Of a stretch of DNA of 64,000 nucleotides, positions 1 to 64,000 are shown piece after piece. Where the stretch lies: NCBI GenBank assembly GCA_965368975.1, contig CBDUPA010000007.1, forward strand, positions 217,536 through 281,535. The letters run 5' to 3'. The stretch is from an uncultured bacterium. Lineage in GTDB: Bacteria > Acidobacteriota > Thermoanaerobaculia > Multivoradales > JAHZIX01. Each line of letters begins with the position of its first letter. Positions within the stretch are counted from its first letter, which is position 1. The notes under the pieces were generated by a model. It had not been told where the DNA came from. It saw nothing but the letters and a program-made list of their open reading frames with translations, and ran no database searches. A program made the translations under genes and the position numbers.

Positions 1-780
1 CATGGTGGCCGCGATCCCGGGGCCTCGAAGGACGGCGTGTGGGAAAGCCTCTACGTCTACGACATCCTGCTGCGCCTGCGCCAGTTCCTCCAAGAGCGCA
101 CCTCCGCCGAGGTCCACACCACCGTCCGCGACGGTGACAGCTATCGCATCATCGATCGCGACGTCCTGCCGTACACCCAGGGCCACAAGGTGCTCACCGA
201 TCCGCCCTATGACCTTGGTGACGGTGACCCGCGGGTCGGCGTGAACCTGCGCTGGTACCTGTCGAACAGCCTGTACCGGCGGGCCCAGAGCCAGGGGCGC
301 AACCACGAACAGGTCTTGTTCCTGTCGATTCACGCGGATTCGCTGCACCCGAGCATCCGCGGCGCCATGGTCTACATTCCCGACGCCCACCTGCGCCGCG
401 GCAGCTACCAGAAGAGTGGCCGTGTCTACACCTCACGGCGTGAAGTGCGCGAGCAACCGCGGGTCAGCTTCTCGAACCAGGAGCGCACGCGCAGCCAGGG
501 GCTGTCTCGCCAGCTCGCCGAGGAACTGATGGACGCCTTCCGCGACCGCGACCTCGGTATCCACCCGGACCAGCCGATCCGTCAGAAGATCTACCGTGGC
601 CGGCGTCCCTGGGTGCCGGCGGTGCTGCGCTACAACGCGGTGCCGGCGTCGGTGCTGGTGGAAGTGTGCAACCTGGCCAACAGCGAGGACCGCAAGCTCC
701 TGCAGAGTCGCGAGTTTCGCCAACACGCCGCAGAGGCGATCGCGGCCGGTATTCTGGCCTACTACGAGAACTCGCGCTAG
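1..780 (+). CDS. N-acetylmuramoyl-L-alanine amidase (Amidase_3), 5'-partial
   Basis: Frame open from base 1: HGGRDPGA...WES, then FLSIHADS and VLVEVCNL, the Zn-ligand motifs of Amidase_3. Confidence 0.9.
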   Translation, partial: HGGRDPGASKDGVWESLYVYDILLRLRQFLQERTSAEVHTTVRDGDSYRIIDRDVLPYTQGHKVLTDPPYDLGDGDPRVGVNLRWYLSNSLYRRAQSQGRNHEQVLFLSIHADSLHPSIRGAMVYIPDAHLRRGSYQKSGRVYTSRREVREQPRVSFSNQERTRSQGLSRQLAEELMDAFRDRDLGIHPDQPIRQKIYRGRRPWVPAVLRYNAVPASVLVEVCNLANSEDRKLLQSREFRQHAAEAIAAGILAYYENSR

Positions 781-937
781 CTGGTACTTCTGCGCGACCG
801 CCACGGTGAGTCCGGCAACGAAACGAGGCGTGCCGAAGCACGCCTCGCAGATCTTCCGGCGGACTGATTGGCCCCAGCTCCTTGGAGGAGCCGGTTGTTG
901 AGCCACGGATACTCTCTAGGCTTCTAGCAGGTCCTGA

Positions 938-1897
938 TCAGTTGCAGGACGGGTGCTGGAACAGCGGATCGACCCACTGGATCTGATCCAGCGGCTGCGG
1001 TAGCAGGAAGTCGGTCTTGGTGCGGACGCCACCGGCGTTGTCGATCGCGACGTGGATCGGCGTGCCGTCGGTGTAGGACGTGGTCGCGGCGTCGATGAAC
1101 GCCTGGGGAGTTCCGGCCGGGAACTCGATCCACGCCTGCAGCCTGTCGAGGCCGATGATCATGTTGCCATTGCCGTTGAACTGGATGTCGACGACTGTCT
1201 GGTAGTGGTACTCCCAGCCTGTCGCCGGGTCGATGAAGATTGGGATGGTGGCATAGGCGGCGGCGCAGCCGTTGCTCGTCGCATTGACCGTGGCGACGCG
1301 GCTGGCGCGGGTGACACGCTTACCGTCGGTTTGGTCGGTGCCGTCGGTCGAGGGCTTGCCGTCTCCGTCCTCGCCCCGGCGCGCTTCGACTTCGCGCTCG
1401 GCGGCTTCCACGTCCTCGTCCGTGGTTGGTTCGCAGTAGTAGCCCCAGTAGGACCCGAACTTGCGCTCGTAAGTCCCGCCCGGGCACTCGTACTCGGTGT
1501 TCCAATCGTCTTCACTGAGAACCTCGCCTTCGAGGCCGTCCATGACGAAGGTCTCGACGCCGTTCTCGGTGTAGCAGGTCATGGTGCACGCCTGATGGTA
1601 GCGCCAGCCGGGGTAGGCACCCGGCGGCCACTTGACGAAGACCGTGTCGAGGTAGCAGCCTTCCGGCAGCTTGCCACTGTCCTGGATCGCCTTGCAGATC
1701 AGGATCGAGCGGGCCCAGCAGCCGTCCGAGGTGTCGCCGTTGTAGCCGAACGGGTCGCCGGGGGCGTTGACGATGTCGTCGTAGATGCCCTGGGCTGTGT
1801 CACACATGGCGGTGCCGGTGCTGGTGGCGAAGACGGCAGGGGTGAGTCCGAGCGCAAAGATTGCGCACAGGATACCGATAGTGATTCTGAATCGCAT
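938..1897 (-). CDS. Secreted protein with protein-glutamine glutaminase-like (Cys-His-Asp) domain
   Basis: Signal peptide; DGCWARS...WRYHQA...FVMD resembles the DGCxARAH/WxYHVA/VxD pattern of protein glutaminases. Confidence 0.6.
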   Translation of the reverse strand: MRFRITIGILCAIFALGLTPAVFATSTGTAMCDTAQGIYDDIVNAPGDPFGYNGDTSDGCWARSILICKAIQDSGKLPEGCYLDTVFVKWPPGAYPGWRYHQACTMTCYTENGVETFVMDGLEGEVLSEDDWNTEYECPGGTYERKFGSYWGYYCEPTTDEDVEAAEREVEARRGEDGDGKPSTDGTDQTDGKRVTRASRVATVNATSNGCAAAYATIPIFIDPATGWEYHYQTVVDIQFNGNGNMIIGLDRLQAWIEFPAGTPQAFIDAATTSYTDGTPIHVAIDNAGGVRTKTDFLLPQPLDQIQWVDPLFQHPSCN

Positions 1898-2013
1898 TGT
1901 TACTCCTTCAACTCCAATGGTAGATGCGGCTCTGGCACTTCATGGCCGCTAGAAGATCGAAGGAACGATAGCATGCGAATGCGTAGGACCCCAATCGAAC
2001 TTATTTCTCGGGC

Positions 2014-5000
2014 TCAATGCAGGCTGTGGACGCCATGGTCGGCGGTACCGGCGTACAGACGGCCGGTGCCGTCGGTCACCAGCTGGGTGATACCGCGCGA
2101 CAAGGCGCCGTGGGCACCGGCCGGTAGCGGCTGCCAGGAGTCGCCGCCGTCCGTACTTTGGTAGATTCCGGTGTCCATTCCTGCGTAGATGGTGCCGTCA
2201 TTCGCCACGGTGATCGAGCGCACGGGGCCCGGGGGCAGGCCCTGGTTGCCGGTAGCGGTCGCGACGCCCGTGGAGCCGGCACGGAGCACGCCGTCCTCCA
2301 GAGTGGCGGCATAGAGGGTGCCGGGTTGGCTCGGGTCGAAGGCGAAGTCGAAGGTGGTGGGTCCCCGGAACTCTGTGCCGGCGATGGGTTCCCACTTGCC
2401 CGGGGCCGAGCGGAACAGGCCGGGACCGGCGGCGTAGAGGCGCGTGGGGTCCGAGGGATCGACAGCGACTCGGTAGAACGCCGGCGGTTGGTGGCTGGCG
2501 GAGACGGACGTCCAGGTGGTGCCGCCGTCCGTGCTCTTGAACAGGCTAGAGCTCGGGAAGTCGTAATCGAAGATGTCCTGGCCCGCGACGTAGACGCTCA
2601 TCGGATCGGTGGCATCGACGGCGAGGCTGAGCGGGAGGAAGGCTTGGAAGTTGGTGGGCTCGAGCCACGTCGCACCGCCGTTGTCGCTACGCCAGATGTT
2701 GAGCGGACCGCCGGCGTAGAGCACTTGTGGATCCGAGGGGGCCGCAGCCAGGCTGAGTGTGTTGCCCGCCGATGGCTCGTTGAGTCGCTGCCAGTTGTTG
2801 CCACCGTCGAGGCTGCGCCAGCCGCGACCGCCCGCGACCAGGAGCAGGTGACCTGCGACGGACGGGTGAGGAGTCAGTTCTTCGACCGGCCAGGCCTGCA
2901 GGCCGGCGTCCATCGGCGTCCACAGTACGCCACCGCCGCGCGTGCGCAGTACACCGGTATTGGTGGCCAGGTAGGCGCGGGGGCCGCTGCCTTCCGCGGT
3001 CAGGCCCGGGGCGTAGCGCACGGCGTGCAACTCTCTGGCGTCGAGGTCTGGATCGTCGACGCGCGTGTAGCTGACTCCGTCGTTCTCGCTGCGCAGCAAC
3101 TGATCCGCGGCGGCTGCCAGGCGCACGTGGGGCTCCAGCGGGTGCACCGCCAGGGCGCGCAATCGCTGCGCTGGCAGGCCCTGTCCCCGCGGGTACCAGC
3201 GCTGACCATCGAAGCTCTCGAGCAGAGGCTTCAGGTAGCCGGTCGCCGCGATGCGCTCGGCGTCCACAGGATCGGTGAACAGACGGGGACCGAGAGGGTC
3301 AGACCTCAGCTGCTGCCAGGAGTTGCCACCGTCGTCGCTACGCCACAGGCCGAACTGACGATCCGCCACAGGTTGATCGAGAGCGCAGGGGCGAGCCAGG
3401 ACGGTGCTGCCATCCGTGGGCAGCGACAGCTGGCAGAAGGGGGGTTCACCCTCGTAGACCTGGGTCCAGGTGTCACCGGCGTCGAGACTGCGGTAGACGT
3501 TGCCCGCCGCCAGGTAGAGGGTGCCACCGAGGTGGGGATGCACGGCCAGCCGCTGGGGTAGGGGGAACCGGTCGGAGACGTCGACTTCTGTGCCCGCCGG
3601 GGGATCGCCGAGGCCGCTGGTCAGGAGCCGCCAGGCGAGCCCGGCGTCGTCACTGCGCCAGAGTCCGTCCTGACCGCCGTCGACGTAGATCCGGTCCGCG
3701 TCGTCGGCGTCGCAGTTCAGCTCCAGGATCTGTCCCGTTGGCAGGACGCCGCCCAGCTGCCAGCTCTGGGCACTGTCGCGGCTGACGAAGACGTGGTGCT
3801 GGGCCGCAGCGTAGACCGTCTCGTTGTGACTCGGACACACCGCCAGGTTGGCGATCGGGCCGCCTTGCGGACCCAGCGGTGTCCAGTCCGTGGTGCGGGG
3901 GACGAGCTGTGCTGCCGGGCTGGAGGCGGGCGTCGTCACTGAAGTGGTCTGGCTCCGCGTCGTCGTCGTGGGTGTCCGAGCTGCCGTCGCGAAGGGAGGA
4001 GACGGGCAACCGCGACAGGTGCGCGGCGGGGAAGTGGCTTCGAGAGGCCAGCGATAGAGCTGCTGTGGGGTCAGCACGTACAGGTCGTTGCCGAAGCGGG
4101 GTTCGAGCTTCAGGTCGCGCACCTCGACGCCCGTAGGCAGGCCGGTTTGCAGTGGTTGGAAACTGGTCCCACCGTCGATCGAGCGCAGGATCTCGTCAGC
4201 CATGGTGCGGACGAAGAGGACGCGATCATCGCGCGGATCACCTTCGACCAGGTCGAGGGACAGGCCTACTGCGCCCGCGGGGGTTTCAAAGGTCGCTCCG
4301 CCGTCGCTGCTCTTCAGGAGCTTGCTGTTCGCCACCACGTAGAGGGTCTGGTCGTCCGGCCCCCCGAAGGCAAGGTCTGCAACGTTGTAACGAAGGCCGT
4401 TGAAGTCGAAGGGCAGTAGGGTCTGCCAGTTCTCGCCGCCATTGCTGCTGCGGTAGAGGCCACCGCCGCCGATGTAGAGCCGATTCGGGTTGTGGGGAGC
4501 GAAGCTCAGGAACAGGTACTGGAGAGTGCCGATTGGGGACCACCGCTTCCATGTTTCGCCGCCGTCCAGGCTACGATAGCCAGAAAGAAACCTGTCGACG
4601 TCCTCCGTGGTGTAGCCGACGACGTAGGCGACGGACGGATCTCGCGGGTTGAAATGGGCCTCGAGGAAGGTGTTGATGCCGTAGATGCGGAACTGGTTCC
4701 AGGTGCGACCCTGGTTCTCGGTCTTGAGCAGGCGATCATTCAGGATCCAGAGGAAGCGAGCCGGGTCGAGCGGATCGATCGCGAGGGTCTGGGAGAAACT
4801 CGGAAGGTCGAACGACGGGTCCTGGTCCGGCGGCACCTTCATCCGCTGCCAGGTGCGGCCGCCGTCGTCGAGTTGCAAGAGGGCTTTGCCGAGGACGAAG
4901 AAGCGGCCGTGATCGCCGTGCGGATGGAAGTACAGTCTGCGCGCAGAGACGTCGAGCTGTTCGAGATCTGGTCCCACGGGTTCCCAGCTCTGCGCCATGA

Positions 5001-5094
5001 GCGGGACCGATCCGACGCTCAGGCAGAGTCCGAGCATCAGCAAGCCGGTGAGTCGACGCAGACTGCGTTCTGACCTGTCTGGTCTGTTGTGCAT
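2014..5094 (-). CDS. Secreted BNR/Asp-box (VPS10/YCF48-like) beta-propeller protein
   Basis: Signal peptide; many S-x-D-G-G-x-T/S-W Asp boxes; Thr-rich linker between propeller blocks. Confidence 0.85.
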   Translation of the reverse strand: MHNRPDRSERSLRRLTGLLMLGLCLSVGSVPLMAQSWEPVGPDLEQLDVSARRLYFHPHGDHGRFFVLGKALLQLDDGGRTWQRMKVPPDQDPSFDLPSFSQTLAIDPLDPARFLWILNDRLLKTENQGRTWNQFRIYGINTFLEAHFNPRDPSVAYVVGYTTEDVDRFLSGYRSLDGGETWKRWSPIGTLQYLFLSFAPHNPNRLYIGGGGLYRSSNGGENWQTLLPFDFNGLRYNVADLAFGGPDDQTLYVVANSKLLKSSDGGATFETPAGAVGLSLDLVEGDPRDDRVLFVRTMADEILRSIDGGTSFQPLQTGLPTGVEVRDLKLEPRFGNDLYVLTPQQLYRWPLEATSPPRTCRGCPSPPFATAARTPTTTTRSQTTSVTTPASSPAAQLVPRTTDWTPLGPQGGPIANLAVCPSHNETVYAAAQHHVFVSRDSAQSWQLGGVLPTGQILELNCDADDADRIYVDGGQDGLWRSDDAGLAWRLLTSGLGDPPAGTEVDVSDRFPLPQRLAVHPHLGGTLYLAAGNVYRSLDAGDTWTQVYEGEPPFCQLSLPTDGSTVLARPCALDQPVADRQFGLWRSDDGGNSWQQLRSDPLGPRLFTDPVDAERIAATGYLKPLLESFDGQRWYPRGQGLPAQRLRALAVHPLEPHVRLAAAADQLLRSENDGVSYTRVDDPDLDARELHAVRYAPGLTAEGSGPRAYLATNTGVLRTRGGGVLWTPMDAGLQAWPVEELTPHPSVAGHLLLVAGGRGWRSLDGGNNWQRLNEPSAGNTLSLAAAPSDPQVLYAGGPLNIWRSDNGGATWLEPTNFQAFLPLSLAVDATDPMSVYVAGQDIFDYDFPSSSLFKSTDGGTTWTSVSASHQPPAFYRVAVDPSDPTRLYAAGPGLFRSAPGKWEPIAGTEFRGPTTFDFAFDPSQPGTLYAATLEDGVLRAGSTGVATATGNQGLPPGPVRSITVANDGTIYAGMDTGIYQSTDGGDSWQPLPAGAHGALSRGITQLVTDGTGRLYAGTADHGVHSLH

Positions 5095-5370
5095 GGGGGC
5101 TCCTCTCTCGGGGAGTGTTCACTCTTGGTATAGCACGCCGTTCTCAGGGGTACTGATGAAGATCAGCCCTGCGCTTGTGGAATGTTGCGAGAAGAACCTC
5201 GCGAGGTTCGGGCATGCGGGGGTTCCTCTTCGTAGGATAGGGAGGGCGTCGGCTCTCTTATGCTTTTTTAGCATTAGATGATCCGATCCACAAGCCTCAA
5301 AGAGGCTCCGGTCACTCGCACTGACGGTCTACGAGGCACTACAGCCGAGCTACTGTCGGAAGGGCTATCG

Positions 5371-7128
5371 TTACGGGATGACCAGCACCTGACGCGGATA
5401 GATCGTGTTCGATGTCAGGTTGTTGGCGCGTTTGAGGGCACCGATACTGATGCCGTAGCGGCGGGCGATCTTGCTCAGGTTGTCACCGCGACGCACCGTG
5501 TGGCGCTGCGCCTCGGTGCTGCTGGCGACCGTGGTGCTGGCAGCGCTGGAGGCACGCCAGTTGGCGCCTGGCGGAATCAGCAGTACCTGGCCGATCGAGA
5601 TGCGGTGCACGCTGCGCAGGCGATTGGCGCGCTGCAGGGCGGCGGTCGTGGTGCCGAAGCGCCGCGCGATCTTGCCCAGGGTATCGCCGCTGCGGACCTT
5701 GTAGCGGAAGCCCAGTTGACGGTGCATCTTGCGTTCGTCCGGCAGGGCCGCGTAGGCGGCATGGAAGGTGTCGCCGGTGCCTGGCGGTACACGCAGCGAA
5801 TAGTCCTTGGGCAGCAATAGGTTGCCGGACCACACTTCCCGGTTGAGGCCCGGGTTGAGCAGCTTCAGGGTCGACACGGAGATGCCGGCTTGGTTCGCCA
5901 GATCCTGTACCGCGATGTAGTGCTGGGTACGGAAGTCGTCGAACGTCATCAGTGGATCGGGCTGGACGTCCGGGAAGTAGTGGTGGCGGTTCAGGTAGAC
6001 CAGTGCCGCGGCCATGAATTCGGCATAGAAGTTGCGCGACGCGAAGCCAAAGCTGCGCGAGCGGTAGCGCTCGACGATGACGCCGAGATCGTCGGTGCCG
6101 AGGCTGCGCTTGGCGCGCGCCATGCCGTAGCGACCGTGGTTGTAGGCGGTGATCGCCAGGGGCCAGCTTCCCAGGTGCTGGTAGTTTTCGGCCAGGAGCC
6201 GTGCGGCCGCCTCGCTGGCGCGGATCGGGTCGTAGCGTTCGTCTTTCTCGAGATCGATGGCGAGGAAGCGGCGGCCCGTAGAGGGCATGAACTGCCACAT
6301 TCCGGCGGCAGCGACGGCGGAGCGAGCGGTTTCCTGGAACATCGACTCGACGAACGGTATGCGCGTCAGTTCGGTGGGCAAGCCTTGATCGCGGAAGGCG
6401 GCCTCGAACCAGGGCAGGTAGCGTCCGCTGCGTTGCAGTGCGCCTGCGAAGACGTCACTCAGTCCGCTCTGGCTGCGCAGGCGCAACGCCGCGTCGCGGT
6501 ACTTGCCGCGGTCGCCGGGCAAGTGCGCGAGCAAACGGCGCAGCTCTTGCGCTTGCGCCGTGTCAGTCGGCGTCTTGCCGGCGGCCAGTTCGCGCAACGT
6601 GAGGCTCAGTTCTTGCTTGGCGTCGCGGATGGTCTGCTGTCGGCGTGTGCGCCGGGCGCGGTCGTTGAGGTTCTCCAGGCTGCTGAAGTCGAGGACGGTA
6701 TAGATGACATCGAGATGGACCTCGTCGTGGACCACCACGTGCGCGCTGGAGTGCTGGCTGAAGATGTCGACCCAGAAGGCGACATGCGGCCGCAGGCTGA
6801 AGGGCACCGGGAACAGCTCCGGGTCCAGGACCTGCAGCTGGAGAGGGGGCGCCTGCCCCTCGGCCTCGGCCTCGGTAGTGCCGATGAGCGATGCGCGTCG
6901 TATCGGTGGCGCTGGGTCCACCGCGGGATCGTTGCCCAGTTCGGCGACCTCCCCCGTCGGTGCTGCCAGAGCGCCGGGTTCAAGGGCACTCGTTTCCAGG
7001 CTGCTGGGCAAGGTCGAGAGTTCCTGCAGCGTGCGTACGTCGACGCTGGCGCCGTGACATCGCGTGGCCAGCGGTCCCAGGAGGAGGGTGAGAGCGGCGG
7101 ACGATGCGAGGATCCAGCGAAAAGTCAC
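5371..7128 (-). CDS. MltD-like lytic transglycosylase with LysM domains
   Basis: IPFVES, AAGMWQFM, AITAYNHG SLT motifs; two C-terminal LysM repeats (YKVRSGDTL, HTVRRGDNL). Confidence 0.9.
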   Translation of the reverse strand: MTFRWILASSAALTLLLGPLATRCHGASVDVRTLQELSTLPSSLETSALEPGALAAPTGEVAELGNDPAVDPAPPIRRASLIGTTEAEAEGQAPPLQLQVLDPELFPVPFSLRPHVAFWVDIFSQHSSAHVVVHDEVHLDVIYTVLDFSSLENLNDRARRTRRQQTIRDAKQELSLTLRELAAGKTPTDTAQAQELRRLLAHLPGDRGKYRDAALRLRSQSGLSDVFAGALQRSGRYLPWFEAAFRDQGLPTELTRIPFVESMFQETARSAVAAAGMWQFMPSTGRRFLAIDLEKDERYDPIRASEAAARLLAENYQHLGSWPLAITAYNHGRYGMARAKRSLGTDDLGVIVERYRSRSFGFASRNFYAEFMAAALVYLNRHHYFPDVQPDPLMTFDDFRTQHYIAVQDLANQAGISVSTLKLLNPGLNREVWSGNLLLPKDYSLRVPPGTGDTFHAAYAALPDERKMHRQLGFRYKVRSGDTLGKIARRFGTTTAALQRANRLRSVHRISIGQVLLIPPGANWRASSAASTTVASSTEAQRHTVRRGDNLSKIARRYGISIGALKRANNLTSNTIYPRQVLVIP

Positions 7129-7271
7129 GGGCGTCTCTCCTTGCCGTGCGGTCAGTTTCAGGGAGCGTGATTATGTCATAAAAGCCTAGTTGAAGTGTGG
7201 CCTTCTCTCTATACGACCCGCGAGGGTGGCGAGTTATTCCGCGTTGGAGTTCTCGTCCCGTGCCGCCCGTC

Positions 7272-9143
7272 TCAAGCCATCCTCAGCCCGCCGCCCTTGC
7301 GGCCGCCGGCAGGAACCGGCTCCTTTTTCTTGGCTGGCGTAAAGTCCTCCCCGGGATTGACGTAGCGATTGCGCTCCAGGCGGAACTGCTTGTCGTGCAG
7401 CTGTTTGTAGCGTCCGTTGGCGTCGAGCAGTTCCTGGTGACTCCCACGTTCGACGATCTCGCCGTCGTCGAGCACCAGGATCTGGTCGGCGTTGTAGATG
7501 GTCGACAGCCGATGCGCGATGACGAAGGTCGTGCGTCCCTGGCGCAGGGTGTCGAGGCCATCCTGGATCTTCTCTTCGCTCTCGCTGTCGAGGCTGGAGG
7601 TGGCTTCGTCGAGGATCAGGATCTTCGGGTCGGCGAGGATCGCGCGCGCGATCGACAGCCGCTGCCGCTGGCCACCGGACAGCTTGACACCACGCTCGCC
7701 GATCACCGTCTCGTAGCCGTCCTCGAACTCGCTGACGAAGTCGTCGCAGTGGGCGATGCGCGCCGCTTCCAGCACCTGCTCGCGCGCCGCATTCGGGTTG
7801 CCGTAGGCGATGTTCTCGGCGATCGTTCCGTCGAACAGGAAGCTCTCCTGTAGCACCACGCCGAGGTGCGAGCGGAAGTCGGCCAGTCGTACCGAGCCAA
7901 GATCCAGGCCGTCGACCAAGATGCAGCCGCTCTTGGGCCGGTTGAACGCCATGACCAGGCTGATCACCGTGCTCTTGCCCGAGCCGCTGGGTCCCACCAG
8001 TGCGGTGGTCGAGCCGGCCGGCGCGTTGAAGCTGACACCGCGCAGTACCGGCTTGTCCTCGACGTACTCGAAGCCGACATCCTCGAAGGTGATGTCGCCC
8101 TGGACTCCGCGCAGTCGCGCGCGCTCGGCTTCTCCATCCATTTCGGTGGGCTCTTCGAGCACCTCCTGGATGCGGTCGAGGCCGGCGAAGGCTTGCGTGA
8201 TCTCGGTGCCAATGGCGCTGATCTGGACCATCGGTGTCACCAGCATCATGGTGAAGGCGCCGTACATGAAGAGGTCACCGACCGTCATCACGCCAGCCAT
8301 CACCTCACGCGCGCCGAACACCAGGATCAGCGTCGCGGTGATGCCAAACAGGATCGCCGACACCGCATTGACCCCCGACACCGCGACGATCGACTTGATG
8401 ATATTGCGCAGCAGCCGGTGCGCGCCCTTGGCGAAGACAATCTCCTCGCGCTTTTCAGCCTGGTAGGCCTTGACCACCCGGATGCCGCCTAGCGCTTCGG
8501 TCAAGCGTCCGGTGACCTGCGCGTTCAGCTCGTTGCGCTCGCGGAACAGCGGTCGTAGTTTCTTGAACGCCACGGTCATCATGCCGGCGAACAAACCGAG
8601 GGTGACGAGGGTCAGCGAGGTGAGCCGCCAGTTGATCCAGAACAGCACGGAGAGCGCCACCGCGGCGGTGAAGAAGCCGCCGATCAGCTGCACGAAACCG
8701 GTGCCGACCAGGTTGCGGATGCCTTCCGCGTCGCTCATGACGCGGGAGATCATCTCGCCGGTCTTGTGGTCGTCGAAGTAGCGTACCGGCAATTGTTCGA
8801 CGTGCCGCTGTACCCGCCGTCGCAAGTCAGTGACGGTGCGCTGCGCCGGAATGCTCAGCAGCATCGCCAGCCCGAAGCCGCTCAGTGCCTGGACCACCGA
8901 GGCGGCGGCGAACAAGCCGGCCATGGGCAGCAGCAACTCGGTCTGCTGCTGCCCGATCACGTTGTCGATCAGGAACTTCGTCGAGCCGGGCAAGACCATC
9001 GAGGCGCCGCGGCTGATGGCCAGCAGCAGCAAACCCAGGAGCATGCGGTAACGTCGGGCCCACAGCAGGTCGCGTGCCTGTTGCCAGACGAAGGACAGGG
9101 AGATCTTCTTTTTCTTCTTCTTGTCGTCAGAGTTCTCAGCCAT
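7272..9143 (-). CDS. ABC exporter, fused permease/ATPase (MsbA-like)
   Basis: TM domain plus GPSGSGKS, LSGGQRQR, ILDEATSSLD. Confidence 0.95.
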   Translation of the reverse strand: MAENSDDKKKKKKISLSFVWQQARDLLWARRYRMLLGLLLLAISRGASMVLPGSTKFLIDNVIGQQQTELLLPMAGLFAAASVVQALSGFGLAMLLSIPAQRTVTDLRRRVQRHVEQLPVRYFDDHKTGEMISRVMSDAEGIRNLVGTGFVQLIGGFFTAAVALSVLFWINWRLTSLTLVTLGLFAGMMTVAFKKLRPLFRERNELNAQVTGRLTEALGGIRVVKAYQAEKREEIVFAKGAHRLLRNIIKSIVAVSGVNAVSAILFGITATLILVFGAREVMAGVMTVGDLFMYGAFTMMLVTPMVQISAIGTEITQAFAGLDRIQEVLEEPTEMDGEAERARLRGVQGDITFEDVGFEYVEDKPVLRGVSFNAPAGSTTALVGPSGSGKSTVISLVMAFNRPKSGCILVDGLDLGSVRLADFRSHLGVVLQESFLFDGTIAENIAYGNPNAAREQVLEAARIAHCDDFVSEFEDGYETVIGERGVKLSGGQRQRLSIARAILADPKILILDEATSSLDSESEEKIQDGLDTLRQGRTTFVIAHRLSTIYNADQILVLDDGEIVERGSHQELLDANGRYKQLHDKQFRLERNRYVNPGEDFTPAKKKEPVPAGGRKGGGLRMA

Positions 9144-9158
9144 GACGCGGAGCATCCC

Positions 9159-10025
9159 ATGCCAAAGCGAATCTGTCCATGTCCTCCACGAACGATCCTC
9201 GGTGGCCTGCTACCGTTGGCGCTGCTGGCCTGCCTGGCTTTGCAAGCATGCGGCAACTCAGCTCCCCGGCCCACCGCGCCGCCGGTTTCCGACTCCGGCG
9301 AGCGCGCCCGGACTCCCGACCTGGCTGCCGCTTGGCTCGAAGCCGCCATTTTCGAAGCCACCAACGCGCAACGCCAGCGCCACGACCGAGACCGCCTGCA
9401 GTCGGAGGACCGCCTGGCCGACATCGCTCGCGGTCACAGCGAAGCCATGCTCCGGCGCGGCTTCTTCGACCACGTCGACCCGGATGGCCTGCATCCCGCC
9501 GACCGGGTCGCGCACCACCACCGGACGCTGGTGGGGACCAGCGGCGAGAATCTGTGGACCGGCACCGGCTTCGAGATCCGCAGCCGTCAAGACGCCGAAG
9601 AGATGGCCGAGCGTATCGTCGACGGCTGGATGAACAGCCGCGGCCACCGCGAGAACATCCTGCGCCCCGAGTTCGACTACCTGGGTGTCGGCGTGGTGGT
9701 AGAGGACCGCGAGCTACGTGCGACGCAAGTGTTTGCGCACGTCGTGGCACGGCTCGACGCACCCCTGCCGGAACACCTGCGCGTCGGCGCCACGCTGCGC
9801 ATCCGAGCGACGGCGGCCAGGGGTGTCGAGGAGCCGGAGCTGTGGGATCTGGCACCGGCTGGCGGTGGTGAGCCGCTCGGGCCGTGGGGTCTGGGGGAGA
9901 GAGTCGAGCTCGACGAGCTGGCGGACGGCGAGCGGTACCAGCTGCGGCTCTACCTGCTCGAAGGCGTCGAGCGGCAGCGGCGCAAGTACGAAGTGTTCTC
10001 TGGGCCCGAGGTGGTGGTGCGGTAG
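9159..10025 (+). CDS. CAP/SCP domain lipoprotein
   Basis: Lipobox LQAC; ARGHSEAM...FFDH, GENL, WMNSRGHRENIL. Confidence 0.85.
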   Translation: MPKRICPCPPRTILGGLLPLALLACLALQACGNSAPRPTAPPVSDSGERARTPDLAAAWLEAAIFEATNAQRQRHDRDRLQSEDRLADIARGHSEAMLRRGFFDHVDPDGLHPADRVAHHHRTLVGTSGENLWTGTGFEIRSRQDAEEMAERIVDGWMNSRGHRENILRPEFDYLGVGVVVEDRELRATQVFAHVVARLDAPLPEHLRVGATLRIRATAARGVEEPELWDLAPAGGGEPLGPWGLGERVELDELADGERYQLRLYLLEGVERQRRKYEVFSGPEVVVR

Positions 10026-10056
10026 GCGGCGCGGCGACGCCGCCTGGGGCGCAAGA

Positions 10057-12435
10057 TCAATCCGCCATCAAATGCCGGTCGAAGAACTCCGCTATCCGTT
10101 CCAGGAAATGCTTGAAGGCCGGGGCCTGGAAGCCGTGCTTCTGGCGCGGGTAGAAGGCTTGTTCGAACGGGATTCCCGCCTCGACCAAGGGGTGGGAGAA
10201 GGCGATGGAGTTCTGTGGGTGGACGTTGTCGTCGGCGGTGCCGTGGACGAGGAGTAGAGGGTCCTCGAGCTGGCGCGCGAAGGTGAGCGGCGATGACAGG
10301 CGGTAGCCTTCCTTGTTGCTCTCCGGGTGGTCGAGGTAGCGCTCGGTCCAGATGCTGTCGTAGAGATACCAGTCGGTCACGGGAGCCCCCGCGACGCCGG
10401 CGGCCCAGATGCCGGGGCGGTGGAGCAGGGCGTGCAGGGTGTGGAAGCCGCCGCCGGACCAGCCCCACAGGCCGATGTGATCGGTGTCGACGTAGCCGAG
10501 GGTCTTCAAGTACTCGACGCCGGCGAGGATGGCCTCCAGGTTGTTGGGCCCGAAGCGCCGGTGGACGCGGTCGCCACCCTTCTTGCCGAAGAAGTTGGAG
10601 ACGCGGTTGTCCACTTGCAGCACGACATAGCCGCGCGTTGCCATCCACTTGTGCCACAGGTCGCGGCGGCGGCCGTCCCAGCGGTCGGTGATCGACTGGG
10701 CTTCGGGACCACCGTAGTGGTATTGGATGGCCGGGTATTTCTTGCCGGCTTCGCGCTGCAGCGGTTCGAGCAGGCGTGCCGGCAGGCCGACGCCATCGGG
10801 TCCGGGGACGGTCACGTACCGCCATTGCGGCAGCGTCATGGTGTCGATGCCGGTGCCTGGGGTGAAGGGCAGTTCGCCGACGCGGTCGCCTTCGGCAGTG
10901 TGGAGCACCAGCGGCCGCGGAGTCTCGTCGGCGTTCTGGTAGCCGTGGACCCAATTGCCGTTGCTCGCCGTCGTAGCGCTGTGCCAGCCGGCCTCGGTGG
11001 TCGAGAGTGCCATGGGTTCGACGCTGCCGTCGGCCAAGGAGAGACGCAGCAGGCGACGACCAGCGGCACCGAAGAAGCCTTCGTGGTAGGCGTTGAACAG
11101 GACCGTGGCGCCGCCCTGGCCGCTGGGGATGACGGCGTCGATGCCGGTGATGTGACCGTCGAGGTCAGTCAGGCGCCGCGGGCCACTGCCGTCGGCTTCG
11201 AACAGGTAGAGTTGACGCCAGCCCCAGGTCGCGCGGTCGTCGAGATCGGCGGGCGCTTCCGTCTCGACTTGGCCGTCGGGGCCACGCAATTCGGAGCTCC
11301 ACAGGAAGCGACCATCGGCCAGGAACTGGGCCTCGTCACTGGGGTTGACCCAGGTCTTGGCGCTCTCGGTGAACCAGGTCTTGCACTGTCCGTCGGCAGC
11401 GGTGCAGCGGAGCATGTCGAGACGATTCTGGTCGCGGTTCAGGGTCTGTACGGCCAGCTCTTCACTGTCGACGGTCCAGGTGACTCGCGCCAGGTAGGTG
11501 TCGAGCGGGTCGCCGCTGTCGAGCCAGGCGACGCTCCCGCTGGGCACCTCGACGACGCCCATCTTGACTAGGGGGTTGTCCTGGCCGGCCTTGGGATAGC
11601 GTTGCGCTTCGACCTCCGGGTAGGTCGGCAAGTAGTTGACCAGTGGATAGGTGGGGACGGGACGCTCGTCGAAGCGATAGAAGACGATGCGTTTGCCGTT
11701 AGGGCTCCACCAGTAGCCTGTCGAGTCGCGACCCCACAGCTCTTCCCAGTACAGCCAGTCGGTCTGGGCGTTGAGGATCTCGTTCGCCTTGCCGTCGTGC
11801 GTCAACTGGCGCTCGTCGCCGGCCGCCGGCTTGCCGCGCCGGGATTCGAGTTCGAGCACGTAGAGGTTCTGGTCGCGCACGAAGGCGACGTGGCGGCCGT
11901 CAGGCGCGACGGTCGCGTCTTGCTCGGCGGCTTCGGTTTCGGTGAGACGGACGAGCTTGGTGCTGTCGGTGAGCGCCAGGTAGAGGTCACCGCCGGCGTG
12001 CAGCAATAGGTACGTGCTCTCCGGCCCCCAGCTGAACTCGTCGATCGCCGATAGCGCGCCGTTGCCGGTCGTTGTATGTCCGGGACGCAGGAGCACGCGG
12101 CTCTTGCCCGTGCTGGCGTCCATCAGGTGCAGCGCTTCTCCCGGGCCGTCGTTCCAGGTGTAGGCCAGCGTCGAGCCATCGGGGCTCCACTGCAGATTGC
12201 TGGGCAGTTTGGTGTCGCCCTCGGAGCCAGGGAAGGCACCGAATGGTGACGGTGGGGTGGCCAGGGCGGCTGGAACCGATACGAGAACCAGGGCGAGAAA
12301 GGACAGTGCGACCAGGCTCGACGTCAGTAGAGTCCGTGGCGGCAGGCTCAGAAGACGACGGAGACGGTGGACGCGGGGAGAGCTGGGGCGGCAGAAACTC
12401 ATGGAACCTCCTTCGGGGCGTGACGAGCTCGTCAA
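10057..12435 (-). CDS. S9 family dipeptidyl peptidase IV-like protease
   Basis: YPKAG, GWSGGG nucleophile, HGTADDNVH, terminal HG. Confidence 0.95.
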   Translation of the reverse strand: MTSSSRPEGGSMSFCRPSSPRVHRLRRLLSLPPRTLLTSSLVALSFLALVLVSVPAALATPPSPFGAFPGSEGDTKLPSNLQWSPDGSTLAYTWNDGPGEALHLMDASTGKSRVLLRPGHTTTGNGALSAIDEFSWGPESTYLLLHAGGDLYLALTDSTKLVRLTETEAAEQDATVAPDGRHVAFVRDQNLYVLELESRRGKPAAGDERQLTHDGKANEILNAQTDWLYWEELWGRDSTGYWWSPNGKRIVFYRFDERPVPTYPLVNYLPTYPEVEAQRYPKAGQDNPLVKMGVVEVPSGSVAWLDSGDPLDTYLARVTWTVDSEELAVQTLNRDQNRLDMLRCTAADGQCKTWFTESAKTWVNPSDEAQFLADGRFLWSSELRGPDGQVETEAPADLDDRATWGWRQLYLFEADGSGPRRLTDLDGHITGIDAVIPSGQGGATVLFNAYHEGFFGAAGRRLLRLSLADGSVEPMALSTTEAGWHSATTASNGNWVHGYQNADETPRPLVLHTAEGDRVGELPFTPGTGIDTMTLPQWRYVTVPGPDGVGLPARLLEPLQREAGKKYPAIQYHYGGPEAQSITDRWDGRRRDLWHKWMATRGYVVLQVDNRVSNFFGKKGGDRVHRRFGPNNLEAILAGVEYLKTLGYVDTDHIGLWGWSGGGFHTLHALLHRPGIWAAGVAGAPVTDWYLYDSIWTERYLDHPESNKEGYRLSSPLTFARQLEDPLLLVHGTADDNVHPQNSIAFSHPLVEAGIPFEQAFYPRQKHGFQAPAFKHFLERIAEFFDRHLMAD

Positions 12436-12527
12436 ACGATGAAAGCCGGCCTATCCTACATGCGAAACATCCGCGCTCTCCAGCGCGTAGGGCCGGCTAT
12501 GAACGAGACTCGTACGGAGGAAACATC

Positions 12528-13736
12528 ATGAAGTCGCTTCCAGCATTCCATTCACGCTCGGCGCTGGCCCCTTCCCGCTCGGCGCCGATCCTGGTACTGG
12601 CCTTGGCGCTGCTCCTGATCGCGCCGACCGCTTGCATCATCGTCGACGCCGAACCGGTCGAGACGACGACGCGCAGCTTTGAGCATTCCTTGCCCCTGGC
12701 TGCCGGTGAAACACTGCGTCTGGCGAACCTGGCGGGCAGCGTCGAGTTTGTGGCCGCCGAGGCTGGCGTCGAGGCGGTGCGCATCGAGGCGACGGTGCAC
12801 GCGAATGCGCGCGATGAGGCTACGACGCAGCGTCTGCTCGACGACATGGCCTGGGTTGCGAGCGAGGACCCGAAGGGTCGTGCCGAGTGGGCGCTGGCGT
12901 ATCCGGTCGAGGACTACGACACCTTCCACTACCAGCGCGAGAGGGGCTTCAGCTGGGGCTGGAACTCCAGCACCCGCTACCGTGGCGAACGGGTGACGAT
13001 CCGCGGCTCCAAGGGGCGTGCCCCGAGTCTGTGGGTCGACCTACGCATTGCACTGCCGGCCCAGGGCAAGCTGGTCCTGCGCAACCTCAGTGGCCGCGTG
13101 CGCGGTGGCAGCTTGCAGGGCAGCCTGGTGGTCGACACTGGCGATGGTGACGTCGAGTTCGACAGTTTCGACGGCGAGTTGCTGGTCGACACCGGCAGTG
13201 GCGAGGTCGAGCTGGGCACAGTGCGGGGGCAGATCACGGTCGATACCGGCAGCGGTGATATCCGCGTCGACGAGGCGATTGGCAATGTCGATCTCGACAC
13301 GGGCAGCGGCGACGTGCGCGTCGAGAAGCTCGCGGCTGGACGCTTGGTGGTGGATACGGGGAGCGGCAGCGTGGTGGTGGCTGACGGCAGCGCCGGAGAT
13401 TTGGAGATCGACACCGGCAGCGGCGATGTGGTGCTCGACGGCGTCGACGCGGTCAACGCGCTGATCGACACCGGCAGTGGCGACGTGCGTGTCGACAGTC
13501 CGCTCGAACAGGCGCGCGTGCTGACCATCGACACGGGCAGTGGTGATGTACGCATCCGCGCTGGAGCCGACGCCAGCTTCGCTCTGAGCGCCAACATGCG
13601 GCGGCGCGAGGTCGACATTGGCTACGACGACGTCAGCGTGCAGTCGAGCCGGGGCACGCAAGTGCTGCGCGGCGATGGCCGCACGCGCATCGAGGTCCGC
13701 ACCGGCAGCGGTTCCTGCTCGATCCGTCCACGCTAG
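12528..13736 (+). CDS. DUF4097-type beta-strand repeat lipoprotein
   Basis: RBS GGAGG; lipobox PTAC; repeated DTGSGDV motif. Confidence 0.8.
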   Translation: MKSLPAFHSRSALAPSRSAPILVLALALLLIAPTACIIVDAEPVETTTRSFEHSLPLAAGETLRLANLAGSVEFVAAEAGVEAVRIEATVHANARDEATTQRLLDDMAWVASEDPKGRAEWALAYPVEDYDTFHYQRERGFSWGWNSSTRYRGERVTIRGSKGRAPSLWVDLRIALPAQGKLVLRNLSGRVRGGSLQGSLVVDTGDGDVEFDSFDGELLVDTGSGEVELGTVRGQITVDTGSGDIRVDEAIGNVDLDTGSGDVRVEKLAAGRLVVDTGSGSVVVADGSAGDLEIDTGSGDVVLDGVDAVNALIDTGSGDVRVDSPLEQARVLTIDTGSGDVRIRAGADASFALSANMRRREVDIGYDDVSVQSSRGTQVLRGDGRTRIEVRTGSGSCSIRPR

Positions 13737-13770
13737 GTCGACGACGTCTTCCCCGCTCCGCCCGTGCGCG

Positions 13771-13851
13771 GTGTCTGGGGCGTGCGTGTCTGCGGGGCGC
13801 GCTGTCTGCGGGGCGTGCGTGTCTGCGGGGTGGGAGTGTCCGCTAGCGTGC
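13771..13851. repeat. Intergenic tandem repeat, ~16-17 bp unit GTGTCTGCGGGGCGTGC
   Basis: 4-5 imperfect copies visible between two genes. Confidence 0.7.
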
Positions 13852-13990
13852 AGCGTGCGTCCCGCGGCCGGACACTCTGCGCGCTCGAGCGGCAGCGCGG
13901 GGCCTGAGCGGGCACGGCTTTCAGGCTGGAACAGGGCTTGCAACATGTTGGGCGAGTAGAACCGCAATCCGGCTCTTCAGGAGAATCGCC

Positions 13991-16429
13991 ATGCATGGTT
14001 GGACCGTCGACATCCGCAGTGCCGTGCGCGCCTTGCGCAAGAATCCCGAAATTTACGGCGTCGCGATCTTCGCCATGGCGCTGGCGATCGGAGCTACGAG
14101 TACCGTGTTCAGCGTCGTCGATGGGGTAGTGCTGCATCCGCTGCCCTACGACGACGCTGACCGTCTGGTCGCCGTGTGGCAGATCGATCCGGCCCACCCG
14201 GATACCTGGGTGCAGACATCGGCCGGTAATTTCGCCGACTGGCGAAATCTGAACAGCTCTTTGGAAACCACCGCCGCGGCGGTCAACGCGTCGGTCACCT
14301 TCACGGACTTCGAAGATCCGGAGACTCCTTTGGTGCGCCGGGTCAGTCACGACTACTTCGATGTGCTGGGTATCCAGCCGGCCCTCGGGCGCGGTTTTGC
14401 GGCGGACGAAGATCGGGCTGGTGGGCCGGCGGTGACCGTGCTCAGCCATGAACTCTGGCAGCGTCGTTTCGCTGGCGATCCTGACGTCCTGGGGCGCACG
14501 ATCGGCCTCGACGGTGTGCCGCACGAGATCGTCGGCGTCATGCCGGCGGATTTCGTCGCCACCTTCATTGGCTTGGCCGAGACGCCCAAGTTGTGGCTGC
14601 CGCTGGCCGACCCTGCGAGTGGCCTCGACCGCGGGCGCCGCCGCTACGTGGTGGTGGCCCGGCTGCGCGACGGTGTCAGCGTCGAGCAGGCGCGCGATGA
14701 CCTGCAGGGGGTGTCCCTCGCCCTGCGCGAGCAGTACCCCGAGCAGCTGGCACAGGTCGAGGCCTTGGTGACGCCGCTGGCCGAGCGCTCGATTCGCCAG
14801 GTTCGGCCAGCCTTGCTACTGCTTTTCGCCGCGGTGGCCTGCGTGCTCTTGGTGGCCGGGGGCAATGTCGCCAACCTACTGCTCTCCCGGACGCTGGAAC
14901 GTCGCCGCGAACTGGCGCTGCGCCGGGCCCTGGGAGCACGCGCCGGGCGCATTCTGCGTCAGTTGACCGTCGAGAGCCTGGTGTTGACGCTGCTGTGCGC
15001 CGGCCTGGGCTTGCTGCTGGCGGCCTGGGGCACCGGTACCGTCAACTTGTTGGTGCCGGCCGGTGGTTTCAACATGCCGGACCTCGACACCGGTGTCAGT
15101 GCACGAGTGCTGCTCTTCACTCTCGGCCTGGCACTGCTCACCGGTCTCGTCTTCGGCGCTGTACCGGCCACCTACGCCCTGCGCTTGCGCCTCGACGACG
15201 CGCTCAGTGCCGGTGCGGTGCGCTCGGTGGGGGAGCGGCGCAGCCGGCGACTGCAGCGGGCACTGGTGGTGGCGGAAGTCGCGGTGTCGCTGATGTTGCT
15301 GATCGGTGCCGGGCTGATGGTGCGTAGCTTCGCCTCGCTGCAGCAACTGGATCCAGGCTTCGACGCCGACAACCTGCTGACCTTTCGCGTCTCGACGCGC
15401 GGGCCCGAGTACGGAACGCCCGAGGCGCGCGAGGCGTTTTTCCGCCAGGTCAACGAGCGAATTCGCGAGCAGTCGGGGGTGGTAGCCAGCGGCGCGTCGC
15501 AGGCGTTGCCCTTCTTTCCGCAGTTCGCCACGCTGCCGGCAAGCGTCGATTCGGCGCCGTCCGAGCCGGGGCATGAGCCACGGGTGGCGGTACGACGTAG
15601 CACGCCGGACTATCTGTCGACACTACGGGTGCCGCTGCTGCGGGGGCGTACCCTCGAGGCCATGGACACAATGGCCAGCCCCGCTGTCGCCGTCATCAGC
15701 CGCACAGCGGCGGTCGAGCTGTGGGGGCAGCGGGACCCTCTCGGCGACAGCCTGACGCTGATCGATGCTTCCCCGGGCGGCCGTTCGCTGCGCGTCGTCG
15801 GCATCGTCGGCGACACGCGCAGCGACGGTGTGCCGCCGGAGCCGCAGCCCGTGGTCTACATCCCGCTGGCCCAAGACGCGGCGCCGGTTACCAGTATGGG
15901 GTATGCGGTGCGCACCAGCGGCTATCCTCTGAGCTACCTGCCCGCGGTCCAGCGTGCGGTGGCGCGCGTCGACCGCGGTATGCCGGTCTACCTGGTGGCT
16001 TCGATGGACCAGGTGATCGAGCGCATGGACTGGCGCTCGCGTCTGACCATGGTGCTGCTCGCTAGCTTCGCCTTCCTCGCCTTGGTGCTGGCAGCCACCG
16101 GCATGTATGCCGTGCTCTCCTACACGGTGTCGCGACGCACCCGAGAGATCGGTATTCGCATGGCTCTGGGCGCTCACCGCGACGACGTCGTTGCCCTGGT
16201 GCTGCGTGGTGCCGGCAAGCTGGCTGTGTTCGGTATCGGCTTGGGGCTGGCCGGGGCCGTGGCACTGTCGCGCTTCCTGAGTAGCCAACTCTACGGAATC
16301 AGTGCCACCGATCCAGCGACTTACGGTGCGCTGGCTGGCTTGTTGGCGGGGGTCGTGCTTCTTGCTGGTTTCGTGCCCGCACGCCGGGCGACGCACGTCG
16401 ATCCGGTGACCGCGTTGCAGCAGGATTGA
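13991..16429 (+). CDS. ADOP-type (acidobacterial duplicated orphan) ABC permease, MacB_PCD/FtsX x2
   Basis: ALAIGATSTVFSVVDGVVLHPLPY, RRRELALRRALGA, RTREIGIRMALGA, PARRATHVDP. Confidence 0.9.
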   Translation: MHGWTVDIRSAVRALRKNPEIYGVAIFAMALAIGATSTVFSVVDGVVLHPLPYDDADRLVAVWQIDPAHPDTWVQTSAGNFADWRNLNSSLETTAAAVNASVTFTDFEDPETPLVRRVSHDYFDVLGIQPALGRGFAADEDRAGGPAVTVLSHELWQRRFAGDPDVLGRTIGLDGVPHEIVGVMPADFVATFIGLAETPKLWLPLADPASGLDRGRRRYVVVARLRDGVSVEQARDDLQGVSLALREQYPEQLAQVEALVTPLAERSIRQVRPALLLLFAAVACVLLVAGGNVANLLLSRTLERRRELALRRALGARAGRILRQLTVESLVLTLLCAGLGLLLAAWGTGTVNLLVPAGGFNMPDLDTGVSARVLLFTLGLALLTGLVFGAVPATYALRLRLDDALSAGAVRSVGERRSRRLQRALVVAEVAVSLMLLIGAGLMVRSFASLQQLDPGFDADNLLTFRVSTRGPEYGTPEAREAFFRQVNERIREQSGVVASGASQALPFFPQFATLPASVDSAPSEPGHEPRVAVRRSTPDYLSTLRVPLLRGRTLEAMDTMASPAVAVISRTAAVELWGQRDPLGDSLTLIDASPGGRSLRVVGIVGDTRSDGVPPEPQPVVYIPLAQDAAPVTSMGYAVRTSGYPLSYLPAVQRAVARVDRGMPVYLVASMDQVIERMDWRSRLTMVLLASFAFLALVLAATGMYAVLSYTVSRRTREIGIRMALGAHRDDVVALVLRGAGKLAVFGIGLGLAGAVALSRFLSSQLYGISATDPATYGALAGLLAGVVLLAGFVPARRATHVDPVTALQQD

Positions 16430-16617
16430 CGCGCTCTACAGGGATGTCTCGTCGACGCGGATAGCTGACGCTTTCCTGACGCTACCTGCCTACCCTGGGT
16501 CGGGCTGGTGCACAGTTTTCGATCCTGTTGCTGATGAAGCTCTGGCCGCAACAGCCTTACAAAGGCGATCCTCCTGAGGCAGCACCTACCGAGACACAAG
16601 AAGGAAACAGCGATCAA

Positions 16618-17805
16618 ATGAGCATACGAGTCTTGACAGGTGTGGGCCAGGGAACCGCTAGCCAGGTGACGGAGACGATTCTCCGCGAAGTGCGTTCTGA
16701 GCTGGCGGAGGCCCCGGCGCTGTTGGCTGTTTTTGCTTCGACCCAGCAACCGCTGACGGAACTTGTGCCACCCTTGGCAGAGGCCTTCGCGGACACGGTT
16801 GTTCTGGGTGCTTCGACCGCTGGCGAGTTCACGGAGAAGGGTGACGTCAAGGGAGGTGTCACCTATCTGGCGCTGTCTGGAGATCTCCGGGTGCACGCGG
16901 GCCTGGGGACAGATCTGCAAGCTGAACCCATGAAGGCGGTCGCGGAGGCCCGGGCAGATCAGCCGGAAGTGGTCGAAGGTTTTCCGCACCGCACCGGCAT
17001 CCTGCTGCTCGATCCGCTGGCGGGGAACGGAGAGGAGACTGTTCTCAGCATGGCGTTGGCGCTGGGCCCGAGTTTCTCCCTGGCCGGCGGTGCCGCTGGC
17101 GACGACTTGCACATGGCTGCCACGCAGGTGGCCCTGGGTAACCGGGTCGCGTCCGACGCGCTGGTATTGGCAACCGTCTTCTCGCGGACGCCTCTTGGCA
17201 TCGGCGTCTGTCATGGTCATCGGCCGTTGTCGGGACCGCTGACCGTGACGCGAGCCGAAGGGAGCGTCGTTTACGAGGTCGAGGGGCGTCCGGCCTGGGA
17301 CGTTTGGCGCGAGGAAACTCGGGAGGACGCCAAGAGTCAGGGTCTCAGCCTGGAAGGCACGAGCACCGAAGAGGAGAACGCCTTTCTGCTGCGCTACGAA
17401 GCTGGCCTGGCAGTGGGCGAGGAGTACAAGGTGCGGGCGCCCCTCTCGCGCGACGACGATGGTTCCATCCACTTCGCGACGGGCGTACCCGAGGGTTCAG
17501 TCATCCAGATCACCCGAAGCTCCACGGACTTGCAAGTCGAGAGCGCTCGCCGTGCAGCGCGTGCCGCCCGCGAGGAACTCGGGGGCCGTCCAGTTGCCGG
17601 AGCGCTGGTCTTCGATTGTATTTGCCGCAACCTGATCTTGGGGCCCCGCTTTGGCGAAGCCGTCCGCGGTATGTCCGAAGAACTGGGGGGTGCGCCGCTG
17701 GCGGGTTTCGAAACCTATGGTGAGATCGCGCTCGCGGCCGGGGATCTGTCCGGCTTCCACAACACGACGACCGTAGTGCTCGCTTTTCCTGGCGAGGATG
17801 AGTGA
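16618..17805 (+). CDS. FIST N/C domain sensory protein
   Basis: GASTAGE, LAGGAAGDD, DCICR, GFETYGE, FHNTT. Confidence 0.85.
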   Translation: MSIRVLTGVGQGTASQVTETILREVRSELAEAPALLAVFASTQQPLTELVPPLAEAFADTVVLGASTAGEFTEKGDVKGGVTYLALSGDLRVHAGLGTDLQAEPMKAVAEARADQPEVVEGFPHRTGILLLDPLAGNGEETVLSMALALGPSFSLAGGAAGDDLHMAATQVALGNRVASDALVLATVFSRTPLGIGVCHGHRPLSGPLTVTRAEGSVVYEVEGRPAWDVWREETREDAKSQGLSLEGTSTEEENAFLLRYEAGLAVGEEYKVRAPLSRDDDGSIHFATGVPEGSVIQITRSSTDLQVESARRAARAAREELGGRPVAGALVFDCICRNLILGPRFGEAVRGMSEELGGAPLAGFETYGEIALAAGDLSGFHNTTTVVLAFPGEDE

Positions 17806-18106
17806 GATCGAGCGACCAGATGCAAGATCCTGGTCCTGGACCAACGAGGAGTTGACCGTGGGTGAGAACCACAGCCGTGAGAGCCTGATCGCTATGCTCG
17901 CCAGTGCCTTGGGACAGGCCAAGGCCACAGACCTCATCGATACTGCCGCCCGCAAGCTGGCGCTGTCCTCGGAGCCCTACGATCACAACCAGGCGATCAC
18001 CTTGCTCACTGAGATCGGCGAGGCGCCCGGCCTCGTTGGAGTGACGGCGAGCCTCGCTTCGAGTCGCCTTTACTTCTCTCGCAGCTTGACCCGCATGGCA
18101 TCCTGA
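17798..18106 (+). CDS. Hypothetical protein coupled to the FIST gene
   Basis: Overlaps the FIST stop; normal codon usage. Confidence 0.55.
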   Translation: MSEIERPDARSWSWTNEELTVGENHSRESLIAMLASALGQAKATDLIDTAARKLALSSEPYDHNQAITLLTEIGEAPGLVGVTASLASSRLYFSRSLTRMAS

Positions 18107-18325
18107 TCCGTCCACAGACCTCATTCTTCGTCCACCCCCGGCCGCGGGCGACTCCCCCCCCCCCACGGCCGTAGCCGGGGGCAGGACGGTTTTTCTCATC
18201 CCGTCTCTAGTCTTGGCCTTGGGCTTGGGGCTGGCGGACTTCCTCGGGCCCGGTTATCTGGAACCAGGGTGACGGTGCTGGAGCGACGCTCTGGAGAAAT
18301 ACTCTCGCCGAGGTAGCGCTCTGTC

Positions 18326-20020
18326 TCACATCCGGCTGTAGCTCGGACCGCCGCCACCCTCCGGGGTAACCCAGTCGATGATCTGGTACGGGTCCATGAT
18401 GTCGCAGGTCTTGCAGTGGACGCAGTTCGAGGCGTTGATCTGGAGTCGCTGCTTGGGGCCATCCTCGACCATCTCGTAGACCGCGGCGGGGCAGAAATAC
18501 TGGCACGGGTTGCCGTACTCGACGGTGCACTGGTCGACGCAGATGTTGGTGTCGCGCACCTTGAGATGAACGGGCTGGTCTTCGTCGTGGGAGGTGCCGG
18601 AATTGTAGATGTCGGCCAGCTTGTCGAAGGTCAGCTCACCGTCGAAGCTCATGCGTTCGCGCTCCTCAAGGGCCTGACCCGCGGGCGTATCCAGCTTGGC
18701 CATGCGGCTGTGGCCGGGCTCGGTGTGCAGGCGGTCGAACAGGCCCCAACCGCGGCCGGCGGTGAGGGTGCTCAGAGCTGCGTTGGCCATGCCCGCCCAC
18801 AGTCCCTTGTCGAAGGCCTGGTGGAAGTTGCGCACACCGTACATCTCGCGCTTGACCCAGCTGCGCTCGATCAACTGCTCGTAGCGCGCCAGCTGGGCGG
18901 CGGTGATCTCGCCGTCGCCGCTTTCCTTGAGTGCCTCGAAGATGGTGTCAGCGGCCAGCATGCCGGACTTCATTGCCAGGTGAATGCCCTTCAGACGCTG
19001 GCCGTTGAGGAAGCCGCCGCTGTCGCCGCAGAGCAGGAAGCCGTCACCCCACAGCTTGGGCATCGACCACCAGCCGCCTTCCGGGATCGCCTTGGCGCCG
19101 TAGAAGGCCATCTTGCCGCCTTCGAGGAGCTGGCGGATGCGCGGGTGGGTCTTGAAGCGTTGGAATTCTTCGTGCGGGTCGAGGCGCGGATTCTCGTAGT
19201 CCAGGCCGATGACCAGGCCGATGATCAGCTGGTCGTCCTTCATGCCGTAGATGAAGCCGCCGCCGAAGACGTCGGTACCGAGCGGCCAGTGGACGGTGTG
19301 GATGACGTCGCCGGCCTGGACGCGTCCTTCCGGCAGCTCCCAGACTTCCTTGATGCCGATGGCGTAGACCTGTGGATTCTTCCCCTCGGACAGGCCCAAC
19401 TCGCCGTCGAGCTGCTTGGCCAGCGTGCCGCGTGGCCCCTCGCCGAGCACCGTGACGCGGGCGTGAATGTCGGCGCCGGGTTCGTAGTTGGCCTTCTTCT
19501 CACCTTCCTTGGAGATGCCGCGGTCTCCGGTACGCACGCCGATAACGCGGCCGTTCTCGAGCAGCGCCTGCGCGGCCGGGAACTCACAGAACACCTCGAC
19601 GCCGACTTCCTCCAACTTGGGCTCGAACCACTTGAGCAGCCGGCCGAGGGAGACGACGTACTTGCCGTGATTGTCCATCGGTGGCGGTACCGGCATCGGG
19701 AAGGCCTTGTCCTCGGTCAGCCACCACATCTGGTCGTTCTCGACTTTGCCCTCGAACGGTGCGTCTTCCCAGTCGTGCGGGAACAGCTCACGCAAGGTGC
19801 GCGGATCGAGCACGGCGCCGGAGAAGGCGTGTGCGCCGATGTCTTTACCCTTCTCGAGAATCGCGATCTCGACCTCGATCGGTTCGCCGTCGATCTTGCC
19901 CGCTTGTACCAGTTCGTTGTGCTGTTGGATGCGGCGGCCGAGATGGTAGGCACCGGCCATGTTGGCTGGACCGGCGCCGATGAAAACGACGTCTAGGGGC
20001 AGGACTTCACGCTCGCTCAT
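18326..20020 (-). CDS. Electron transfer flavoprotein-ubiquinone oxidoreductase
   Basis: GAGPA FAD motif, KGIHLAMKSG, C-terminal CPAAVYE...NCVHCKTCDI 4Fe-4S. Confidence 0.95.
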   Translation of the reverse strand: MSEREVLPLDVVFIGAGPANMAGAYHLGRRIQQHNELVQAGKIDGEPIEVEIAILEKGKDIGAHAFSGAVLDPRTLRELFPHDWEDAPFEGKVENDQMWWLTEDKAFPMPVPPPMDNHGKYVVSLGRLLKWFEPKLEEVGVEVFCEFPAAQALLENGRVIGVRTGDRGISKEGEKKANYEPGADIHARVTVLGEGPRGTLAKQLDGELGLSEGKNPQVYAIGIKEVWELPEGRVQAGDVIHTVHWPLGTDVFGGGFIYGMKDDQLIIGLVIGLDYENPRLDPHEEFQRFKTHPRIRQLLEGGKMAFYGAKAIPEGGWWSMPKLWGDGFLLCGDSGGFLNGQRLKGIHLAMKSGMLAADTIFEALKESGDGEITAAQLARYEQLIERSWVKREMYGVRNFHQAFDKGLWAGMANAALSTLTAGRGWGLFDRLHTEPGHSRMAKLDTPAGQALEERERMSFDGELTFDKLADIYNSGTSHDEDQPVHLKVRDTNICVDQCTVEYGNPCQYFCPAAVYEMVEDGPKQRLQINASNCVHCKTCDIMDPYQIIDWVTPEGGGGPSYSRM

Positions 20021-20167
20021 GGGGGCTCTCTCCTTCGCCAGCTAGCCAACTGGCCTCCGCGGGACACCGGACGTGTTGTAGTGGAAATTAGGGCCCGGAA
20101 GCCGAGTTCCGGGGCGTCAGCTTACCATGACGTCTCGGCTTGGATGGCGTGCTAAGCTGCGCCGATC

Positions 20168-21148
20168 GTGGCCCTCGCCGAACGTCCCGAACCCGTAGCG
20201 AATCTCTCCATCTGGCGCACCCTGCGCTACCGGCTGGAGTATGGCTTGTACCTGGCCGTGCGTGCTCTGTTGCGCTGTCTGCCACACCGCTGGGTGAGGC
20301 GTTGTGGCCGTGTTTTTGGCTCGTTCGCGCACCGGGTGGCCGGCCGCGATCGGCGGCGTGCGATCGACAACCTGGCACGCGTGCTGCCCGAGCTCCCGCC
20401 GCAAGAGCGAGCGGAATTGGCGCGCCAGAGCTTCCGTAACCTCGGGGCGGCCGTGTTCGACACCTTGTCGGTGCACCGCTTCGACGCGGAACAGCTGGCA
20501 GGGCGGGTGGAGGTGCGGGGCTGGGAGCACGTCGAGGCCGCGCTGGCCGCTGGTCGGGGTGCTTTCCTGCTGAGTGCTCACCTCGGCGCCTGGGAAGTGC
20601 CAGCGTACGCCGCGGCGCTGCGCGGCAAGAAGATCTCGCTGGTCAGCAACACCATGCAGAACCCGCGTTTCGACCGCGAATTGCGCCGTCTGCGGGCTCG
20701 CCTCGGTGTCGGCATCATCGACAAGCGGGGGGCGTCACGCAAGATGTACCGTCAGCTGATCAGCGGCGGCCTGGTCGGCATCGCCATGGACCAGCGTGTG
20801 CCCGAGGACGACGCCATTCACACCCAGTTCCTGGGGCAGAGATCGTTGATCAGTCCGCTGCCGGCCTACCTGTGTTTGTGGACGGGTGCTGCCGGTGTGC
20901 CGACCTTCGCGGTGCCGGATGGTGACGGGTACACGGTGACCTTCGAGGCCCCGATCCTGCCGCCGGCCGACGCCGAACTCGGTCCGCGGCAAGAGCCGGA
21001 GGCGATTGCGGCGTTCACGCGCTGGCTGGTCGAGCCGGTAGAGCGACGGATCCTGGAGCATCCGGAAGCCTGGATCTGGTTGTACCGCCGCTGGAAGCCA
21101 ACGGATAGCGAGCCGCACGCGGCTCGCTCTTCGTTGGCTTCGATGTAG
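20168..21148 (+). CDS. Lipid A late acyltransferase family (HtrB/LpxL-like)
   Basis: SAHLGAWE, AMDQ, HPEAWIWLYRRWK. Confidence 0.85.
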   Translation: MALAERPEPVANLSIWRTLRYRLEYGLYLAVRALLRCLPHRWVRRCGRVFGSFAHRVAGRDRRRAIDNLARVLPELPPQERAELARQSFRNLGAAVFDTLSVHRFDAEQLAGRVEVRGWEHVEAALAAGRGAFLLSAHLGAWEVPAYAAALRGKKISLVSNTMQNPRFDRELRRLRARLGVGIIDKRGASRKMYRQLISGGLVGIAMDQRVPEDDAIHTQFLGQRSLISPLPAYLCLWTGAAGVPTFAVPDGDGYTVTFEAPILPPADAELGPRQEPEAIAAFTRWLVEPVERRILEHPEAWIWLYRRWKPTDSEPHAARSSLASM

Positions 21149-21244
21149 CTGTCGCGCGCTCCGCGCGCGGTGGCACCGGATCGCGAGCCGCCCGCGGCTG
21201 GCTCTTCGTTGGCTTGGATGTAGCTTGTTGGGCTCCGCGCGCGC
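21102..21244. repeat. Two ~70-bp direct repeats, each with an internal GAGCCGC/GCGGCT hairpin (REP-like)
   Basis: cggatagcgagccgcacgcggctcgctcttcgttggcttcgatgtagct vs cggatcgcgagccgcccgcggctggctcttcgttggcttggatgtagct, 75-bp period. Confidence 0.75.
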
Positions 21245-21317
21245 TTGACGAAATACGGTGCGACTGCTGTAATCCCAGGGCAACAAGTCACCACCCACCG
21301 CTCGCTCTATCTCACTC

Positions 21318-22862
21318 ATGCAAAAGGCTACTCTGATCGGCACCCTGACGCTCCTGCCGTCACGTGATGGTGCCGAATTGACGCAGCTGCCGCCGCAGCT
21401 GGACTGGTTGGAAGTGCGTGCCGACCGAGTCGGCGAGCCGGACGTCTCCATGCTGCGGCGTCACTTCGCGGGCAAGCTGGTCTACACCCTACGCAGCCGT
21501 GCCGAGGGCGGTGGTTTCGCGGGTGACGCCGAGCAGCGCGCACGTCACCTTCGCACCGCGGCGCAAGAGTACGACTATGTCGACCTGGAAGCTCAGCGCG
21601 ACCTGGCTCCTGAGGTGCTGGAGGCGGTGCCGGCGCAGAAGCGTCTCCTCTCCTGGCACGGCCCACCGTCGACCCTGGCCGAGCTGACCGCTCGCTTCGA
21701 ACGGATGGCGGCCACCGAGGCGGCTTGGTACAAGCTGATTCCCGAGGCGCGCCGTCCCGGTGACGAGTTGGCGCCTCTGCTGCTGCTCCACGCCCTGGGG
21801 CGCCGCGACGTCGTCTCCTTTGCCAGCGGCGAGCACGGAACCTGGACCCGCCTGCTAGCGCCGCGCTTGGGAGGGCCGCTGGTCTATGCCGCGATCCAGA
21901 CGGACGCCATCCAGGGTGAGCCGGGGGCGCCCGGGCAACTTGAATTGCAGCGCCTGGTGAACGACTACGGCTTGCCGGATCTGCCGCCGGTCTCGGCTTT
22001 GTGCGGGATTGTCGGTGACCCGGTGCGCCACTCTCTGTCGCCGCGTCTGCACAACGCCGCATACCGGGCTCTGGACCTGCCCTTTCTTTACCTGCCCTTC
22101 GGTACCGATTCCTTTGCCGACTTCTGGCTCGGTGTGGTCGAGAACGACAACCTGAGCGCCATCGGCTACCCGTTGCGCGGCCTGAGTGTCACGGCGCCCT
22201 ACAAGGACATCGCGCTGGCGATCTCGGGGGCCTCCAGTCCGTTGGCCGAGCGCATCGGTGCTGCCAACACGCTGGTGCTGCACGAAGGCGTCTGGGAGGC
22301 CGAGTCCACCGACCCGGCCGGAGTCGTCGAGCCTCTGCGTGCACGTGGCGTCGAGCTGCAGGGGCGACGCGCGGCCGTCGTTGGCTGTGGTGGTGCTGGT
22401 CGCTCGGCTGCCATCGGGCTGGCGCTCGCCGGTGTCCGAGTGACGCTGAGCAACAGGAGTCGGCGACGCGGCGAAGAGGCTTCCCAGGCTCTCGGCCTGC
22501 CCTTCGTGCCGCTCGACGATCTGGCGGTTCGCCTGGCCGAGGACTTCGACATCTTGGTCAATGCCACGTCGCTGGGTCGCTCGGACGACGATCCGCTGCC
22601 TTTCGACGTCGAAGCCTTGCCCACCGAGCGTGCGCCGATCCTCGTCGACCTGGTCTACCGCCGACGTCCAACCCCCCTGGTCGAAGCTTGCCGTCGTCGT
22701 GGCCTAGGCATTGTCGACGGTCGAGAGGTCTTGCTCTTCCAGGCGGTCGACCAGTTCCGCTGGATGATCGGCCACGACCTGCCTCTGGACATCGCCCGCC
22801 AACAACTCGGCTTGCTTGCAGACTCACCAGCTCCACCTGACTCACCAGCTCTACCAGACTGA
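21318..22862 (+). CDS. aroE: Fused type I 3-dehydroquinate dehydratase / shikimate dehydrogenase
   Basis: LEVRAD, TLRSRAEGG, LSWH, APGQ (AroD); HSLSPRLHN, SVTAPYK, GAANT, NATSLG (AroE). Confidence 0.9.
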   Translation: MQKATLIGTLTLLPSRDGAELTQLPPQLDWLEVRADRVGEPDVSMLRRHFAGKLVYTLRSRAEGGGFAGDAEQRARHLRTAAQEYDYVDLEAQRDLAPEVLEAVPAQKRLLSWHGPPSTLAELTARFERMAATEAAWYKLIPEARRPGDELAPLLLLHALGRRDVVSFASGEHGTWTRLLAPRLGGPLVYAAIQTDAIQGEPGAPGQLELQRLVNDYGLPDLPPVSALCGIVGDPVRHSLSPRLHNAAYRALDLPFLYLPFGTDSFADFWLGVVENDNLSAIGYPLRGLSVTAPYKDIALAISGASSPLAERIGAANTLVLHEGVWEAESTDPAGVVEPLRARGVELQGRRAAVVGCGGAGRSAAIGLALAGVRVTLSNRSRRRGEEASQALGLPFVPLDDLAVRLAEDFDILVNATSLGRSDDDPLPFDVEALPTERAPILVDLVYRRRPTPLVEACRRRGLGIVDGREVLLFQAVDQFRWMIGHDLPLDIARQQLGLLADSPAPPDSPALPD

Positions 22863-22917
22863 TGCCGCGTCAACCCGACTCGTCAGTCTGATTCGTCGAA
22901 TCGCTACCGGAGACCTC

Positions 22918-23949
22918 GTGCCCCACCGGAAAAAGAAACGCTCGATCCCCCGCTACGCCGCCCGCGTCCTCGATGCAGGCTTCGATCAGACTAGCTTCGT
23001 CGATGAAGTGCGCCAAGGTCTGACCGCCTCTCCCAAAGCTCTGTCACCGAAGTTCCTGTACGACGAGCTCGGCTCCCAGCTCTTCGACGCGATCTGCCTG
23101 CTGCCCGAGTACTATCCCACGCGCACTGAAAGCGTCATCCTCGCTGGCTGCGCCGACGAAATCGTCTCCTGCCTGCCGGCGCCGCTACGCATCGTCGAGT
23201 TGGGTAGTGGTAGCTCGATCAAGACGCGTCACCTGCTGGAGGCGCAGCTGCGGCGTCAAGAGACGCTGACCTACATCCCTATCGACGTTTCCGAAGCACC
23301 CATCGAGCGCAGCTCGCGCGAACTCCTGCACACCTTCAGAGGGCTGTCCGTTCAAGCCTATGTCGCTGACTACTTCGACGCGCTGGAGCACTTGGCTGTG
23401 AACCCTCCGGTCGCCACTGGAGATACCGCGGAGGTGCCACGGACGCTCGCCCTCTTCCTGGGTTCGACCATCGGTAACATGAACCACGACGAAGGCGTCG
23501 AACTACTGCGCGCCGTCCACCGCATCCTGGTTCCCGGCGATGGTCTGCTTCTCGGTGCCGATCTCAAGAAATCGCTCGACGTCCTCCTTCCCGCCTACAA
23601 CGACGCCCTAGGCGTTACAGCTGCCTTCAACAAGAACCTGTTAGTCCGCTTCAATCGCGAACTCGGCGGTCACTTCGACCTCGACTGTTTCCGCCACGAG
23701 GCGCGCTGGAACGAAGCTGAGAGCCGCGTCGAGATGCACCTGGTCAGCTGCCGTGCGCACACGGTGCGCCTGGACGAACTGGATCTCGACATCAATTTTG
23801 ACGAGGGCGAGAGCATCCATGCCGAGAGCAGCCACAAGTTCGACCTGGCACAGCTCCACGAGTTGGCCGCCGCGTCGGGTTTTCGGCTCGAACGTTCGTG
23901 GTTCGATCCAGATCGTCGATTCAGCGAGAACCTGCTGATCGCGGTCTAG
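22918..23949 (+). CDS. egtD: L-histidine N-alpha-methyltransferase
   Basis: PKFLYDELGSQLFDAICLLPEYYPTRTE, ELGSGSSIKT, FLGSTIGN, YNDALGVTAAFNKNLL. Confidence 0.9.
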   Translation: MPHRKKKRSIPRYAARVLDAGFDQTSFVDEVRQGLTASPKALSPKFLYDELGSQLFDAICLLPEYYPTRTESVILAGCADEIVSCLPAPLRIVELGSGSSIKTRHLLEAQLRRQETLTYIPIDVSEAPIERSSRELLHTFRGLSVQAYVADYFDALEHLAVNPPVATGDTAEVPRTLALFLGSTIGNMNHDEGVELLRAVHRILVPGDGLLLGADLKKSLDVLLPAYNDALGVTAAFNKNLLVRFNRELGGHFDLDCFRHEARWNEAESRVEMHLVSCRAHTVRLDELDLDINFDEGESIHAESSHKFDLAQLHELAAASGFRLERSWFDPDRRFSENLLIAV

Positions 23950-23954
23950 AACCT

Positions 23955-23983
23955 TTGACAGCGGCTGCAATTCTGGCTAGGAT
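23955..23983 (+). promoter_or_regulatory. Sigma70-like promoter of the tRNA
   Basis: TTGACA-N17-TAGGAT ending 14 nt before the tRNA. Confidence 0.7.
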
Positions 23984-23997
23984 TCCGCTTCCTGTGT

Positions 23998-24076
23998 GCC
24001 GAGGTAGCTCAGTTATGGTTAGAGCGCCTGACTGTGGATCAGGAGGTCGGCGGTTCAAACCCGCCCCTCGGTACCA
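23998..24076 (+). tRNA. tRNA-His (GTG), encoded CCA; probable prophage attachment site
   Basis: Acceptor GCCGAGG/CCTCGGT, D stem GCTC/GAGC, anticodon arm CCTGA-CTGTGGA-TCAGG, T arm GGCGG-TTCAAAC-CCGCC, A-CCA. Confidence 0.95.
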
Positions 24077-24199
24077 ACCAAACCCCCTTAAATCCCCTGT
24101 ACAAAGCGCTTTAGGACAAGGACTTAGGCTGTCCTGTTGGTCCTTAGTATTTAATTGATTCTCAGGTTCTGTTGAATTTTGCCGGGTTTTGCTATCCTC

Positions 24200-24221
24200 A
24201 AGGTCGCGGGAAGGTCGCGGG
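24200..24221. repeat. Tandem 11-bp direct repeat AAGGTCGCGGG, likely integrase arm-type sites
   Basis: Two perfect copies between tRNA and integrase in an AT-richer att region. Confidence 0.55.
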
Positions 24222-24238
24222 AAAATCGGAGGTAGCGC

Positions 24239-25654
24239 ATGGCATATCGGTCCCGGCACAGACAGAAGCTCACGCAAGCCCTGGTGAAGAAGGTCCGGAA
24301 GGAGCAGCTCCAAGCTTGCGAGGATGCAGCAGGGCGGCGCCTGCCGGATCGGTACATATGGGATTCCGAATCGCCGCTCGGATTGCGGCTCCACGGCACC
24401 GGCGGCGCGAGCTGGGTCCTGAAGCCCTACGCAGTGCAGATGGCCGGTCGCCGCGAGCCGCGGCGGCACACCTTCGGCCTGGTCTCTGACGTGACGCTGG
24501 AAGATGCACAGGACCGGGCGCGGGATCTGTGGGGGAGATACCTGGACGGCGAGGACCCGGTGGGGGAGATTCAGCAGCGCAAGCTTCTGGCTCGGCAGGG
24601 CCGAGCTAGCGACCCGACTGTGGGAGACCTTGCAGAGCGCTACATGAAGGAGGTTGCCGCCAGCAACAAGCCCGCTACACGGCGAGAGAAGCAGAGAGGC
24701 TGGGATCAGGTCGTAAGGCTGATCGGCGAGCGGCAGGTAGCCAAGGTGGACGCTGAGGACATCGAGTTCGTGTTGCGCTCCATTGGTGACGGAAAGCCCG
24801 TCTGGGCGAACCGCGTTCGAAGCCTCCTGTCGCACGCCTTCAACGTTTGCTCGCGCTGGCGCACAGTAGAGGGAGAGAGATGGCGAGAACTCAACGCAAA
24901 CCCGGTTCTAGAGACCGATCCGAACCGTGAGAGAGGTAAGGGTCGCACCTACTCAGATGTCGAACTGAGGGCGATCTGGACAGCCTTGGGTCGGCTTGAG
25001 GGGCAAGACGAGATTGATTGGGTGCTGGCCATTCTGATCCGGATCTTGATCTACACCGGAGCTCGGCCGGGCGAACCCGCCAGCGCGCGCTGGTCGAACT
25101 GGGATCCGACCAAGCAGCTCATCTGGCTCGAGGAGTCGAAAGCGGATCGCGGCGTAGCCCTGGGTCGGCGGATCTACCTTCCGACACAGGTACTGGAGTG
25201 GGTGCCGTACCTCGGTGCGGCACAGAGCGAGTTCATGTTCCCGCGCCGCAAGCTGAATGCCTCCTGGAGACAGGAGCGCCAGAAGGATGCCAGCGTCACG
25301 AAGACGGCCTGGCGGAAGACATGGCAGAAGGTTGCCGAGGAAGCCGGCCTGGTCGAGACTGCGGGTGTCGCGCCGCAGCTGCGTCACCTGCGCAACACCT
25401 GGATCTCCATGGCTCAACAGGCGGGCATCAAGCAGGCTGAGGCGGGATGGATGGCCGGGCATCGGCCCAGGGGTATGACGGCCCACTACACGGCGCAGCC
25501 GGACGAGTACTGGCTTGAGCAAGCAGAGATCGCCGGCGACTTCATCCGGAAGGCGATTGGCGCTCAGCCCTTGTCGGCGTCGTCCTCGGGCTCTGGAAGG
25601 GCTGCGGTGATCACCTTCAAGCCGGGAATCACCCGGCCGTTGTCCGGGATCTGA
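24239..25654 (+). CDS. int: Tyrosine integrase with N-terminal arm-binding domain
   Basis: YIWD...LGLRL...SWVL arm domain; TGARPGE, ESK, RHLRNT, AGH, TAHY catalytic set. Confidence 0.9.
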   Translation: MAYRSRHRQKLTQALVKKVRKEQLQACEDAAGRRLPDRYIWDSESPLGLRLHGTGGASWVLKPYAVQMAGRREPRRHTFGLVSDVTLEDAQDRARDLWGRYLDGEDPVGEIQQRKLLARQGRASDPTVGDLAERYMKEVAASNKPATRREKQRGWDQVVRLIGERQVAKVDAEDIEFVLRSIGDGKPVWANRVRSLLSHAFNVCSRWRTVEGERWRELNANPVLETDPNRERGKGRTYSDVELRAIWTALGRLEGQDEIDWVLAILIRILIYTGARPGEPASARWSNWDPTKQLIWLEESKADRGVALGRRIYLPTQVLEWVPYLGAAQSEFMFPRRKLNASWRQERQKDASVTKTAWRKTWQKVAEEAGLVETAGVAPQLRHLRNTWISMAQQAGIKQAEAGWMAGHRPRGMTAHYTAQPDEYWLEQAEIAGDFIRKAIGAQPLSASSSGSGRAAVITFKPGITRPLSGI

Positions 25655-26037
25655 TAGACGACGATCGGGTCCGGCTCTTCCTTGGCGGCTTCCTCGAGGT
25701 AGTCCTTGGGTCGCCGCAGCTCGGCCAGCCTCAGTAGGCCAGAACTCTGCACCATGGCGTGATAGCCGTCGTTCGGGTTTTGGTCGAATTGCGCGGCGTA
25801 GGTCGGGTCCATCATCCTCAGAGCGTGCTCTGCGTCCTCTTCGAGCGGGAAAGAGGACTCCTGGTAGGCATCGATGTACATGGCCCGGAAAGCGGCGTTC
25901 TCGCGCCGCCAGTTGCAGGGCGTAGCCTTGCAGGGCATCTCGGGATCCAGCACGATCTGGCGCAGGGTCTCTCCAGCAGCTATTCGATCACAGATCTTTC
26001 TTCCCAGTGTCTTGTTGTAGGAGCTGCTGCGCGCCAT
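25564..26037 (-). CDS. Terminase small subunit-like protein
   Basis: KICDRIAAGETLRQIV...MP...WRR...FRAMY HTH of Sf6 gp1-like TerS; C-terminal VYQIPDNGR. Confidence 0.7.
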   Translation of the reverse strand: MARSSSYNKTLGRKICDRIAAGETLRQIVLDPEMPCKATPCNWRRENAAFRAMYIDAYQESSFPLEEDAEHALRMMDPTYAAQFDQNPNDGYHAMVQSSGLLRLAELRRPKDYLEEAAKEEPDPIVVYQIPDNGRVIPGLKVITAALPEPEDDADKG

Positions 26038-26308
26038 AGTCAATCCGGCTGAAAAATTCATCCGGATCGACACCGATGCGGATGAGTATCTCTATCGCCG
26101 TGACCAGGGTCAGAGAGCTGTACCCCTGGAGCTGGTGATAGAGCGTCGACGGCGCCATAGACAGCTGGCTCGCAAGGGAACTGACGGTTTGCCCTTGGCG
26201 CTTGACCTCCTCGCGCAGTAGGCGCCCCAGCGTCTCGGCGGCTGCTCGCGCCATGTTCGCAGGCTCCGCCATTTGGTCGAGAGTATCAGATTTGGATGTT
26301 TCATCCAT
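25988..26308 (-). CDS. XRE-type HTH protein
   Basis: TVSSLASQLSMAPSTLYHQLQG...IGVDPDEFF. Confidence 0.75.
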   Translation of the reverse strand: MDETSKSDTLDQMAEPANMARAAAETLGRLLREEVKRQGQTVSSLASQLSMAPSTLYHQLQGYSSLTLVTAIEILIRIGVDPDEFFSRIDYGAQQLLQQDTGKKDL

Positions 26309-26628
26309 TAGGTCGACATCTTGAGCTTGCCGGCTCTAACTAGAGCGATGATCTTCTGCTCCTGACGCCAGTCGCCATAGAGCGCCAGGAATTGGGAGAG
26401 GCTCCCGGCGAGAACATGAGCGACTGCGATCAGCGTTTCTACCCGAAGCTCCTTTCTTCCACGGGCTTCTCGGTATATGGCTTGCTCGTTGTGGCCGGTG
26501 GCTTCAGCTATTTTTCGGAAGCTCATCCGCTTCTCTTTCGCAAGCAATCTTATGTACTCGGCCATGCCCCTGGCTTCCTCTTGGGCCATCTCGGCGACCT
26601 CGGGGGCTTGCATTGTTTCGTCACTCAT
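26308..26628 (-). CDS. XRE-type HTH protein (candidate repressor)
   Basis: RBS GGAGGA; SFRKIAEATGHNEQAIYREARG...VETLIAVA. Confidence 0.75.
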   Translation of the reverse strand: MSDETMQAPEVAEMAQEEARGMAEYIRLLAKEKRMSFRKIAEATGHNEQAIYREARGRKELRVETLIAVAHVLAGSLSQFLALYGDWRQEQKIIALVRAGKLKMST

Positions 26629-26683
26629 GGTTGAATTCCTCCACGGCTGATCCTTTTACTCATACCGAAAGAGAGGGTACTAC

Positions 26684-26938
26684 ATGAGCGCACCAACAAT
26701 CAAAGAGGTTGAGGGCGGGCATCTGGCGAAGCTACGAGAGCGGGCGAACCTGACCAAGAGGGAGTTGGCGGCAAAGTCGAAGCTCTACGAGAGCATAGTT
26801 GCGCGCATTGAGAACGGTAGTGTTCGGCCTGATCCCAAGTACATAGAGCCACTCCGCCTGCTCGGGACCTTCGAGGAGATCTGGGCGGCGATCGGCCGCG
26901 ACCGCCTGGCATTTCTGCGGCGGAGGTCGGCAGCATGA
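26684..26938 (+). CDS. Cro-like HTH protein
   Basis: LAKLRERANLTKRELA...VARIENG; divergent from the HTH pair, first gene of the early arm. Confidence 0.8.
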   Translation: MSAPTIKEVEGGHLAKLRERANLTKRELAAKSKLYESIVARIENGSVRPDPKYIEPLRLLGTFEEIWAAIGRDRLAFLRRRSAA

Positions 26939-27171
26939 GCTTCTGGAAGGACACCCTGCTCCCGCTGCTGCGCCGCCGGCAGAAGAGCTCGCGCGTGATC
27001 CGCTGGCGCGACCCGAAGGTCGAAGCACCGGAGAGCAGCGTCAGCTACCTGGTGCTGGCCCGCCGGCCATCGTCCCGGCAGCTCTACCACGCTATCCGCC
27101 AAGGCGTCGGATTCGGCGAGTCGGTGGTTCGCTACGCCAGTCTGCCCAGTCCTCCTGAGGAGGTGCGCTGA
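26935..27171 (+). CDS. Phage hypothetical protein
   Basis: ATGA-coupled in early operon. Confidence 0.6.
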   Translation: MSFWKDTLLPLLRRRQKSSRVIRWRDPKVEAPESSVSYLVLARRPSSRQLYHAIRQGVGFGESVVRYASLPSPPEEVR

Positions 27172-27557
27172 TGACCCCTGAGGAGTTCGCGCTGCACGAG
27201 GACGTGTTCGCTGCCAGCCCACACGCCTTCGAGGCCTACCAGTCGGCACTGTCCGAGGTTCTAGGCGACATCGAGAACCCGCAGAAGACGGCGGCCGCGG
27301 TGCGCAAGCTGCAGATCTCGATCACGTTCCTGCCCAGCGAGCGCCGCGACGAGGTTGCCCTCGGCGTAGACGTCAAAGTCGCCAAGCTCGGCCCGTACAT
27401 CGGTTCCGCGGGTAAGGCCTATCTCGACACCGACCACAACACCGGTGAACGCAAGTTTGCCGTCGAGAACCCGCGACAGCGGCGCCTGGAGTTCGAAGAC
27501 GAGCCAGCGCCGACACCCGAGAACAACGTTCGACCGATGAGGAGTACAGATCGATGA
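27171..27557 (+). CDS. Phage early hypothetical protein
   Basis: RBS GGAGG; VLGDIENP...RKLQISITF pattern common in phage early genes. Confidence 0.7.
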   Translation: MTPEEFALHEDVFAASPHAFEAYQSALSEVLGDIENPQKTAAAVRKLQISITFLPSERRDEVALGVDVKVAKLGPYIGSAGKAYLDTDHNTGERKFAVENPRQRRLEFEDEPAPTPENNVRPMRSTDR

Positions 27558-28282
27558 TGAACGCAGAGTTCGTAGACAGTATCGCCGAGCTGGCCCAATG
27601 GGCGCTGCAATCCGCGAGCGAGCAGCATTTCTTGGTCGGCCCCCGCGGCATACACAACCTGACCGAGTTGGCCGACAGGGCGGTGGCGGTTGAGAAGCTC
27701 AATCTCGTCACACTGGGTGCCCTTGGGGACTACGCCAAGACCCTTGACCCGGTAGCGAAGGATCTCTTCCTGGTTGCGGCGCACTCTGTCGCGAACATCG
27801 TCTCGGGCCCGAACGAGCTGGGCCGGCGCGACGTCTACGCGAGCGTGATCGCGCCCTGCCACGAGATCCCGCACCTTCTGCAGCTCTCCCAGCAGGACTT
27901 TCGGCGGGAGGTGGGCGCGCGTTTCGTCGAGTCGACCGTGCGTGCCGACCTGCTCGAGCTGGCCTCCGCCTTGAGCGCGGAGCACGCGGCCGAGTTCAAG
28001 GATGACGGACTGAGCATCGAGACGACGTTGCGCCGCAAGGGCGGAGCGCCGAAGCGTGAGAGTAGCTCGCCCATCTACCTGCTTCAGCCGTGGTGCACCT
28101 GGCCCGAGATCGAGCAGCCGACGGTGACGTTCCGCCTGCAAGTGCATTCCACCGATGACGGCTACTTCTTGAGCCTCGATCCGTCCATCTCGCCGCTCTG
28201 GAAGAGCGAGGCCGCACGCGCGGCCGGTGATTGGCTGCGCGAACAGCTGCCCGAGCCCTGGCACGGCCGCATCCTGACCTGA
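27554..28282 (+). CDS. Phage early hypothetical protein
   Basis: Coupled to previous gene; LQPWCTWPEIEQP...FRL motif. Confidence 0.7.
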   Translation: MMNAEFVDSIAELAQWALQSASEQHFLVGPRGIHNLTELADRAVAVEKLNLVTLGALGDYAKTLDPVAKDLFLVAAHSVANIVSGPNELGRRDVYASVIAPCHEIPHLLQLSQQDFRREVGARFVESTVRADLLELASALSAEHAAEFKDDGLSIETTLRRKGGAPKRESSSPIYLLQPWCTWPEIEQPTVTFRLQVHSTDDGYFLSLDPSISPLWKSEAARAAGDWLREQLPEPWHGRILT

Positions 28283-28414
28283 TCCCCTTCTGGGTGGTCT
28301 CTGGATCCCAGGGGGGAGCGACCCGTCCCGCTCGCGTTACGTGTGGTCTCGCGGGTAAGCCAAGGGCTTCGAGTGGGGGCGGGTCGCCGTTTTCTCAAGA
28401 GGGGGGGCAGTTGG

Positions 28415-28717
28415 ATGCAACACGTGAATTCGGGTTTGGAGTTCAAGGTGCCGGTCACCTGGATTGTCTGCCGCAGTGATGGAAGGGATGAGGGCACCGT
28501 CAAGGTAAAGGCCTATTCCGCCCTGGATGCGGCGCGAGAAGCTGGCGAGCGACTGCATGCGAGCAGCCCGCTGCTATCGGGCCTGGGATGGCCAAGTCAG
28601 ACCGATGTCTACGTGCGCCTGGAGCACGCCACGCGCGGCGACCACTATCGGGTGCAAAGCTGCTGGGAGGTGTCGACGACCGTAAGAGCAATCCGGCCAG
28701 GGGAGGCGGGCCTGTGA
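28415..28717 (+). CDS. Phage hypothetical protein
   Basis: ORF in operon, GTGA overlap with next gene. Confidence 0.55.
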   Translation: MQHVNSGLEFKVPVTWIVCRSDGRDEGTVKVKAYSALDAAREAGERLHASSPLLSGLGWPSQTDVYVRLEHATRGDHYRVQSCWEVSTTVRAIRPGEAGL

Positions 28718-29667
28718 CCACTTCGATCTCCTGGACTGACGAGACCATCAACCCGCTAGTGATGCAGCGCCCAGGCGGCAAGCTCGGGCACTTCTGCGTG
28801 AAGCTCAGCCCAGGCTGTGCGAACTGCTACGCGGCCACGATGTCGGCGCGGAAACTCCCCTCTCGGCCTGCTGGGTTCAAGTACACCGCCAAGGGCGCAG
28901 AGGGTGCGGTGCCAGTCTGCCTGGAAAGCGCGCTCGAGAAGATCAAGCGACCAGGTTCGCCGAGAAGGATGTTTGTCTGCTCGATGACGGATCTGTTCCT
29001 TGATCAGTGGTGGCCTCGGTCGGCGCCGTTCAAGGAATACGCCCAGGCTGCCGACGTGCTAGGGGCTTGCGCGGGGGCCGTCGAGGACGGTCACGTCGTC
29101 CAGATTCTGACCAAGCGGCCCGAAGCAATCCCAGACTGGCTCGGGCGCGTCTTGCAGAGAGATGGCAACCCCCGTCTCATGATCGGCGTCTCGATCGAGA
29201 GTCCGGCGCAGCTGTGGCGCTGGAAAGCTCTTGTCGAGAAGCTCGGCCATACCGCCTGCTCGCTGTGGATCAGCTTCGAACCGCTCCTCGAGGAGATCAC
29301 CCTCGGAGACCTGCGGCGTGCCTTCGCTTCGCGCGTACCGGATTTGGTCGTGCTCGGCGGCGAGTCGGGGCCAGGTGCCAGGCCCTCTGAGCCTCACTGG
29401 TACCGCAACCTGATCACGTGGGCGTCCGCGCGCTCGAAGCGTGTTCCGGTCTGGATGAAGCAGTTCGGAGCCAGACTCAAGGTTGCCGGCACGGACACCT
29501 TCGGCGAATACGGCCCAGGCAGGGAGATCGGAACTTCCGGCTACTACCTGGTCAAGACAGGCAGCAAGGCTGAGGCGCCGGCAAAGTGGCCTGAGTGGGC
29601 TCGTATCCGGCAGCTGCCGGAGTGGGCGCGTGAGGACTTCGGGCACTGCTTCATGGAGCCGGGGTAA
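28714..29667 (+). CDS. Phage Gp37/Gp68 (DUF5131) family protein
   Basis: ISWTDETINP, CVKLSPGCANCYA, FVCSMTDLF, QILTKRP, SFEPLL, GGESGPGARP. Confidence 0.9.
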   Translation: MTTSISWTDETINPLVMQRPGGKLGHFCVKLSPGCANCYAATMSARKLPSRPAGFKYTAKGAEGAVPVCLESALEKIKRPGSPRRMFVCSMTDLFLDQWWPRSAPFKEYAQAADVLGACAGAVEDGHVVQILTKRPEAIPDWLGRVLQRDGNPRLMIGVSIESPAQLWRWKALVEKLGHTACSLWISFEPLLEEITLGDLRRAFASRVPDLVVLGGESGPGARPSEPHWYRNLITWASARSKRVPVWMKQFGARLKVAGTDTFGEYGPGREIGTSGYYLVKTGSKAEAPAKWPEWARIRQLPEWAREDFGHCFMEPG

Positions 29668-29897
29668 TGCCGAAGTACATAGGGTTCTCGGACGAATTGC
29701 ATCGCACGCTGGAAGCGCGAGCCAATGCGCTGAATATGGACGTCCTCGGGTACGTCAGGCAGGCTCTTTCGGTCTTCAATGCACTGGTGGAAGAGGAAGA
29801 GCGCGGCGGTTCGATTGTCTCGCGGCGGGCGGGCGGGGAGGAGTTTGGACTGGCATTGCTTTGGCCGGACTTCGAGTCTCAGGAGGTTCCGTCATGA
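29667..29897 (+). CDS. Small ribbon-helix-helix-like protein
   Basis: Beta-helix-helix pattern, VRQALSVF; paralogue of 31265..31510. Confidence 0.55.
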   Translation: MPKYIGFSDELHRTLEARANALNMDVLGYVRQALSVFNALVEEEERGGSIVSRRAGGEEFGLALLWPDFESQEVPS

Positions 29898-30337
29898 AGC
29901 GCTCCGCCCCCCCTCGCCGACGGACCCCGCTGAAGCGCGGCAAGCCTCCGACCAGGAAGGCGCGTCTACGAGCGATCACCAAGGACGCCCGCAAGAAGCT
30001 GATGCGCTTCGAGCGGCAGTTCGGGAGCGAAGAGCGTGTCGACTGGATGCAGGCGCAGCACTGCTGCATCTGTGGCACCAGGCCAGTGGACTGTCACCAC
30101 GTCAAGACGCGCGGTGCTGGCGGTACCGCAGACGACATGGTGCCCCTGTGCAGGACCTGTCATCAGATCTGGCACAGCCGCGGGCGCGCGTGGTTCGAGA
30201 ACGAATTCGATATCGACGCCGGCGTGTTGGCACAACGCTACACACGGTGGTGGAGAGAACACCAGAAGCAGGAAGGAGCAAGGCATGAGCACGACACTGC
30301 CGCCACACCAAAAGAAGGGTGGCGTGATGCACGTTGA
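29894..30337 (+). CDS. HNH-like Zn-finger nuclease (DUF968/NinG-like)
   Basis: CCICG...DCHHVKTRGAGG...VPLCRTCH. Confidence 0.75.
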   Translation: MKRSAPPRRRTPLKRGKPPTRKARLRAITKDARKKLMRFERQFGSEERVDWMQAQHCCICGTRPVDCHHVKTRGAGGTADDMVPLCRTCHQIWHSRGRAWFENEFDIDAGVLAQRYTRWWREHQKQEGARHEHDTAATPKEGWRDAR

Positions 30338-31268
30338 CCGGATTGAAGCGGAGGCCTTCGAAGGCGGTGGCGTCTGGGGGCATGCCTACGTACCCGTGCT
30401 GGAAAGCCTGCTCGAGGCAGGGGCGAACCCGCGCATGCATGCCGGTACTTCAGCCGGTGCGATTGTCGCCTTCCTGCGCGCTCTCCGGTACCCACCGAGC
30501 GAGATCGGAAGACTTCAAGAGTCCACCGACTGGGCGAAGTGGGCCCAGATTGATTTCTCGGCTCTGTGGCGCCTTCCGTTCAAGAAGGGGCTGGCCTCGA
30601 CCAAGGTGCCGCGCGAGTGGCTCGAGGAGCGGCTGCTCGATCTCGGCCTGCGCCTGGACCTCACGTTCAGGGAGCTGCAAGAGGCAACCGAGCACCAGCT
30701 GTGCGTAGTCGCAACCCGCTACGCCTGGATCGACGGCCGACCGGATGCTACCCCCCGGGTGTTTTGCCCAGTCCGAACACCGCACGCCGTTGTTGTTGAT
30801 GCCGTCCTGGCTTCGATGGCGGTTCCAGGGCTCTGGCCTCCGGTCCAGGTGCGCGAGCATAAGCGCGCCAGCTACTGGTACTGCGACGGGGGTGCCGGCT
30901 ACAACCACCCGATCGACCTCTTTCACCATCTGCCCGACGAGAAGGTGATCGGCGTTCGCGTCGACACCTCCCGCGAGATCGAGTTCAGGCGCGCCAGCGT
31001 TGAGCCTCGACGCCCGATGCTGGTGCATGCGGTTCGCGCACTAGTGGCAATGCTACGGCGGGAGGCCAACAGGGCTCACGTCGATCGATGGCACCGCATC
31101 GTCCGGATCAACGTCGGGGACCTGCGCGCGCTCGAGTTCGACCTGCCGCCCGAGGACATCGAGGCGCTGCGTAAGGCCGGCCGGAGGGCGTGGAAGAAGT
31201 GGACGGCGCCGGCGCCCAGGATCACCGGTGGCTACGCCTACTTCAGTCAGGCGGAGGTGGAGTCGTGA
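30285..31268 (+). CDS. Patatin-like phospholipase
   Basis: FEGGGVWG, GTSAG, ASMAVP, DGG motifs; start may be 30327. Confidence 0.9.
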   Translation: MSTTLPPHQKKGGVMHVDRIEAEAFEGGGVWGHAYVPVLESLLEAGANPRMHAGTSAGAIVAFLRALRYPPSEIGRLQESTDWAKWAQIDFSALWRLPFKKGLASTKVPREWLEERLLDLGLRLDLTFRELQEATEHQLCVVATRYAWIDGRPDATPRVFCPVRTPHAVVVDAVLASMAVPGLWPPVQVREHKRASYWYCDGGAGYNHPIDLFHHLPDEKVIGVRVDTSREIEFRRASVEPRRPMLVHAVRALVAMLRREANRAHVDRWHRIVRINVGDLRALEFDLPPEDIEALRKAGRRAWKKWTAPAPRITGGYAYFSQAEVES

Positions 31269-31510
31269 GCAGGAATTGCCGCTTGACGATGGAGGTCACG
31301 CCGAAGCTGTGGACCAGGCTCAGCAAGATGTGCACCCCAGAGGGTATTGACTACTTCTGTCTCATTCGGCGTGCGCTGGCAGTGTACGAGGCGCTTCTTG
31401 CTGAAGAGCGGGCCGGCAACGTCCTGGTGTCGAAGCGTCCAGACGGCACAGAGAAGCGGGTTCTGCTACGGCCGGATGATGTAGCGCATGATGCGGCGGC
31501 GGAGTCATGA
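31265..31510 (+). CDS. Small ribbon-helix-helix-like protein
   Basis: IRRALAVYEALLAEERAG; similar to 29667..29897. Confidence 0.55.
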   Translation: MSRNCRLTMEVTPKLWTRLSKMCTPEGIDYFCLIRRALAVYEALLAEERAGNVLVSKRPDGTEKRVLLRPDDVAHDAAAES

Positions 31511-31932
31511 AGTCCCTCACCCTCCACCAGCCGCACACGCACAGCGTCGCCCACCTCGGGAAGCGGATCGAGAACCGGAACTGGACACCGCCCGCCCACC
31601 TGGTCGGCGAGGTGATCGCCATCCATGCCGGCAAGAAGCTTGACCTCGAGGCGCTGGAGGACCTGCAGCAGAGGGGGTACGAGATCCCCGACGAGCTGCC
31701 CGCCAAAGCCGTCGTAGCCGTCGCCCGCTTGGTCAGCGTCGTCGAGGTCGCACCGCCTGAGTCTCACCCGCAGCGGCAGTGGTGGATCGGTCCATATGGC
31801 TGGATCCTGGACGACGTTGTAGCACTGCCGTCTCCGGTGCCCTGTCGTGGGTATCAGAGGCTCTGGAACCTGCCGAGTGATGTGGCTGAGGCCGTGTACG
31901 AGCAGTGGGGAAAGGCTGAGGTGGCGGCGTGA
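31507..31932 (+). CDS. ASCH domain protein
   Basis: SLTLHQP...GKRIENRNW...IAIHAG...PCRGYQRLW. Confidence 0.85.
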   Translation: MKSLTLHQPHTHSVAHLGKRIENRNWTPPAHLVGEVIAIHAGKKLDLEALEDLQQRGYEIPDELPAKAVVAVARLVSVVEVAPPESHPQRQWWIGPYGWILDDVVALPSPVPCRGYQRLWNLPSDVAEAVYEQWGKAEVAA

Positions 31933-32213
31933 GTGACTACGACTGGCACCGACCGCCGGCGACGCTGAAGGAGGCGGAGATTCTCCAGGGCGCCGTGCTC
32001 GAGCAGATGTTGGCCGCCGCCGAGAGCGGCGAAGTCGCCTGCGTGTGTTCCCGTACCCGGCCGCTGGTCGATGCTTACCGGTGCTACTGCTGTGGGCTTT
32101 GGTTCTGCTTGGCGTGCGCCCGGAAGCACTTCGGACCCCGGCCGAAGGCCTTCGGTGACGTGGTTGAGACGCGACCGAGTGCGGCCTGCTGCACCGGGGA
32201 AGGTGCGCCGTGA
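31929..32213 (+). CDS. Small Cys-rich (Zn-finger) phage protein
   Basis: CVC...CYCC...CLACARKHF. Confidence 0.65.
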   Translation: MSDYDWHRPPATLKEAEILQGAVLEQMLAAAESGEVACVCSRTRPLVDAYRCYCCGLWFCLACARKHFGPRPKAFGDVVETRPSAACCTGEGAP

Positions 32214-32428
32214 TCTCGGACGTGCAGCTCCGAGGCCTCGACGCCAGCCTACAGCGTGCCTACCTGCGTGCGCAGGGGCTGCTCCGAGAGATGGGCCCCG
32301 CTTCTACGGTGGAGCACCGTAGGGCCACGGCGGCGGCGCTGGCGGGGCTGCGCTACGCAGCGCAAGTTGCAATGGATGAGATCGACGCTGACCTGGGCGC
32401 CGAGCAGGAGCGGAGGGCTACGGCGTGA
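32210..32428 (+). CDS. Phage hypothetical protein
   Basis: GTGA-coupled helical ORF. Confidence 0.5.
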   Translation: MISDVQLRGLDASLQRAYLRAQGLLREMGPASTVEHRRATAAALAGLRYAAQVAMDEIDADLGAEQERRATA

Positions 32429-32612
32429 CGGCTTCGTCCTCTTCGTCTGGGTCCGGGATGGGTTCGCCGAGGATGCGCTGTGCTTCCTGCAAGGCGAGGT
32501 GTCGCATCCATGAGGCGCGACTCAAGCCGACCCGCTGCGCTGCGCGGTTCAGGTACTCGGCCTGCGTCTCCTTGATGCGCATGGTGATCGTCTTCTCGAA
32601 GGTGCTTCCCAT
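32418..32612 (-). CDS. Small RHH DNA-binding protein
   Basis: TITMRIKE...LNRAAQRVGLSRASWMR. Confidence 0.7.
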   Translation of the reverse strand: MGSTFEKTITMRIKETQAEYLNRAAQRVGLSRASWMRHLALQEAQRILGEPIPDPDEEDEAVTP

Positions 32613-32642
32613 ATTTCAATCTTACCATGGCTGGGTGAGTTC

Positions 32643-32693
32643 TTGACACATGGAGCCGCATTGACTAGCATTTGGAGTTTCAATGGAGTTCCA
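32643..32693 (+). promoter_or_regulatory. Sigma70-like promoter overlapped by TGGAG repeats (candidate RHH operator)
   Basis: TTGACA-N17-TAGCAT; TGGAG at 32651, 32673 and 32684. Confidence 0.6.
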
Positions 32694-32718
32694 CTAACGA
32701 CAAGCAAAGGAGGCCTTG

Positions 32719-33060
32719 ATGCCTGAGGAGACACCGCTGAACCAACTGAACCCCGAAACCCGAGCTGGCCTCGCCCACCTGCAAGACCTGACCAGGAAGG
32801 TGGGAAAGCAGATCGCCGGCAGAGTCGCCGCCCAGGAAGAGGCGACGAAGACACCGAAGCATCACCCCTCGGTGAGTGCCTTGCTTTGCTTCTTCCGGTT
32901 CGAACACCTACCCGAGCACCTGCAGCGAGTTGCGAGCCCGTTCGGTGAGCTGGCAAACCAGGTAGCGGATCGTGCGCCGTTCAACCCTGAGACAACCGTT
33001 GCCCTGCGCAAGCTGCTCGAGGCGAAGGATTGCGCAGTGCGCGCGGCGCTAGCCGGCTGA
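32719..33060 (+). CDS. Conserved phage helical-hairpin protein (possibly Acb2/Tad1-like fold)
   Basis: RBS AGGAGG; FFRFEHLPEHLQ...PETTVALRKLLEAKDCAVRA. Confidence 0.6.
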   Translation: MPEETPLNQLNPETRAGLAHLQDLTRKVGKQIAGRVAAQEEATKTPKHHPSVSALLCFFRFEHLPEHLQRVASPFGELANQVADRAPFNPETTVALRKLLEAKDCAVRAALAG

Positions 33061-33178
33061 TCACGAGATTTCAACGGGCCCCGATGGCCCAACGAAAGAG
33101 ACCTACGGCGGGTTGTCGATCAATGAGCCGAGGCCGTGCGACACGGCCACCTTTCACGAATCGATCTGGAGGTATGGC

Positions 33179-35275
33179 ATGGGCGCTCCGAGAAGACCAG
33201 CAGCACACAGGAACTTCACCTTGAAGCCAGAGCTCTTGCACGGATTGGCTTGGCGGACCCTCTTGCCGATGACTCGACTCCTGTACATCGAGCTAGGAAT
33301 GCTCGCTGCCTGTAACGATCGAAGTCCCGGCAAGCTCACGGCGTTCGACGGTGCGTGGCCCTCATTGGCTAACGTGTTGCGAGGCTGGAATGCGGCGGAT
33401 CTTAAACATCATCTCGCAGCTCTTAGGGAGGCTCGGCTCATTGAGACTGACCCCGAGACCGGTCTCGACTACTTTCCTGAATTGGTGGAGAAGGAAGAGA
33501 GACGCCAGGCTGCTGCCGCGAAGAGGGAAGCCAAGAGATCGCAAGGCCGCGTTGCGTCGATGACGCAGGAAGTCAAAGACCCGGCTCAGATCGATGAAGT
33601 GAATGGAAGGCTCGAGGTTCTTGTCGAGGCCGCTCGGGAGCACGAACACGAAGTCTTTAAAGACGCAACAGGCGACGAGTGGACTCGGCTAGCCGAAGTC
33701 CCGCCTGACGTTCTTGCCAACGGCGAAGAGCCTGGTTCCACGAACGACTTCCCACCCACCGAAGAAGAGCTGGTGCAGCAGTGGGAGCGCCGAAGGGCTG
33801 CGCGCCAGGCAGCTGCCGAGGCCGCCCCCGACCCGGACGATCAGGATCCTGACGACCCCCCCGACGACGATCCTGCCGGTTCACCACCGCCGGCAGACCC
33901 AGATTCAGAACCTCCCCCACCGCCACCGGCGGGAGGGAATCCCGAAACCGGAGGTGATGCCCAGCAATCAGGCGGCACCTCGGCGGCAGTCGCAGACGAA
34001 CAGACGCTTGATAGGGAAGAGGGGCGCGTGGCCCCAGTTGAGGCGACTGCTGCCGAGGAATCCCGTCCCTTGAGACTCAGACTGAAGGAGCGCCTGCAGC
34101 AGGAGATGGATCCCGAAGAGTACGCGAGGTGGTTTGACCCGCTGAGGGTTTCGTCCGAGACCGCCGACAGAATTGTGCTGCGCGTTCCACACGAGCGCTT
34201 CCTGCTCGCCCTCGAGGAAGGGCACAGGCCACTCATCAACAGACTGGAAGAGGAAGGAGGCTTCACCGTGGAGCTGGCTACCAAGGAGCAAGTACGCGAC
34301 GCCGAGGAGGCGCGCAGGCTGGCCGAGCTGAGGGAGCAGGGGCCCGCGCCCTTCTACCAGACGCCGGTGATGACCGGGGAGGCCTACCGAGAGCAGTTCC
34401 CGGACCTGGTCGAGCAGGCCGAGAAGGCCGAGAAGGACGAAGGCGAGGGTGCCGCCTGCGCGCGAGACGGTGCCGCAAGCACAGAAGGAGTTCGGGACGC
34501 CGGTACCGCCGGAAGTCGACCAGTGCTTGCGGCAGAAGGTGAAGAGCAGGGTGATCACGAGGGGCCAGGCGAAGTGGGCGAGCGCGGCGTCTCTGATGAA
34601 GGGCATCGCAGTGAAACTCCCTCCGCCCCGGACCAGGTATGGGATCGAGACGGGCGAGATGACGCGCACATCGGGGCGATGATGGCCGATGGACAGCCAC
34701 CTCTGCGGTTCGGCCGGCCGCGCTGCGCGGAGGTCGTGCAGTTCCCGCAGACCGAGCCGCGGGCCGTTGAGGTGCGCGCGCTGGCGCCGGCGGCGATGAC
34801 CGTTGCCTTGGAGCCTCCGGCGACGTCGAAGAGTGGCGCGGTGGTCGAGATCCTGGATTCCGACCTACCCGAAGGGGCAACCGAGGAGGAAGCCAAGACG
34901 GCGCGTGAAGGGTTCGCCCGCAGGGTTGCGAACGGCGAGGACCCCGAGGCGGCCAAGAGGATCGCCCTGCGTGCGCTGCGCTCCTTCATGAAGGGAAACA
35001 TCCTCCGGCGCCAGCAGGCCGACTCTGAGGTGGAGTACCGGACCTGTGACAAGTGCCCGAGCCGGCAGCTGGCGTCACTGCTGATCAGTGGCGTGCGCTG
35101 CGAGTCCTGTGCGATTGAGCACGGTGTGCCGATGGTGGAGAAGGACTACGCCGAGTGTGACAAGTGCCACTACCGGTTCCGCGTGGCCAAGTTGGTGGGT
35201 GGTGTCCGGTGCGAGACCTGTGTTGCCAAGCACGGCGAGAAACAGCAGAACCTGCAGAAGGAGATGTTCGGATGA
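33179..35275 (+). CDS. Putative phage replication protein with DnaA domain-I-like module and C-terminal Zn ribbons
   Basis: N-terminal helical/HTH region; LQQEMDPEEYARWFDPL...IVLRVPHERF; two CDKC...VRCExC repeats. Confidence 0.6.
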   Translation: MGAPRRPAAHRNFTLKPELLHGLAWRTLLPMTRLLYIELGMLAACNDRSPGKLTAFDGAWPSLANVLRGWNAADLKHHLAALREARLIETDPETGLDYFPELVEKEERRQAAAAKREAKRSQGRVASMTQEVKDPAQIDEVNGRLEVLVEAAREHEHEVFKDATGDEWTRLAEVPPDVLANGEEPGSTNDFPPTEEELVQQWERRRAARQAAAEAAPDPDDQDPDDPPDDDPAGSPPPADPDSEPPPPPPAGGNPETGGDAQQSGGTSAAVADEQTLDREEGRVAPVEATAAEESRPLRLRLKERLQQEMDPEEYARWFDPLRVSSETADRIVLRVPHERFLLALEEGHRPLINRLEEEGGFTVELATKEQVRDAEEARRLAELREQGPAPFYQTPVMTGEAYREQFPDLVEQAEKAEKDEGEGAACARDGAASTEGVRDAGTAGSRPVLAAEGEEQGDHEGPGEVGERGVSDEGHRSETPSAPDQVWDRDGRDDAHIGAMMADGQPPLRFGRPRCAEVVQFPQTEPRAVEVRALAPAAMTVALEPPATSKSGAVVEILDSDLPEGATEEEAKTAREGFARRVANGEDPEAAKRIALRALRSFMKGNILRRQQADSEVEYRTCDKCPSRQLASLLISGVRCESCAIEHGVPMVEKDYAECDKCHYRFRVAKLVGGVRCETCVAKHGEKQQNLQKEMFG

Positions 35276-35449
35276 AGACAACAAGCTCGCGAGCGTTCAG
35301 TTGGCGATCTTCCGAGCGCTGATTGAAACATCAAGACTTACGCTGTGGTTTTGGAGCCCTCTGAGAAATCAGCACTTGACACGGGATCCGACCACGAGGA
35401 AGATCAAAGCACTATGCCTTTTGAAAGCCATTAGGAGGAAGTTGAGAAT

Positions 35450-36859
35450 ATGCGTTACGGACGTCATGTGTGGAATGGTGCGACTCTGCGGCAGTTGACG
35501 ATCTTGGAATTGGCCAACATCCTGGATGAGCAATCGGAGGCGGCCGCGTTGCACATGCCAGCGATGTTGGATCTCTTTCGGTCCAACGAGATTACCGGGG
35601 CGATGGCGGAGCGGCTCGAAGAAGATCAGCTGGACTTGGGTGGACTTTACGGGTTTCGGAAGTCCTACATGCAGCGACGGGCTGGTCGCATCGAGGTACT
35701 AGAGGCGCTAGAGAAGGATCAGTTCCGGGCGCTGTTCGAGTCCGAGCCGGAAGCGGAAACAGCTCCGGTGATCCAGTGGAAGAATCTCGAAGCCGTCGTC
35801 GCGGAGATGGTCAAGCGAAGCCGGAGCACCGTAGATGCCCAGCCGGAGGCTGGGTGGTGGTGGGCCAAGCTGGCGTACGACCTTGCGCATCGCATGAGGC
35901 GTCGATGGGAGGGTGAGAGTCCCGAATCGAAGCTCGAAGTCGCGCTAGGACCCGGCGGTGGACTCCAGGCCTCCGGGAGCCTGGATGAGGACGGCCCGCT
36001 GGGGCACGACTCAGAGAATGAAGCCGAGGTGGAGGCGTGGCGGTTTCTTGAGGCTCGGAGCCTTCGCGCTCTGGCCAATGCCACGCGCGCTATCGGACGT
36101 CTGACGGAAGCAGGGCGACTCTTTGGCGAGGCCGAGCAGTGCGTGGCCGCGAGGGCTTCCGGAGGAGCGTTGACTGCGGAGGTCTGTGACTTGCTCTCGC
36201 TGGAGGCTTCCTTGGAGACTGACAGGGGCAACTGGGAGCGAGGCATAGAGCTTCTGGAACTGCACGGGCAGTTGGCGGACGGAGGGGAGTGGCACAAGGG
36301 ACGCATCAAACTGGCCAAGTTGCACTACGAGCGCGACGACGTGGAGACGGCTATCGCGATAAGCCTAGACTTGGTTCAGCAGATGCCGGCAGGGCGAATG
36401 AGGGATGCCGCTACCCTTAATGTGTGCCTCTACCTGGTTGAGGCGGGGCATGTGCAAGATGCAGAGGATCGACTTCAGGCGAACAAGCTCGCTGGCGTCC
36501 CGGACGAGCGCATCTCTTGGATTCGCGCGAAGATCTTGGCCGCAAAGGGCAGCAGCGAGGCGGAGCGCCACTTCGAGATCGCGCTCAACCGCCTACTGGC
36601 GAAGAGAAACGGACCTCTTGCAGCACTGGTTTGGCTTGAATGGGGGCTCTGGCTCGTGGAGATTAACCGACCCCAGGATGCTGCCGAGAAGGCCAGCCTG
36701 GCAGGAGCGGTCTTGCAGGTGACGGACATGGAAAGAGAGGGCCTAGCCGCTGCCGTGCTAGACCTGCAGGCCAAGCTGCAGCAGCAGGCCCTCACGCTAA
36801 AGGTGGCCGCTCGGCTGCGCTCTGTCTTTGAGGCAGCCTGCAGTGGGCGGCGAGCCTAA
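35450..36859 (+). CDS. TPR-like helical repeat protein (candidate peptide receptor)
   Basis: RBS AGGAGG; tandem helical repeats (LANATRAIGRLTEAGRLF; LAKLHYERDDVETAI; YLVEAGHVQDA); no TM or signal. Confidence 0.8.
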   Translation: MRYGRHVWNGATLRQLTILELANILDEQSEAAALHMPAMLDLFRSNEITGAMAERLEEDQLDLGGLYGFRKSYMQRRAGRIEVLEALEKDQFRALFESEPEAETAPVIQWKNLEAVVAEMVKRSRSTVDAQPEAGWWWAKLAYDLAHRMRRRWEGESPESKLEVALGPGGGLQASGSLDEDGPLGHDSENEAEVEAWRFLEARSLRALANATRAIGRLTEAGRLFGEAEQCVAARASGGALTAEVCDLLSLEASLETDRGNWERGIELLELHGQLADGGEWHKGRIKLAKLHYERDDVETAIAISLDLVQQMPAGRMRDAATLNVCLYLVEAGHVQDAEDRLQANKLAGVPDERISWIRAKILAAKGSSEAERHFEIALNRLLAKRNGPLAALVWLEWGLWLVEINRPQDAAEKASLAGAVLQVTDMEREGLAAAVLDLQAKLQQQALTLKVAARLRSVFEAACSGRRA

Positions 36860-36960
36860 CCGTCAGGATCAATGGCGGCGGACTTGTTGCCCTCGTCTTC
36901 CGCCTGCGATGCCTCGCCACCACCGAACACGGTCTCTACGATCCAAATCAGAAGGTCCAT
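36856..36960 (-). CDS. 34-aa peptide MDLLIWIVETVFGGGEASQAEDEGNKSAAIDPDG
   Basis: GGAGGA RBS 7 nt upstream of ATG; stop overlaps the TPR gene stop; C-terminal motif shared with neighbour. Confidence 0.75.
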   Translation of the reverse strand: MDLLIWIVETVFGGGEASQAEDEGNKSAAIDPDG

Positions 36961-37133
36961 AACACTTTCCTCCAACCCGGCGAGTCGTCGATACACCACC
37001 CCCATGGCGGTGGACGCCCGCCGAAGTCCTAACTCTTCAAGGTACCAAAGCAGAGTCGGCAACGCATGCCCGGCTCTGCTTAAGTACGCGAGTTAGGGGA
37101 GTGGTAGAGATCTGGAGAAGAGCGGGCGAGGGC

Positions 37134-37733
37134 TTAGGCTGGTTGACCGTTCGGGTCGATGGCCGCAGAGGCGCCGTTCGGATCGATCATCACGGACTTG
37201 TTGCCGTTCGGATCGATGGCAGCGGATCGCCCATCGGGGTCGATCATTACCGAGGCGCCATCCGGGTCGATCATTACGGACTTGGCGATCACGAACCCGT
37301 CGGGGTCGATGGCTGACGAGATGCCATCCGGATCAATCATCGCGGACCGACCGTTGGGGTCCAGTGCTGGCGACATCCCGTTCGGGTCGATCGCGGCAGA
37401 CTTGCCATCGGGGTCAATCACTACCGAGCGTCCATTCGGGTCGATCGCGACCGACTTGGCGACGAGGCAGCCGTCCGGATCTATGGCCACCGATCGGCCG
37501 TTTGGATCGATCATTGCCGAAGCTCCGCCAGGATGACTGGCCACCGATTGACCGTTGGGGTCGATGGCTACAGACGCGCCGTTGGGATCGATCGCGACTG
37601 AGCGACCATTTGGGTCGATGGCAGAGGAAAGGCCATCCGGGTCGATCATCACTGATCGGCCGTGCGGATCGATGAAGGTACCGGCGTTGTCGTGAGCGAA
37701 GACAGTCAGAAGAGTCAAGAGCAGTAGTTCCAC
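37134..37733 (-). CDS. Multi-repeat peptide precursor, 19 x xSxxIDP[D/N]G
   Basis: GGAGGA RBS, GTG start, hydrophobic N-terminus, then nonamer repeats with synonymously diverged codons. Confidence 0.85.
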   Translation of the reverse strand: MELLLLTLLTVFAHDNAGTFIDPHGRSVMIDPDGLSSAIDPNGRSVAIDPNGASVAIDPNGQSVASHPGGASAMIDPNGRSVAIDPDGCLVAKSVAIDPNGRSVVIDPDGKSAAIDPNGMSPALDPNGRSAMIDPDGISSAIDPDGFVIAKSVMIDPDGASVMIDPDGRSAAIDPNGNKSVMIDPNGASAAIDPNGQPA

Positions 37734-37881
37734 GGAAGGCTCCTCCAGAGCATGGGTGGGTGATGGCGAGTACTATATCTGAGAGTCTGGTGGTGGTGAT
37801 TTCTCTTGAGTACGTGAGTTAGGATTGGGGCGCGGTTCGAGGTGACCTAGGACGAGCTAGCCAGCAGGAGGATGGTGATCC

Positions 37882-38901
37882 GTGGACAAGAAGAACTCTG
37901 TTGTTTATAGCGCTGGTTTCACGGTGCGAGACAATTCTGAGCTGAGCTCTCTATGCTTGGTCCATGATCAGATCCTGTTGCCAGCAACTGGTGACCCTCC
38001 GGAACTCTCAGCAGGTGTGGATGACACTCCTGAGGAAGTCGCTGTGAATTACATCTTGATGACGATTTTTGGGAAAGCGCCTGAATCATTTCTCAGTTGG
38101 GAGCGGCGTCATGCCTTGCTCTTTGATGAGTCAGTTCTTCAGCGCCTCGAGCCTCCAGTTGGCCGAGATTCGTTTCTTGATGCAGACTTGGAGGTAAGAC
38201 TACAGAGGTCTCAGATACGAAAAGTCTTCTTTGGAATGATTGAAGATGTTCTTGAGTACTCACGTGGACTGGGGTCGACAAGTACGCCGATGAAGGTGCT
38301 TGGTAAATTAGATTCTGAGGCTCGGAGGCATGCTGTTTACTTCTGGGAAACTAGCTACCTGGCGATGCACTTATCCCGCAAGGATCTGCCCAAAGACTTA
38401 CCTTCAGTTGGCGTCGCTTCAGCCTCGGACCAACCGACGAACACTCAGCTTGCCGGCTCTGTGATTGAAATCGTCCTCCCCAGCCTTCCCGACCTCCACC
38501 CCGAACAGATCCTGGAACTCCGCCGCAAGGTAGCTGACACCCGCGAGGGATTCAGCCTCCACCTGCAGACCTTGACCGCCGATCTTGAGAAGCTGGTTCA
38601 AGAAGGCGAAGATCTCGAAGAGATCAAGCGCCACGCAGACAGCATCGCTGCCCGACAGCTCTACCCCGCCTACCGGGAGTTCCGCCGACAGCTGTTCTCG
38701 GAGAAGGCCGTTGCTGCAGCGAAGGTACTTGGCGGTGGCGGTTTGGCTCTCAACCTTGCAGCTACGGGTAACTGGTGGGGAGCCCTGGCAGCGTTCGGTG
38801 TGACCTCTCTACTGAGCACCGTACCGCAGCTCAAGGAGAGCTTGACCAACAAGAGGCAGGCTTTCCAGTTCATGCGGAAGGTGGAGGAGGTAGGGGAATA
38901 G
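37882..38901 (+). CDS. Accessory (moron) hypothetical protein with C-terminal hydrophobic hairpin
   Basis: RBS AGGAGG; AT-richer 5' half; VLGGGGLALNLAATGNWWGALAAFGV. Confidence 0.7.
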   Translation: MDKKNSVVYSAGFTVRDNSELSSLCLVHDQILLPATGDPPELSAGVDDTPEEVAVNYILMTIFGKAPESFLSWERRHALLFDESVLQRLEPPVGRDSFLDADLEVRLQRSQIRKVFFGMIEDVLEYSRGLGSTSTPMKVLGKLDSEARRHAVYFWETSYLAMHLSRKDLPKDLPSVGVASASDQPTNTQLAGSVIEIVLPSLPDLHPEQILELRRKVADTREGFSLHLQTLTADLEKLVQEGEDLEEIKRHADSIAARQLYPAYREFRRQLFSEKAVAAAKVLGGGGLALNLAATGNWWGALAAFGVTSLLSTVPQLKESLTNKRQAFQFMRKVEEVGE

Positions 38902-38953
38902 AGTGAGCGGAAGTGTGCCTTTCACTTTTCAGCGGGACTCCAACGAAATCAAC

Positions 38954-39000
38954 CCTGGTAAGTCGTCGCCGGGCTAGCGTTTCGCCGAGTACTTACCAGG
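38954..39000. promoter_or_regulatory. Perfect 10-bp inverted repeat upstream of RiPP-like ORF
   Basis: CCTGGTAAGT-N27-ACTTACCAGG. Confidence 0.55.
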
Positions 39001-39030
39001 AAGATCCGGCTACAAGCCAGGAGGTGAGAT

Positions 39031-39192
39031 GTGAAACGGAACGCGACGAGAAAGCGGCTCAGTCTCCACAAGGAGACTCTCGGGAAGTTGGAAGATCAAC
39101 GATTGCTGGCAGTCAAAGGAGGAGAACAAGCGATCCCAGGCACGCTAGCACCGTCCAGCCAGACCGGTGCTCATTCATGCCCCTGTCAATGA
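39031..39192 (+). CDS. RiPP (lanthipeptide-like) precursor, 53 aa, absent from ORF track
   Basis: AGGAGG RBS; MKRNATRKRLSLHKETLGKLEDQRLLAVKGG|EQAIPGTLAPSSQTGAHSCPCQ. Confidence 0.7.
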   Translation: MKRNATRKRLSLHKETLGKLEDQRLLAVKGGEQAIPGTLAPSSQTGAHSCPCQ

Positions 39193-39277
39193 ACACTTAT
39201 ACCTACCGAGTAGGCGTCGGGGCTGTGGGTTGCGCATTCTGTCAACCTGGCCGCTAATGCTTGACCCCCAACGAAGC

Positions 39278-39340
39278 GAGCCCCGACAGCGGGAGGCAGT
39301 ACTACTTGGCGGGAGTACTGCCCTGATGCTGTCGAGGCTC
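39278..39340. other. Long stem-loop (possible terminator or regulatory RNA)
   Basis: GAGCCCCGACAGC/GCTGTCGAGGCTC outer stem and GGCAGTACT/AGTACTGCC inner stem. Confidence 0.55.
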
Positions 39341-39429
39341 TGAGTAGAGTGTAGCGCTACTCAAGAATGCTTGTATAGTGCTTGTACTCTACAATCGGAG
39401 TGCGGGCAGCGTTTCCGTATCCTGCCGGC

Positions 39430-39600
39430 ATGAGCGAACAACCGAGCATGCCGATCAAGAGAGGGAACCTGAGACAGGTAGTCGTCTACCTGCACGACGA
39501 TGAGCTGGAAGCCGTTGCTAAGGAGGCGAAGCGGCGGAGATGGTCGCGATCAGAGGTGATGCGGCAGTTGGTTCGAGATGCGTTTGGGATCGAGACCTAG
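39430..39600 (+). CDS. CopG-like RHH protein
   Basis: QVVVYLHDDELEAVAKEAKRRRWSRSEVMRQLV. Confidence 0.75.
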   Translation: MSEQPSMPIKRGNLRQVVVYLHDDELEAVAKEAKRRRWSRSEVMRQLVRDAFGIET

Positions 39601-39650
39601 GGGTGGCTACTGCTGGCTCGGTCCCTAACATAGAAGTACGGGGCGGCTGG

Positions 39651-40709
39651 CTATGAGTCGGTCGCCCCGTTTTCGTCCGATTCTTCTATCTCCACCGCGT
39701 CCTTGAGATGTTGAGGGACGTTGCGAGCTGCTTCGAGTTGAGTCTTGGTTAGTTGGCCCGGTGGGATGTCGGCGTCAGTCAGGTTGGTGCCGGTGAGGTC
39801 GGCGTTCTTGGGGCCGGCGAGTCCGCCGAGGTAGCCACTGTCGTAGTCTGCGCGGGTAAGGGCAGCGCGGGTCAGTTTGGCGCGGGTGAGGTTAGCGCCA
39901 GTGAGGTTGGCGTAGTAGAAGTTCGAGTTGGTGAGGTTGGCGCTAGTGAGGTTAGCCTTGGTGAGGTTGGCGTACTTGAGAAAGGAGTGAGTAACACTGG
40001 CTTCGGTGAGGTTGGCTTTGGTGAGGTTGGCTTCGGTGAGGTTGGCTTTGGTGAGGTTGGCGCGGGTGAGGTTAGCGCCGCTAAGGTTGGCATTGGCGAG
40101 GTTGCAGAAAGGCATTAAAACACTGTGCAGGTATGTTCCCTGCAGTGATATCGGGAGTGCGGCTTCTGACCTTCTGGTCAGACGGCAGAGAACAGAGCAG
40201 ATCGCATTCACTTCTGTGGGAGCCGGGCCGTCTTTTGCATCATCCTCTCGAGGAACAGGGTGCCGCTCCCGAACAAAGGCACAGAGCACCTCAACCACTG
40301 GATCAAGGTAGTCCTTAGAGTTGTCCATTGCGATCTTTTCGAGAGCGAAGATTCCGCCTAGGCGAATCGCAAGCTTGTCGTCCTCAGCCAACTGCTCGAC
40401 AGCCTTGCTGTATCTATCCGTGATCTGGCCGCGCTCCTGGACCTGCAGCTGCGCCTGCTGTACTTGCAGCTGGTTCTCCTGGACCTGGATCCGACGATAG
40501 GCGATATACAGACCAAGGAGCACAACCAAGCCGCCTACGCCAGCGATGCTCTCCGAGAGTCTTGCGCGGCTGTCCGGTTCATTGAGGATCGTGCTCACCA
40601 CAAGCGCAATGCCGAGCCCGCCGGCGACGGCCAGTACACGGTACCAGGGCTCAAGAACAGTACGTAGCTCCGCTGCTAGGAGATATCCAAGCTTCTGAAC
40701 GGTGTTCAT
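39651..40709 (-). CDS. Membrane-anchored pentapeptide-repeat protein
   Basis: Two TM helices; ITDRYSKAVEQL...RLGGIFALEKIA; A-N-L-T-x repeats. Confidence 0.9.
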   Translation of the reverse strand: MNTVQKLGYLLAAELRTVLEPWYRVLAVAGGLGIALVVSTILNEPDSRARLSESIAGVGGLVVLLGLYIAYRRIQVQENQLQVQQAQLQVQERGQITDRYSKAVEQLAEDDKLAIRLGGIFALEKIAMDNSKDYLDPVVEVLCAFVRERHPVPREDDAKDGPAPTEVNAICSVLCRLTRRSEAALPISLQGTYLHSVLMPFCNLANANLSGANLTRANLTKANLTEANLTKANLTEASVTHSFLKYANLTKANLTSANLTNSNFYYANLTGANLTRAKLTRAALTRADYDSGYLGGLAGPKNADLTGTNLTDADIPPGQLTKTQLEAARNVPQHLKDAVEIEESDENGATDS

Positions 40710-40729
40710 ATGTCAGAAGCATAGCAGTG

Positions 40730-41350
40730 CTATTGGCCGCGATACGCCTTCCGCACGAGCTGCCGATGCATCCTCCGCACGAACGCCCTCGCGTCGATGT
40801 GCATGAAGAGATCATCCTCGTCCTCGTAGATGAAGACGAACCCAAGCCATCGCGCTAGGGTCGGCGCTTCCGGCTCCCTCGGATCCCATACCAATGTCGT
40901 CCGCTGAGGAACATCAAGCCCGTGCAGATTGGGCATTACCGATGCCGGCTGCATCTCCCACTTCCGTGGTACCTCGAACAGCTCCCCGAGCAGCTCCAGG
41001 GCAACCTCGTACATGCGCCGGACCTTCTCGAGCGTCGGATCGACGGGTTGCCCATCGGCAGCTCCGAAGATGAGGTGCTGGCTCAGGGGCGCCCCGTCCT
41101 CGTCCTCGTTCTTCTGCGGGTCCCGGTAGGTACTGGTCAGCAGGATTGGAAAGCCGCACCGGTGCCGCACTTCGTCCCATACCCGCAGCGGTAGCACGAT
41201 GTTCGGCCAGAGCACCCTCGGCGGCAGTGCGTATGCGCAAGGCTGGATCACCTCCCACGGCTCGAAGTAGCGCAACCCCAAGCGGCGGATGTAAGCCTCC
41301 AGGGCTACGCGCTGCAGCTCCTGGGGATCACGAAGTCGTAGCCGCCTCAT
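40730..41350 (-). CDS. Endolysin, peptidase M15 family
   Basis: TSTYR...N...GAPLSQHLIFGAAD and FMHIDAR; last gene of late operon. Confidence 0.8.
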   Translation of the reverse strand: MRRLRLRDPQELQRVALEAYIRRLGLRYFEPWEVIQPCAYALPPRVLWPNIVLPLRVWDEVRHRCGFPILLTSTYRDPQKNEDEDGAPLSQHLIFGAADGQPVDPTLEKVRRMYEVALELLGELFEVPRKWEMQPASVMPNLHGLDVPQRTTLVWDPREPEAPTLARWLGFVFIYEDEDDLFMHIDARAFVRRMHRQLVRKAYRGQ

Positions 41351-42648
41351 GCTTCCGTGACCTCCAGGCTGGTTTCTGCGGCGATCTCGGGTGCGCCCGT
41401 CAGGCCTTGAGAGTCCAGGCGCCTGCCAGCGCCGTACCGAGCTTCACCGGCGGCGGACAGGTACCCCCACACGGCACCCTCGGCGCCGGGCAAGTCGTCG
41501 AAGGGCGCCAGTAGCGCCAGGCGATCACTCGGACGCCGAGCAGCGTCCAGTCGCTGTGTCCAGCTGGCGTGCAGCTGCGGCAAGGGCAGGCGGACGCGCC
41601 GGCGCCAGGGGCCCGAATGGAGGCGCAACCCGCCGGAGTACTCGACAGGGTCTCCGGCAGGTACGTCTTCCACCTCGGCTTCACTCCAGCCTGCCGGCAG
41701 CGTGTCTGCTGGTCCGGCGGCGAGGTGTCCCGCCTCGAGGTGCGCAGCCCGTGGTGCTGGGTCGAGCAGATCGACGCGCAAACCACTGGCCGTGACCTCG
41801 TCGAAGACATAGTGCAAGAGCACTGAGGTCGGCAAGGACTCGCCGCGCTGGGGCTCGCGCGAAGCGGCAGGCAGCCACCCGCTGTCATAGGTCAGACCAC
41901 CTTCGACCACCACGACCTCGACCGGGCCCAATTCGACGCCGGCGACGCCTTGTGAGTATCCCGTGACGCGCACAGTCAACGGATCCGCTGGGTTGAGTAG
42001 GTCGTCAATGCCGAAGGGCAACGCGTGGACACCCTCCCAGCGGGAGGCATTGGCTAGTTCCCACGATCTACGCAGGGGCGAGCTATAGGTGGCCACCACC
42101 TGTCCGGCCTGCAGCAGCTCCAGGCGTATGCCTTGCTCAGGAGGTGCCACGACGTCGGCGGAGTAGCGCACGCGCGCGAGGACTAGGTGCTGGCGCAATC
42201 CGGCGACGGCGCCGGCGGGAGGCGCGGGCAGATCGATGTCGGCGGACACGGTGAGTGCCGGATCAGTCGGTGCCCACCAGGTCCCCGGTGTGACTTCGGC
42301 GGCGCCGGCCGGCAGGGAACCAGACAGGTTGGTGGACGCAGAGGTCCCCGTGGGCGCCAATCGGGTTGGTGGTGGTGGTGCAACTCCTAGGCGCACGCGC
42401 CACAGACCGAGCGGGGAGAGGTTGGTGCGCGGTAGGCAGACGGCGCTCACGGGCTGATCCTCGGGAAAGAGGCAGTGCAACCAAGAGGACGAGCTCGCCG
42501 GCGACGTCGAGCGCCAGACGTCGCCTGTGGCGGGCGACTGATCTGCCTGCAGGCGCCACGCCTCGGCCCCCACCTGCTCGGTAGCAGCTGAGGTCGCAGC
42601 GCCTGCGGCAGCGGTGGCGAGGTTACGCCAGAGGAGCGCGGTGCCCAT
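41347..42648 (-). CDS. Putative tail protein
   Basis: Position; YDSGW motif; beta-rich. Confidence 0.6.
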   Translation of the reverse strand: MGTALLWRNLATAAAGAATSAATEQVGAEAWRLQADQSPATGDVWRSTSPASSSSWLHCLFPEDQPVSAVCLPRTNLSPLGLWRVRLGVAPPPPTRLAPTGTSASTNLSGSLPAGAAEVTPGTWWAPTDPALTVSADIDLPAPPAGAVAGLRQHLVLARVRYSADVVAPPEQGIRLELLQAGQVVATYSSPLRRSWELANASRWEGVHALPFGIDDLLNPADPLTVRVTGYSQGVAGVELGPVEVVVVEGGLTYDSGWLPAASREPQRGESLPTSVLLHYVFDEVTASGLRVDLLDPAPRAAHLEAGHLAAGPADTLPAGWSEAEVEDVPAGDPVEYSGGLRLHSGPWRRRVRLPLPQLHASWTQRLDAARRPSDRLALLAPFDDLPGAEGAVWGYLSAAGEARYGAGRRLDSQGLTGAPEIAAETSLEVTEA

Positions 42649-42946
42649 CGATCAGAGCCTTGGTGATGCGGTCTAGCTCCTCCATGGAGCGCTCATAGAA
42701 GTTCTGCGAGCGCGCCATGCGCTCCGCACTTCTGTCATCGCCGGACGCGAGTTCATCCATGAACTCGCGGTGGTTATCCAGGATGAGCCGGTTCAGGTTC
42801 GCCGTCAGGAGTGCGAGAGACCGCAGTCCTCGGCTCTGCCGAAACAGGATGACGGCTACGACCACCAGTGCGCCGGCAACCACCCCGCCGAGGCCATACT
42901 TCTCGATCAGCTTCAGGAGGCCATCCAGGAGCGCGCCCTCAGCCAT
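42623..42946 (-). CDS. Putative holin
   Basis: Single N-terminal TM (YGLGGVVAGALVVVAVILF) plus coiled tail; near endolysin. Confidence 0.55.
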   Translation of the reverse strand: MAEGALLDGLLKLIEKYGLGGVVAGALVVVAVILFRQSRGLRSLALLTANLNRLILDNHREFMDELASGDDRSAERMARSQNFYERSMEELDRITKALIDGHRAPLA

Positions 42947-43877
42947 TGCTGGACACCTCCAGGGCCTGGGCGAGCGACCGGTTCAGGCTCGACAGCTCTT
43001 CCAGGATCAGTCGGAGCAGCTCCAACCGCTCGAGGTCCGCCGGCTTCGTCGCAGGGGGAGCGGGCTCCACCGCTGGCGGTGCCTCTCCGGTGTTCTCCGG
43101 GGTATCGGTCACTGCGAACACCTCGAAGATGGTTGAACCCTTGGCGCTACAGAGGCCGAAGCCTCGACACTCGTCGTTGCTCCCCTGGGCTCGATAGATC
43201 GCCTCGACGACGTGGACGCCCTGCTCGACGAGCGCGCAAGTTGTGAAGGCGCCATCGGTGCGTGCGCAGAAATGCGGCCACTCCCAGTAGCCGTTGTGCA
43301 GTGTTGCGAACCCGGTCTCGTAGCTGGCCACGCAAGTGACCGAGTCGCCGGTCTCGACGGTGGCTGGCGTACAGGTCACCTTGACCTTGATGTGCTCATC
43401 CCCATCGGAAACACCGATCGTCATACGGCCGCCCACCGAGCACCGAAGGGCGCCGACCCGGACATCCGCTACGGCGAACATGCTGTGGTTTCCCTTCGTC
43501 TCGTAAACGAACGTCAGGCTGGTTCCGTCGGTAGTGCGCTCCAGCTCGGGCAGAAGAAATGACGACAGCTCCCAGTGGACACGGGCCCCCTGGGCGAGCG
43601 TCATCGACCCTGGTAGCTCCAGGGTCACGGTGATCGGGTCGCCGGCTTTGCCGCGGGCCGGGCCTGCCAGGCCAACACCGCCGCGAATCTCGGACGGACA
43701 CGGTGGACTGAGTCGCAGTGCCCGGCTCTTGGCGGCGAGCATCATCGAGGTGGGTTCGCCAGGCTGTGCCTGCGTAGCCTGGAGCAAGCCTCGAATATTT
43801 GGCACTGCGCCAGGGGTGATGCCCTGGGCTGGCACTGCGAGGATCAAGGCGAGAGCGAACAGGAATCGATTCTTCAC
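42939..43877 (-). CDS. Exported Cys-rich protein with Ig/PKD-like domains
   Basis: Signal peptide MKNRFLFALALILAVPAQG; GDPITVTL and TGDSVTC beta-sandwich-like repeats. Confidence 0.6.
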   Translation of the reverse strand: MKNRFLFALALILAVPAQGITPGAVPNIRGLLQATQAQPGEPTSMMLAAKSRALRLSPPCPSEIRGGVGLAGPARGKAGDPITVTLELPGSMTLAQGARVHWELSSFLLPELERTTDGTSLTFVYETKGNHSMFAVADVRVGALRCSVGGRMTIGVSDGDEHIKVKVTCTPATVETGDSVTCVASYETGFATLHNGYWEWPHFCARTDGAFTTCALVEQGVHVVEAIYRAQGSNDECRGFGLCSAKGSTIFEVFAVTDTPENTGEAPPAVEPAPPATKPADLERLELLRLILEELSSLNRSLAQALEVSSNG

Positions 43878-43888
43878 GGAGAGTCTCC

Positions 43889-46312
43889 TTATTGAATAAC
43901 CACGGGTTGTGCGAAGTCTTCGCCGCGGGCGAACAGCTCGACGACGAAGGAGCGAGAGACGGCGCTGAGAGGCTTTGCTCCCAGCAGGACGAACGTCACA
44001 TTGGGCAGGTCGAGGTCATCCCGAATCGCCTGACTCAGACCGACAGCCGCTCCAGGCGTCGGCGTGCCGGATGGCCAGATGACGGGGAAGCGGGCCTGCC
44101 ATCCGCCGTGGAGGTGCCAGGCTTGGCGCCGACGCGCTTCTGCGATGGCCGGCGCCGGCGTAGCCAGGGCGGTCGGATAGATGGCCGGTTCGAGGTCCCC
44201 GTCACCCTCATGCCAGATAGAGGCGGGGACCGAGGCCTTGGCGTACTGTCGCGCCAGGCGCCGTGCGTCGATCTCGGCGCCGCCGGCGAGCTGACCAGCG
44301 TCGAAGGGATCCCAGGAGCGGGAGTGCTGGATGACGACCTCCAGGTAGTCCGGAGGGACCGACAGCGGTTCAAAGGTGCCCTCGGCCAAGTCCTGGAGAA
44401 CGACATCGGGTTCTGCGTCGCGCTCCGGCACGTCCAACTCCCGAATCTCCGCGCCAGGCGCCGGCAGATAGAAGGCGCGGCCACAAGCGGCGACGAGATC
44501 GAAGCCGCGGCGCGCCGCATCGCCCTTGGTCCGGTATCCACAGACGCCGTCATCCCAGACGCCACCGGCGAGCTGATCGATACCGGTGACCGGCTCGCCC
44601 ATCAGCTCGAACGTCCGCTCGAGCACCGGGCCCGGCAGCTCGACGTAGTCACCTCCGGGGGCATCGCCGTAGATGTCGAAGCGCAGCTCACCATCCGAAG
44701 GGTCGAAAGCCATCCAAACCAAGCCGCGCTCCAGGTCCACGTCGAAGTCCCAGAGCCCGCCCTCGTTCGCGATGGAGCCGGCGCCGGCGGTATCCGGCAC
44801 AGTCGTGATCAGCGGCACCTCGGCGGCATAGGCGCTGCCCTGTGGCAGCTCGTAGCCGGGACCGGCAAGGATGATGTCGCCTGGCGTCCCTGCGATAGTG
44901 ACCGTCAGCTCCTGATCTCGAACGAGTCGTCGCGCCAGCGCGGCGTCGTCGAACTGCAACGCGCCACCAGCGAAGGCCAGGTTGCCCGAGTACTCGACCT
45001 TCGGCACCAGCTCGACGCCCGACATCGTGCCAAAGAGATTGTGGAACTGGCGCGGGTGCGCGGCCAGTAGATTGGTGCGGGAGTCCAGGACGTCGAGCTT
45101 GCAGCCCAGGGCGCGCCCGACGACGGCATGTCGGGGTTCGCCGGAGAGTTCCGGGAGACCGCCGGTCCCGTGCTGCCAGTCGGCGTCACCGAGGCGTACC
45201 GCTTCCAAGCCTGCAACCGAATCGAAGGCGGATCCAGCTCCCTCGTTCAAGCTCAGCAGGAACTTCGCGGTCGTCGTCTCCGGGTTCTCCGGGCGGTTCC
45301 AGCCGGTCCGGATCTCGTCAAAGTCGAGCTGCTCGTGCCAGAGGGCCACCTCCATGACGGCGCCGGTCAGTGCGCGCGTCCAGCCGTCGTTACGAGCACA
45401 GATACGCAGGTGCTTGCCAGATGGAGCCGCGAACATCGTGCCCGTTCCCGTGGTGTAGGCGACCCGTTCCCCGTTGACGAAGATCCAGGCCGTCCAGGCG
45501 GCACCAGAACTGATGCCGTCGGCGAACATCGCGTGGATGGTGAACTCTTCACCGATGGTTGCCACGCCTGCAGGCGTCACGACCTGTGTCGCTCCACCGT
45601 CCGGACTGAAGTAGAGCGACCCGCCAGGCTGCAGACGCAGGAACCAGCCGCTCGGATCGTTGATCACGGCCAGGTCCGCCGCGGCGGTCAGTGAGTCAGC
45701 GCGGCAGCGGACCTTGATTGCCAGCTTCGCCTTGGGGCCCGATTCGAATGCGGGGTCGCCTTCGACCTGCAGCAGTCCGGCACCTTGGAGGCGTACCTCG
45801 TTGCCATAGCCGGAATAGAACCAGGCTTGATGCTCCTGCAGCGACCTGTCGAGAGCGACCTCGATGGCCGCACGGGCCTGAAACGCCACCTCGACCGGGT
45901 TCGGCTGCCAGCTCGTCAGCCTGCCGTCGAACTCCACCTGGAACTCCTCCAGAGGGGCACACTCGGGCCCGGTGAGGTAGAGCAGGCGCACATCCTTACC
46001 CTTGAGGCCGTGCAGCAGCTGCTGAAGCTTGCCGGCCACCTTGCACGAGAAGGTGCCCGGCGCAGAGGTGCCAGCGATGGCGTCCGGACGGTAGGCGTAG
46101 ACCGCCGGCAGCTCGACGTCGCGCAGCCCCTCCTCGAAGAACTGGTTCGACAGCTCGACGCCGGCGAGCGTGCCGGAGACCTTCTTGCCGCCTACCTGGG
46201 TGGTGGCGTAGAAGGTCGCTGGCGAGTAGCTCCGCGCTTCTCCGGTGCCGATTGTTGGCATGAGTGTGCGCCGCTCCAGGTAGACGATGAGCAGTCCGAT
46301 TCGTGATTCCAT
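43889..46312 (-). CDS. Tail tip protein with LamG/concanavalin-like insert
   Basis: Follows tape measure; WIFVNGE...MEVALW...LNEGAGS LamG pattern. Confidence 0.7.
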   Translation of the reverse strand: MESRIGLLIVYLERRTLMPTIGTGEARSYSPATFYATTQVGGKKVSGTLAGVELSNQFFEEGLRDVELPAVYAYRPDAIAGTSAPGTFSCKVAGKLQQLLHGLKGKDVRLLYLTGPECAPLEEFQVEFDGRLTSWQPNPVEVAFQARAAIEVALDRSLQEHQAWFYSGYGNEVRLQGAGLLQVEGDPAFESGPKAKLAIKVRCRADSLTAAADLAVINDPSGWFLRLQPGGSLYFSPDGGATQVVTPAGVATIGEEFTIHAMFADGISSGAAWTAWIFVNGERVAYTTGTGTMFAAPSGKHLRICARNDGWTRALTGAVMEVALWHEQLDFDEIRTGWNRPENPETTTAKFLLSLNEGAGSAFDSVAGLEAVRLGDADWQHGTGGLPELSGEPRHAVVGRALGCKLDVLDSRTNLLAAHPRQFHNLFGTMSGVELVPKVEYSGNLAFAGGALQFDDAALARRLVRDQELTVTIAGTPGDIILAGPGYELPQGSAYAAEVPLITTVPDTAGAGSIANEGGLWDFDVDLERGLVWMAFDPSDGELRFDIYGDAPGGDYVELPGPVLERTFELMGEPVTGIDQLAGGVWDDGVCGYRTKGDAARRGFDLVAACGRAFYLPAPGAEIRELDVPERDAEPDVVLQDLAEGTFEPLSVPPDYLEVVIQHSRSWDPFDAGQLAGGAEIDARRLARQYAKASVPASIWHEGDGDLEPAIYPTALATPAPAIAEARRRQAWHLHGGWQARFPVIWPSGTPTPGAAVGLSQAIRDDLDLPNVTFVLLGAKPLSAVSRSFVVELFARGEDFAQPVVIQ

Positions 46313-46315
46313 GGG

Positions 46316-49300
46316 TTACTCCTCAATGTCGGGCCTTGCTCCGCGGCGGAAGTCCGCGGCAGGCTGCAGTAGACGAATCTGGCGGTCGCGTTGCTCGGCG
46401 GCGCCGGCAGCCTGTCGGCCCTGCTGGCGAGTCAAACGCGCAACCTCGGAGCGCAGGGAAGAGACCTCGCGGTTGCGCTGCTCACCCTGCTTGACGACCT
46501 CGCGGCGCAACTCCCGAATCTCGTCGACGAGCAGTGCCTTCTCGAGCTTGTGCTGTGTTTCCTGAACGGGTAGCGGCAGCGGCAGCAGGTCGGTGCCGGT
46601 GCGCTCCAGTGCCTCCGGCTGCGGCGCGGAGACTTGCCACCATTCCGGAGGCCCGGCGATGAGCTGGGCACCGCTGGTGATCTGGTGCCAGAGCTGCTCT
46701 TGTGTGCGCGCAGCCATCTCTGCCATGAACGAGACGTCCGGTGTCGGGAGCTGGTCGCCAGGGATGTAGCCAGTGACGAAGGGTTCGATATCGCCGCGAA
46801 CCATGTCGCTCAGTGCGCCCAGCGCCGCGGTCGGTCCGTACATTGCCTCGCCTGCCTGCAGTAGGCGCTGAGCGACGCCTTCGAGACTCTGCAAGGCCTC
46901 GAGGTCGCCAGCTTGAGCAGCGGCCAGCGTTTGGTCGTAGGCGCTGCGCGCGGATCCCAGTTCGTCACGCGCGGATAGGTGACTGAACGGCGAGGTGCCG
47001 CCCGACAGTTCGTCGTAGAGACCGCGCAGACCGCCGGTCACCTCCTCCATGAGGGCGGTGATCACTTCAGCTCGCTTCTCCTCGACGGCGAGCACGTCCT
47101 TGCCGTAGCGCTCCGCCAGCTCGACATAGGCGTCGTATTCTTCGTTGATCGCGTCCAGCCTTGCCTGGATGCCCTCAGGCTCGGAGCTGGCGGTGAGCCG
47201 CTCGAAGAAGTCATCGATCAGTGCCTGCTCGGTATCCGTCACCTTCTGACGTGCTTCGCCGAGGTCGACCCCGAACTGGGCCAAGAGGGCAGCCTGCGAA
47301 TCGAGACCGGCCAGCTGGTCACGGATCTCTCCCAGCTGCGCCAGGGAGCGCTCGAGCTGTTCGGCGGGGGAGAGCTGCTCTGTGCCGGCGATTGCCGACA
47401 GCTGGTCGAGCAGGCGCGTCACGTTGTCGACGAGAGGGTTGCCCAGCGCGCCCGCAGTGCCGCCTCCTACGTAGCCGGTGGTCGAGGCGGATGCAGAGGC
47501 GCGAATCTCCTCCTTGAGCGATTCGGCTCGAGCCCCGAAGGCCTCGTCGACCAGGTCGGCCCACTCATCCCACACACCCAGTGCACGCAGCTGCGCTTCG
47601 AGCTTGAGGCGCTCGATTTCCAGCGCCTGGAGAGCCAGCTCCAAACGCCGCTCCTCGTAGCCTTCGGCGGTGCCGAGGTACCGGAAAAGTCCCTCGATTA
47701 GCTGGTGCTCCTTTAGAACCAGCGCCTGAGATTCGGCCAGATCCACCTCGGCGAGCTGTTCAGCGGCCTCGACGTAGCTACGAGTGGTTTCCCGGATCTG
47801 ATCGCGCAGCTCTTCGGCTTTGGCGCGGATCGAAGTGACCTCGTCGACACCGGCGGCAACGGGTGATAGCTCGGAAAGCGATACTTCGCGCTGAGCCTCT
47901 GCGGCTGCCTGGGTCGCGGTAGCCGCTTCCATAGCGGCATCGCGGGCAGCCTGCCAGACGTCCGCGTACTGATCCCACACCCCTAGGGCCTGCAGCTGTG
48001 CCTTGAGAATCGCGAACTCCATCTCCAGGCGTCGTTCGGCCAGGTCGCGTTGCTGCTGCAGGAACTCCCGGCTCTCTCCGAGGTAGCCGAACAGTCGGTC
48101 GAGCACCCCCAGCTCAGCAGACTCCAGTGCGTTCTCCAGGGCGCGCTGGATTGCCGTGGCCATTGCTTCTTTGCGCTCATCGGAGATGTTGAGCGAGTCG
48201 ACCTCGGCGCGCAGGTTGGCAGCCTGCTGGTGGAGCTGCTCGATGCTGGCGGCAGCGGACTGGATCGGGTCGAGCTGGGCAATCTGAGCGGCGACGCTCT
48301 GGACAACTGCCTCGGCCTGCTGCTCGAACGCGCTGGTCAGCTCGTTGACCCGCGCGGCGGTCTCTTCGGCCGAGAGTCCGAGTTCCATCACCTCTTCGAT
48401 CAACTCGTCGCGGAGGCCTCGCAGATCCGCGACCCTGCCGCCGGCAGTCTGCTCGCCGCCCGAAGCGTAGTCGGCGATGCGCGTGTCGAGGTCTTCCAGG
48501 ATCCGCGCGCGTGCGGCAGCCTGGGCACCGGCGAGACGCTCCGCAGCGAGCGCATGCTCCTCGCCGCGCAGTCTGGCAAGGATCTCTCCTGCTCGCTCGG
48601 ATTCCGCTGCCAGCCGCTCGAGGGCGGCAGCGGTCGGAGAGAGGTCACCCCGCTCCATGAGCGTCAGAATCTGGTCGAGTTCTTCGCGGGCCTCGGCGAT
48701 GGGTTGCCGGTTCCCGCCGCGGCGGACGTCGCCGGGGTCGATTCGATCGGGCAGGGCATTGAGCTGCGCCAGGATCGCGTCGATCATCTGCTGGAGGTCT
48801 TCGGCGCGATTGGCCACGGCTCCACCCGCCTGACCAATGCTGCGCACCACCACGTCGATTGCGGCGGTGATCTCTCCGCCGAGTTCGGACGCTTCGTTGA
48901 ACACCCGGTGCGACATACCGGAGATCTCGCCACCGGCGCCCATCAGTTGGTCCAGTAGGTGCAGGTAGCGGGCCAGCTCTTCGCGTAGCTCGGCCTCTCG
49001 GCGATCCCGCTCCTGATTGAAGGGGTCCACCATGTTGAGGCGCTGCTGGAACGGGTCGGGCTGGTTGCCGACGATGTGATCGCGCAGAGCCTGGAGACTG
49101 TCGCCCCACGCGGTGATCGCGCCGTTCAGATCGAGACCGAGCTCGCGGAAGCGGCGGACCTGGTCCTCGAAGATTCGATCCACCTCCCGCATGTCCTGGA
49201 CGATCTGAGGCAGCCCGAGGTCTCGATGCTCGACGGCGGTCTGGATGTGCTCCAGGAGTCCTTCGATCGTGCTGTGCGCAGTGGACTGGAGAGCCGCCCG

Positions 49301-52300
49301 GACCGAGGGGCTGAAGTCTCCGCCGGCCTGGCGGAAGGCTTCGGCGACTGCCGCGTCGAGGGCCTCCTCGTAGGAGTGGAACGTGCCGACCAGCACGTTG
49401 CCCACCAGGGCCTTGAACTTCTTCCCGTTGTTCTTGGCTCGGATCGCGATGCGCGGCAGGCTGTCGACCGCTTCCCCCATCGCCGCTTCGATCTGGCGGA
49501 TGGCGTCCCCGACCGCGTTGGCAGCGTCCTGGAGAGAGCCCGCGGCGTGGTCGACGTTGAGTTGCCCCCCTGTGACGGAGGCACCGACCGCGGTTCCGTA
49601 GCGCTGCGCGGTGTTGTTGGCGGAGTAGGCTTCGATCGCCAGATAGAAGGCACCGACCCACAGCGCCGCGGCAGCGCCGGCGCTCAGACCGGCGCCGGCA
49701 CCGCTGGTGCCACCCCCCAGGCCGGCAACACTGGAACCGGCGCTGAGCAGGCCATCGACCCCGGACCCAGCACCGCCAGACGTCGCACTGATAGCCAGCC
49801 GCTGCAGCTCCATCGCCGACCACTCGGCCAGCATTTGCACGAGAAGCTGCTTGAACTGCGACAGGATGTCGCCAAAGATGTCGCTGAACGACTCATCGCT
49901 TGCGCCAGCGAGGGCGCCGAGCGTCCGTTCCCAGCCCTGAAGCATCAAGCCCTGCGCATCTTCCCAGCCCTGGACCAGGGGCGCGTACAGCTCCTTCTGA
50001 CGCTCCTCGGCCAATCGGCGGCCGTCCTCGATTGCCTCCTGGCTCAGTACCTCCGCTTCGGTTTCAGCGTCGATCGCATCAGCGAGGCGCAGGCGCTCGG
50101 TCACCAGGTCCCGGATTTGCCGCAGGCGATCGGCATCGATCTCTCCGCCTTCGCGCGCGACCTGCGCGTGGATCGCCTCCTGGATGGTCAGTTCTCGCGT
50201 AGCGCTCGATGCGCGCCGCACAGCCTCGTAGACCTGCCTCATTCGCTCGACCTCGCGGTCCAGTTCGGCGGCACCTTCGCGCTGCTGGCGCTGTCGCTCG
50301 GCCTCGGCCCGCGCGGCGGCAACTCGCTCCTCGAGGACGGCCATCTCGAGCAGCTTGCCGGCGATTTGCGCCAGGGATGTCAGAGAGCCGGAAACGCCTT
50401 GCTTCTGAGCGATCGCAGCGGCGCGCGTGGCGAGCTTGTAGGCATCGACGGCATCGGCTCCCTGGTTCCAGGCAGCAGCGAGGCCTCGGAGGTCGCGTAA
50501 CTCGCCTTCGAAGCTGGCGCGGGCCTCTCGGCGGGCCTGCGCTAGTCGCTCAGCCTTGCGCGCTCGCTCCTCTTCGGCGTCGGCTGCCTCACGAGCTGCT
50601 TCGGCTTCCTGTTGCGCCTGGAAGATCGCGCGGGCCCGCTCTCTGGCAGCCTTCTCTTGCTCCTCGCGCCGGCGCTCGACCTCCTCGGTGATCTCGGCTT
50701 CTTTCGCGTGAAGTCTGGAGATGACGAACTCAAGCTGTGCCACCTGATTCTTGTACCGATCCAGTTCCTGAGAGGCTGCATCGAGTCCCTGTCGCTGCTG
50801 ATTGAACTCAGCAATATTCCGCGGCTTCGCGGCTTCCCTGGCAGCCTCTGCCAGTTGCAGCTTCGCTTGTGCTGCAAGCAGATCTGCCTCGCGCTCCTCG
50901 AGGAGTTGAGCCGTTCGCCGGCGGCTAGCTTCGGAGTACTCCTCAAGGCCCCAGTGCAGCCGCGAGAGGTGCGCTTCTGTTTCCGTCATCGCGGCGTTGT
51001 GATCCCGCATTGCCCGCTCGGCTTCCGACTCGCGAAGCGCGAAGAACGTGACGGCGGCAGCGGCAGCAGCGAGGCCGGCAGTCACCATGCCGAGTGGGGT
51101 AGCCAAGAATCCGGCGTTGAGAGCCGCCCAGCTGATGCTCGCTGCCCTGATCGCTGCCACCACTTGGCCGCCCAGAACGACGGCAAGAGCGCTCATGCCG
51201 GCGATAAGTACCGGCAACCACTTCGAGCTGAGATCCGACATCACGCTGACGCTGCGACCGAGCATCTCGGCGAGCGGCGCTCCCTGGCGCAACAAGGCCG
51301 TAACCGCCTCGGTCAGGTCCCGGACGCCTGGAGTGGCGTGCGCGCCGAAGGTGATGCCGAATGACTCGGCAGCCGAGATCATTGCCCGGAAGGAGCCTCC
51401 GAGATTGTCTTCCATGGTGGTGGCCATGTCCGCGGCTGCGCCGGACGTGGACTCCATCTCTTCGGTGAGCCGCTTCATGCCGTCCACCACGCCGCCCTGG
51501 GTCAGGAAGAGAGCGGCGGGGCCTGCGCGCTGCCCGAAAATCTGGAAGGCAGCACCGGCGTCAAGGCCCGCATCCGACAGTCGCTGCAGCACGGTCTCCA
51601 GGTCGACGAAAGCTGGGTTGACCTCCTCCCAGGTGAGACCGAGTCCCTCGAGTGCGTGCTGCGCCTGGCGTGACATGTTGGAGAGCTTCGCCAGGATGCC
51701 GCGCACCGCCGTACCAGCCATCTCGCCCTGGATGCCGGCGTTACCGAGCATTGAGATTGCCGAGATCACTTGTTCGAGATCCTGACCCAGGGCTGCCGAC
51801 GTCGGAGCCGCGTAGGCCATCGCATCGCCGAGCTGCGTCACGTTGGTGTTCGCGCGAGCCGTGGCAAGAGCGAGATCATCCGCCACCACGCCGCTCTCGT
51901 GGGCACCCATCTGGAACGCCGAGAGCACATTGCTCAAGATGTCGGCCGAGCGACCCAGGTCCAGCGCGCCGGCGCTGGCCAGGTTCAGCGAATCCGAAAG
52001 GCTGGCCAGGATGCCGGCGGCGCTGAAGCCGGCCCGCGCGAGGAATTCCTCAGCTTCAGCGGCCTGCCGGGCGGTGAAGCGGGTCGAGGCTCCGAGTTCA
52101 CGGGCTCGCTGGGACAGCTGCGCGAACTGGTCGTCCGTCGCGCCGGTGACCGCCTTGACGGTCGACATGGTGTCTGCGAAGCCAGCGGTGGCGTGCAGCG
52201 CCAGGCCCATCGCTAGAGCAAGGGCAGTAAGGCCTAGCTTCAACTGGCCGACGCGCTTCGAAAGGCCGTCGAAGTCACCTTGGGCCCGGATTGCTTGCTG

Positions 52301-52582
52301 AGCAGCCCCCTTGAGTGAGCCGGCAGTCTTTCGAGCCTGGCGACCGAGTTTCCGCAGTCCTTCGGCGGCCGCGCGCGCCCGACGGGCGGCACCGCTAAGA
52401 GTGTTGCTCAAGCCTCGCTTGGCGCGCTCCAGCATGCGGCTGCTGCGCGTCGACTGGTCCAGACTGCGCGAGGATCGGCGTACGGACCGCTCCATCTGCG
52501 ACAGTCCGCGGTCGACGCGACGCGATGCCCGAACCAGGCCGGATACATCGCCGTCTACTCGGAGAGTGACCGTCTCACTCAT
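46316..52582 (-). CDS. Tape measure protein (TP901-like core)
   Basis: 2088 aa helical; ARELGASTRFTARQAA, ANTNVTQLGDAM, AGIQGEMAGT. Confidence 0.95.
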   Translation of the reverse strand: MSETVTLRVDGDVSGLVRASRRVDRGLSQMERSVRRSSRSLDQSTRSSRMLERAKRGLSNTLSGAARRARAAAEGLRKLGRQARKTAGSLKGAAQQAIRAQGDFDGLSKRVGQLKLGLTALALAMGLALHATAGFADTMSTVKAVTGATDDQFAQLSQRARELGASTRFTARQAAEAEEFLARAGFSAAGILASLSDSLNLASAGALDLGRSADILSNVLSAFQMGAHESGVVADDLALATARANTNVTQLGDAMAYAAPTSAALGQDLEQVISAISMLGNAGIQGEMAGTAVRGILAKLSNMSRQAQHALEGLGLTWEEVNPAFVDLETVLQRLSDAGLDAGAAFQIFGQRAGPAALFLTQGGVVDGMKRLTEEMESTSGAAADMATTMEDNLGGSFRAMISAAESFGITFGAHATPGVRDLTEAVTALLRQGAPLAEMLGRSVSVMSDLSSKWLPVLIAGMSALAVVLGGQVVAAIRAASISWAALNAGFLATPLGMVTAGLAAAAAAVTFFALRESEAERAMRDHNAAMTETEAHLSRLHWGLEEYSEASRRRTAQLLEEREADLLAAQAKLQLAEAAREAAKPRNIAEFNQQRQGLDAASQELDRYKNQVAQLEFVISRLHAKEAEITEEVERRREEQEKAARERARAIFQAQQEAEAAREAADAEEERARKAERLAQARREARASFEGELRDLRGLAAAWNQGADAVDAYKLATRAAAIAQKQGVSGSLTSLAQIAGKLLEMAVLEERVAAARAEAERQRQQREGAAELDREVERMRQVYEAVRRASSATRELTIQEAIHAQVAREGGEIDADRLRQIRDLVTERLRLADAIDAETEAEVLSQEAIEDGRRLAEERQKELYAPLVQGWEDAQGLMLQGWERTLGALAGASDESFSDIFGDILSQFKQLLVQMLAEWSAMELQRLAISATSGGAGSGVDGLLSAGSSVAGLGGGTSGAGAGLSAGAAAALWVGAFYLAIEAYSANNTAQRYGTAVGASVTGGQLNVDHAAGSLQDAANAVGDAIRQIEAAMGEAVDSLPRIAIRAKNNGKKFKALVGNVLVGTFHSYEEALDAAVAEAFRQAGGDFSPSVRAALQSTAHSTIEGLLEHIQTAVEHRDLGLPQIVQDMREVDRIFEDQVRRFRELGLDLNGAITAWGDSLQALRDHIVGNQPDPFQQRLNMVDPFNQERDRREAELREELARYLHLLDQLMGAGGEISGMSHRVFNEASELGGEITAAIDVVVRSIGQAGGAVANRAEDLQQMIDAILAQLNALPDRIDPGDVRRGGNRQPIAEAREELDQILTLMERGDLSPTAAALERLAAESERAGEILARLRGEEHALAAERLAGAQAAARARILEDLDTRIADYASGGEQTAGGRVADLRGLRDELIEEVMELGLSAEETAARVNELTSAFEQQAEAVVQSVAAQIAQLDPIQSAAASIEQLHQQAANLRAEVDSLNISDERKEAMATAIQRALENALESAELGVLDRLFGYLGESREFLQQQRDLAERRLEMEFAILKAQLQALGVWDQYADVWQAARDAAMEAATATQAAAEAQREVSLSELSPVAAGVDEVTSIRAKAEELRDQIRETTRSYVEAAEQLAEVDLAESQALVLKEHQLIEGLFRYLGTAEGYEERRLELALQALEIERLKLEAQLRALGVWDEWADLVDEAFGARAESLKEEIRASASASTTGYVGGGTAGALGNPLVDNVTRLLDQLSAIAGTEQLSPAEQLERSLAQLGEIRDQLAGLDSQAALLAQFGVDLGEARQKVTDTEQALIDDFFERLTASSEPEGIQARLDAINEEYDAYVELAERYGKDVLAVEEKRAEVITALMEEVTGGLRGLYDELSGGTSPFSHLSARDELGSARSAYDQTLAAAQAGDLEALQSLEGVAQRLLQAGEAMYGPTAALGALSDMVRGDIEPFVTGYIPGDQLPTPDVSFMAEMAARTQEQLWHQITSGAQLIAGPPEWWQVSAPQPEALERTGTDLLPLPLPVQETQHKLEKALLVDEIRELRREVVKQGEQRNREVSSLRSEVARLTRQQGRQAAGAAEQRDRQIRLLQPAADFRRGARPDIEE

Positions 52583-52989
52583 CGCCGACCGGCTTTCTTC
52601 TTCGCGAGCTCGCGTTCGAAGTCCTCGCGATCAAGACGAGCTTGCAGGGCGCGCATGCGCCGCCACATCTTGATCGCCGCTTCGCGCTCATCCGGGTCCA
52701 CAATGCCGAGGTCGTCGAGCACGTAGTGCATATCAGGCAGGCCGATCCGCTCCAGGCCCGCCAGCTCGAAGTACCCGCACCAGACGAATTCCCACTCAGG
52801 CGGGATTTCAGGTGGCAGGTCCGGGCCCTCCTCTTCCGGATCTGATGTCGTCGCGTGGCCGGACAGATCCAGGAAGTCAAGGTCCGGTGACTCCTCTTCT
52901 TCGTCGTCCTCTTCGTCGTCGAGAGCTTGGCGCTCTAGCTCGTCTCGGTGGTCGTGTGTCCACCGTAGGCGTCGCAGGACTTTTTTCCC
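52579..52989 (-). CDS. Tail assembly chaperone C-terminal extension (gpT-like) via -1 frameshift
   Basis: G GGA AAA AAG slippery site; -1 frame open for 134 codons to a TGA overlapping the TMP ATG. Confidence 0.8.
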   Translation of the reverse strand, partial: GKKVLRRLRWTHDHRDELERQALDDEEDDEEEESPDLDFLDLSGHATTSDPEEEGPDLPPEIPPEWEFVWCGYFELAGLERIGLPDMHYVLDDLGIVDPDEREAAIKMWRRMRALQARLDREDFERELAKKKAGRR

Positions 52990-53777
52990 GCCTCGCCGAC
53001 CTCCTGCTCGCGGTACTGCTCCTCGTTCCAGGCTGCGCAGTACAGGTCGAACAAGACATCCTCGTCTTCGACGAGCTCCGCGATCAGCTGCTTGAACTGA
53101 TCGTGGTCCAGGTTGTTCACTGGATCGCCGGGGCCGTCGTAGATCACGGTGGAATCCGTATCGGGCCAGCGAGCCGGCCAGCTGACACGCATGCGACAGT
53201 TCCAGTGCGGAATTGCCGACTCACCCTCGTCAGCCTCTTCGTTTCGGCGGGCGACTGGCCCGTCGAACCACATCTCAAAGATGGGGTCGACCTCATCCCA
53301 GAGCTCTTTCTCGGCGTCCCAAGTCTCCAGCAGGTAGACCCTCGGCGGGCAACCCTCAGGAGGTACGAAGGTGTCAGCCTGATCATTCTCGACCTCGAGC
53401 GACTGGAGCCAGTCATCGCCAAGGTCTACCTTGTCGGCGGTTGCCCGGATGGAGACGACCAGATGGTCAACGAAGCCCTGGCGCACGGCATCCTTGGAAG
53501 GGTCATCCATGCCGCGCAGCCCGTTGGGCGCCCACGGCAGTGAAAGGGTGGGACCAGAGTCCCCCTTTCGGCGACGCTGGCCCTTGCGCCGCTGCGCTAT
53601 GCCAGCGAAGTGGCGCTGCATGTGCTTTTGAAAGCCCACTGTAGTGAGCGGCCGCAGGCCGACCATTGAGAGCCCATCATCCATGAAGGCAAGGAAGTAT
53701 CGGAACGGCACCTTGCGCTTGACGCTCTTGGCGCCGCGAGCGATCGACGTCGCGAGACCTGATTTCTTCTTTCCCAT
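52935..53777 (-). CDS. Tail assembly chaperone (gpG-like)
   Basis: Between tail tube and TMP; ends just after GKK slippery site. Confidence 0.75.
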   Translation of the reverse strand: MGKKKSGLATSIARGAKSVKRKVPFRYFLAFMDDGLSMVGLRPLTTVGFQKHMQRHFAGIAQRRKGQRRRKGDSGPTLSLPWAPNGLRGMDDPSKDAVRQGFVDHLVVSIRATADKVDLGDDWLQSLEVENDQADTFVPPEGCPPRVYLLETWDAEKELWDEVDPIFEMWFDGPVARRNEEADEGESAIPHWNCRMRVSWPARWPDTDSTVIYDGPGDPVNNLDHDQFKQLIAELVEDEDVLFDLYCAAWNEEQYREQEVGEAGKKSCDAYGGHTTTETS

Positions 53778-53779
53778 GA

Positions 53780-55024
53780 TCAGCTCACCGGGTTGAAGTG
53801 CTGAATGAGCAAGGACCGGCCGCCGGCAGCTTCGTCAGGCTCGGCCTGCGCCTGGCCCTGGAGAGTCATCGCCCGACTTGGCTCGCCTGCCTCACGGGAG
53901 GCCTGAGTAAAGACGCTGGCGCCGGCCCGGTAGCGGTAGACGTGATCGGTCGCCGTGCGCCCGACACCCCAAGACAGCTCGGTGGGCTCCCCGGCCTTGA
54001 ACTTCTGGATCAGATCGTGCAGCTCGGCGACCGCGGCGACCGCGTCCATCACGGTCAGGTTGAGCCCCAAGTTGAAGCTGATATCGCCGAGCACCTTGGA
54101 CGCGTCACCGAGGGTGCCGGCGTCCGGAATGCCCTGCACGTCGCGCTGAGCCTGGATCGACATCGTTCCGCTGGGGAGCGTCACGAGCCCCGATCCCCGA
54201 CGAATAAGGGAGACGTGGCGGTGTGTCATGGCTCGGCCGTAGGCGGGCGTAGTCGGTAGGCCGACCAGTGAAGACGCGGTGTTGACGGCGCCCTGGTTCG
54301 GCAAGCCGGCCACGGACATCAGGCTGGCGTCGACGCTGAGCTGGCCCTTCTCGGAGCGGTTCCAGTTCCACGCGGTGGCGATGAGCCCGTACCAGAGCTG
54401 CCAGTCTCCGTTGGAGAACCGCTCCTCGAGAGTGGCCACCTGCGGCGTATTGCCGGGAGCGATCCACTCACCCATGACGACCTTGCCGCCGTCGGCCATC
54501 GCCTCGTCGGCGAGCACCAGCGAGTTCGGGTCGATGACCAGCTCGCCGCTGCTCTTGTCGATGACGTAACCCTGAGGGCGCGCGGCCGGTGCGCCGCCGG
54601 GAAGCGTTACGCCGGCCAGGCCCGTCAGATCGACGTAGGTGTACAGGTCGACCGGATCGAGCTTCGCGGCCGGGCCGACGATCTTGTTGGTAGCAGAGAC
54701 CGTCGTGATGTCGCCGGCGGCGGCGGTGGTGGCGTGCTCCGGCGTCCACGGCGAGAGCATGAGCATCTGCTGCACTAGGTGCCAGCCCAGCGGCACATCT
54801 CCGCCACGGATCGAGTAGTTGGCCTCGTAGTCGGTCGGGATCACCGGGCCGGCCTGCATATCATCCCGCGCACGCGGATCGCGCTCCACGGATTGCGAGT
54901 CCGCCATGCCTCCACCGGTGCGGTAGAGGACTTGGTGATCGCCGCCGGCCAGGTTCATGGTTTCGAGGTCGCTTTGCAGCGCCAGGGTGGCGCGATAGCG
55001 AGAGGATGAAGCTCCGAATGGCAT
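53780..55024 (-). CDS. Major tail tube protein
   Basis: Position after terminator; PG...TLEERF pattern. Confidence 0.7.
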   Translation of the reverse strand: MPFGASSSRYRATLALQSDLETMNLAGGDHQVLYRTGGGMADSQSVERDPRARDDMQAGPVIPTDYEANYSIRGGDVPLGWHLVQQMLMLSPWTPEHATTAAAGDITTVSATNKIVGPAAKLDPVDLYTYVDLTGLAGVTLPGGAPAARPQGYVIDKSSGELVIDPNSLVLADEAMADGGKVVMGEWIAPGNTPQVATLEERFSNGDWQLWYGLIATAWNWNRSEKGQLSVDASLMSVAGLPNQGAVNTASSLVGLPTTPAYGRAMTHRHVSLIRRGSGLVTLPSGTMSIQAQRDVQGIPDAGTLGDASKVLGDISFNLGLNLTVMDAVAAVAELHDLIQKFKAGEPTELSWGVGRTATDHVYRYRAGASVFTQASREAGEPSRAMTLQGQAQAEPDEAAGGRSLLIQHFNPVS

Positions 55025-55033
55025 CAGGGACTC

Positions 55034-55477
55034 CTAGTTGAGCGGGGCCGTGACTTCGACCGTGATGCGGCAGCGCAGATCAACGCGCCAGTCGCCGCCC
55101 TCTGGGTGAGAAGTTGCGAGAATGGGTGATTCGAACTCCAGGCACAGTTGGCCAGCTTCGACGCGGGCGCCGCGCAGCTCGTCGCCGAGAGCGGTGTGCA
55201 GGTCGAGCAGCTCGCCTTCGGTGTCGGCGCCGTCTGGATTGGGATGAACCAGAATCAGCAGCAGGTCGAACTGGTGACCCTGCTGGATCTCGCCTCCAAG
55301 ATCGCTACTCAGGTCGACGGGCTGAGCCGCCTCCGTCCAGTAGGCGTAGACCTCCGGCCCGCTCGCTGGCGGCCGCTCTGCAGGGAGCCCCCAGTAGACG
55401 ACCGCGTCCGCCGCGGCGGCGATGACCTCGCCTTCGACCTTGACGCGCAGAGCGTCTCGAAACGCGCGGAGGTTCAT
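55034..55477 (-). CDS. Putative tail terminator
   Basis: Size and position in neck cluster. Confidence 0.55.
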   Translation of the reverse strand: MNLRAFRDALRVKVEGEVIAAAADAVVYWGLPAERPPASGPEVYAYWTEAAQPVDLSSDLGGEIQQGHQFDLLLILVHPNPDGADTEGELLDLHTALGDELRGARVEAGQLCLEFESPILATSHPEGGDWRVDLRCRITVEVTAPLN

Positions 55478-55800
55478 AGCGGACCCCCGAGGATTGCCGC
55501 GACATTTGCGAGGGCCGGTCCGGTGATGCCGGCAGCGGCCGAGAGAGAGCCGATGGCCCGACCATTCCGGTCGAGACGCCGGCCGCCATTGACGTACGGC
55601 GCCCCGGGGTGGTTCGTCACCCAGGCCCAGGCAAGGCCGGCAGACTGCTGCAGCTGCCAGGAGTCCGGCAGGGTTTTACCTGGGCTGTTGCGCCGCAGCT
55701 CTTCACCGGTCAGATCCCGCGCTCGCGCGGAGAACCTCGCGGCTGCCGAATTGACGGCGGATACCGCGCGACCCCTTCCGAGGAGGCGGCGAGAGATCAC
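55474..55800 (-). CDS. Putative tail completion (HK97 gp10-like) protein
   Basis: SPGKTLPDSW...NHPGAPYVNGG...S..AAGIT pattern; position. Confidence 0.55.
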   Translation of the reverse strand: MISRRLLGRGRAVSAVNSAAARFSARARDLTGEELRRNSPGKTLPDSWQLQQSAGLAWAWVTNHPGAPYVNGGRRLDRNGRAIGSLSAAAGITGPALANVAAILGGPL

Positions 55801-55837
55801 GCGGCACCGCCAAGTTCGATGTAGTGACCGGAATCCA

Positions 55838-56158
55838 TCACGCCTCCAGGAACAGCTCGATCAGGAGCTCGGTCTCGCCGCAGTCGCCGAGCACCTTGTA
55901 GTCCTCGATCGCGTGCAGCGCGCCAGCGAGCTGGACGCGGTAGCGGGTCCAGGCCACGGCGCCAGCCGGCTTGGGGATCCGCGCACGCAGCTTGTTGCGG
56001 GAACGCTTGAGCCGCGCCGTCTCTTCAGGAGAGAGAGTCGTCACCCGCCCCTTTCCACCCTCGGGCGCGTCCTGACCAGTGAAGGCGAAGTCCACCTCGC
56101 CCTCGACCTGCGCGGCGCGAAGCTCGGAAAGGCGCCGGGCGTGTGCTGCCTGTCTCAT
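55838..56158 (-). CDS. Putative head closure protein
   Basis: ATGA-coupled to connector; 106 aa. Confidence 0.5.
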   Translation of the reverse strand: MRQAAHARRLSELRAAQVEGEVDFAFTGQDAPEGGKGRVTTLSPEETARLKRSRNKLRARIPKPAGAVAWTRYRVQLAGALHAIEDYKVLGDCGETELLIELFLEA

Positions 56159-56691
56159 CCGCCGAGCCTCAGGAACTCGATGCAGCGCTGGACGACCGGG
56201 GGATCGTCCTTGCGCGGCTTGACTGATACGCCGTCGCTCGTGGTGATGTCGTCGGCGTTGGAGACCCACCATGTGGCAGCGAGAGACAAGACAGCCATCT
56301 TGACCAGGTCCGGAACCTCCTCGAGGCTCCAGCCGCTCTCGTACGAGATCTCGATGCTGGCGCCAGAGCTGGACCAGCTCGTCGCGGGACGGATCCTGTT
56401 CAACTCGCGCCCCCGTACCACCTCGACGGCGACTCCAGCGTCCGAAACCTGGAGAGTGCCCTCGTTCGGCACGTCCTGGAGGTACACCGGATTCGTCAAA
56501 CAGGTCGGCGCCGTGGCGCGCTCAGTGCGAGTCGCTGCCGGGAAGATCTGGCGGCCACCTGAAGAGTCTCGCAGATACTCCAGGGCGGCGTAGTGCGCCA
56601 TCTCCAGCTCCTCGTCCAAGGCATTGCCGTCGCTCACGCCCAGGACGCGGCGACGGAGTGCCTCGATCGAGAACAGGAGAGGGCGCGCCAT
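56155..56691 (-). CDS. Head-tail connector/adaptor
   Basis: IEISYESGW...VPDLVKMAVLSLAATW motif. Confidence 0.75.
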   Translation of the reverse strand: MARPLLFSIEALRRRVLGVSDGNALDEELEMAHYAALEYLRDSSGGRQIFPAATRTERATAPTCLTNPVYLQDVPNEGTLQVSDAGVAVEVVRGRELNRIRPATSWSSSGASIEISYESGWSLEEVPDLVKMAVLSLAATWWVSNADDITTSDGVSVKPRKDDPPVVQRCIEFLRLGG

Positions 56692-56694
56692 GAC

Positions 56695-56862
56695 TTACGC
56701 CTTCGCCTTCGCCTTAGGATCGGCCTTCGGCTCTGCCGCTTTCTTGACGATGCCGGACTTCTCCCAGGCCTCGAGCGGATAGTCGGGGTGGTCCTTGGAG
56801 TCCAGAACTTCGCCGACCTTCAAGGCCTTGACTGTCACCGGCACCATCACTGTGTACTTCAC
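56695..56862 (-). CDS. Small Lys-rich virion-associated protein (55 aa, not in ORF track)
   Basis: GTG...MKYTVMVPVTVKALKVGEVLD...KAKAKA; overlaps the upstream stop. Confidence 0.6.
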   Translation of the reverse strand: MKYTVMVPVTVKALKVGEVLDSKDHPDYPLEAWEKSGIVKKAAEPKADPKAKAKA

Positions 56863-57080
56863 TGGCTTGCTCCCTTCTTCTCGGCCGCGCGCGCGGCCGC
56901 CTCGTCGGCCTTCTTGAGCTCAGCTTCGGAAAGAAGCTGGCCCTCCAGGAGGTCCGCCCATCCGAGATTCACCCACCGGGTGAGTACTCGCTCCGGGAAC
57001 TCCTTGGAGCTGACCTCCACGCCGGGATTCAGCGGGAAGTCGCGATTGGTTGAAATGGCGCTCTTGATACGAACCTTCAC
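56859..57080 (-). CDS. Small virion-associated protein
   Basis: AAGGAG RBS after capsid stop; MKVRIKSAIS...WVNLGWA. Confidence 0.65.
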   Translation of the reverse strand: MKVRIKSAISTNRDFPLNPGVEVSSKEFPERVLTRWVNLGWADLLEGQLLSEAELKKADEAAARAAEKKGASQ

Positions 57081-57091
57081 AGCAGGACTCC

Positions 57092-58423
57092 TTACGCCGG
57101 GACGTTGAGAATGCGGTAGTGGTTGGGGTAGGCGATGCCGCCCCCGTACCGCGCGGTCAACATGTAGCCGTAGAGGCCCTGGGTGTAGAACTTCTCGTCG
57201 AACACCTTCACCCGAATCGAGTGGCGATCGATGATCTGGTAGGTGCGCCCCAGATTGCCGAAGCCGGCAACGTCGGCGGAGGTGCCGACCGACGGGACGG
57301 CGCTTGGACCGTCGATGTCGTGGACCGCCCAACCGGCGAGCATCTCCGGCGCCTCCAGCGTCACGCGGTGCTGGACCATGTAGTCGCCGTTGGAATTCTT
57401 CTCGAGCAGGAATTGCGTCAGCAGTTCGGGGCTGGTCAGGATCTGGCACTGCCCCTTCTTGCGCACCTTCTTGGGTAGTGCCCGAATCAGGCGGAGCATG
57501 TCGTCCAGGGTTACCGCGCCCGGGGAGAGCGTCGAGAACCGGGGAATCCACCAGTTCTCCAGTCCTGCGATCTGCTGAAATAGCCCCTCGGGTTCGAGCA
57601 GGCCGTCGCCGGCACAGAACTTGTTGTCTTCGATGTCGCCGATGCCATCGCGCGCGCCAGCGAGCAAGGCCTGTCGCAGCTGGACCGTATTGTCTTCGAC
57701 CAGGTTGCGACCGATCAGGATCAGGACATTGAGTTCCTTGACATGGATCGAGCCGTACTTCGGGTCGGGGTTCTGAATGATGTCGGCCTCGACCTTCTCG
57801 CCCGTCTCGAGTGAGCCAAAAGTCGCGGTAGCGTTCGGGATCATTCCGCGCTTCGCACTATCGCCGGCGACCGGGATCGCGCGGCAGTGTCGGCGGAAGA
57901 TGCGATCCTCCGGCAGGTCACGGCGAAGAGCTCGCAGATCCCGCTCCGGGATGATGGGCTTGTTCGAGGCATCCTCGACGAGGGATAGCCTCACGCCACC
58001 CTGAGCGCGTTGCGCCTGGAGCTGCGCGAGCTCCTTGACAGTGGTTTCGCCCTGGAGATGCTTGTAGAAGGCGTCCTGCTCTTCGTTGAGCTTGTAGCTC
58101 TTGTCGGTCGCTTCGTCGCGGTCCTGGCGGAGCATTTCGGCGGCGCGAAGTTCGGTCGCCAGCGTCCGCATCTCGTCGCGCATCTGCACGACATCTGCGC
58201 CGATTCGCTGGACCTTCTCTTCCACCTCGGAGGCTGGCCGTCCCGCTGCGCGCATCTGCGCAACCTCGGTTCGGAGCGTGTCCGTGGTCTCTCTGAAGCG
58301 CTCCACTTGGCCGCTCAGCCTCACGATGACATCGCTTGGTGACCGGCTCACGTCCTCCTCGGTCACGGTCACCGTGACGTCGGGTTTCGGGTCCTGGTTT
58401 TGTTCTGCTACTGGTTCGGGCAT
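57092..58423 (-). CDS. Major capsid protein, HK97 fold with N-terminal scaffolding (delta) region
   Basis: Coiled-coil N-terminus; EDNKFCAGDGLLEPEGL; FGNLGRTYQIIDR; ARYGGG. Confidence 0.9.
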   Translation of the reverse strand: MPEPVAEQNQDPKPDVTVTVTEEDVSRSPSDVIVRLSGQVERFRETTDTLRTEVAQMRAAGRPASEVEEKVQRIGADVVQMRDEMRTLATELRAAEMLRQDRDEATDKSYKLNEEQDAFYKHLQGETTVKELAQLQAQRAQGGVRLSLVEDASNKPIIPERDLRALRRDLPEDRIFRRHCRAIPVAGDSAKRGMIPNATATFGSLETGEKVEADIIQNPDPKYGSIHVKELNVLILIGRNLVEDNTVQLRQALLAGARDGIGDIEDNKFCAGDGLLEPEGLFQQIAGLENWWIPRFSTLSPGAVTLDDMLRLIRALPKKVRKKGQCQILTSPELLTQFLLEKNSNGDYMVQHRVTLEAPEMLAGWAVHDIDGPSAVPSVGTSADVAGFGNLGRTYQIIDRHSIRVKVFDEKFYTQGLYGYMLTARYGGGIAYPNHYRILNVPA

Positions 58424-59205
58424 TAGGCGCGAAGACCTCCTTCCAGGTCGTCATTCAGAGCTGTCAGAGACTGAGTCAGGTCGATGTAGAGCTTGGGGTC
58501 GACGCCCAGCAAGGCACCGCCGGAGTTTTGCGCTTGATCACGCAGGCGAGTCGCCTGGTTCTCGATCTCGCCGGCGGACTGAACGTCTCCGCCGGCGAGC
58601 AAGCGCATGAGATGCTGCGCAGCCTCGCTGTAGACGGCGAACGTGCCACCCGGATCAGATAGGGACTGGACCGGCGTCAGTGGATCGTGGCCAAGCATGC
58701 AGACCGAGAGCTCCTTGAGGCGGAGCACCTCGTCATGCACAATGACCGGCGCCGTCTCGTCGCTCTCGCGAGATCCCAGCTCGACGAGGCGGACCTTGCC
58801 AGGATCAAATTGCGGTGACGCCTGCTTGGCGGCGCCTCCCTCGATCCATGCCCATCGTTGATCGTTGAGAGTTCCGCCAAGCACCCGAATGACGGCGCGG
58901 AGGCCGTCGCTCTCTTCGCTGAGTTCAACGATGGGGCCGAGCGGATCATCATGGTCCCAGGCGCCAACAACGAGATTCTGTTGCTCGTGGTGCTGGCGAA
59001 TCGTCTTCTGCCAGGCCCCTGGCGGGAACACATGGAAGATCCGATAGCCCAGGGCATCGGACAGAGTCTGAGGGCTGTCCAGATTCCGAGTTCGGGCGAA
59101 CAAGCCGCCAACGGTGCGGTCTTTTGCCTCTACGATCTCAAGCTCGCCGACAGTCCCGTCAAGCAGGCAGATCGTCGGAAGCTTTGGAGTGGTCGCGGCA
59201 GGCAT
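58423..59205 (-). CDS. Prohead maturation protease (HK97-like)
   Basis: FPPGAWQKTI, WDHDDPLG, LKELSV; between portal and capsid. Confidence 0.75.
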   Translation of the reverse strand: MPAATTPKLPTICLLDGTVGELEIVEAKDRTVGGLFARTRNLDSPQTLSDALGYRIFHVFPPGAWQKTIRQHHEQQNLVVGAWDHDDPLGPIVELSEESDGLRAVIRVLGGTLNDQRWAWIEGGAAKQASPQFDPGKVRLVELGSRESDETAPVIVHDEVLRLKELSVCMLGHDPLTPVQSLSDPGGTFAVYSEAAQHLMRLLAGGDVQSAGEIENQATRLRDQAQNSGGALLGVDPKLYIDLTQSLTALNDDLEGGLRA

Positions 59206-59257
59206 GCCGCTAGCATAGAGCAGAATTATCCAAAAGTGAAGAAGATATCCACTGTGG

Positions 59258-60448
59258 CTAATCGGTGGGTGCGCGCTGCTCTTCCGAAGGCTTGGTAGGC
59301 GGCGGACCGGCGCCCTGCACCGGCAACTCTGCGTACCTCGCGGCCAGCTCCGGATCGTACCCGGCGGTGACCAGCGTCTGGTAGACCTTGGCGGGGGATT
59401 CCCTGTCCTTGCTCAGCTCGGAGATCTTGCCGAAGTTGAACATGATTCGCAGGACGCCGATGGTCGAGGGATCCGGGGCCCACAGGAGCTTCTTGGTGAG
59501 CGATCCGGCGGCCAGGCTGGCGGCCAGCTTGACGCCGATTCGCCAAAGTGCTTGCAGCGCCTGGCGCAGGTTCCCGTAGGACGCCGCGTCGCCGCTCATC
59601 ATCGGGCCCAGGATGCCGAACACCATGCCGGCTGCGAGAGCGTAGAACTTGCGACCGTCCATGAATTCCAGTCCGCCGGTCGGACCGCCGAAGGACTCGT
59701 ACTTAGCCTCGCCGCCAAAGAGCCATGGAGCGTAGAAGTTACCACTCGCCAGCTTGTCGTCGAGCTGCTCATTGATCCATTTGAGCTTTTCGTCCAACTG
59801 ATCTTTTCTCTTGATCGTCGGATCGACAACCGCGCCACCCCGGCCACCCTGGCGAGCCGAGTTGAGCCACCACCAGCCCCAGCTTTGGTCGGCGCGGACT
59901 TCCGTCATGAGCGGTCGCAGTGGGGGATCACCGGTACCGGGTGTCAGGAGATCGGGCCAGTACGTGTGAATGACTTCCTCGCGCTTGAGGATGGTTCCCG
60001 ATGGGCCGAACTTGTAGTGATCAACCGAAGCGGGGCCCATGACAGGGTTTACGTCATCAGGGATGAGCGGGTAGAGGTAGCGGGCCACCTGCCCGCCACC
60101 CGGCGCGTAGTGGAAGCTTTGGCCGCCGACCAGCAGGGTCGTCAGGTACTTGTACAGCCATGCCTCGTAGCACATATCTGGGTGCGGATCGATGCAGACC
60201 TTCGACAACGGGTGATCGTAAACGGGCTCCCACGAGTCTCCGTCCCAGCGCTCGACTCGAAGAGGCAGTTCGCCGGCAAGCTTGGCAATCAGCTGGACGC
60301 CGACAGCGACGGGCCAGCTCTTGTGGTACGCACCCCTGACGGCTTCCTCGAAGCCGAACTCGCCCTGAACCTCCTGGTCCTGAAACTGCGGCCCGAGTGG
60401 TGGACCGAAGTTTCCGGCGCGCGGACGAAAGAAGTTCGAAACGCTCAA
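59258..60448 (-). CDS. Portal protein
   Basis: HPL...PHP, LYPLIPD, EEVIH, GDPPL; between TerL and protease. Confidence 0.85.
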   Translation of the reverse strand: MSVSNFFRPRAGNFGPPLGPQFQDQEVQGEFGFEEAVRGAYHKSWPVAVGVQLIAKLAGELPLRVERWDGDSWEPVYDHPLSKVCIDPHPDMCYEAWLYKYLTTLLVGGQSFHYAPGGGQVARYLYPLIPDDVNPVMGPASVDHYKFGPSGTILKREEVIHTYWPDLLTPGTGDPPLRPLMTEVRADQSWGWWWLNSARQGGRGGAVVDPTIKRKDQLDEKLKWINEQLDDKLASGNFYAPWLFGGEAKYESFGGPTGGLEFMDGRKFYALAAGMVFGILGPMMSGDAASYGNLRQALQALWRIGVKLAASLAAGSLTKKLLWAPDPSTIGVLRIMFNFGKISELSKDRESPAKVYQTLVTAGYDPELAARYAELPVQGAGPPPTKPSEEQRAPTD

Positions 60449-60723
60449 GGCCTGGACCTGTTGAGCACCCAGTCGATGAACACTTGCGGAGCGCCCGGCG
60501 GAGGAACATCAGCTTCCTTGCCGCTCCACTTCCAGGGCTTCTCGCCAAGGAGTCCGAGGACCGCCAATCCTAGAGAATTCATCGCTCCGACATACCAGAG
60601 CAACTGGACTCCGGTGACCAAGAGCCAGGCCCCGAGGCCGAGGTACCAGCTGACGCCAAGGGCGATGCATTGAAGTCCGATCACGTGCAGCGCGAACAGC
60701 CGGGCTCCGGGTGAAATTCTCAT
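60445..60723 (-). CDS. Small membrane protein between TerL and portal
   Basis: Hydrophobic helices; overlap with portal start. Confidence 0.55.
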   Translation of the reverse strand: MRISPGARLFALHVIGLQCIALGVSWYLGLGAWLLVTGVQLLWYVGAMNSLGLAVLGLLGEKPWKWSGKEADVPPPGAPQVFIDWVLNRSRP

Positions 60724-60744
60724 TGAGTGAGAATCTAGCACAGA

Positions 60745-62421
60745 TCAGCGCCGCGGTGACGCCCAGAGGTTCCCGCCGCGGCCGTCCGTCAGCACCCGCA
60801 TGGCGCCCGCGATCGCGTCCGCCTCGTCGTCCACCTCGACGGGTCGCGTGCCAGTGAGCGCGTGGAGTCGCCGGACGAAATCATCCGTCCAGTCGGCCTC
60901 GACGACCGCCATGTTGCCGGCTTCCAGCTGAGTCAGAGAGGGAATCCAGTTGGTGTACTTGCGGCCCGTCGGCCTTCCCGACTCGACCGGATACCCGGCC
61001 AGCGCGTCGAGGGCCATCTGCTCGGCCACCTCCTCGCCGATCTTGCCGAGATCCTCCCAGAGCCAGATCGTGCAGTTGTGCCCGTCCGCCTCTGCCGCCT
61101 CGCGGTAGATCTTCCTGCGCTCAGCCCAGCCGACCTGGACGCGAATCACGTCTACGACGTAGTACGCGGGCTTTCCGGCCGCCTCGGCGGATTCGGAGTA
61201 CCCCATCAGGACGCCGGCCGTCCAGTCGCCGTCACCAGGCGTGTAGGCCGCATCCCAGCTCCGGCAGTACACCAGGTCGTCAGGTAGCTGATCCCGTCGA
61301 ACGCGCTGCCACCAGTCGCTGCACCAGACCTTTCCAGCCTCCTGGGTGATCTTCCAGTTGCCCTTCAGGAGCTGCTCGCGCAGCACGAGCGGGAGGCCGT
61401 TCAGCGCGGCCAGGTAGCGGCTGTTGCCCTCCAGGAGGATCTTGTTGTCGTAGACGGATGAGCGGATGAACGTAAAGCTGAGCGGCCTGTCCTCCGCCTC
61501 GGTGACCGAAATTCCTGGCTCGTTCTGAACGACCCAGGCGGACGCCTCGTCGCGGGATGCAAACCACTGCAGCTTGTTGGTTTTCTTGTTCCGCACGAAC
61601 CAGCGGACGACGCCGTCGCGATCCTCGCGGGCGTACCCATCGTCGTCGAGGTACCAGTCGATGAACTGGTGAATCCACCCGCCCGGATCCTCTGGGGCTG
61701 CCGGGTTGACGGAGGCTCGAACCAGGAGCGGGTATCCCGCGTCGTTGCGACCTCTCGAGGTCAGCTCCCAGTAGTCCGCCTCCCGATGCTCCTCGAGCTG
61801 ATCGAAGCAGATCAGGCCCACCTGGGCACCGCGAAAGTTCTTGGCAGTGCCCTCGTCCTTGAGATGGCCGAAGTGGACCTGGGCGCCGGTCGAGAAAAGG
61901 TGCCTCTTGGTGGGGTTCTGGCGCTCTCCTAGCCAGAACTTCTTGGATCTCCGACCCTCGTTGAGTCGCTCGTAGAACCGAATTGACTCATCCCAGAGCG
62001 CGCCTGGCTTGGTGAGTGAGCTTTCAAGTCGCCGAAGGAAGATCGCTCTGAATCCGGGGACATGGAGACCCCGCAGGGTCTCCATCAGCAGGGCGAAGGT
62101 CTTCCCTCCGGCTACTGATCCACCAAAAAAAACCACGTCTGCTGGGCTCGCCAAGAACCGCGTCTGTGGCCCCGGTTGAGGGCCCGCGAGCCTGACATGC
62201 GACGGCGCTGGCGGGAGCTCTACATGGGGAATCCGCTTGGCGATAGCTCGGCAGGTCCGACAGGGCTTGCTGGCGATGTCGCCGGCGGGACCCTTCAGCG
62301 AGGCCCCGCAGATCGCTTCCTCGTCGCTCCGGCCTGGAGCCAGGTGCCACGCACGCCCTCTCCGGCCGACCATTGGCCAGAACTTCTTGAAGGCATCGGC
62401 GAGGGAGGTCTCAACTGCCAC
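60745..62421 (-). CDS. Terminase large subunit
   Basis: PQPGPQTRFL, GGSVAGGKT Walker A, RSWDAA, DDEADA nuclease motifs. Confidence 0.95.
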   Translation of the reverse strand: MAVETSLADAFKKFWPMVGRRGRAWHLAPGRSDEEAICGASLKGPAGDIASKPCRTCRAIAKRIPHVELPPAPSHVRLAGPQPGPQTRFLASPADVVFFGGSVAGGKTFALLMETLRGLHVPGFRAIFLRRLESSLTKPGALWDESIRFYERLNEGRRSKKFWLGERQNPTKRHLFSTGAQVHFGHLKDEGTAKNFRGAQVGLICFDQLEEHREADYWELTSRGRNDAGYPLLVRASVNPAAPEDPGGWIHQFIDWYLDDDGYAREDRDGVVRWFVRNKKTNKLQWFASRDEASAWVVQNEPGISVTEAEDRPLSFTFIRSSVYDNKILLEGNSRYLAALNGLPLVLREQLLKGNWKITQEAGKVWCSDWWQRVRRDQLPDDLVYCRSWDAAYTPGDGDWTAGVLMGYSESAEAAGKPAYYVVDVIRVQVGWAERRKIYREAAEADGHNCTIWLWEDLGKIGEEVAEQMALDALAGYPVESGRPTGRKYTNWIPSLTQLEAGNMAVVEADWTDDFVRRLHALTGTRPVEVDDEADAIAGAMRVLTDGRGGNLWASPRR

Positions 62422-62461
62422 GCGCGCGCGCTCCTAAGAGGTTACTAGTTAGATATCTATA

Positions 62462-62577
62462 GGATCCGGATCCGGATCCGGATCCGGACACTGTTAATAG
62501 GGTCGAGTCACTGTGACCCGACCTCAAAAGTGGACACCGTGAAAATCCACAGGTTTTCCACAGGAAAAATCCACAGG
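62462..62577. repeat. (GGATCC)x4.5 array plus three TCCACAGG repeats
   Basis: 62462-62488 and 62546/62557/62570. Confidence 0.75.
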
Positions 62578-62599
62578 CAAGGAGTATGCCACCCTTGGT

Positions 62600-62992
62600 C
62601 TAAAAATCGGGGTAAGGGGGGTCACCTTGTGCGTGAGACGCCGCCGCGGCTGAGGGTGAGCGGCGCGCTCCGCTGCAGCTATCCTTTTCGCCGGGCCGAC
62701 GTCGTGGCTGGCGCGTCCCTGGGTCGAGAAGTTGGTATGCACTCGGGTGGCCGGGCTGGCGATGGACGGCGATGAGGCCGGCGGCTTCGAGCGCCGGCAA
62801 GGCGCGGCGGATCGTCTCGACCGAGAGCCCGGTCAGCTCGGCAAGCTCCGCGCGCGGCAGCGGCTTGGTCCGCTGCTCGGCGCCGGCGGCAAAGAGGCAC
62901 AGCGCCGTGTAGAGGTGGCCCGCCGATGGCGACACCGCCGAGGCATGGCGCAGCTCCGCCGCTCTGACTCTCGTGTGCCACTCGCCATCCAT
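62600..62992 (-). CDS. Winged-HTH protein (replication-initiator N-terminus-like)
   Basis: HLYTALC...RAELAELTGLSVETIRRALPALEAAGLI...AYQL. Confidence 0.7.
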   Translation of the reverse strand: MDGEWHTRVRAAELRHASAVSPSAGHLYTALCLFAAGAEQRTKPLPRAELAELTGLSVETIRRALPALEAAGLIAVHRQPGHPSAYQLLDPGTRQPRRRPGEKDSCSGARRSPSAAAASHAQGDPPYPDF

Positions 62993-62999
62993 GGCGGAA

Positions 63000-63050
63000 G
63001 TTTTAGCCGCCGTGGATTAGTTTGTCAATTTTGGATAATTTCTGTATAGT
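63000..63050. promoter_or_regulatory. Overlapping divergent sigma70-like promoters
   Basis: + strand TTGTCA-N17-TATAGT; - strand TTGACA-N17-TAAAAC; AT-rich. Confidence 0.5.
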
Positions 63051-63060
63051 CCTGCTCATC

Positions 63061-63357
63061 ATGAGCCAGGAACACCGCATTCGCCACATCCGCAATCGCA
63101 TTCTGGGCGATCTGCCGCCACTGCCGCCGCTGACGGTCAAGCAGTTGGCGCAGGTCGCTGGGGTGAGCGCGGACAACCTATACCACCAGCTCTCTGCCGG
63201 TGAGTGTCCGTTCAAGCCTAGGAGACTCAGCCGAAAGGGTGCCTACAGGTTCTCCGCGCTGAAGGTGGCGAAGACAATATGCGAGCTGGAGGGCGACACC
63301 TCCGACGAGGCGGTTGCCGACAGGTACGCTGAGATGGGGCACTTGCTGGGTTCTTGA
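63061..63357 (+). CDS. Excisionase/AlpA-like HTH protein
   Basis: LTVKQLAQVAGVSADNLYHQLSAGECPFKP...YRF. Confidence 0.65.
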   Translation: MSQEHRIRHIRNRILGDLPPLPPLTVKQLAQVAGVSADNLYHQLSAGECPFKPRRLSRKGAYRFSALKVAKTICELEGDTSDEAVADRYAEMGHLLGS

Positions 63358-63470
63358 GCGGTGAGCTCTGAAGCACGAGAACGATAGGACAGTCTTTCGA
63401 AGCTTGTTCATCCTCTTGCAAGAAGCTAGCCTGAAGAAGTTCGGGTTCAACTTCCTGAAGGAGTGCGCTC

Positions 63471-63983
63471 ATGGCTGATGAAGAGCAGGTAGAGATATTG
63501 CTGCGCGGCGTGAAGGAGTGGAACGAGTGGCGTAGCAAGAGACCCGACTCGATCCCTGTCAGAGGGATTGACTTCCGAGAGGCGGGCCTTCACGGACCTG
63601 ATCTCCGCGGGGTGAACCTCGAGTCGGCGGACCTTAGGGGGGTGAACCTTCGCAGCGCAAACCTCGCAGAGGCAAGCCTCGAAGGCGCGAAACTCGCTGC
63701 AGCAGACCTTTCCGATGCCGACCTCAGTGGAGCGAATCTCAGTTACGCTCAACTTGATGGAGCAAATCTGGACGAGGCAGTTCTCGCGTCGGCAAACCTT
63801 CGAAGCGCAAACCTCAGCGGTGCGACTCTCCGGGGAACGGATCTTAGAGAGGCGGATCTTGCCTTTGCGGATCTCAGCCAAGCTACAACCGGGGCGGCGG
63901 GGGCCCTGCGGATCCGCCGACTGTTCCGCGTGTCAAGGGTCGGGGTGCCTATTCCGACGAATCCGACCGGGTATTCCGACTGA
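63471..63983 (+). pseudogene. Pentapeptide-repeat protein, apparently interrupted near 63900
   Basis: EILLRGVKEWNEWR start and A-x-L repeats, then abrupt read-through into IS-like sequence. Confidence 0.6.
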
Positions 63984-64000
63984 ATCCGATCTGGAGTCGG
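63946..64000. mobile_element. Probable IS21-family terminus
   Basis: Starts TG; internal repeat TATTCCGAC(T)GAATCCGA at 63950 and 63972. Confidence 0.55.

What the first reader, a model, noticed from the sequence alone, without database searches (positions are those of the whole stretch)
35450..37733. Candidate prophage peptide-communication system: TPR receptor plus IDP[D/N]G peptide genes
Seen: a cytoplasmic TPR-like protein converges, with overlapping stop codons, on a 34-aa ORF (hydrophobic N-terminus, acidic linker, C-terminal KSAAIDPDG). Next to it is a second gene made of 19 variants of that motif. Both have GGAGGA RBSs and similar starts (MDLLIWIVETVF / MELLLLTLLTVF). Known: RRNPP systems, including phage arbitrium AimR/AimP, pair a TPR receptor with an adjacent exported propeptide whose C-terminus is the signal; they are characterised in Bacillota. 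Inferred: an analogous system in a diderm, probably acidobacterial, phage that could steer lysis/lysogeny or tap host signalling. No clear HTH is visible in the TPR protein, so output may be by protein-protein contact (Rap-like).
Basis: partly seen in the sequence, partly recalled or inferred. Interest (0 to 1): 0.9.

Follow-up and report, generated by a model that had tools for sequence, protein, structure and literature searches.

The report
Prophage peptide plus TPR receptor module
A prophage of an acidobacterium carries a helical-repeat (TPR) protein next to two genes for a short peptide ending in Asp-Pro-Asp/Asn-Gly, and this pairing belongs to a large, undescribed host gene family that looks like a peptide-sensing switch, often wired to alternative sigma factors.

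Summary
A 469-aa protein (35450-36859, +) converges on a 34-aa ORF ending SAAIDPDG. Their stop codons share two bases. Next to it, a 199-aa ORF carries 19 distinct nonapeptide units of that motif.

The pairing is not chance:
- The same genome has about 20 paralogous TPR genes, and about 14 have a small [G/S]xx[ILM]DPxG ORF beside them.
- 15 motif ORFs lie within 1 kb of these genes, against 0.8 expected.
- 38 of 41 genomes of the order carry the TPR family, usually 17-38 matches each.
- 16 of 29 sampled flanks there hold the strict motif.

In the host versions the N-terminus is a zinc anti-sigma domain resembling ChrR. An ECF sigma gene sits directly upstream in at least 26 of 60 loci. Many of the small proteins have Sec-type signal peptides, judged by eye.

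A complex prediction places S27-P32 of the phage peptide in the TPR groove, on the family's most conserved residues. The score was 0.85 and the best control 0.01.

The phage receptor lacks the anti-sigma domain, an HTH and a neighbouring sigma gene, so its output is unknown. It is not a member of the RRNPP or arbitrium families. Secretion, processing and any lysis/lysogeny role remain untested.

The parts
35450..36859 (+). Phage TPR protein, 469 aa, the putative peptide receptor. It is a divergent member of the order-wide TPR family.
   Evidence: ORF. It aligns colinearly with paralogues. AF2 gives mean pLDDT 74.8. The best non-self hit among 1.84 billion representatives has E 1e-10.
35433..35439 (+). 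Shine-Dalgarno-like AGGAGGA, 10 nt before the ATG of the TPR gene.
   Evidence: Sequence read.
35450..35779 (+). N-terminal region of about 110 aa with unknown function. It is predicted helical at low confidence. It is not detectably an anti-sigma domain and not an HTH.
   Evidence: AF2 pLDDT is below 50 for residues 1-108. hhalign against the ZAS profile A3 gives probability 0.3. There is no meaningful PDB hit and no Pfam hit. The region is shared with the C28 prophage paralogue, whose alignment starts at residue 12.
35777..36844 (+). TPR superhelix, residues about 110-465, with the predicted peptide groove (N210, S254, N324, R354, W357, L393, R429, E430).
   Evidence: AF2 model. Foldseek finds generic TPR matches. 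Predicted contacts fall on conserved columns.
36856..36960 (-). 34-aa ORF: a hydrophobic Trp helix, an acidic/Gly linker, then the C-terminal octapeptide SAAIDPDG. It is the putative ligand precursor.
   Evidence: Homologous small ORFs with the same start lie at C1:682145-682288, where a stop sits 4 codons upstream, and at C28:2276-2389. Both have SD motifs.
36859..36882 (-). Codons for the terminal octapeptide S-A-A-I-D-P-D-G, which matches the family core [G/S]xx[ILM]DP[ND]G.
   Evidence: Motif table from 44 instances. Peptide residues 27-32 have the lowest predicted error in the complex.
36968..36973 (-). GGAGGA, 7 nt upstream of the ATG of the 34-aa ORF.
   Evidence: Sequence read.
37134..37733 (-). 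199-aa ORF: a 13-residue hydrophobic N-terminus followed by 19 distinct units of x-S-x-x-I-D-P-[N/D]-G. It is either a multi-copy ligand precursor or a multivalent ligand.
   Evidence: Single-sequence AF2 is uninformative, with pLDDT 40.5.
37146..37685 (-). The repeat array, residues 17-196. The eight-residue cores are separated by spacers of 1, 2 or 5 residues.
   Evidence: TRF detects only a weak 27-nt DNA repeat.
37741..37746 (-). GGAGGA, 7 nt upstream of the GTG start of the repeat ORF.
   Evidence: Sequence read.

Best explanation
The three genes form a phage-borne copy of a receptor-ligand module that is hugely expanded in the host's order. The host is Acidobacteriota and its closest rpoB match is Thermoanaerobaculia.

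**The ligand.** It is a short peptide core, [G/S]-x-x-[I/L/M]-D-P-[N/D]-G. In the window it reads S-A-A-I-D-P-D-G. The core sits at or near the C-terminus of a small protein. It is predicted to lie in the concave groove of the soluble TPR protein encoded next to it.

**Host versions.** The TPR protein carries an N-terminal zinc anti-sigma domain, and an ECF sigma gene often sits directly upstream. I therefore infer that peptide binding controls release or capture of that sigma factor.

**Phage version.** The TPR groove and the peptide are kept. The N-terminal domain is replaced by one of unknown function. A 19-unit poly-peptide gene is added. Its units closely resemble the host's own 4x RSAMIDPNG precursor on contig C23. 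Most likely the prophage uses the pair as a peptide-dependent switch, and the 19-unit gene supplies many ligand copies, for its own receptor, for host receptors, or for both.

**Shown:**
- the gene linkage
- the family expansion
- purifying selection on the repeats
- the ZAS and ECF association of the host versions
- a passing complex prediction

**Inferred:**
- actual binding
- proteolytic release of octapeptides
- export and re-entry
- the output of the phage receptor
- any link to lysis/lysogeny
For: **Linkage within the genome.** An HMM finds 20 TPR paralogues. Of the best 16, about 14 have an adjacent DPxG small ORF. 15 motif ORFs lie within 1 kb, against 0.8 expected.

**Linkage across relatives.**
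- 38 of 41 genomes of the order have the TPR family.
- The strict motif is in 16 of 29 flanks of +-1.5 kb. By eye, about 22 of 29 have it if variants are allowed.
- In twelve 15-kb loci, all 9 motif frames lie within 610 bp of a TPR gene.
- One metagenome contig shows the same order, with a signal-peptide ORF carrying 3x QIDP[ND]G directly upstream of a TPR-family gene.

**Conserved core.** Among 44 motif instances, G is at position -4 in 32 and S in 7. I, L or M is at -1 in 34. N or D is at +2 in 32.

**Multi-copy precursors recur.** Host C23 has 4 copies, C6 has 3, C12 has 2, L039 has 3, and L010, L013 and L024 have 2 each. The phage has 19, with spacers of 1, 2 or 5 residues.

**Complex prediction.**
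- The median score was 0.85 and the best of 3 controls was 0.01.
- That mark was reached by 58 of 80 solved complexes and 2 of 110 mismatched pairs. These counts hold only roughly because my own alignment was used.
- The runs agree in at least 62% of contacts. Partner pLDDT is at least 46.
- Peptide residues 23-34 contact N210 (23/25), S254 (20/25), N324 (22/25), R354 (20/25) and W357 (24/25). The fractions give how many of the 25 aligned family members share that residue.

**Anti-sigma link in host versions.**
- The N-terminal profile has invariant H5, H30, C35 and C38.
- It hits ChrR (E 3.3e-5), RslA (9e-5) and DdvA (6e-4).
- An ECF sigma gene lies upstream on the same strand in 26 of 60 loci.
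- No member of the 25-sequence alignment has a TM segment or a signal peptide.

**Export of host small proteins.** 12 of 17 relatives' loci encode a small ORF that starts with a Sec-type signal peptide, judged by eye.

**A second prophage.** C28 in the same genome has the same convergent TPR plus small-ORF pair. The two phage receptors group together in a quick tree, with support 97 but on long branches.
Against: - Nothing shows that any of these ORFs is translated, exported or cleaved. No RNA data were available.
- The phage small ORF and the repeat ORF lack a canonical signal peptide. They have no basic n-region.
- The phage receptor lacks the H/C zinc ligands and shows no similarity to the anti-sigma profile. 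No sigma gene lies in the prophage. The sigma-based mechanism therefore cannot simply be transferred to it.
- In this genome only 1 of 20 paralogues has an adjacent sigma gene.
- 13 of 29 relatives' flanks lack the strict motif. Sampled TPR loci in other families of the class have sigma genes but no DPxG ORF.
- Adjacent genes inherit together, so linkage among paralogues is not independent evidence of binding.
- The complex score is only the model's own confidence, and TPR-peptide complexes are common among solved structures.
- The AF2 model of the repeat protein shows a weak periodic beta pattern that would also fit a solenoid.
- A cytoplasmic receptor paired with an exported ligand requires an uptake route. 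OppA-type binding proteins exist, with 5 found, but no transporter is linked to the loci.
Confidence: 0.55

Rival explanations
1. The pair is purely intracellular and there is no cell-to-cell signal. The small protein stays in the cytoplasm and acts as a stoichiometric regulator of the TPR protein, like an anti-anti-sigma factor. The phage 19-unit protein would be a multivalent sponge or decoy. It would titrate host TPR anti-sigma paralogues, for example the C23 receptor whose own ligand is RSAMIDPNG, and so reprogramme host ECF regulons during infection or lysogeny.
For: - The phage ORFs and many small ORFs in this genome have no canonical signal peptide.
- In the complex model the N-terminal hydrophobic residues 4, 7-8 and 11-12 also touch the receptor. 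This suggests the whole 34-aa product could bind.
- The tandem IDP[ND]G pattern occurs only in this genome among 41 relatives, on host C23, prophage C7 and prophage remnant C1. The phage units therefore mimic a host-specific peptide.
- All TPR members examined are soluble.
Against: - 12 of 17 relatives' loci encode a small protein with a clear Sec-type signal peptide, as do host C23, C2 and C22. In the ancestral module the ligand therefore leaves the cytoplasm.
- Spacers of variable length between the cores suggest processing into short units.
Confidence: 0.22
2. The small DPxG proteins are outputs rather than inputs. They would be secreted, membrane-active or structural products, with an amphipathic Trp helix and a turn motif. 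They would be co-transcribed with a sigma/anti-sigma pair that senses something else. The 199-aa protein would be a beta-roll or solenoid-like repeat protein built from a nonapeptide, in the manner of RTX repeats.
For: - ECF operons often include their own target genes (general knowledge).
- The Trp-rich amphipathic helix that follows the signal peptide resembles membrane-active peptides.
- AF2 draws a 4-residue strand every 9 residues in the repeat protein, though with pLDDT 40.5.
- An unrelated 9-residue xDPDG repeat ORF occurs in metagenome loci L174 and L181 with no TPR gene in the locus.
- The hypervariability would fit an arms-race effector.
Against: - The complex prediction puts precisely the conserved core into the groove, onto the conserved Asn, Arg and Trp residues.
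- The repeated forms duplicate only the DPxG core and not the helix.
- The motif sits at the extreme C-terminus in 12 of 32 small ORFs, and within 2 residues of it in another 7. That placement suits TPR recognition of a peptide end.
- The linkage persists in 19 of 20 loci of this genome that have no adjacent sigma gene.
Confidence: 0.15
3. The repeat ORF and the small ORF are RiPP precursors. They would have a multi-core peptide and a leader-like N-terminus, be modified by enzymes encoded elsewhere, and use the TPR protein as a recognition or scaffold factor.
For: - The architecture is multi-core, with a shared N-terminal leader-like segment.
- Ser and Asp lie in each core, and Asn-Gly and Asp-Gly are reactive dipeptides (recalled chemistry).
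Against: - No radical-SAM, ATP-grasp, YcaO, lanthionine, methyltransferase or peptidase-transporter gene recurs beside the 16 paralogous loci. BLAST clustering of 143 neighbours found no shared third gene.
- Pfam scans of neighbours found only sigma factors, one trypsin-like peptidase at C6, pentapeptide proteins and unrelated genes.
Confidence: 0.05
4. The small ORF and the repeat ORF are non-coding or chance frames in GC-rich DNA.
For: - GC3 of the two ORFs (0.69-0.70) is below that of most genes in the window.
- There is no database homologue of similar length for the repeat ORF.
Against: - The codon-position pattern of the repeats shows selection on this frame.
- Strong SD motifs precede the starts.
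- Paralogous small ORFs with the same start and the same C-terminal core occur at C1, C28 and about a dozen TPR loci.
Confidence: 0.03

Closest known systems
RRNPP/RRNPPA peptide quorum-sensing systems (Rap-Phr, NprR, PlcR-PapR, PrgX, Rgg, phage AimR-AimP arbitrium)
   Same: - A soluble cytoplasmic TPR-type protein is encoded next to a small (pro)peptide gene.
- The active part of the peptide lies at or near the C-terminus.
- There are many paralogous pairs per genome.
- Copies sit on prophages.
- Asn-rich groove contacts are predicted.
   Different: - There is no HTH and no Rap-type N-terminal domain.
- Host receptors carry a ZAS anti-sigma domain and pair with ECF sigma factors.
- The host is a diderm of Acidobacteriota. 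The RRNPP_detector abstract describes RRNPP systems as a feature of Gram-positive Firmicutes (PMC10075063: abstract and term search only).
- All paralogues share a DPxG core.
- Fold similarity is generic TPR only.
Zinc-binding anti-sigma factors (ZAS: ChrR, RslA, RsrA, DdvA) with their ECF sigma partners
   Same: - The host-family N-terminus has H-x24-H-x3/4-C-x2-C. Its profile hits ChrR, RslA and DdvA.
- The sigma gene lies directly upstream.
- That the ChrR zinc ligands are H6, H31, C35 and C38 is recalled from memory, not from a call.
   Different: - The sensor domain is a roughly 350-aa TPR superhelix, not a cupin or a membrane-anchored domain.
- A small secreted-peptide gene belongs to the operon.
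- The phage copy in the window lacks the zinc ligands and any detectable ASD similarity, and has no sigma neighbour.
ECF42-type sigma factors with a fused C-terminal TPR extension
   Same: A TPR module is associated with regulation of an ECF sigma factor (passage in PMC7826278).
   Different: Here the TPR sits on a separate anti-sigma-like protein and is not fused to the sigma factor. A peptide partner gene is present.
Multi-copy peptide precursors (yeast alpha-factor type; multi-core RiPP precursors)
   Same: One ORF holds 19 tandem cores separated by short variable spacers, after a common N-terminal segment.
   Different: No processing protease or modification enzyme is linked, apart from one trypsin-like peptidase at the host C6 locus. 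All 19 cores differ in sequence. The comparison itself rests on recall.
RTX-type nonapeptide beta-roll repeats
   Same: The period is nine residues, with conserved Asp and Gly in a turn and a short hydrophobic strand.
   Different: The motif is different (xSxxIDP[ND]G against GGxGxDxUx, the latter recalled). There is no Pfam RTX hit, no confident fold and no type I secretion genes nearby.

Membership tests
RRNPP / arbitrium (AimR-AimP) | Receptor with a TPR-type peptide-binding domain | tested here: met
   The AF2 model has a confident helical-repeat region at residues 110-465. 23 of 25 family members hit Pfam TPR_12, although the window protein itself has 0 Pfam hits.
RRNPP / arbitrium (AimR-AimP) | N-terminal HTH DNA-binding domain (or the Rap-type 3-helix effector domain) | tested here: not met
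   There is no Pfam, NCBIfam or PHROG hit. There is no meaningful PDB sequence hit for residues 1-110. AF2 confidence is low for this region.
RRNPP / arbitrium (AimR-AimP) | Adjacent small ORF encoding an exported propeptide whose C-terminal part is the signal | tested here: inconclusive
   The adjacent small ORF with a conserved C-terminal core is present. Relatives have Sec signal peptides at 12 of 17 loci, judged by eye. The phage ORFs have none. Export and processing are untested.
RRNPP / arbitrium (AimR-AimP) | Sequence or structural homology to known RRNPP receptors beyond generic TPR | tested here: not met
   The PDB profile search returns designed TPRs, OGT, LGN and kinesin light chain. 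In Foldseek the first RRNPP entry (Rap of pLS20 with Phr*) is at rank 32, with TMq 0.41 and 9% identity.
RRNPP / arbitrium (AimR-AimP) | Peptide controls the lysis/lysogeny decision (arbitrium) | not testable with these tools
   There are no expression or induction data. No RNA run is listed.
ZAS anti-sigma factor with cognate ECF sigma | N-terminal H-x3-C-x2-C zinc motif within an anti-sigma domain | tested here: not met
   For the window protein there is no Cys motif, and hhalign against the ASD profile gives probability 0.3. For the host family the feature is met. 16 of 25 members have the motif, and profile A3 hits ChrR at E 3.3e-5.
ZAS anti-sigma factor with cognate ECF sigma | ECF sigma gene co-located, usually directly upstream | tested here: not met
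   No sigma-like ORF lies in the window or on C28. For the family, the feature is met in 26 of 60 loci by a strict rule, but in only 1 of 20 loci in this genome.
ZAS anti-sigma factor with cognate ECF sigma | Physical sequestration of the sigma factor | not tested
DPxG-peptide / TPR module of the host's order (family defined here) | TPR protein of about 430-520 aa homologous over the TPR region, with the conserved groove residues | tested here: met
   The A2 profile scores the window protein at E 2.2e-92 (it is one of the 25 sequences in that profile). N210, N324, R354 and W357 are present.
DPxG-peptide / TPR module of the host's order (family defined here) | Adjacent small ORF with a hydrophobic Trp helix and the [G/S]xx[ILM]DP[ND]G core near the C-terminus | tested here: met
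   The 34-aa ORF ends SAAIDPDG.

The most novel reading that the evidence does not exclude
Acidobacteria of this order may run dozens of parallel peptide-pheromone channels. In each channel a secreted octapeptide ending in DP[N/D]G would be sensed in the cytoplasm by a TPR anti-sigma factor, which then frees an ECF sigma factor. That would be the first RRNPP-like peptide signalling logic in a diderm and a new way to control ECF sigma factors.

Temperate phages would have captured the module. This prophage keeps a private receptor-peptide pair for its own decisions. It also encodes a 19-variant poly-peptide 'master key' that floods or jams the host's channels.
Probability: 0.2. Interest if true: 0.95.

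Novelty: new variant of a known kind. Interest (0 to 1): 0.8.

Why it matters
Peptide signalling through cytoplasmic TPR receptors is currently described for Firmicutes and their mobile elements. ECF sigma factors are mostly thought to respond through membrane anti-sigma factors, fused extensions or kinases.

A soluble ZAS-TPR anti-sigma family with its own small secreted peptide, present at 17-38 matches per genome in an under-studied acidobacterial order, would join these two fields. It offers a directly testable system:
- short unmodified peptides
- soluble receptors
- defined sigma partners

The prophage copies, including a 19-unit precursor that mimics a host peptide, suggest phages of diderm soil and sediment bacteria may listen to or manipulate such signals. 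That bears on the open question of whether arbitrium-like communication exists outside the Bacillota.

My literature searches found no description of this family. Those searches were made, plus passages of PMC7826278 and PMC10075063. Supplementary tables of the ECF reclassification paper were closed, and they could list the sigma group concerned.

Tried and rejected
**Searches that found nothing**
- Word-based homologue search with TPR469 found only itself. With the repeat ORF it found nothing of 109-349 aa. HMMER's composition filters may hide repeat proteins, so this is not evidence of uniqueness.
- The search for related loci with alignment A2 failed in both collections because no stretch was conserved enough.
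- TPR469 alone found nothing in viral contigs.
- The tandem-motif DNA pattern found nothing in viral contigs.
- The Atlas search with the repeat ORF gave no usable hit.
- PADLOC has no model for the TPR, the repeat ORF, the 339-aa ORF or the pentapeptide protein.

**Results that decide nothing**
- Foldseek against the PDB gave only generic TPR folds.
- Single-sequence AF2 of the repeat ORF gave pLDDT 40.5. It decides nothing between precursor and solenoid.
- No RNA holder is listed for the region. Expression could not be examined and read laying was not used.
- The careful tree search did not finish in the time allowed. Only the quick tree was used, and the phage pair sits on long branches.

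**Ideas considered and set aside**
- BLAST clustering of 143 neighbours of 16 paralogous loci found no conserved third gene such as a transporter, protease or modifying enzyme. I therefore gave the RiPP idea low weight.
- I considered receptor-peptide covariation. With only about 30 pairs of paralogues that inherit together, I judged it not informative.
- A conserved ECF-type promoter upstream of the peptide genes was considered but not searched for.
- The longer 68-aa TTG form of the small ORF was set aside. It lacks an SD motif, and the C1 homologue cannot extend upstream.

- Supplementary files of papers were not opened.

**Unpublished genome**
- The phylum tally of 10 of 151 genomes includes the unpublished genome G063, which has one weak match. 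No other claim rests on it.

Full report
**What is in the window**

The stated features are all present.
- A 469-aa ORF runs 35450-36859 (+), behind AGGAGGA.
- A 34-aa ORF runs 36856-36960 (-), behind GGAGGA plus 7 nt. It consists of a hydrophobic segment (MDLLIWIVETVF), a Gly/acidic linker and the end KSAAIDPDG.
- The two stop codons share two bases.
- A 199-aa ORF runs 37134-37733 (-), with a GTG start behind GGAGGA plus 7 nt. It has a similar hydrophobic start and 19 nonapeptide units.
- 18 of the units read x-S-x-x-[I/L]-D-P-[N/D/H]-G and one is degenerate (SHPGG). The spacer between the eight-residue cores is 1, 2 or 5 residues.

The repeat frame is under purifying selection.
- All 19 units differ in peptide and in DNA.
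- Identity between units is 0.39 at third codon positions, against 0.73 and 0.78 at first and second positions.
- The invariant Ser, Asp, Pro and Gly use 4, 2, 3 and 4 different codons.
- Tandem Repeats Finder sees only a weak 27-nt repeat.

These are therefore old repeats kept at the protein level, not a recent DNA duplication.

**Context**

The region lies in a prophage. Landmarks along the + strand are:
- tRNA-His at 23998-24076
- a tyrosine integrase at 24239-25654
- an HTH protein, a DUF5131 protein and a patatin-like phospholipase
- a 720-aa protein with a weak DnaA_N match

On the minus strand lie an M15 endolysin, a Laminin_G_3 (concanavalin-like lectin) domain protein, a 2088-aa ORF, and capsid, portal and large terminase genes.

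The three genes sit between the plus-strand early block and the minus-strand lysis and structural block. This stretch has lower GC, 0.57-0.61 against 0.646 for the whole window.

The host is Acidobacteriota. Its rpoB is 75% identical to a Thermoanaerobaculia MAG and 72% to an Acidobacteriota MAG.

**The pairing is a gene family, not a coincidence**

A six-frame scan of the window's own genome (7.1 Mb, 59 contigs) found further small ORFs with the same core.
- C23 encodes a classical signal peptide followed by 4x RSAMIDPNG.
- C6 encodes 3x GAALDPNG.
- C1 encodes a 47-aa ORF that starts MDLVIW and has two or three cores.
- C28 encodes a 37-aa ORF that starts MWTELLIW and contains SMDPNG.

The C23, C6 and C28 ORFs each lie beside a TPR protein of 433-472 aa. 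These proteins are colinear, distant homologues of the window protein.

C28 is a second prophage-like locus. It has the same convergent, overlapping arrangement and an ORF homologous to the window's M15 endolysin. C1 is a prophage remnant, with an M15 fragment and a pentapeptide-repeat gene related to those in the window.

An HMM of the four TPR proteins finds 20 paralogues in the genome. About 14 of the best 16 have a DPxG small ORF next to them, usually directly upstream on the same strand.

Two controls:
- With a relaxed motif, 83 of 70,900 small ORFs match. Of these, 15 lie within 1 kb of a paralogue, against 0.8 expected.
- With the strict motif [GS]xx[ILMFVW]DPxG, 80 of 141,319 small frames match, and again 15 lie within 1 kb.

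**Across relatives**

- 38 of 41 genomes of the same order have the TPR family, typically 17-38 matches per genome.
- In 29 relatives' loci with +-1.5 kb flanks, 16 hold the strict motif in a small frame. By eye, about 22 do if variants such as ADPNG, HDPSG or WDPGG are counted.
- In twelve 15-kb loci, all nine strict-motif frames lie within 610 bp of a TPR gene. None lies in the remaining DNA.
- In a phylum sample, 10 of 151 genomes match at E <= 1e-25. All but one are in the same class, and the tally includes the unpublished G063.
- Sampled loci from other families of the class show the sigma gene but no DPxG ORF.

The small proteins share a common plan.
- Many have a Sec-type signal peptide: 12 of 17 loci, judged by eye with no predictor run.
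- A Trp-rich amphipathic helix follows.
- Then comes a linker.
- Then comes the core. Among 44 instances, G is at -4 in 32 and S in 7, I/L/M is at -1 in 34, D-P is invariant by construction of the search, and N/D is at +2 in 32.
- The last motif ends exactly at the C-terminus in 12 of 32 small ORFs.

The window's MDLLIWIVETVF corresponds to the Trp helix, not to a signal peptide.

**What the TPR proteins are**

- 23 of 25 aligned members hit Pfam TPR_12. The window protein itself hits nothing.
- None of the 25 has a TM segment or a signal peptide.
- 16 of 25 have H-x3/4-C-x2-C near the N-terminus.
- A profile of 13 N-terminal domains has invariant H5, H30, C35 and C38. It matches the anti-sigma factors ChrR (2q1z_B, E 3.3e-5), RslA (3hug_B, 9e-5) and DdvA (8rlz_A, 6e-4). 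6 of the 13 reach Pfam zf-HC2 at E <= 1.
- An ECF sigma gene lies directly upstream on the same strand in 26 of 60 loci by a strict rule. About ten more have overlapping frames.
- Several loci read small ORF, then sigma, then TPR. Examples are L021, L023, L024, L029, L129, L130 and C2 of this genome.

The host family is therefore a soluble ZAS-TPR anti-sigma family with a co-encoded small peptide. Passages of the ECF reclassification paper mention TPRs only as a fused extension (ECF42) or on a FecR-like factor (ECF267). The paper also notes that unrecognised soluble anti-sigma factors probably exist (passages only, supplements not seen).

**The phage copy differs**

- TPR469 and its C28 sister lack the Cys ligands.
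- Neither matches the anti-sigma profile (hhalign probabilities 0.3 and 0.2).
- TPR469 has no PDB relative for residues 1-110. AF2 models that part at pLDDT below 50.
- No sigma-like ORF lies in the window or on C28. Only 1 of 20 paralogues in this genome has one beside it.
- TPR469 is nearly an orphan. Among 1.84 billion representative proteins, the best non-self hit has E 1e-10 at 30% identity, over the TPR part only.
- The two phage receptors group together in a quick tree, with support 97, but both are long branches.

The output of the phage receptor is therefore unknown.

**Does the receptor bind the peptide?**

One complex prediction was run, with TPR469 plus its alignment against the 34-aa product.
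- The three runs scored 0.88, 0.85 and 0.63 (median 0.85).
- The three controls scored 0.01, 0.00 and 0.00.
- The mark was reached by 58 of 80 solved complexes and 2 of 110 mismatched pairs. These counts hold only roughly here because my own alignment was used.
- The runs agree in at least 62% of contacts. Partner pLDDT is at least 46.
- Peptide residues 23-34 contact the concave face, with the lowest error for S27-P32. Hydrophobic residues 4, 7-8 and 11-12 also touch.

The contacted receptor positions include the most conserved columns of the family: N210 (23/25), S254 (20/25), N324 (22/25), R354 (20/25), W357 (24/25), L393 (22/25), R429 (21/25) and E430 (22/25). Positions facing the variable peptide residues (287, 290, 293, 294, 320, 327, 328) vary.

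This fits a conserved clamp for DPxG plus variable specificity pockets. It remains a model's confidence and not a measurement.

**The 19-unit gene**

- The tandem pattern I-D-P-[N/D]-G, four residues, I-D-P-[N/D]-G occurs in only this genome among 41 relatives. It is on host C23, prophage C7 and remnant C1.
- It does not occur in viral contigs.
- It occurs in 11 metagenome stretches. One of them (L178) is a signal-peptide ORF with three QIDP[ND]G cores directly upstream of a TPR-family gene.
- The phage units (for example RSAMIDPDG and ASAMIDPNG) are one residue away from the host C23 unit RSAMIDPNG.

The gene is therefore either an amplified precursor for the phage's own receptor or a mimic of a host ligand. 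Single-sequence AF2 gives pLDDT 40.5, with a weak strand every nine residues. A solenoid fold cannot be excluded.

**Mechanism I commit to**

This is a cognate ligand-receptor pair in which the octapeptide core binds the TPR groove. In host versions, binding gates an ECF sigma factor through the ZAS domain. In the phage, binding gates an unknown partner through a different N-terminal domain.

Whether the ligand acts after export or inside the cell is open. For export:
- Host precursors carry signal peptides.
- Multi-copy precursors recur.
- The genome has five OppA-type binding proteins.

For action inside the cell:
- The phage ORFs have no canonical signal peptide.
- The whole 34-aa product contacts the receptor in the model.

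**Comparison with known systems**

The module works like RRNPP or arbitrium in its logic, but it fails the membership tests. It has no HTH or Rap domain and no specific homology. The host family passes the ZAS and ECF tests, but the window protein does not. I therefore file it as a new variant of peptide/TPR-receptor signalling.

Searches of the held literature found no description of it. I used the terms RRNPP with Acidobacteria; DPNG with tetratricopeptide; ECF with anti-sigma, tetratricopeptide and Acidobacteria; Thermoanaerobaculia with prophage; and RRNPP with Gram-negative.

Noticed in passing
window 39651-40709 (-); also 63471-63983 (+), L001 7089-7994 and C1:393301-394215: A 352-aa protein with an N-terminal hydrophobic region and pentapeptide repeats (Pfam Pentapeptide, E 4e-27) sits directly downstream of the M15 endolysin. 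A paralogue of 50% identity and two more distant ones lie elsewhere in the genome. One of these is beside the C1 small DPxG ORF in a prophage remnant. Its role in the phage is unknown.
   Followed up: partly
window 37882-38901 (+): A 339-aa ORF is transcribed divergently from the repeat gene. It has no Pfam, PHROG, NCBIfam or PADLOC hit. The Atlas feature search points to DUF6236 clusters with score 0.98 but low recognition (1621). This is a lead only.
   Followed up: partly
window 39382-39600 (+): A 72-aa ORF has a sequence that looks like a ribbon-helix-helix (CopG-like) protein, judged by eye. A 40%-identical copy lies near the pentapeptide paralogue at C1:395713-395886. It was not scanned against families.
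   Followed up: no
window 28588-29667 (+) and 30036-31268 (+): The prophage early region encodes a DUF5131 protein (phrog_2045; it also matches PADLOC candidates PDC-M41B and PDC-M30B) and a patatin-like phospholipase (it matches a PADLOC phospholipase effector, E 5.6e-8). These may be prophage-borne defence genes.
   Followed up: partly
window 23998-24076 (+) and 24239-25654 (+): tRNA-His lies immediately upstream of the tyrosine integrase, which is the likely attachment site. The other prophage end was not located and may lie beyond the window.
   Followed up: no
window 25564-26073 (-): An Sf6-type small terminase-like ORF (Pfam E 2.7e-14) lies next to the integrase, far from the large terminase at 60745-62421. 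This fits a circularly permuted gene order once the prophage is excised.
   Followed up: no
L003 6245-7162 (genome C6): A trypsin-like peptidase gene (Trypsin_2) lies just upstream of the host 3x GRGAALDPNG precursor and its TPR gene. It is a candidate processing protease that would cut after Arg.
   Followed up: no
L002 1466-4096 (genome C23): A pair of ORFs that look like a response regulator and a histidine kinase, judged by eye and not scanned against families, lies directly upstream of the host TPR472 gene, which converges on the 4x RSAMIDPNG precursor. This may be a second signalling layer at that locus.
   Followed up: no
L174 107-691 and L181 8868-9452 (metagenome loci): A 194-aa frame is built from a different nine-residue repeat (G-[A/I]-[G/D]-P-D-G-V-S-V), and no TPR-family gene lies in the locus. 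Nine-residue xDPDG repeat frames therefore exist outside this module. Whether this one is a real gene is unknown.
   Followed up: no
neighbours of TPR paralogues: C12:234510-247049, C22:154-8583, C6:267505-270447: Several paralogous TPR-peptide loci lie beside very large ORFs of 980 to about 4180 aa. One of them has Chlamydia PMP repeats. These may be target genes of the modules.
   Followed up: no

Follow-up and report, generated by a model that had tools for sequence, protein, structure and literature searches.

A prophage gene from an uncultured bacterium was found to encode a 199-residue polyprotein composed of 19 diversified nine-residue cores. This gene is a genuine one, with selection acting on the encoded peptide. 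As judged from its sequence relatives, the core is part of a cassette of two genes, so far uncatalogued, in which a small core-containing protein is encoded beside a ~430-residue cytoplasmic TPR protein. We assign a probability of about one half to the reading that the polyprotein is a multi-core ligand, or pro-peptide, for TPR receptors, similar in kind to the Phr and arbitrium peptides and possibly released by lysis. What is new here is the peptide/TPR cassette family together with the 19-core prophage version of its ligand. Throughout, the window denotes the whole 64,000-nt stretch of DNA that was analyzed, and its features are collected in the table.

The polyprotein gene and its prophage setting

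Cutting the polyprotein after every D/H-P-x-G yields 19 units, the number counted in an earlier sequence-only reading of this DNA, and the 19 nonamers printed in this way are all non-identical. Sixteen of the units are exact 9-mers, two are 13-mers with the extra residues CLVA and FVIA, and one is a 10-mer with an extra Asn; both of the four-residue spacers that had been described are thus recovered, as is the single degenerate unit (SHPGG). The first unit lacks the Ser of the core consensus, x-S-x-x-I-D-P-x-G, and the polyprotein ends in the tail QPA. The same reading had held that variation is confined to the residues preceding an invariant DPxG. One correction is needed here: the Ser at position 2 (18/19) and the Ile at position 5 (17/19) are also conserved, which leaves the variation at positions 1, 3, 4 and 8.

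The coding sequence of the units has diverged far more than the motif they encode. Pro, Gly and Ser are each specified by four different codons among the units, codons differ at 58% of the positions at which two units have the same residue, and mean between-unit identity is 0.62 for nucleotides and 0.65 for amino acids. A Nei-Gojobori analysis with unit pairs pooled gives a saturated pS of 0.77 and, over the whole unit, a pN of 0.25, with a pN of 0.46 at positions 1–4 and of 0.09 at positions 5–9. Saturated synonymous sites in combination with a conserved core indicate selection at the level of the peptide and not recent slippage of the DNA, as the synonymous codon differences had suggested at the outset. 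Tandem Repeats Finder reports merely 3 copies with a 27-nt period and 71% matches. At the DNA level units that are two apart are more alike (0.66) than adjacent ones (0.58), and the array therefore has an 18-residue super-period. On the + strand, a 125-residue open reading frame (37159–37536) mirrors the repeat.

Upstream of the polyprotein gene is a 19-nt element with only two matches in the 7.1-Mb genome, both of them exact and one located 5' of each of the two core-peptide genes in the window; the search covered the entire genome with a degenerate pattern that permitted up to 3 mismatches. A scan of positions 36600–38100 gave no sigma-70-like promoter and one terminator-like site, the latter at chance level. 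The first 13 residues of the polyprotein form a hydrophobic motif that is not a canonical signal peptide. By alignment, this motif is common to the 34-residue product of the neighboring core-peptide gene and to core peptides encoded on contigs C1 and C28, and in a by-eye comparison it is similar to a W/L-rich helix located just after the signal peptide of the chromosomal homologs described below. Signal peptides are absent from the 199- and 34-residue proteins and likewise from the C1 and C28 peptides, all of which begin at the hydrophobic helix motif.

Features of the window and their coordinates (positions counted from the first letter of the window)
Feature	Position	Strand	Remarks
Source DNA, uncultured bacterium	GCA_965368975.1 CBDUPA010000007.1:217536-281535		64,000-nt window, contig C7
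Prophage end: tRNA-His (23998-24076), then tyrosine integrase	23998..25654	+	
469-aa TPR protein gene	35450..36859	+	Convergent with both peptide genes
34-aa single-core peptide gene	36856..36960	-	ATG start; GGAGGA at 36968-36973
19-nt element, second copy, upstream of 34-aa gene	37079..37097	-	Pattern search and alignment
199-aa polyprotein CDS	37134..37733	-	GTG start, TAA stop; GC3 0.70 vs GC2 0.49
Array of 19 nonamer cores, aa 17-196	37146..37685	-	Inserts: two of 4 aa (hydrophobic), one of 1 aa
N-terminal hydrophobic helix motif of polyprotein, aa 1-13	37695..37733	-	Alignment; AF2 helix at residues 2-13
Shine-Dalgarno GGAGGA of polyprotein gene	37741..37746	-	7 nt 5' of GTG
19-nt element CCTAACTCACGTACTCAAG upstream of polyprotein gene	37805..37823	-	Degenerate-pattern search of genome
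Membrane pentapeptide-repeat protein gene, after late genes	39651-40709	-	
Late genes: large terminase, portal, major head, tail, tape measure, M15 endolysin	40730..62421	-	Same strand as polyprotein

The integrase is followed by a rightward block of small genes, which encodes a DUF5131 protein, a patatin-like protein and a 720-residue acidic protein with a weak DnaA_N-like stretch. The gene for the 469-residue TPR protein follows this block, and the polyprotein gene is found beyond the late and lysis genes, on their strand. With the integrase and early genes on one side, the late array on the other and the peptide genes between them, the polyprotein locus is a prophage accessory locus where the early and late arms join. 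GC content at this locus is lower, at 0.57–0.61. The 34-residue peptide has the same hydrophobic start as the polyprotein and its last residue is the Gly of its core; at its stop codon the gene shares 4 nt with the 3' end of the TPR gene. A comparable arrangement is observed in a related prophage on contig C28, in which a homologous TPR gene is paired with a convergent, overlapping gene for a 37-residue leaderless core peptide. The C1 core-peptide gene adjoins an M15 endolysin fragment and a pentapeptide-repeat gene, and for this reason we take the C1 locus to be a prophage remnant.

Core peptides and their TPR partners

The host genome assembly comprises 7.1 Mb in 59 contigs. A six-frame scan of this genome revealed further open reading frames for small proteins with one or a few cores, and the polyprotein units were compared with these, a check that followed from the proposal that each core might match IDPxG peptides elsewhere in the host. 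The closest relationship is found in the 47-residue C1 peptide, which shares the N-terminal motif and has one core that is identical to unit 7 and another that is one position off unit 3. The 80-residue C23 peptide has a clear signal peptide and four identical cores, each one position off unit 13, and the core of the 34-residue peptide in the window likewise differs from a polyprotein unit at 1/9 positions. Other host peptides contain three cores (C6, 43 residues) or a single core following a signal peptide (C22, 46 residues). The polyprotein cores resemble one host sub-type only.

The genes for these peptides are found beside genes for TPR proteins. Those on C6, C22, C21 and C26 are located immediately 5' of genes for paralogous ~430-residue TPR proteins, and that on C23 is convergent with its TPR gene, as in the window. 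More core open reading frames are found 5' of TPR paralogs at two C12 loci and on C27, C21 and C1, so that on a relaxed reading 12 of the 17 TPR loci of the host genome possess one; none was seen at the remaining loci on C2, C44 and C9, at C27:4239 or at C1:310146. With a strict pattern, 7 of the 40 open reading frames that have the motif at their C-terminus genome-wide fall near the 17 TPR loci (within ~1 kb of each, about 56 kb altogether), where 0.31 would be expected (Poisson P 5e-8). An ECF sigma factor was considered as a common third partner and rejected, a gene for one being found within 1.5 kb at merely 3/59 TPR loci.

The linkage extends across the order to which the host belongs. 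The C22 TPR protein has matches at E<=1e-10 in 100/151 genomes of the order, many of which contain at least 11. For the 30 best TPR loci, a small core open reading frame is present in 27/30 of the upstream same-strand segments and in 0/30 when the opposite strand of the identical segments is used as the control; two of the three loci that missed the core pattern have variant cores. Beyond the order, none of 13 distant TPR homologs was accompanied by a core open reading frame, and in an even sample of the phylum the TPR family was detected at E<=1e-20 in 11/301 genomes. By inspection, the chromosomal small proteins share a layout in which a Sec-type signal peptide is followed by a W/L-rich amphipathic helix, a linker and then the cores, which number from one to five or more with variable linkers between them and which follow a family pattern of small or polar residues, a hydrophobic residue and D-P-x-G. 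In at least 13/30 of these proteins the last residue is the Gly of the core. At a locus in a genome of the same family, at least 8 units of 12–13 residues at a contig edge are followed by a TPR gene. A comparison with 300 genomes of the order turned up no ortholog of the 19-core gene; 8 of these genomes contain any match at all, and every match is shorter. In Pfam and NCBIfam, neither cassette partner matched a curated family beyond generic TPR models.

By sequence, the host TPR partners are cytoplasmic, without transmembrane or signal sequences. They begin with three short helices containing a conserved H..H-x4-C-x2-C motif, and in an alignment of 23 partners C33 and C36 of this short helical region are invariant and H2 and H28 nearly so. 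This pattern resembles the zinc motif of ZAS anti-sigma domains. The TPR protein of the window is composite in its relationships: residues ~195–465 share their TPR domain with the chromosomal cassette family (82/300 genomes at E<=1e-6), and the first ~190 residues, which are unassigned to any family and have no Cys pair, have their sole match in the C28 prophage homolog of the same genome, with none in the order's 299 other genomes. Domain-family searches recognized neither an HTH nor another output domain in the TPR proteins.

An AF2 model of the TPR partner (pLDDT 87.6) is all helical, with the short helices joined by a flexible linker to a TPR superhelix. In a VIA-align search the top rows are tied among LGN (Z 23.3), RapJ bound to PhrC (Z 23.2, rmsd 3.6, 293 residues aligned), the phi3T Rap with its pheromone (Z 23.1), NprR (Z 22.6) and RapF (Z 22.1), and the best TM score obtained with Foldseek is to RapJ (0.57). 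As the eukaryotic scaffold LGN ties with the Rap proteins, the fold match says no more than that this is a peptide-binding type of TPR. In sequence comparisons, Pfam and NCBIfam return generic TPR and MalT-TPR families, with AfsR/NsdA below cut-offs, and a PDB profile search places RapF (E 1.2e-5) among generic TPR proteins. The TPR partner is not a sequence member of the curated Rap, NprR, PlcR, Rgg or AimR models of Pfam and NCBIfam. Collectively, the models suggest that the TPR partner may be a peptide-binding superhelix like those of Rap and NprR.

A model of the complex between the window TPR protein (22-row alignment) and the 34-residue peptide (4-row alignment), the latter used in place of the polyprotein, gave a score of 0.75 (0.80, 0.75 and 0.73 in the individual runs), and the best of three controls scored 0.02. 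The mark applied to this score is attained by 58/80 solved complexes and by 2/110 mismatched pairs, a calibration that is only rough here because self-made alignments were used, and since solved TPR-peptide complexes exist, the pass may partly reflect resemblance to structures already known to the predictor. The runs share at least 47% of their contacts, with a partner pLDDT of 45–52, at which the partner's fold is uncertain. On the peptide side the predicted interface consists of residues 24–34, the last 11, which correspond to the core and two further residues. On the TPR side it includes the conserved residues N210, S254, A301, N324, R354, W357, D397, R429, E430 and A433. These ten, out of 37 interface residues within the TPR part, coincide with conserved alignment columns (34 in all), against an expectation of 4.6 (P 0.007). 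The model thus supports, as a prediction, docking of the core in a conserved groove of the window TPR protein.

A putative multi-core ligand and the competing readings

We propose that the polyprotein is a tandem-expanded prophage member of the small-protein family, in which the short linear core would be the ligand of the neighboring TPR protein, and that the polyprotein would supply many copies of this ligand (~19). Most likely it would function as a pro-peptide that is cut after each Gly into nonamers. The cut is placed at this position because many family members terminate at the core's Gly and because it is the simplest way of making the internal cores equivalent to theirs; as the polyprotein ends in QPA, only cutting would give any core a free Gly at its C-terminus. 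Neither a protease near the gene nor a conserved cleavage site in the polyprotein, dibasic or of another known type, was recognized. Escape of the polyprotein when the phage lyses the cell is plausible because it has no export signal and its gene is positioned behind the endolysin gene on the late strand. Neighboring cells would then take up the nonamers, which may occupy the phage TPR receptor and perhaps host paralogs of the same core type (C23). The host genome encodes five Opp/Dpp-type binding proteins (SBP_bac_5), with which peptide uptake would be possible. In this manner the nonamers would report past lysis, as a Phr- or arbitrium-like signal amplified about 20-fold per translation product. 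That the polyprotein is a signal precursor had already been suggested by the sequence-only reading, and the suggestion gains from its context (the near-identical single- and few-core peptides, the TPR linkage at 12/17 and 27/30 loci and the complex model) while keeping the standing of a proposal.

The main rival to this reading, which we consider rather unlikely, is that the polyprotein remains uncleaved in the cytoplasm and is a multivalent decoy, binding many phage or host TPR molecules and sequestering or clustering them, by which the phage would silence or hijack the host's peptide-sensing network from inside. The lack of a signal peptide, the tight packing of the 19 cores, their match to the host C23 cassette and C1 peptide, the cytoplasmic nature of the TPR partners as judged by sequence and the binding of core to groove predicted by the complex model would all suit such a decoy. 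However, the spacing of nine residues is too tight for several ~45-kDa TPR proteins to bind adjacent cores, the cores are like those of a single host sub-type, and the termination of at least 13/30 family members at the core's Gly suggests that a free C-terminus matters, which internal cores do not have.

An improbable reading, and more so than the decoy, is that the array is a structural repeat with no ligand role, be it a beta-hairpin meander, a beta-solenoid or a Ca-binding nine-residue repeat. It draws on the 539 library proteins that match the polyprotein at E<=0.001, the best 150 of which are mostly long proteins with nine-residue PDG-type repeats ("x5-PDG"), some of them with Pfam Tcp10_C; moreover, AF2 draws one four-residue strand in each unit, and the 18-residue super-period would fit a two-strand coil. 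RTX beta-rolls and Tcp10_C/G-box proteins share with the polyprotein a nine-residue period, a Gly/Asp turn and alternating hydrophobic residues, but they differ from it in consensus. The RTX nonapeptide consensus is GGxGxDxUx. This pattern is absent from the units, no RTX/HemolysinCabind or other Ca-binding repeat family was matched in Pfam or NCBIfam, and Tcp10_C (PF07202) is returned at E 0.094 with 12.8 bits against a cut-off of 36. Structure prediction, carried out with AF2 on the single polyprotein sequence, gave no confident fold (pLDDT 40.5, pTM 0.19). Relatives have 1–5 cores with variable linkers between them, or one core at the C-terminus, and such spacing is more in line with a linear motif than with a structural repeat; the linkage of the cassette to TPR genes also speaks against a purely structural role. 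The solenoid or Ca-binding alternative that accompanied the sequence-only reading has no support here but keeps a small probability.

Two further readings are each very unlikely. Multi-core precursors occur in several RiPP classes, and the repeated cores with their conserved Ser and Asp could in principle be joined by Ser-Asp ester or other cross-links through a modifying enzyme, an option that had been raised for this gene. It finds no support: among the neighbors in the prophage segment examined no ATP-grasp, radical SAM, cyclase, protease or transporter was recognized, and the sole partner that recurs at most of the 30 best TPR loci is a TPR protein in which no enzyme domain was recognized. 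Alternatively, the array might be a neutral or decaying runaway expansion of the 34-residue gene with no function of its own. The lack of an ortholog in the 300 genomes of the order and the one degenerate unit could be read in this way; against it stand an intact frame, a strong Shine-Dalgarno sequence, the gene's own copy of the 19-nt element and synonymous saturation accompanied by a core pN of 0.09.

Searches of wider collections returned little for either cassette partner. No match of near-polyprotein length was found in a protein word index, none of 14 pattern matches in viral contigs was confirmed, and the ESM Atlas gave no usable match. Among the INPHARED phages the polyprotein has a single weak match (MW202691, E 2e-4, 36% over 57%), and the TPR protein has no match. 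A search of sequencing runs listed no RNA run and one DNA run, the latter with 0.30 of the searched words. PHROGs and PADLOC contained no match for the polyprotein, the TPR protein or a 339-residue neighbor, and a genome-contig collection scanned with the C22 TPR protein yielded none. Matches of the polyprotein to CN_hydrolase, TruB_C, FlgE and other Pfam and NCBIfam models were rejected as repeat-driven, with 0–1 matched stretches. In the full texts searched, no relevant description of a DPNG-type core motif was found, the papers returned being unrelated ones, e.g. on the NDPNG of GH32.

Taken at its widest, the multi-core ligand reading would mean that a diderm order, probably of the Acidobacteriota, possesses together with its prophages a large set of cassettes for peptide pheromones and TPR receptors, often at least 11 in a genome and absent from the papers searched, that the phage broadcasts lysis by means of a leaderless 19-core polyprotein cut into a nonamer cocktail for its own and host receptors, and that the whole is an independent or very distant counterpart of RRNPPA/arbitrium systems. 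We hold this larger picture tentatively, at less than even odds.

Relation to known peptide systems

The host is not a member of the Bacillota. The window contains a lipid A acyltransferase gene, from which we take the host to be diderm, its GC content is 0.57–0.69, and the nearest named relatives of the host ETF-QO are from Acidobacteriota MAGs (<=68% identity); assignment to the phylum Acidobacteriota is tentative. If the proposed role is correct, a diderm cassette family with prophage copies would extend the logic of peptide and TPR receptor to a new part of the bacterial tree, and the family would offer dozens of natural ligand-receptor pairs for studies of specificity. The leaderless 19-core precursor behind a lysis cassette suggests lysis as a means of secretion.

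Precursors with many tandem short signals in one product, both amplified and diversified, are known from eukaryotes, as in yeast alpha-factor and the FMRFamide-type precursors, which travel the secretory pathway and are cleaved at defined dibasic sites. The polyprotein is like these in its many tandem signal copies and differs from them in that neither dibasic sites nor a secretory route is seen. Binding of C-terminal peptides by TPR domains also has precedents: the TPR domains of Hop and CHIP grip EEVD and that of PEX5 grips PTS1. KLC1 with C-terminal cargo peptides (6fuz, 6fv0) is among the structure-search matches of the TPR partner. Cassette TPR proteins have no sequence relationship to those of Hop/CHIP, PEX5 or KLC1, but they share with them a ligand, here a putative one, that often ends the protein, and conserved Asn and Arg residues (N210, N324 and R354) line the predicted groove.

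In the arbitrium system (AimR-AimP-AimX) of SPbeta-like phages, the phage encodes both a TPR receptor and the peptide that goes with it, the active part of the peptide being at its C-terminus. The window is similar in both respects, a putative phage TPR receptor being paired with a phage peptide that has its putative active part at the C-terminus. It differs in that the window TPR protein has no recognized HTH, no equivalent of aimX is known here, the peptide is leaderless, the genes are convergent and overlapping and not operonic, and the phage libraries PHROG and INPHARED are without any match to the window TPR protein. Arbitrium peptides are described as engaging in cross-talk with non-cognate receptors (PMC13220667), and this documented cross-recognition makes a peptide cocktail plausible here.

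The RRNPPA family, described for Bacillota (PMC10075063, PMC9765709, PMC11343458), consists of cytoplasmic TPR receptors, each encoded next to a propeptide of 50–120 residues that is exported by Sec and from which a mature peptide of 5–10 residues is derived, usually from the C-terminus (PMC11343458). The Sec-signal propeptide is, by eye, present in the chromosomal cassettes and is absent from the 199- and 34-residue proteins of the window. The accounts on which we drew describe TPR-receptor peptide signaling and arbitrium-type phage decisions in Bacillota and their mobile elements only, and among them we found no report of such a release route, or of signal amplification of such a degree, in bacteria or phages, the reported tandem pheromone copies numbering 1 to 4. 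According to the main text of one of these accounts, RRNPPA propeptides hold "between 1 and 4" pheromone repeats, and two Bacillus phage Rap-Phr systems, those of phi3T and phi105, have duplications that give several active pheromones (PMC11343458). From these Rap-Phr systems, as they are described there, the window differs in its 19 cores as opposed to 1 to 4, in the absence of a Sec signal peptide from the prophage versions, in a host that is not of the Bacillota, in having no RRNPPA sequence membership and in a nine-residue core with an invariant DPxG. They are nevertheless among the closest in arrangement, being phage-borne, with a TPR receptor gene beside a small gene that encodes several near-C-terminal copies of a short ligand (in the window a putative one), the same or slightly varied, and with receptor folds that tie at the top of the structure search. 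By analogy, then, and on paper, the cassette would work like an RRNPPA or arbitrium system while standing outside these families in sequence.

Core arrays inside and outside the prophage

The 19-core array of the prophage polyprotein is divided by two 4-residue inserts, CLVA (aa 89-92) and FVIA (aa 147-150), into blocks of 8, 6 and 5 units. Both inserts resemble VFA, with which the hydrophobic motif at the N-terminus closes, and the blocks look as if larger segments, helix remnant included, had been duplicated. Cores of the polyprotein type also occur in two large library proteins with signal peptides, P0001 (731 aa) and P0003 (783 aa), which carry 23-26 of them and match no Pfam family. Here the cores are irregularly spaced and are flanked by two unassigned domains on one side and by C-terminal short acidic-aromatic repeats on the other. 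In a same-family genome, the small protein of one cassette (L002, G002:C16:1-1850) has at least eight tandem units of 12-13 residues each, a lower bound as it runs into the contig end, and a second cassette in that genome (L042, G002:C34) has five units. Core expansion is therefore also found in chromosomal, signal-peptide-bearing cassettes.

Variation among the cassettes

In a genome from another family of the order (L167, G008:C150), a TPR gene is preceded by a 25-aa leaderless ORF consisting of a hydrophobic helix and a core-like end in which Asn replaces Asp; leaderless forms are thus not limited to prophages. On contig C2 of the studied genome (~253400-254979) an ECF-type sigma factor gene takes the place of the core peptide ahead of a TPR paralogue, a gene order that recurs at two loci in the set of 59 TPR loci retrieved from other genomes (the three ECF sigma hits are included in L161, L049 and L040). 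This arrangement hints that some members of the TPR family function as anti-sigma-like proteins. A trypsin-like peptidase gene lies ~650 bp upstream of the three-core peptide gene on contig C6; it could encode a processing enzyme, or its position could be coincidence.

Neighboring prophage genes

The 352-aa pentapeptide-repeat protein has two N-terminal hydrophobic segments ahead of its repeat domain, and a paralogue adjoins an endolysin fragment in the C1 prophage remnant; a holin-like or exclusion role could be envisaged. The 339-aa ORF sits in the lowest-GC stretch (0.57), has a hydrophobic, Gly/Ala-rich C-terminal segment and gave no matches in Pfam, NCBIfam, PHROGs or PADLOC.

Locations of the features discussed
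Feature	Location	Strand	Context
DUF5131 protein and patatin-like phospholipase genes	window 28588-31268	(+)	early arm of prophage
19-core polyprotein gene	window 37134-37733	(-)	
339-aa ORF	window 37882-38901	(+)	divergent from polyprotein gene
Pentapeptide-repeat protein, 352 aa	window 39651-40709	(-)	directly after M15 endolysin gene
Further entries with the 352-aa protein	G000 C1:681163-681576; C1:393301-394215		
Trypsin-like peptidase gene	L012, G000 C6:264245-265162		Pfam Trypsin_2, E 4e-8

In the early arm, the DUF5131 protein matches the PADLOC candidates PDC-M41B/M30B (E 8e-28) and the patatin-like phospholipase a PADLOC effector model (E 6e-8), the latter having a homolog of 47% identity in the related prophage on C28. 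The two are possible prophage-borne defense genes.
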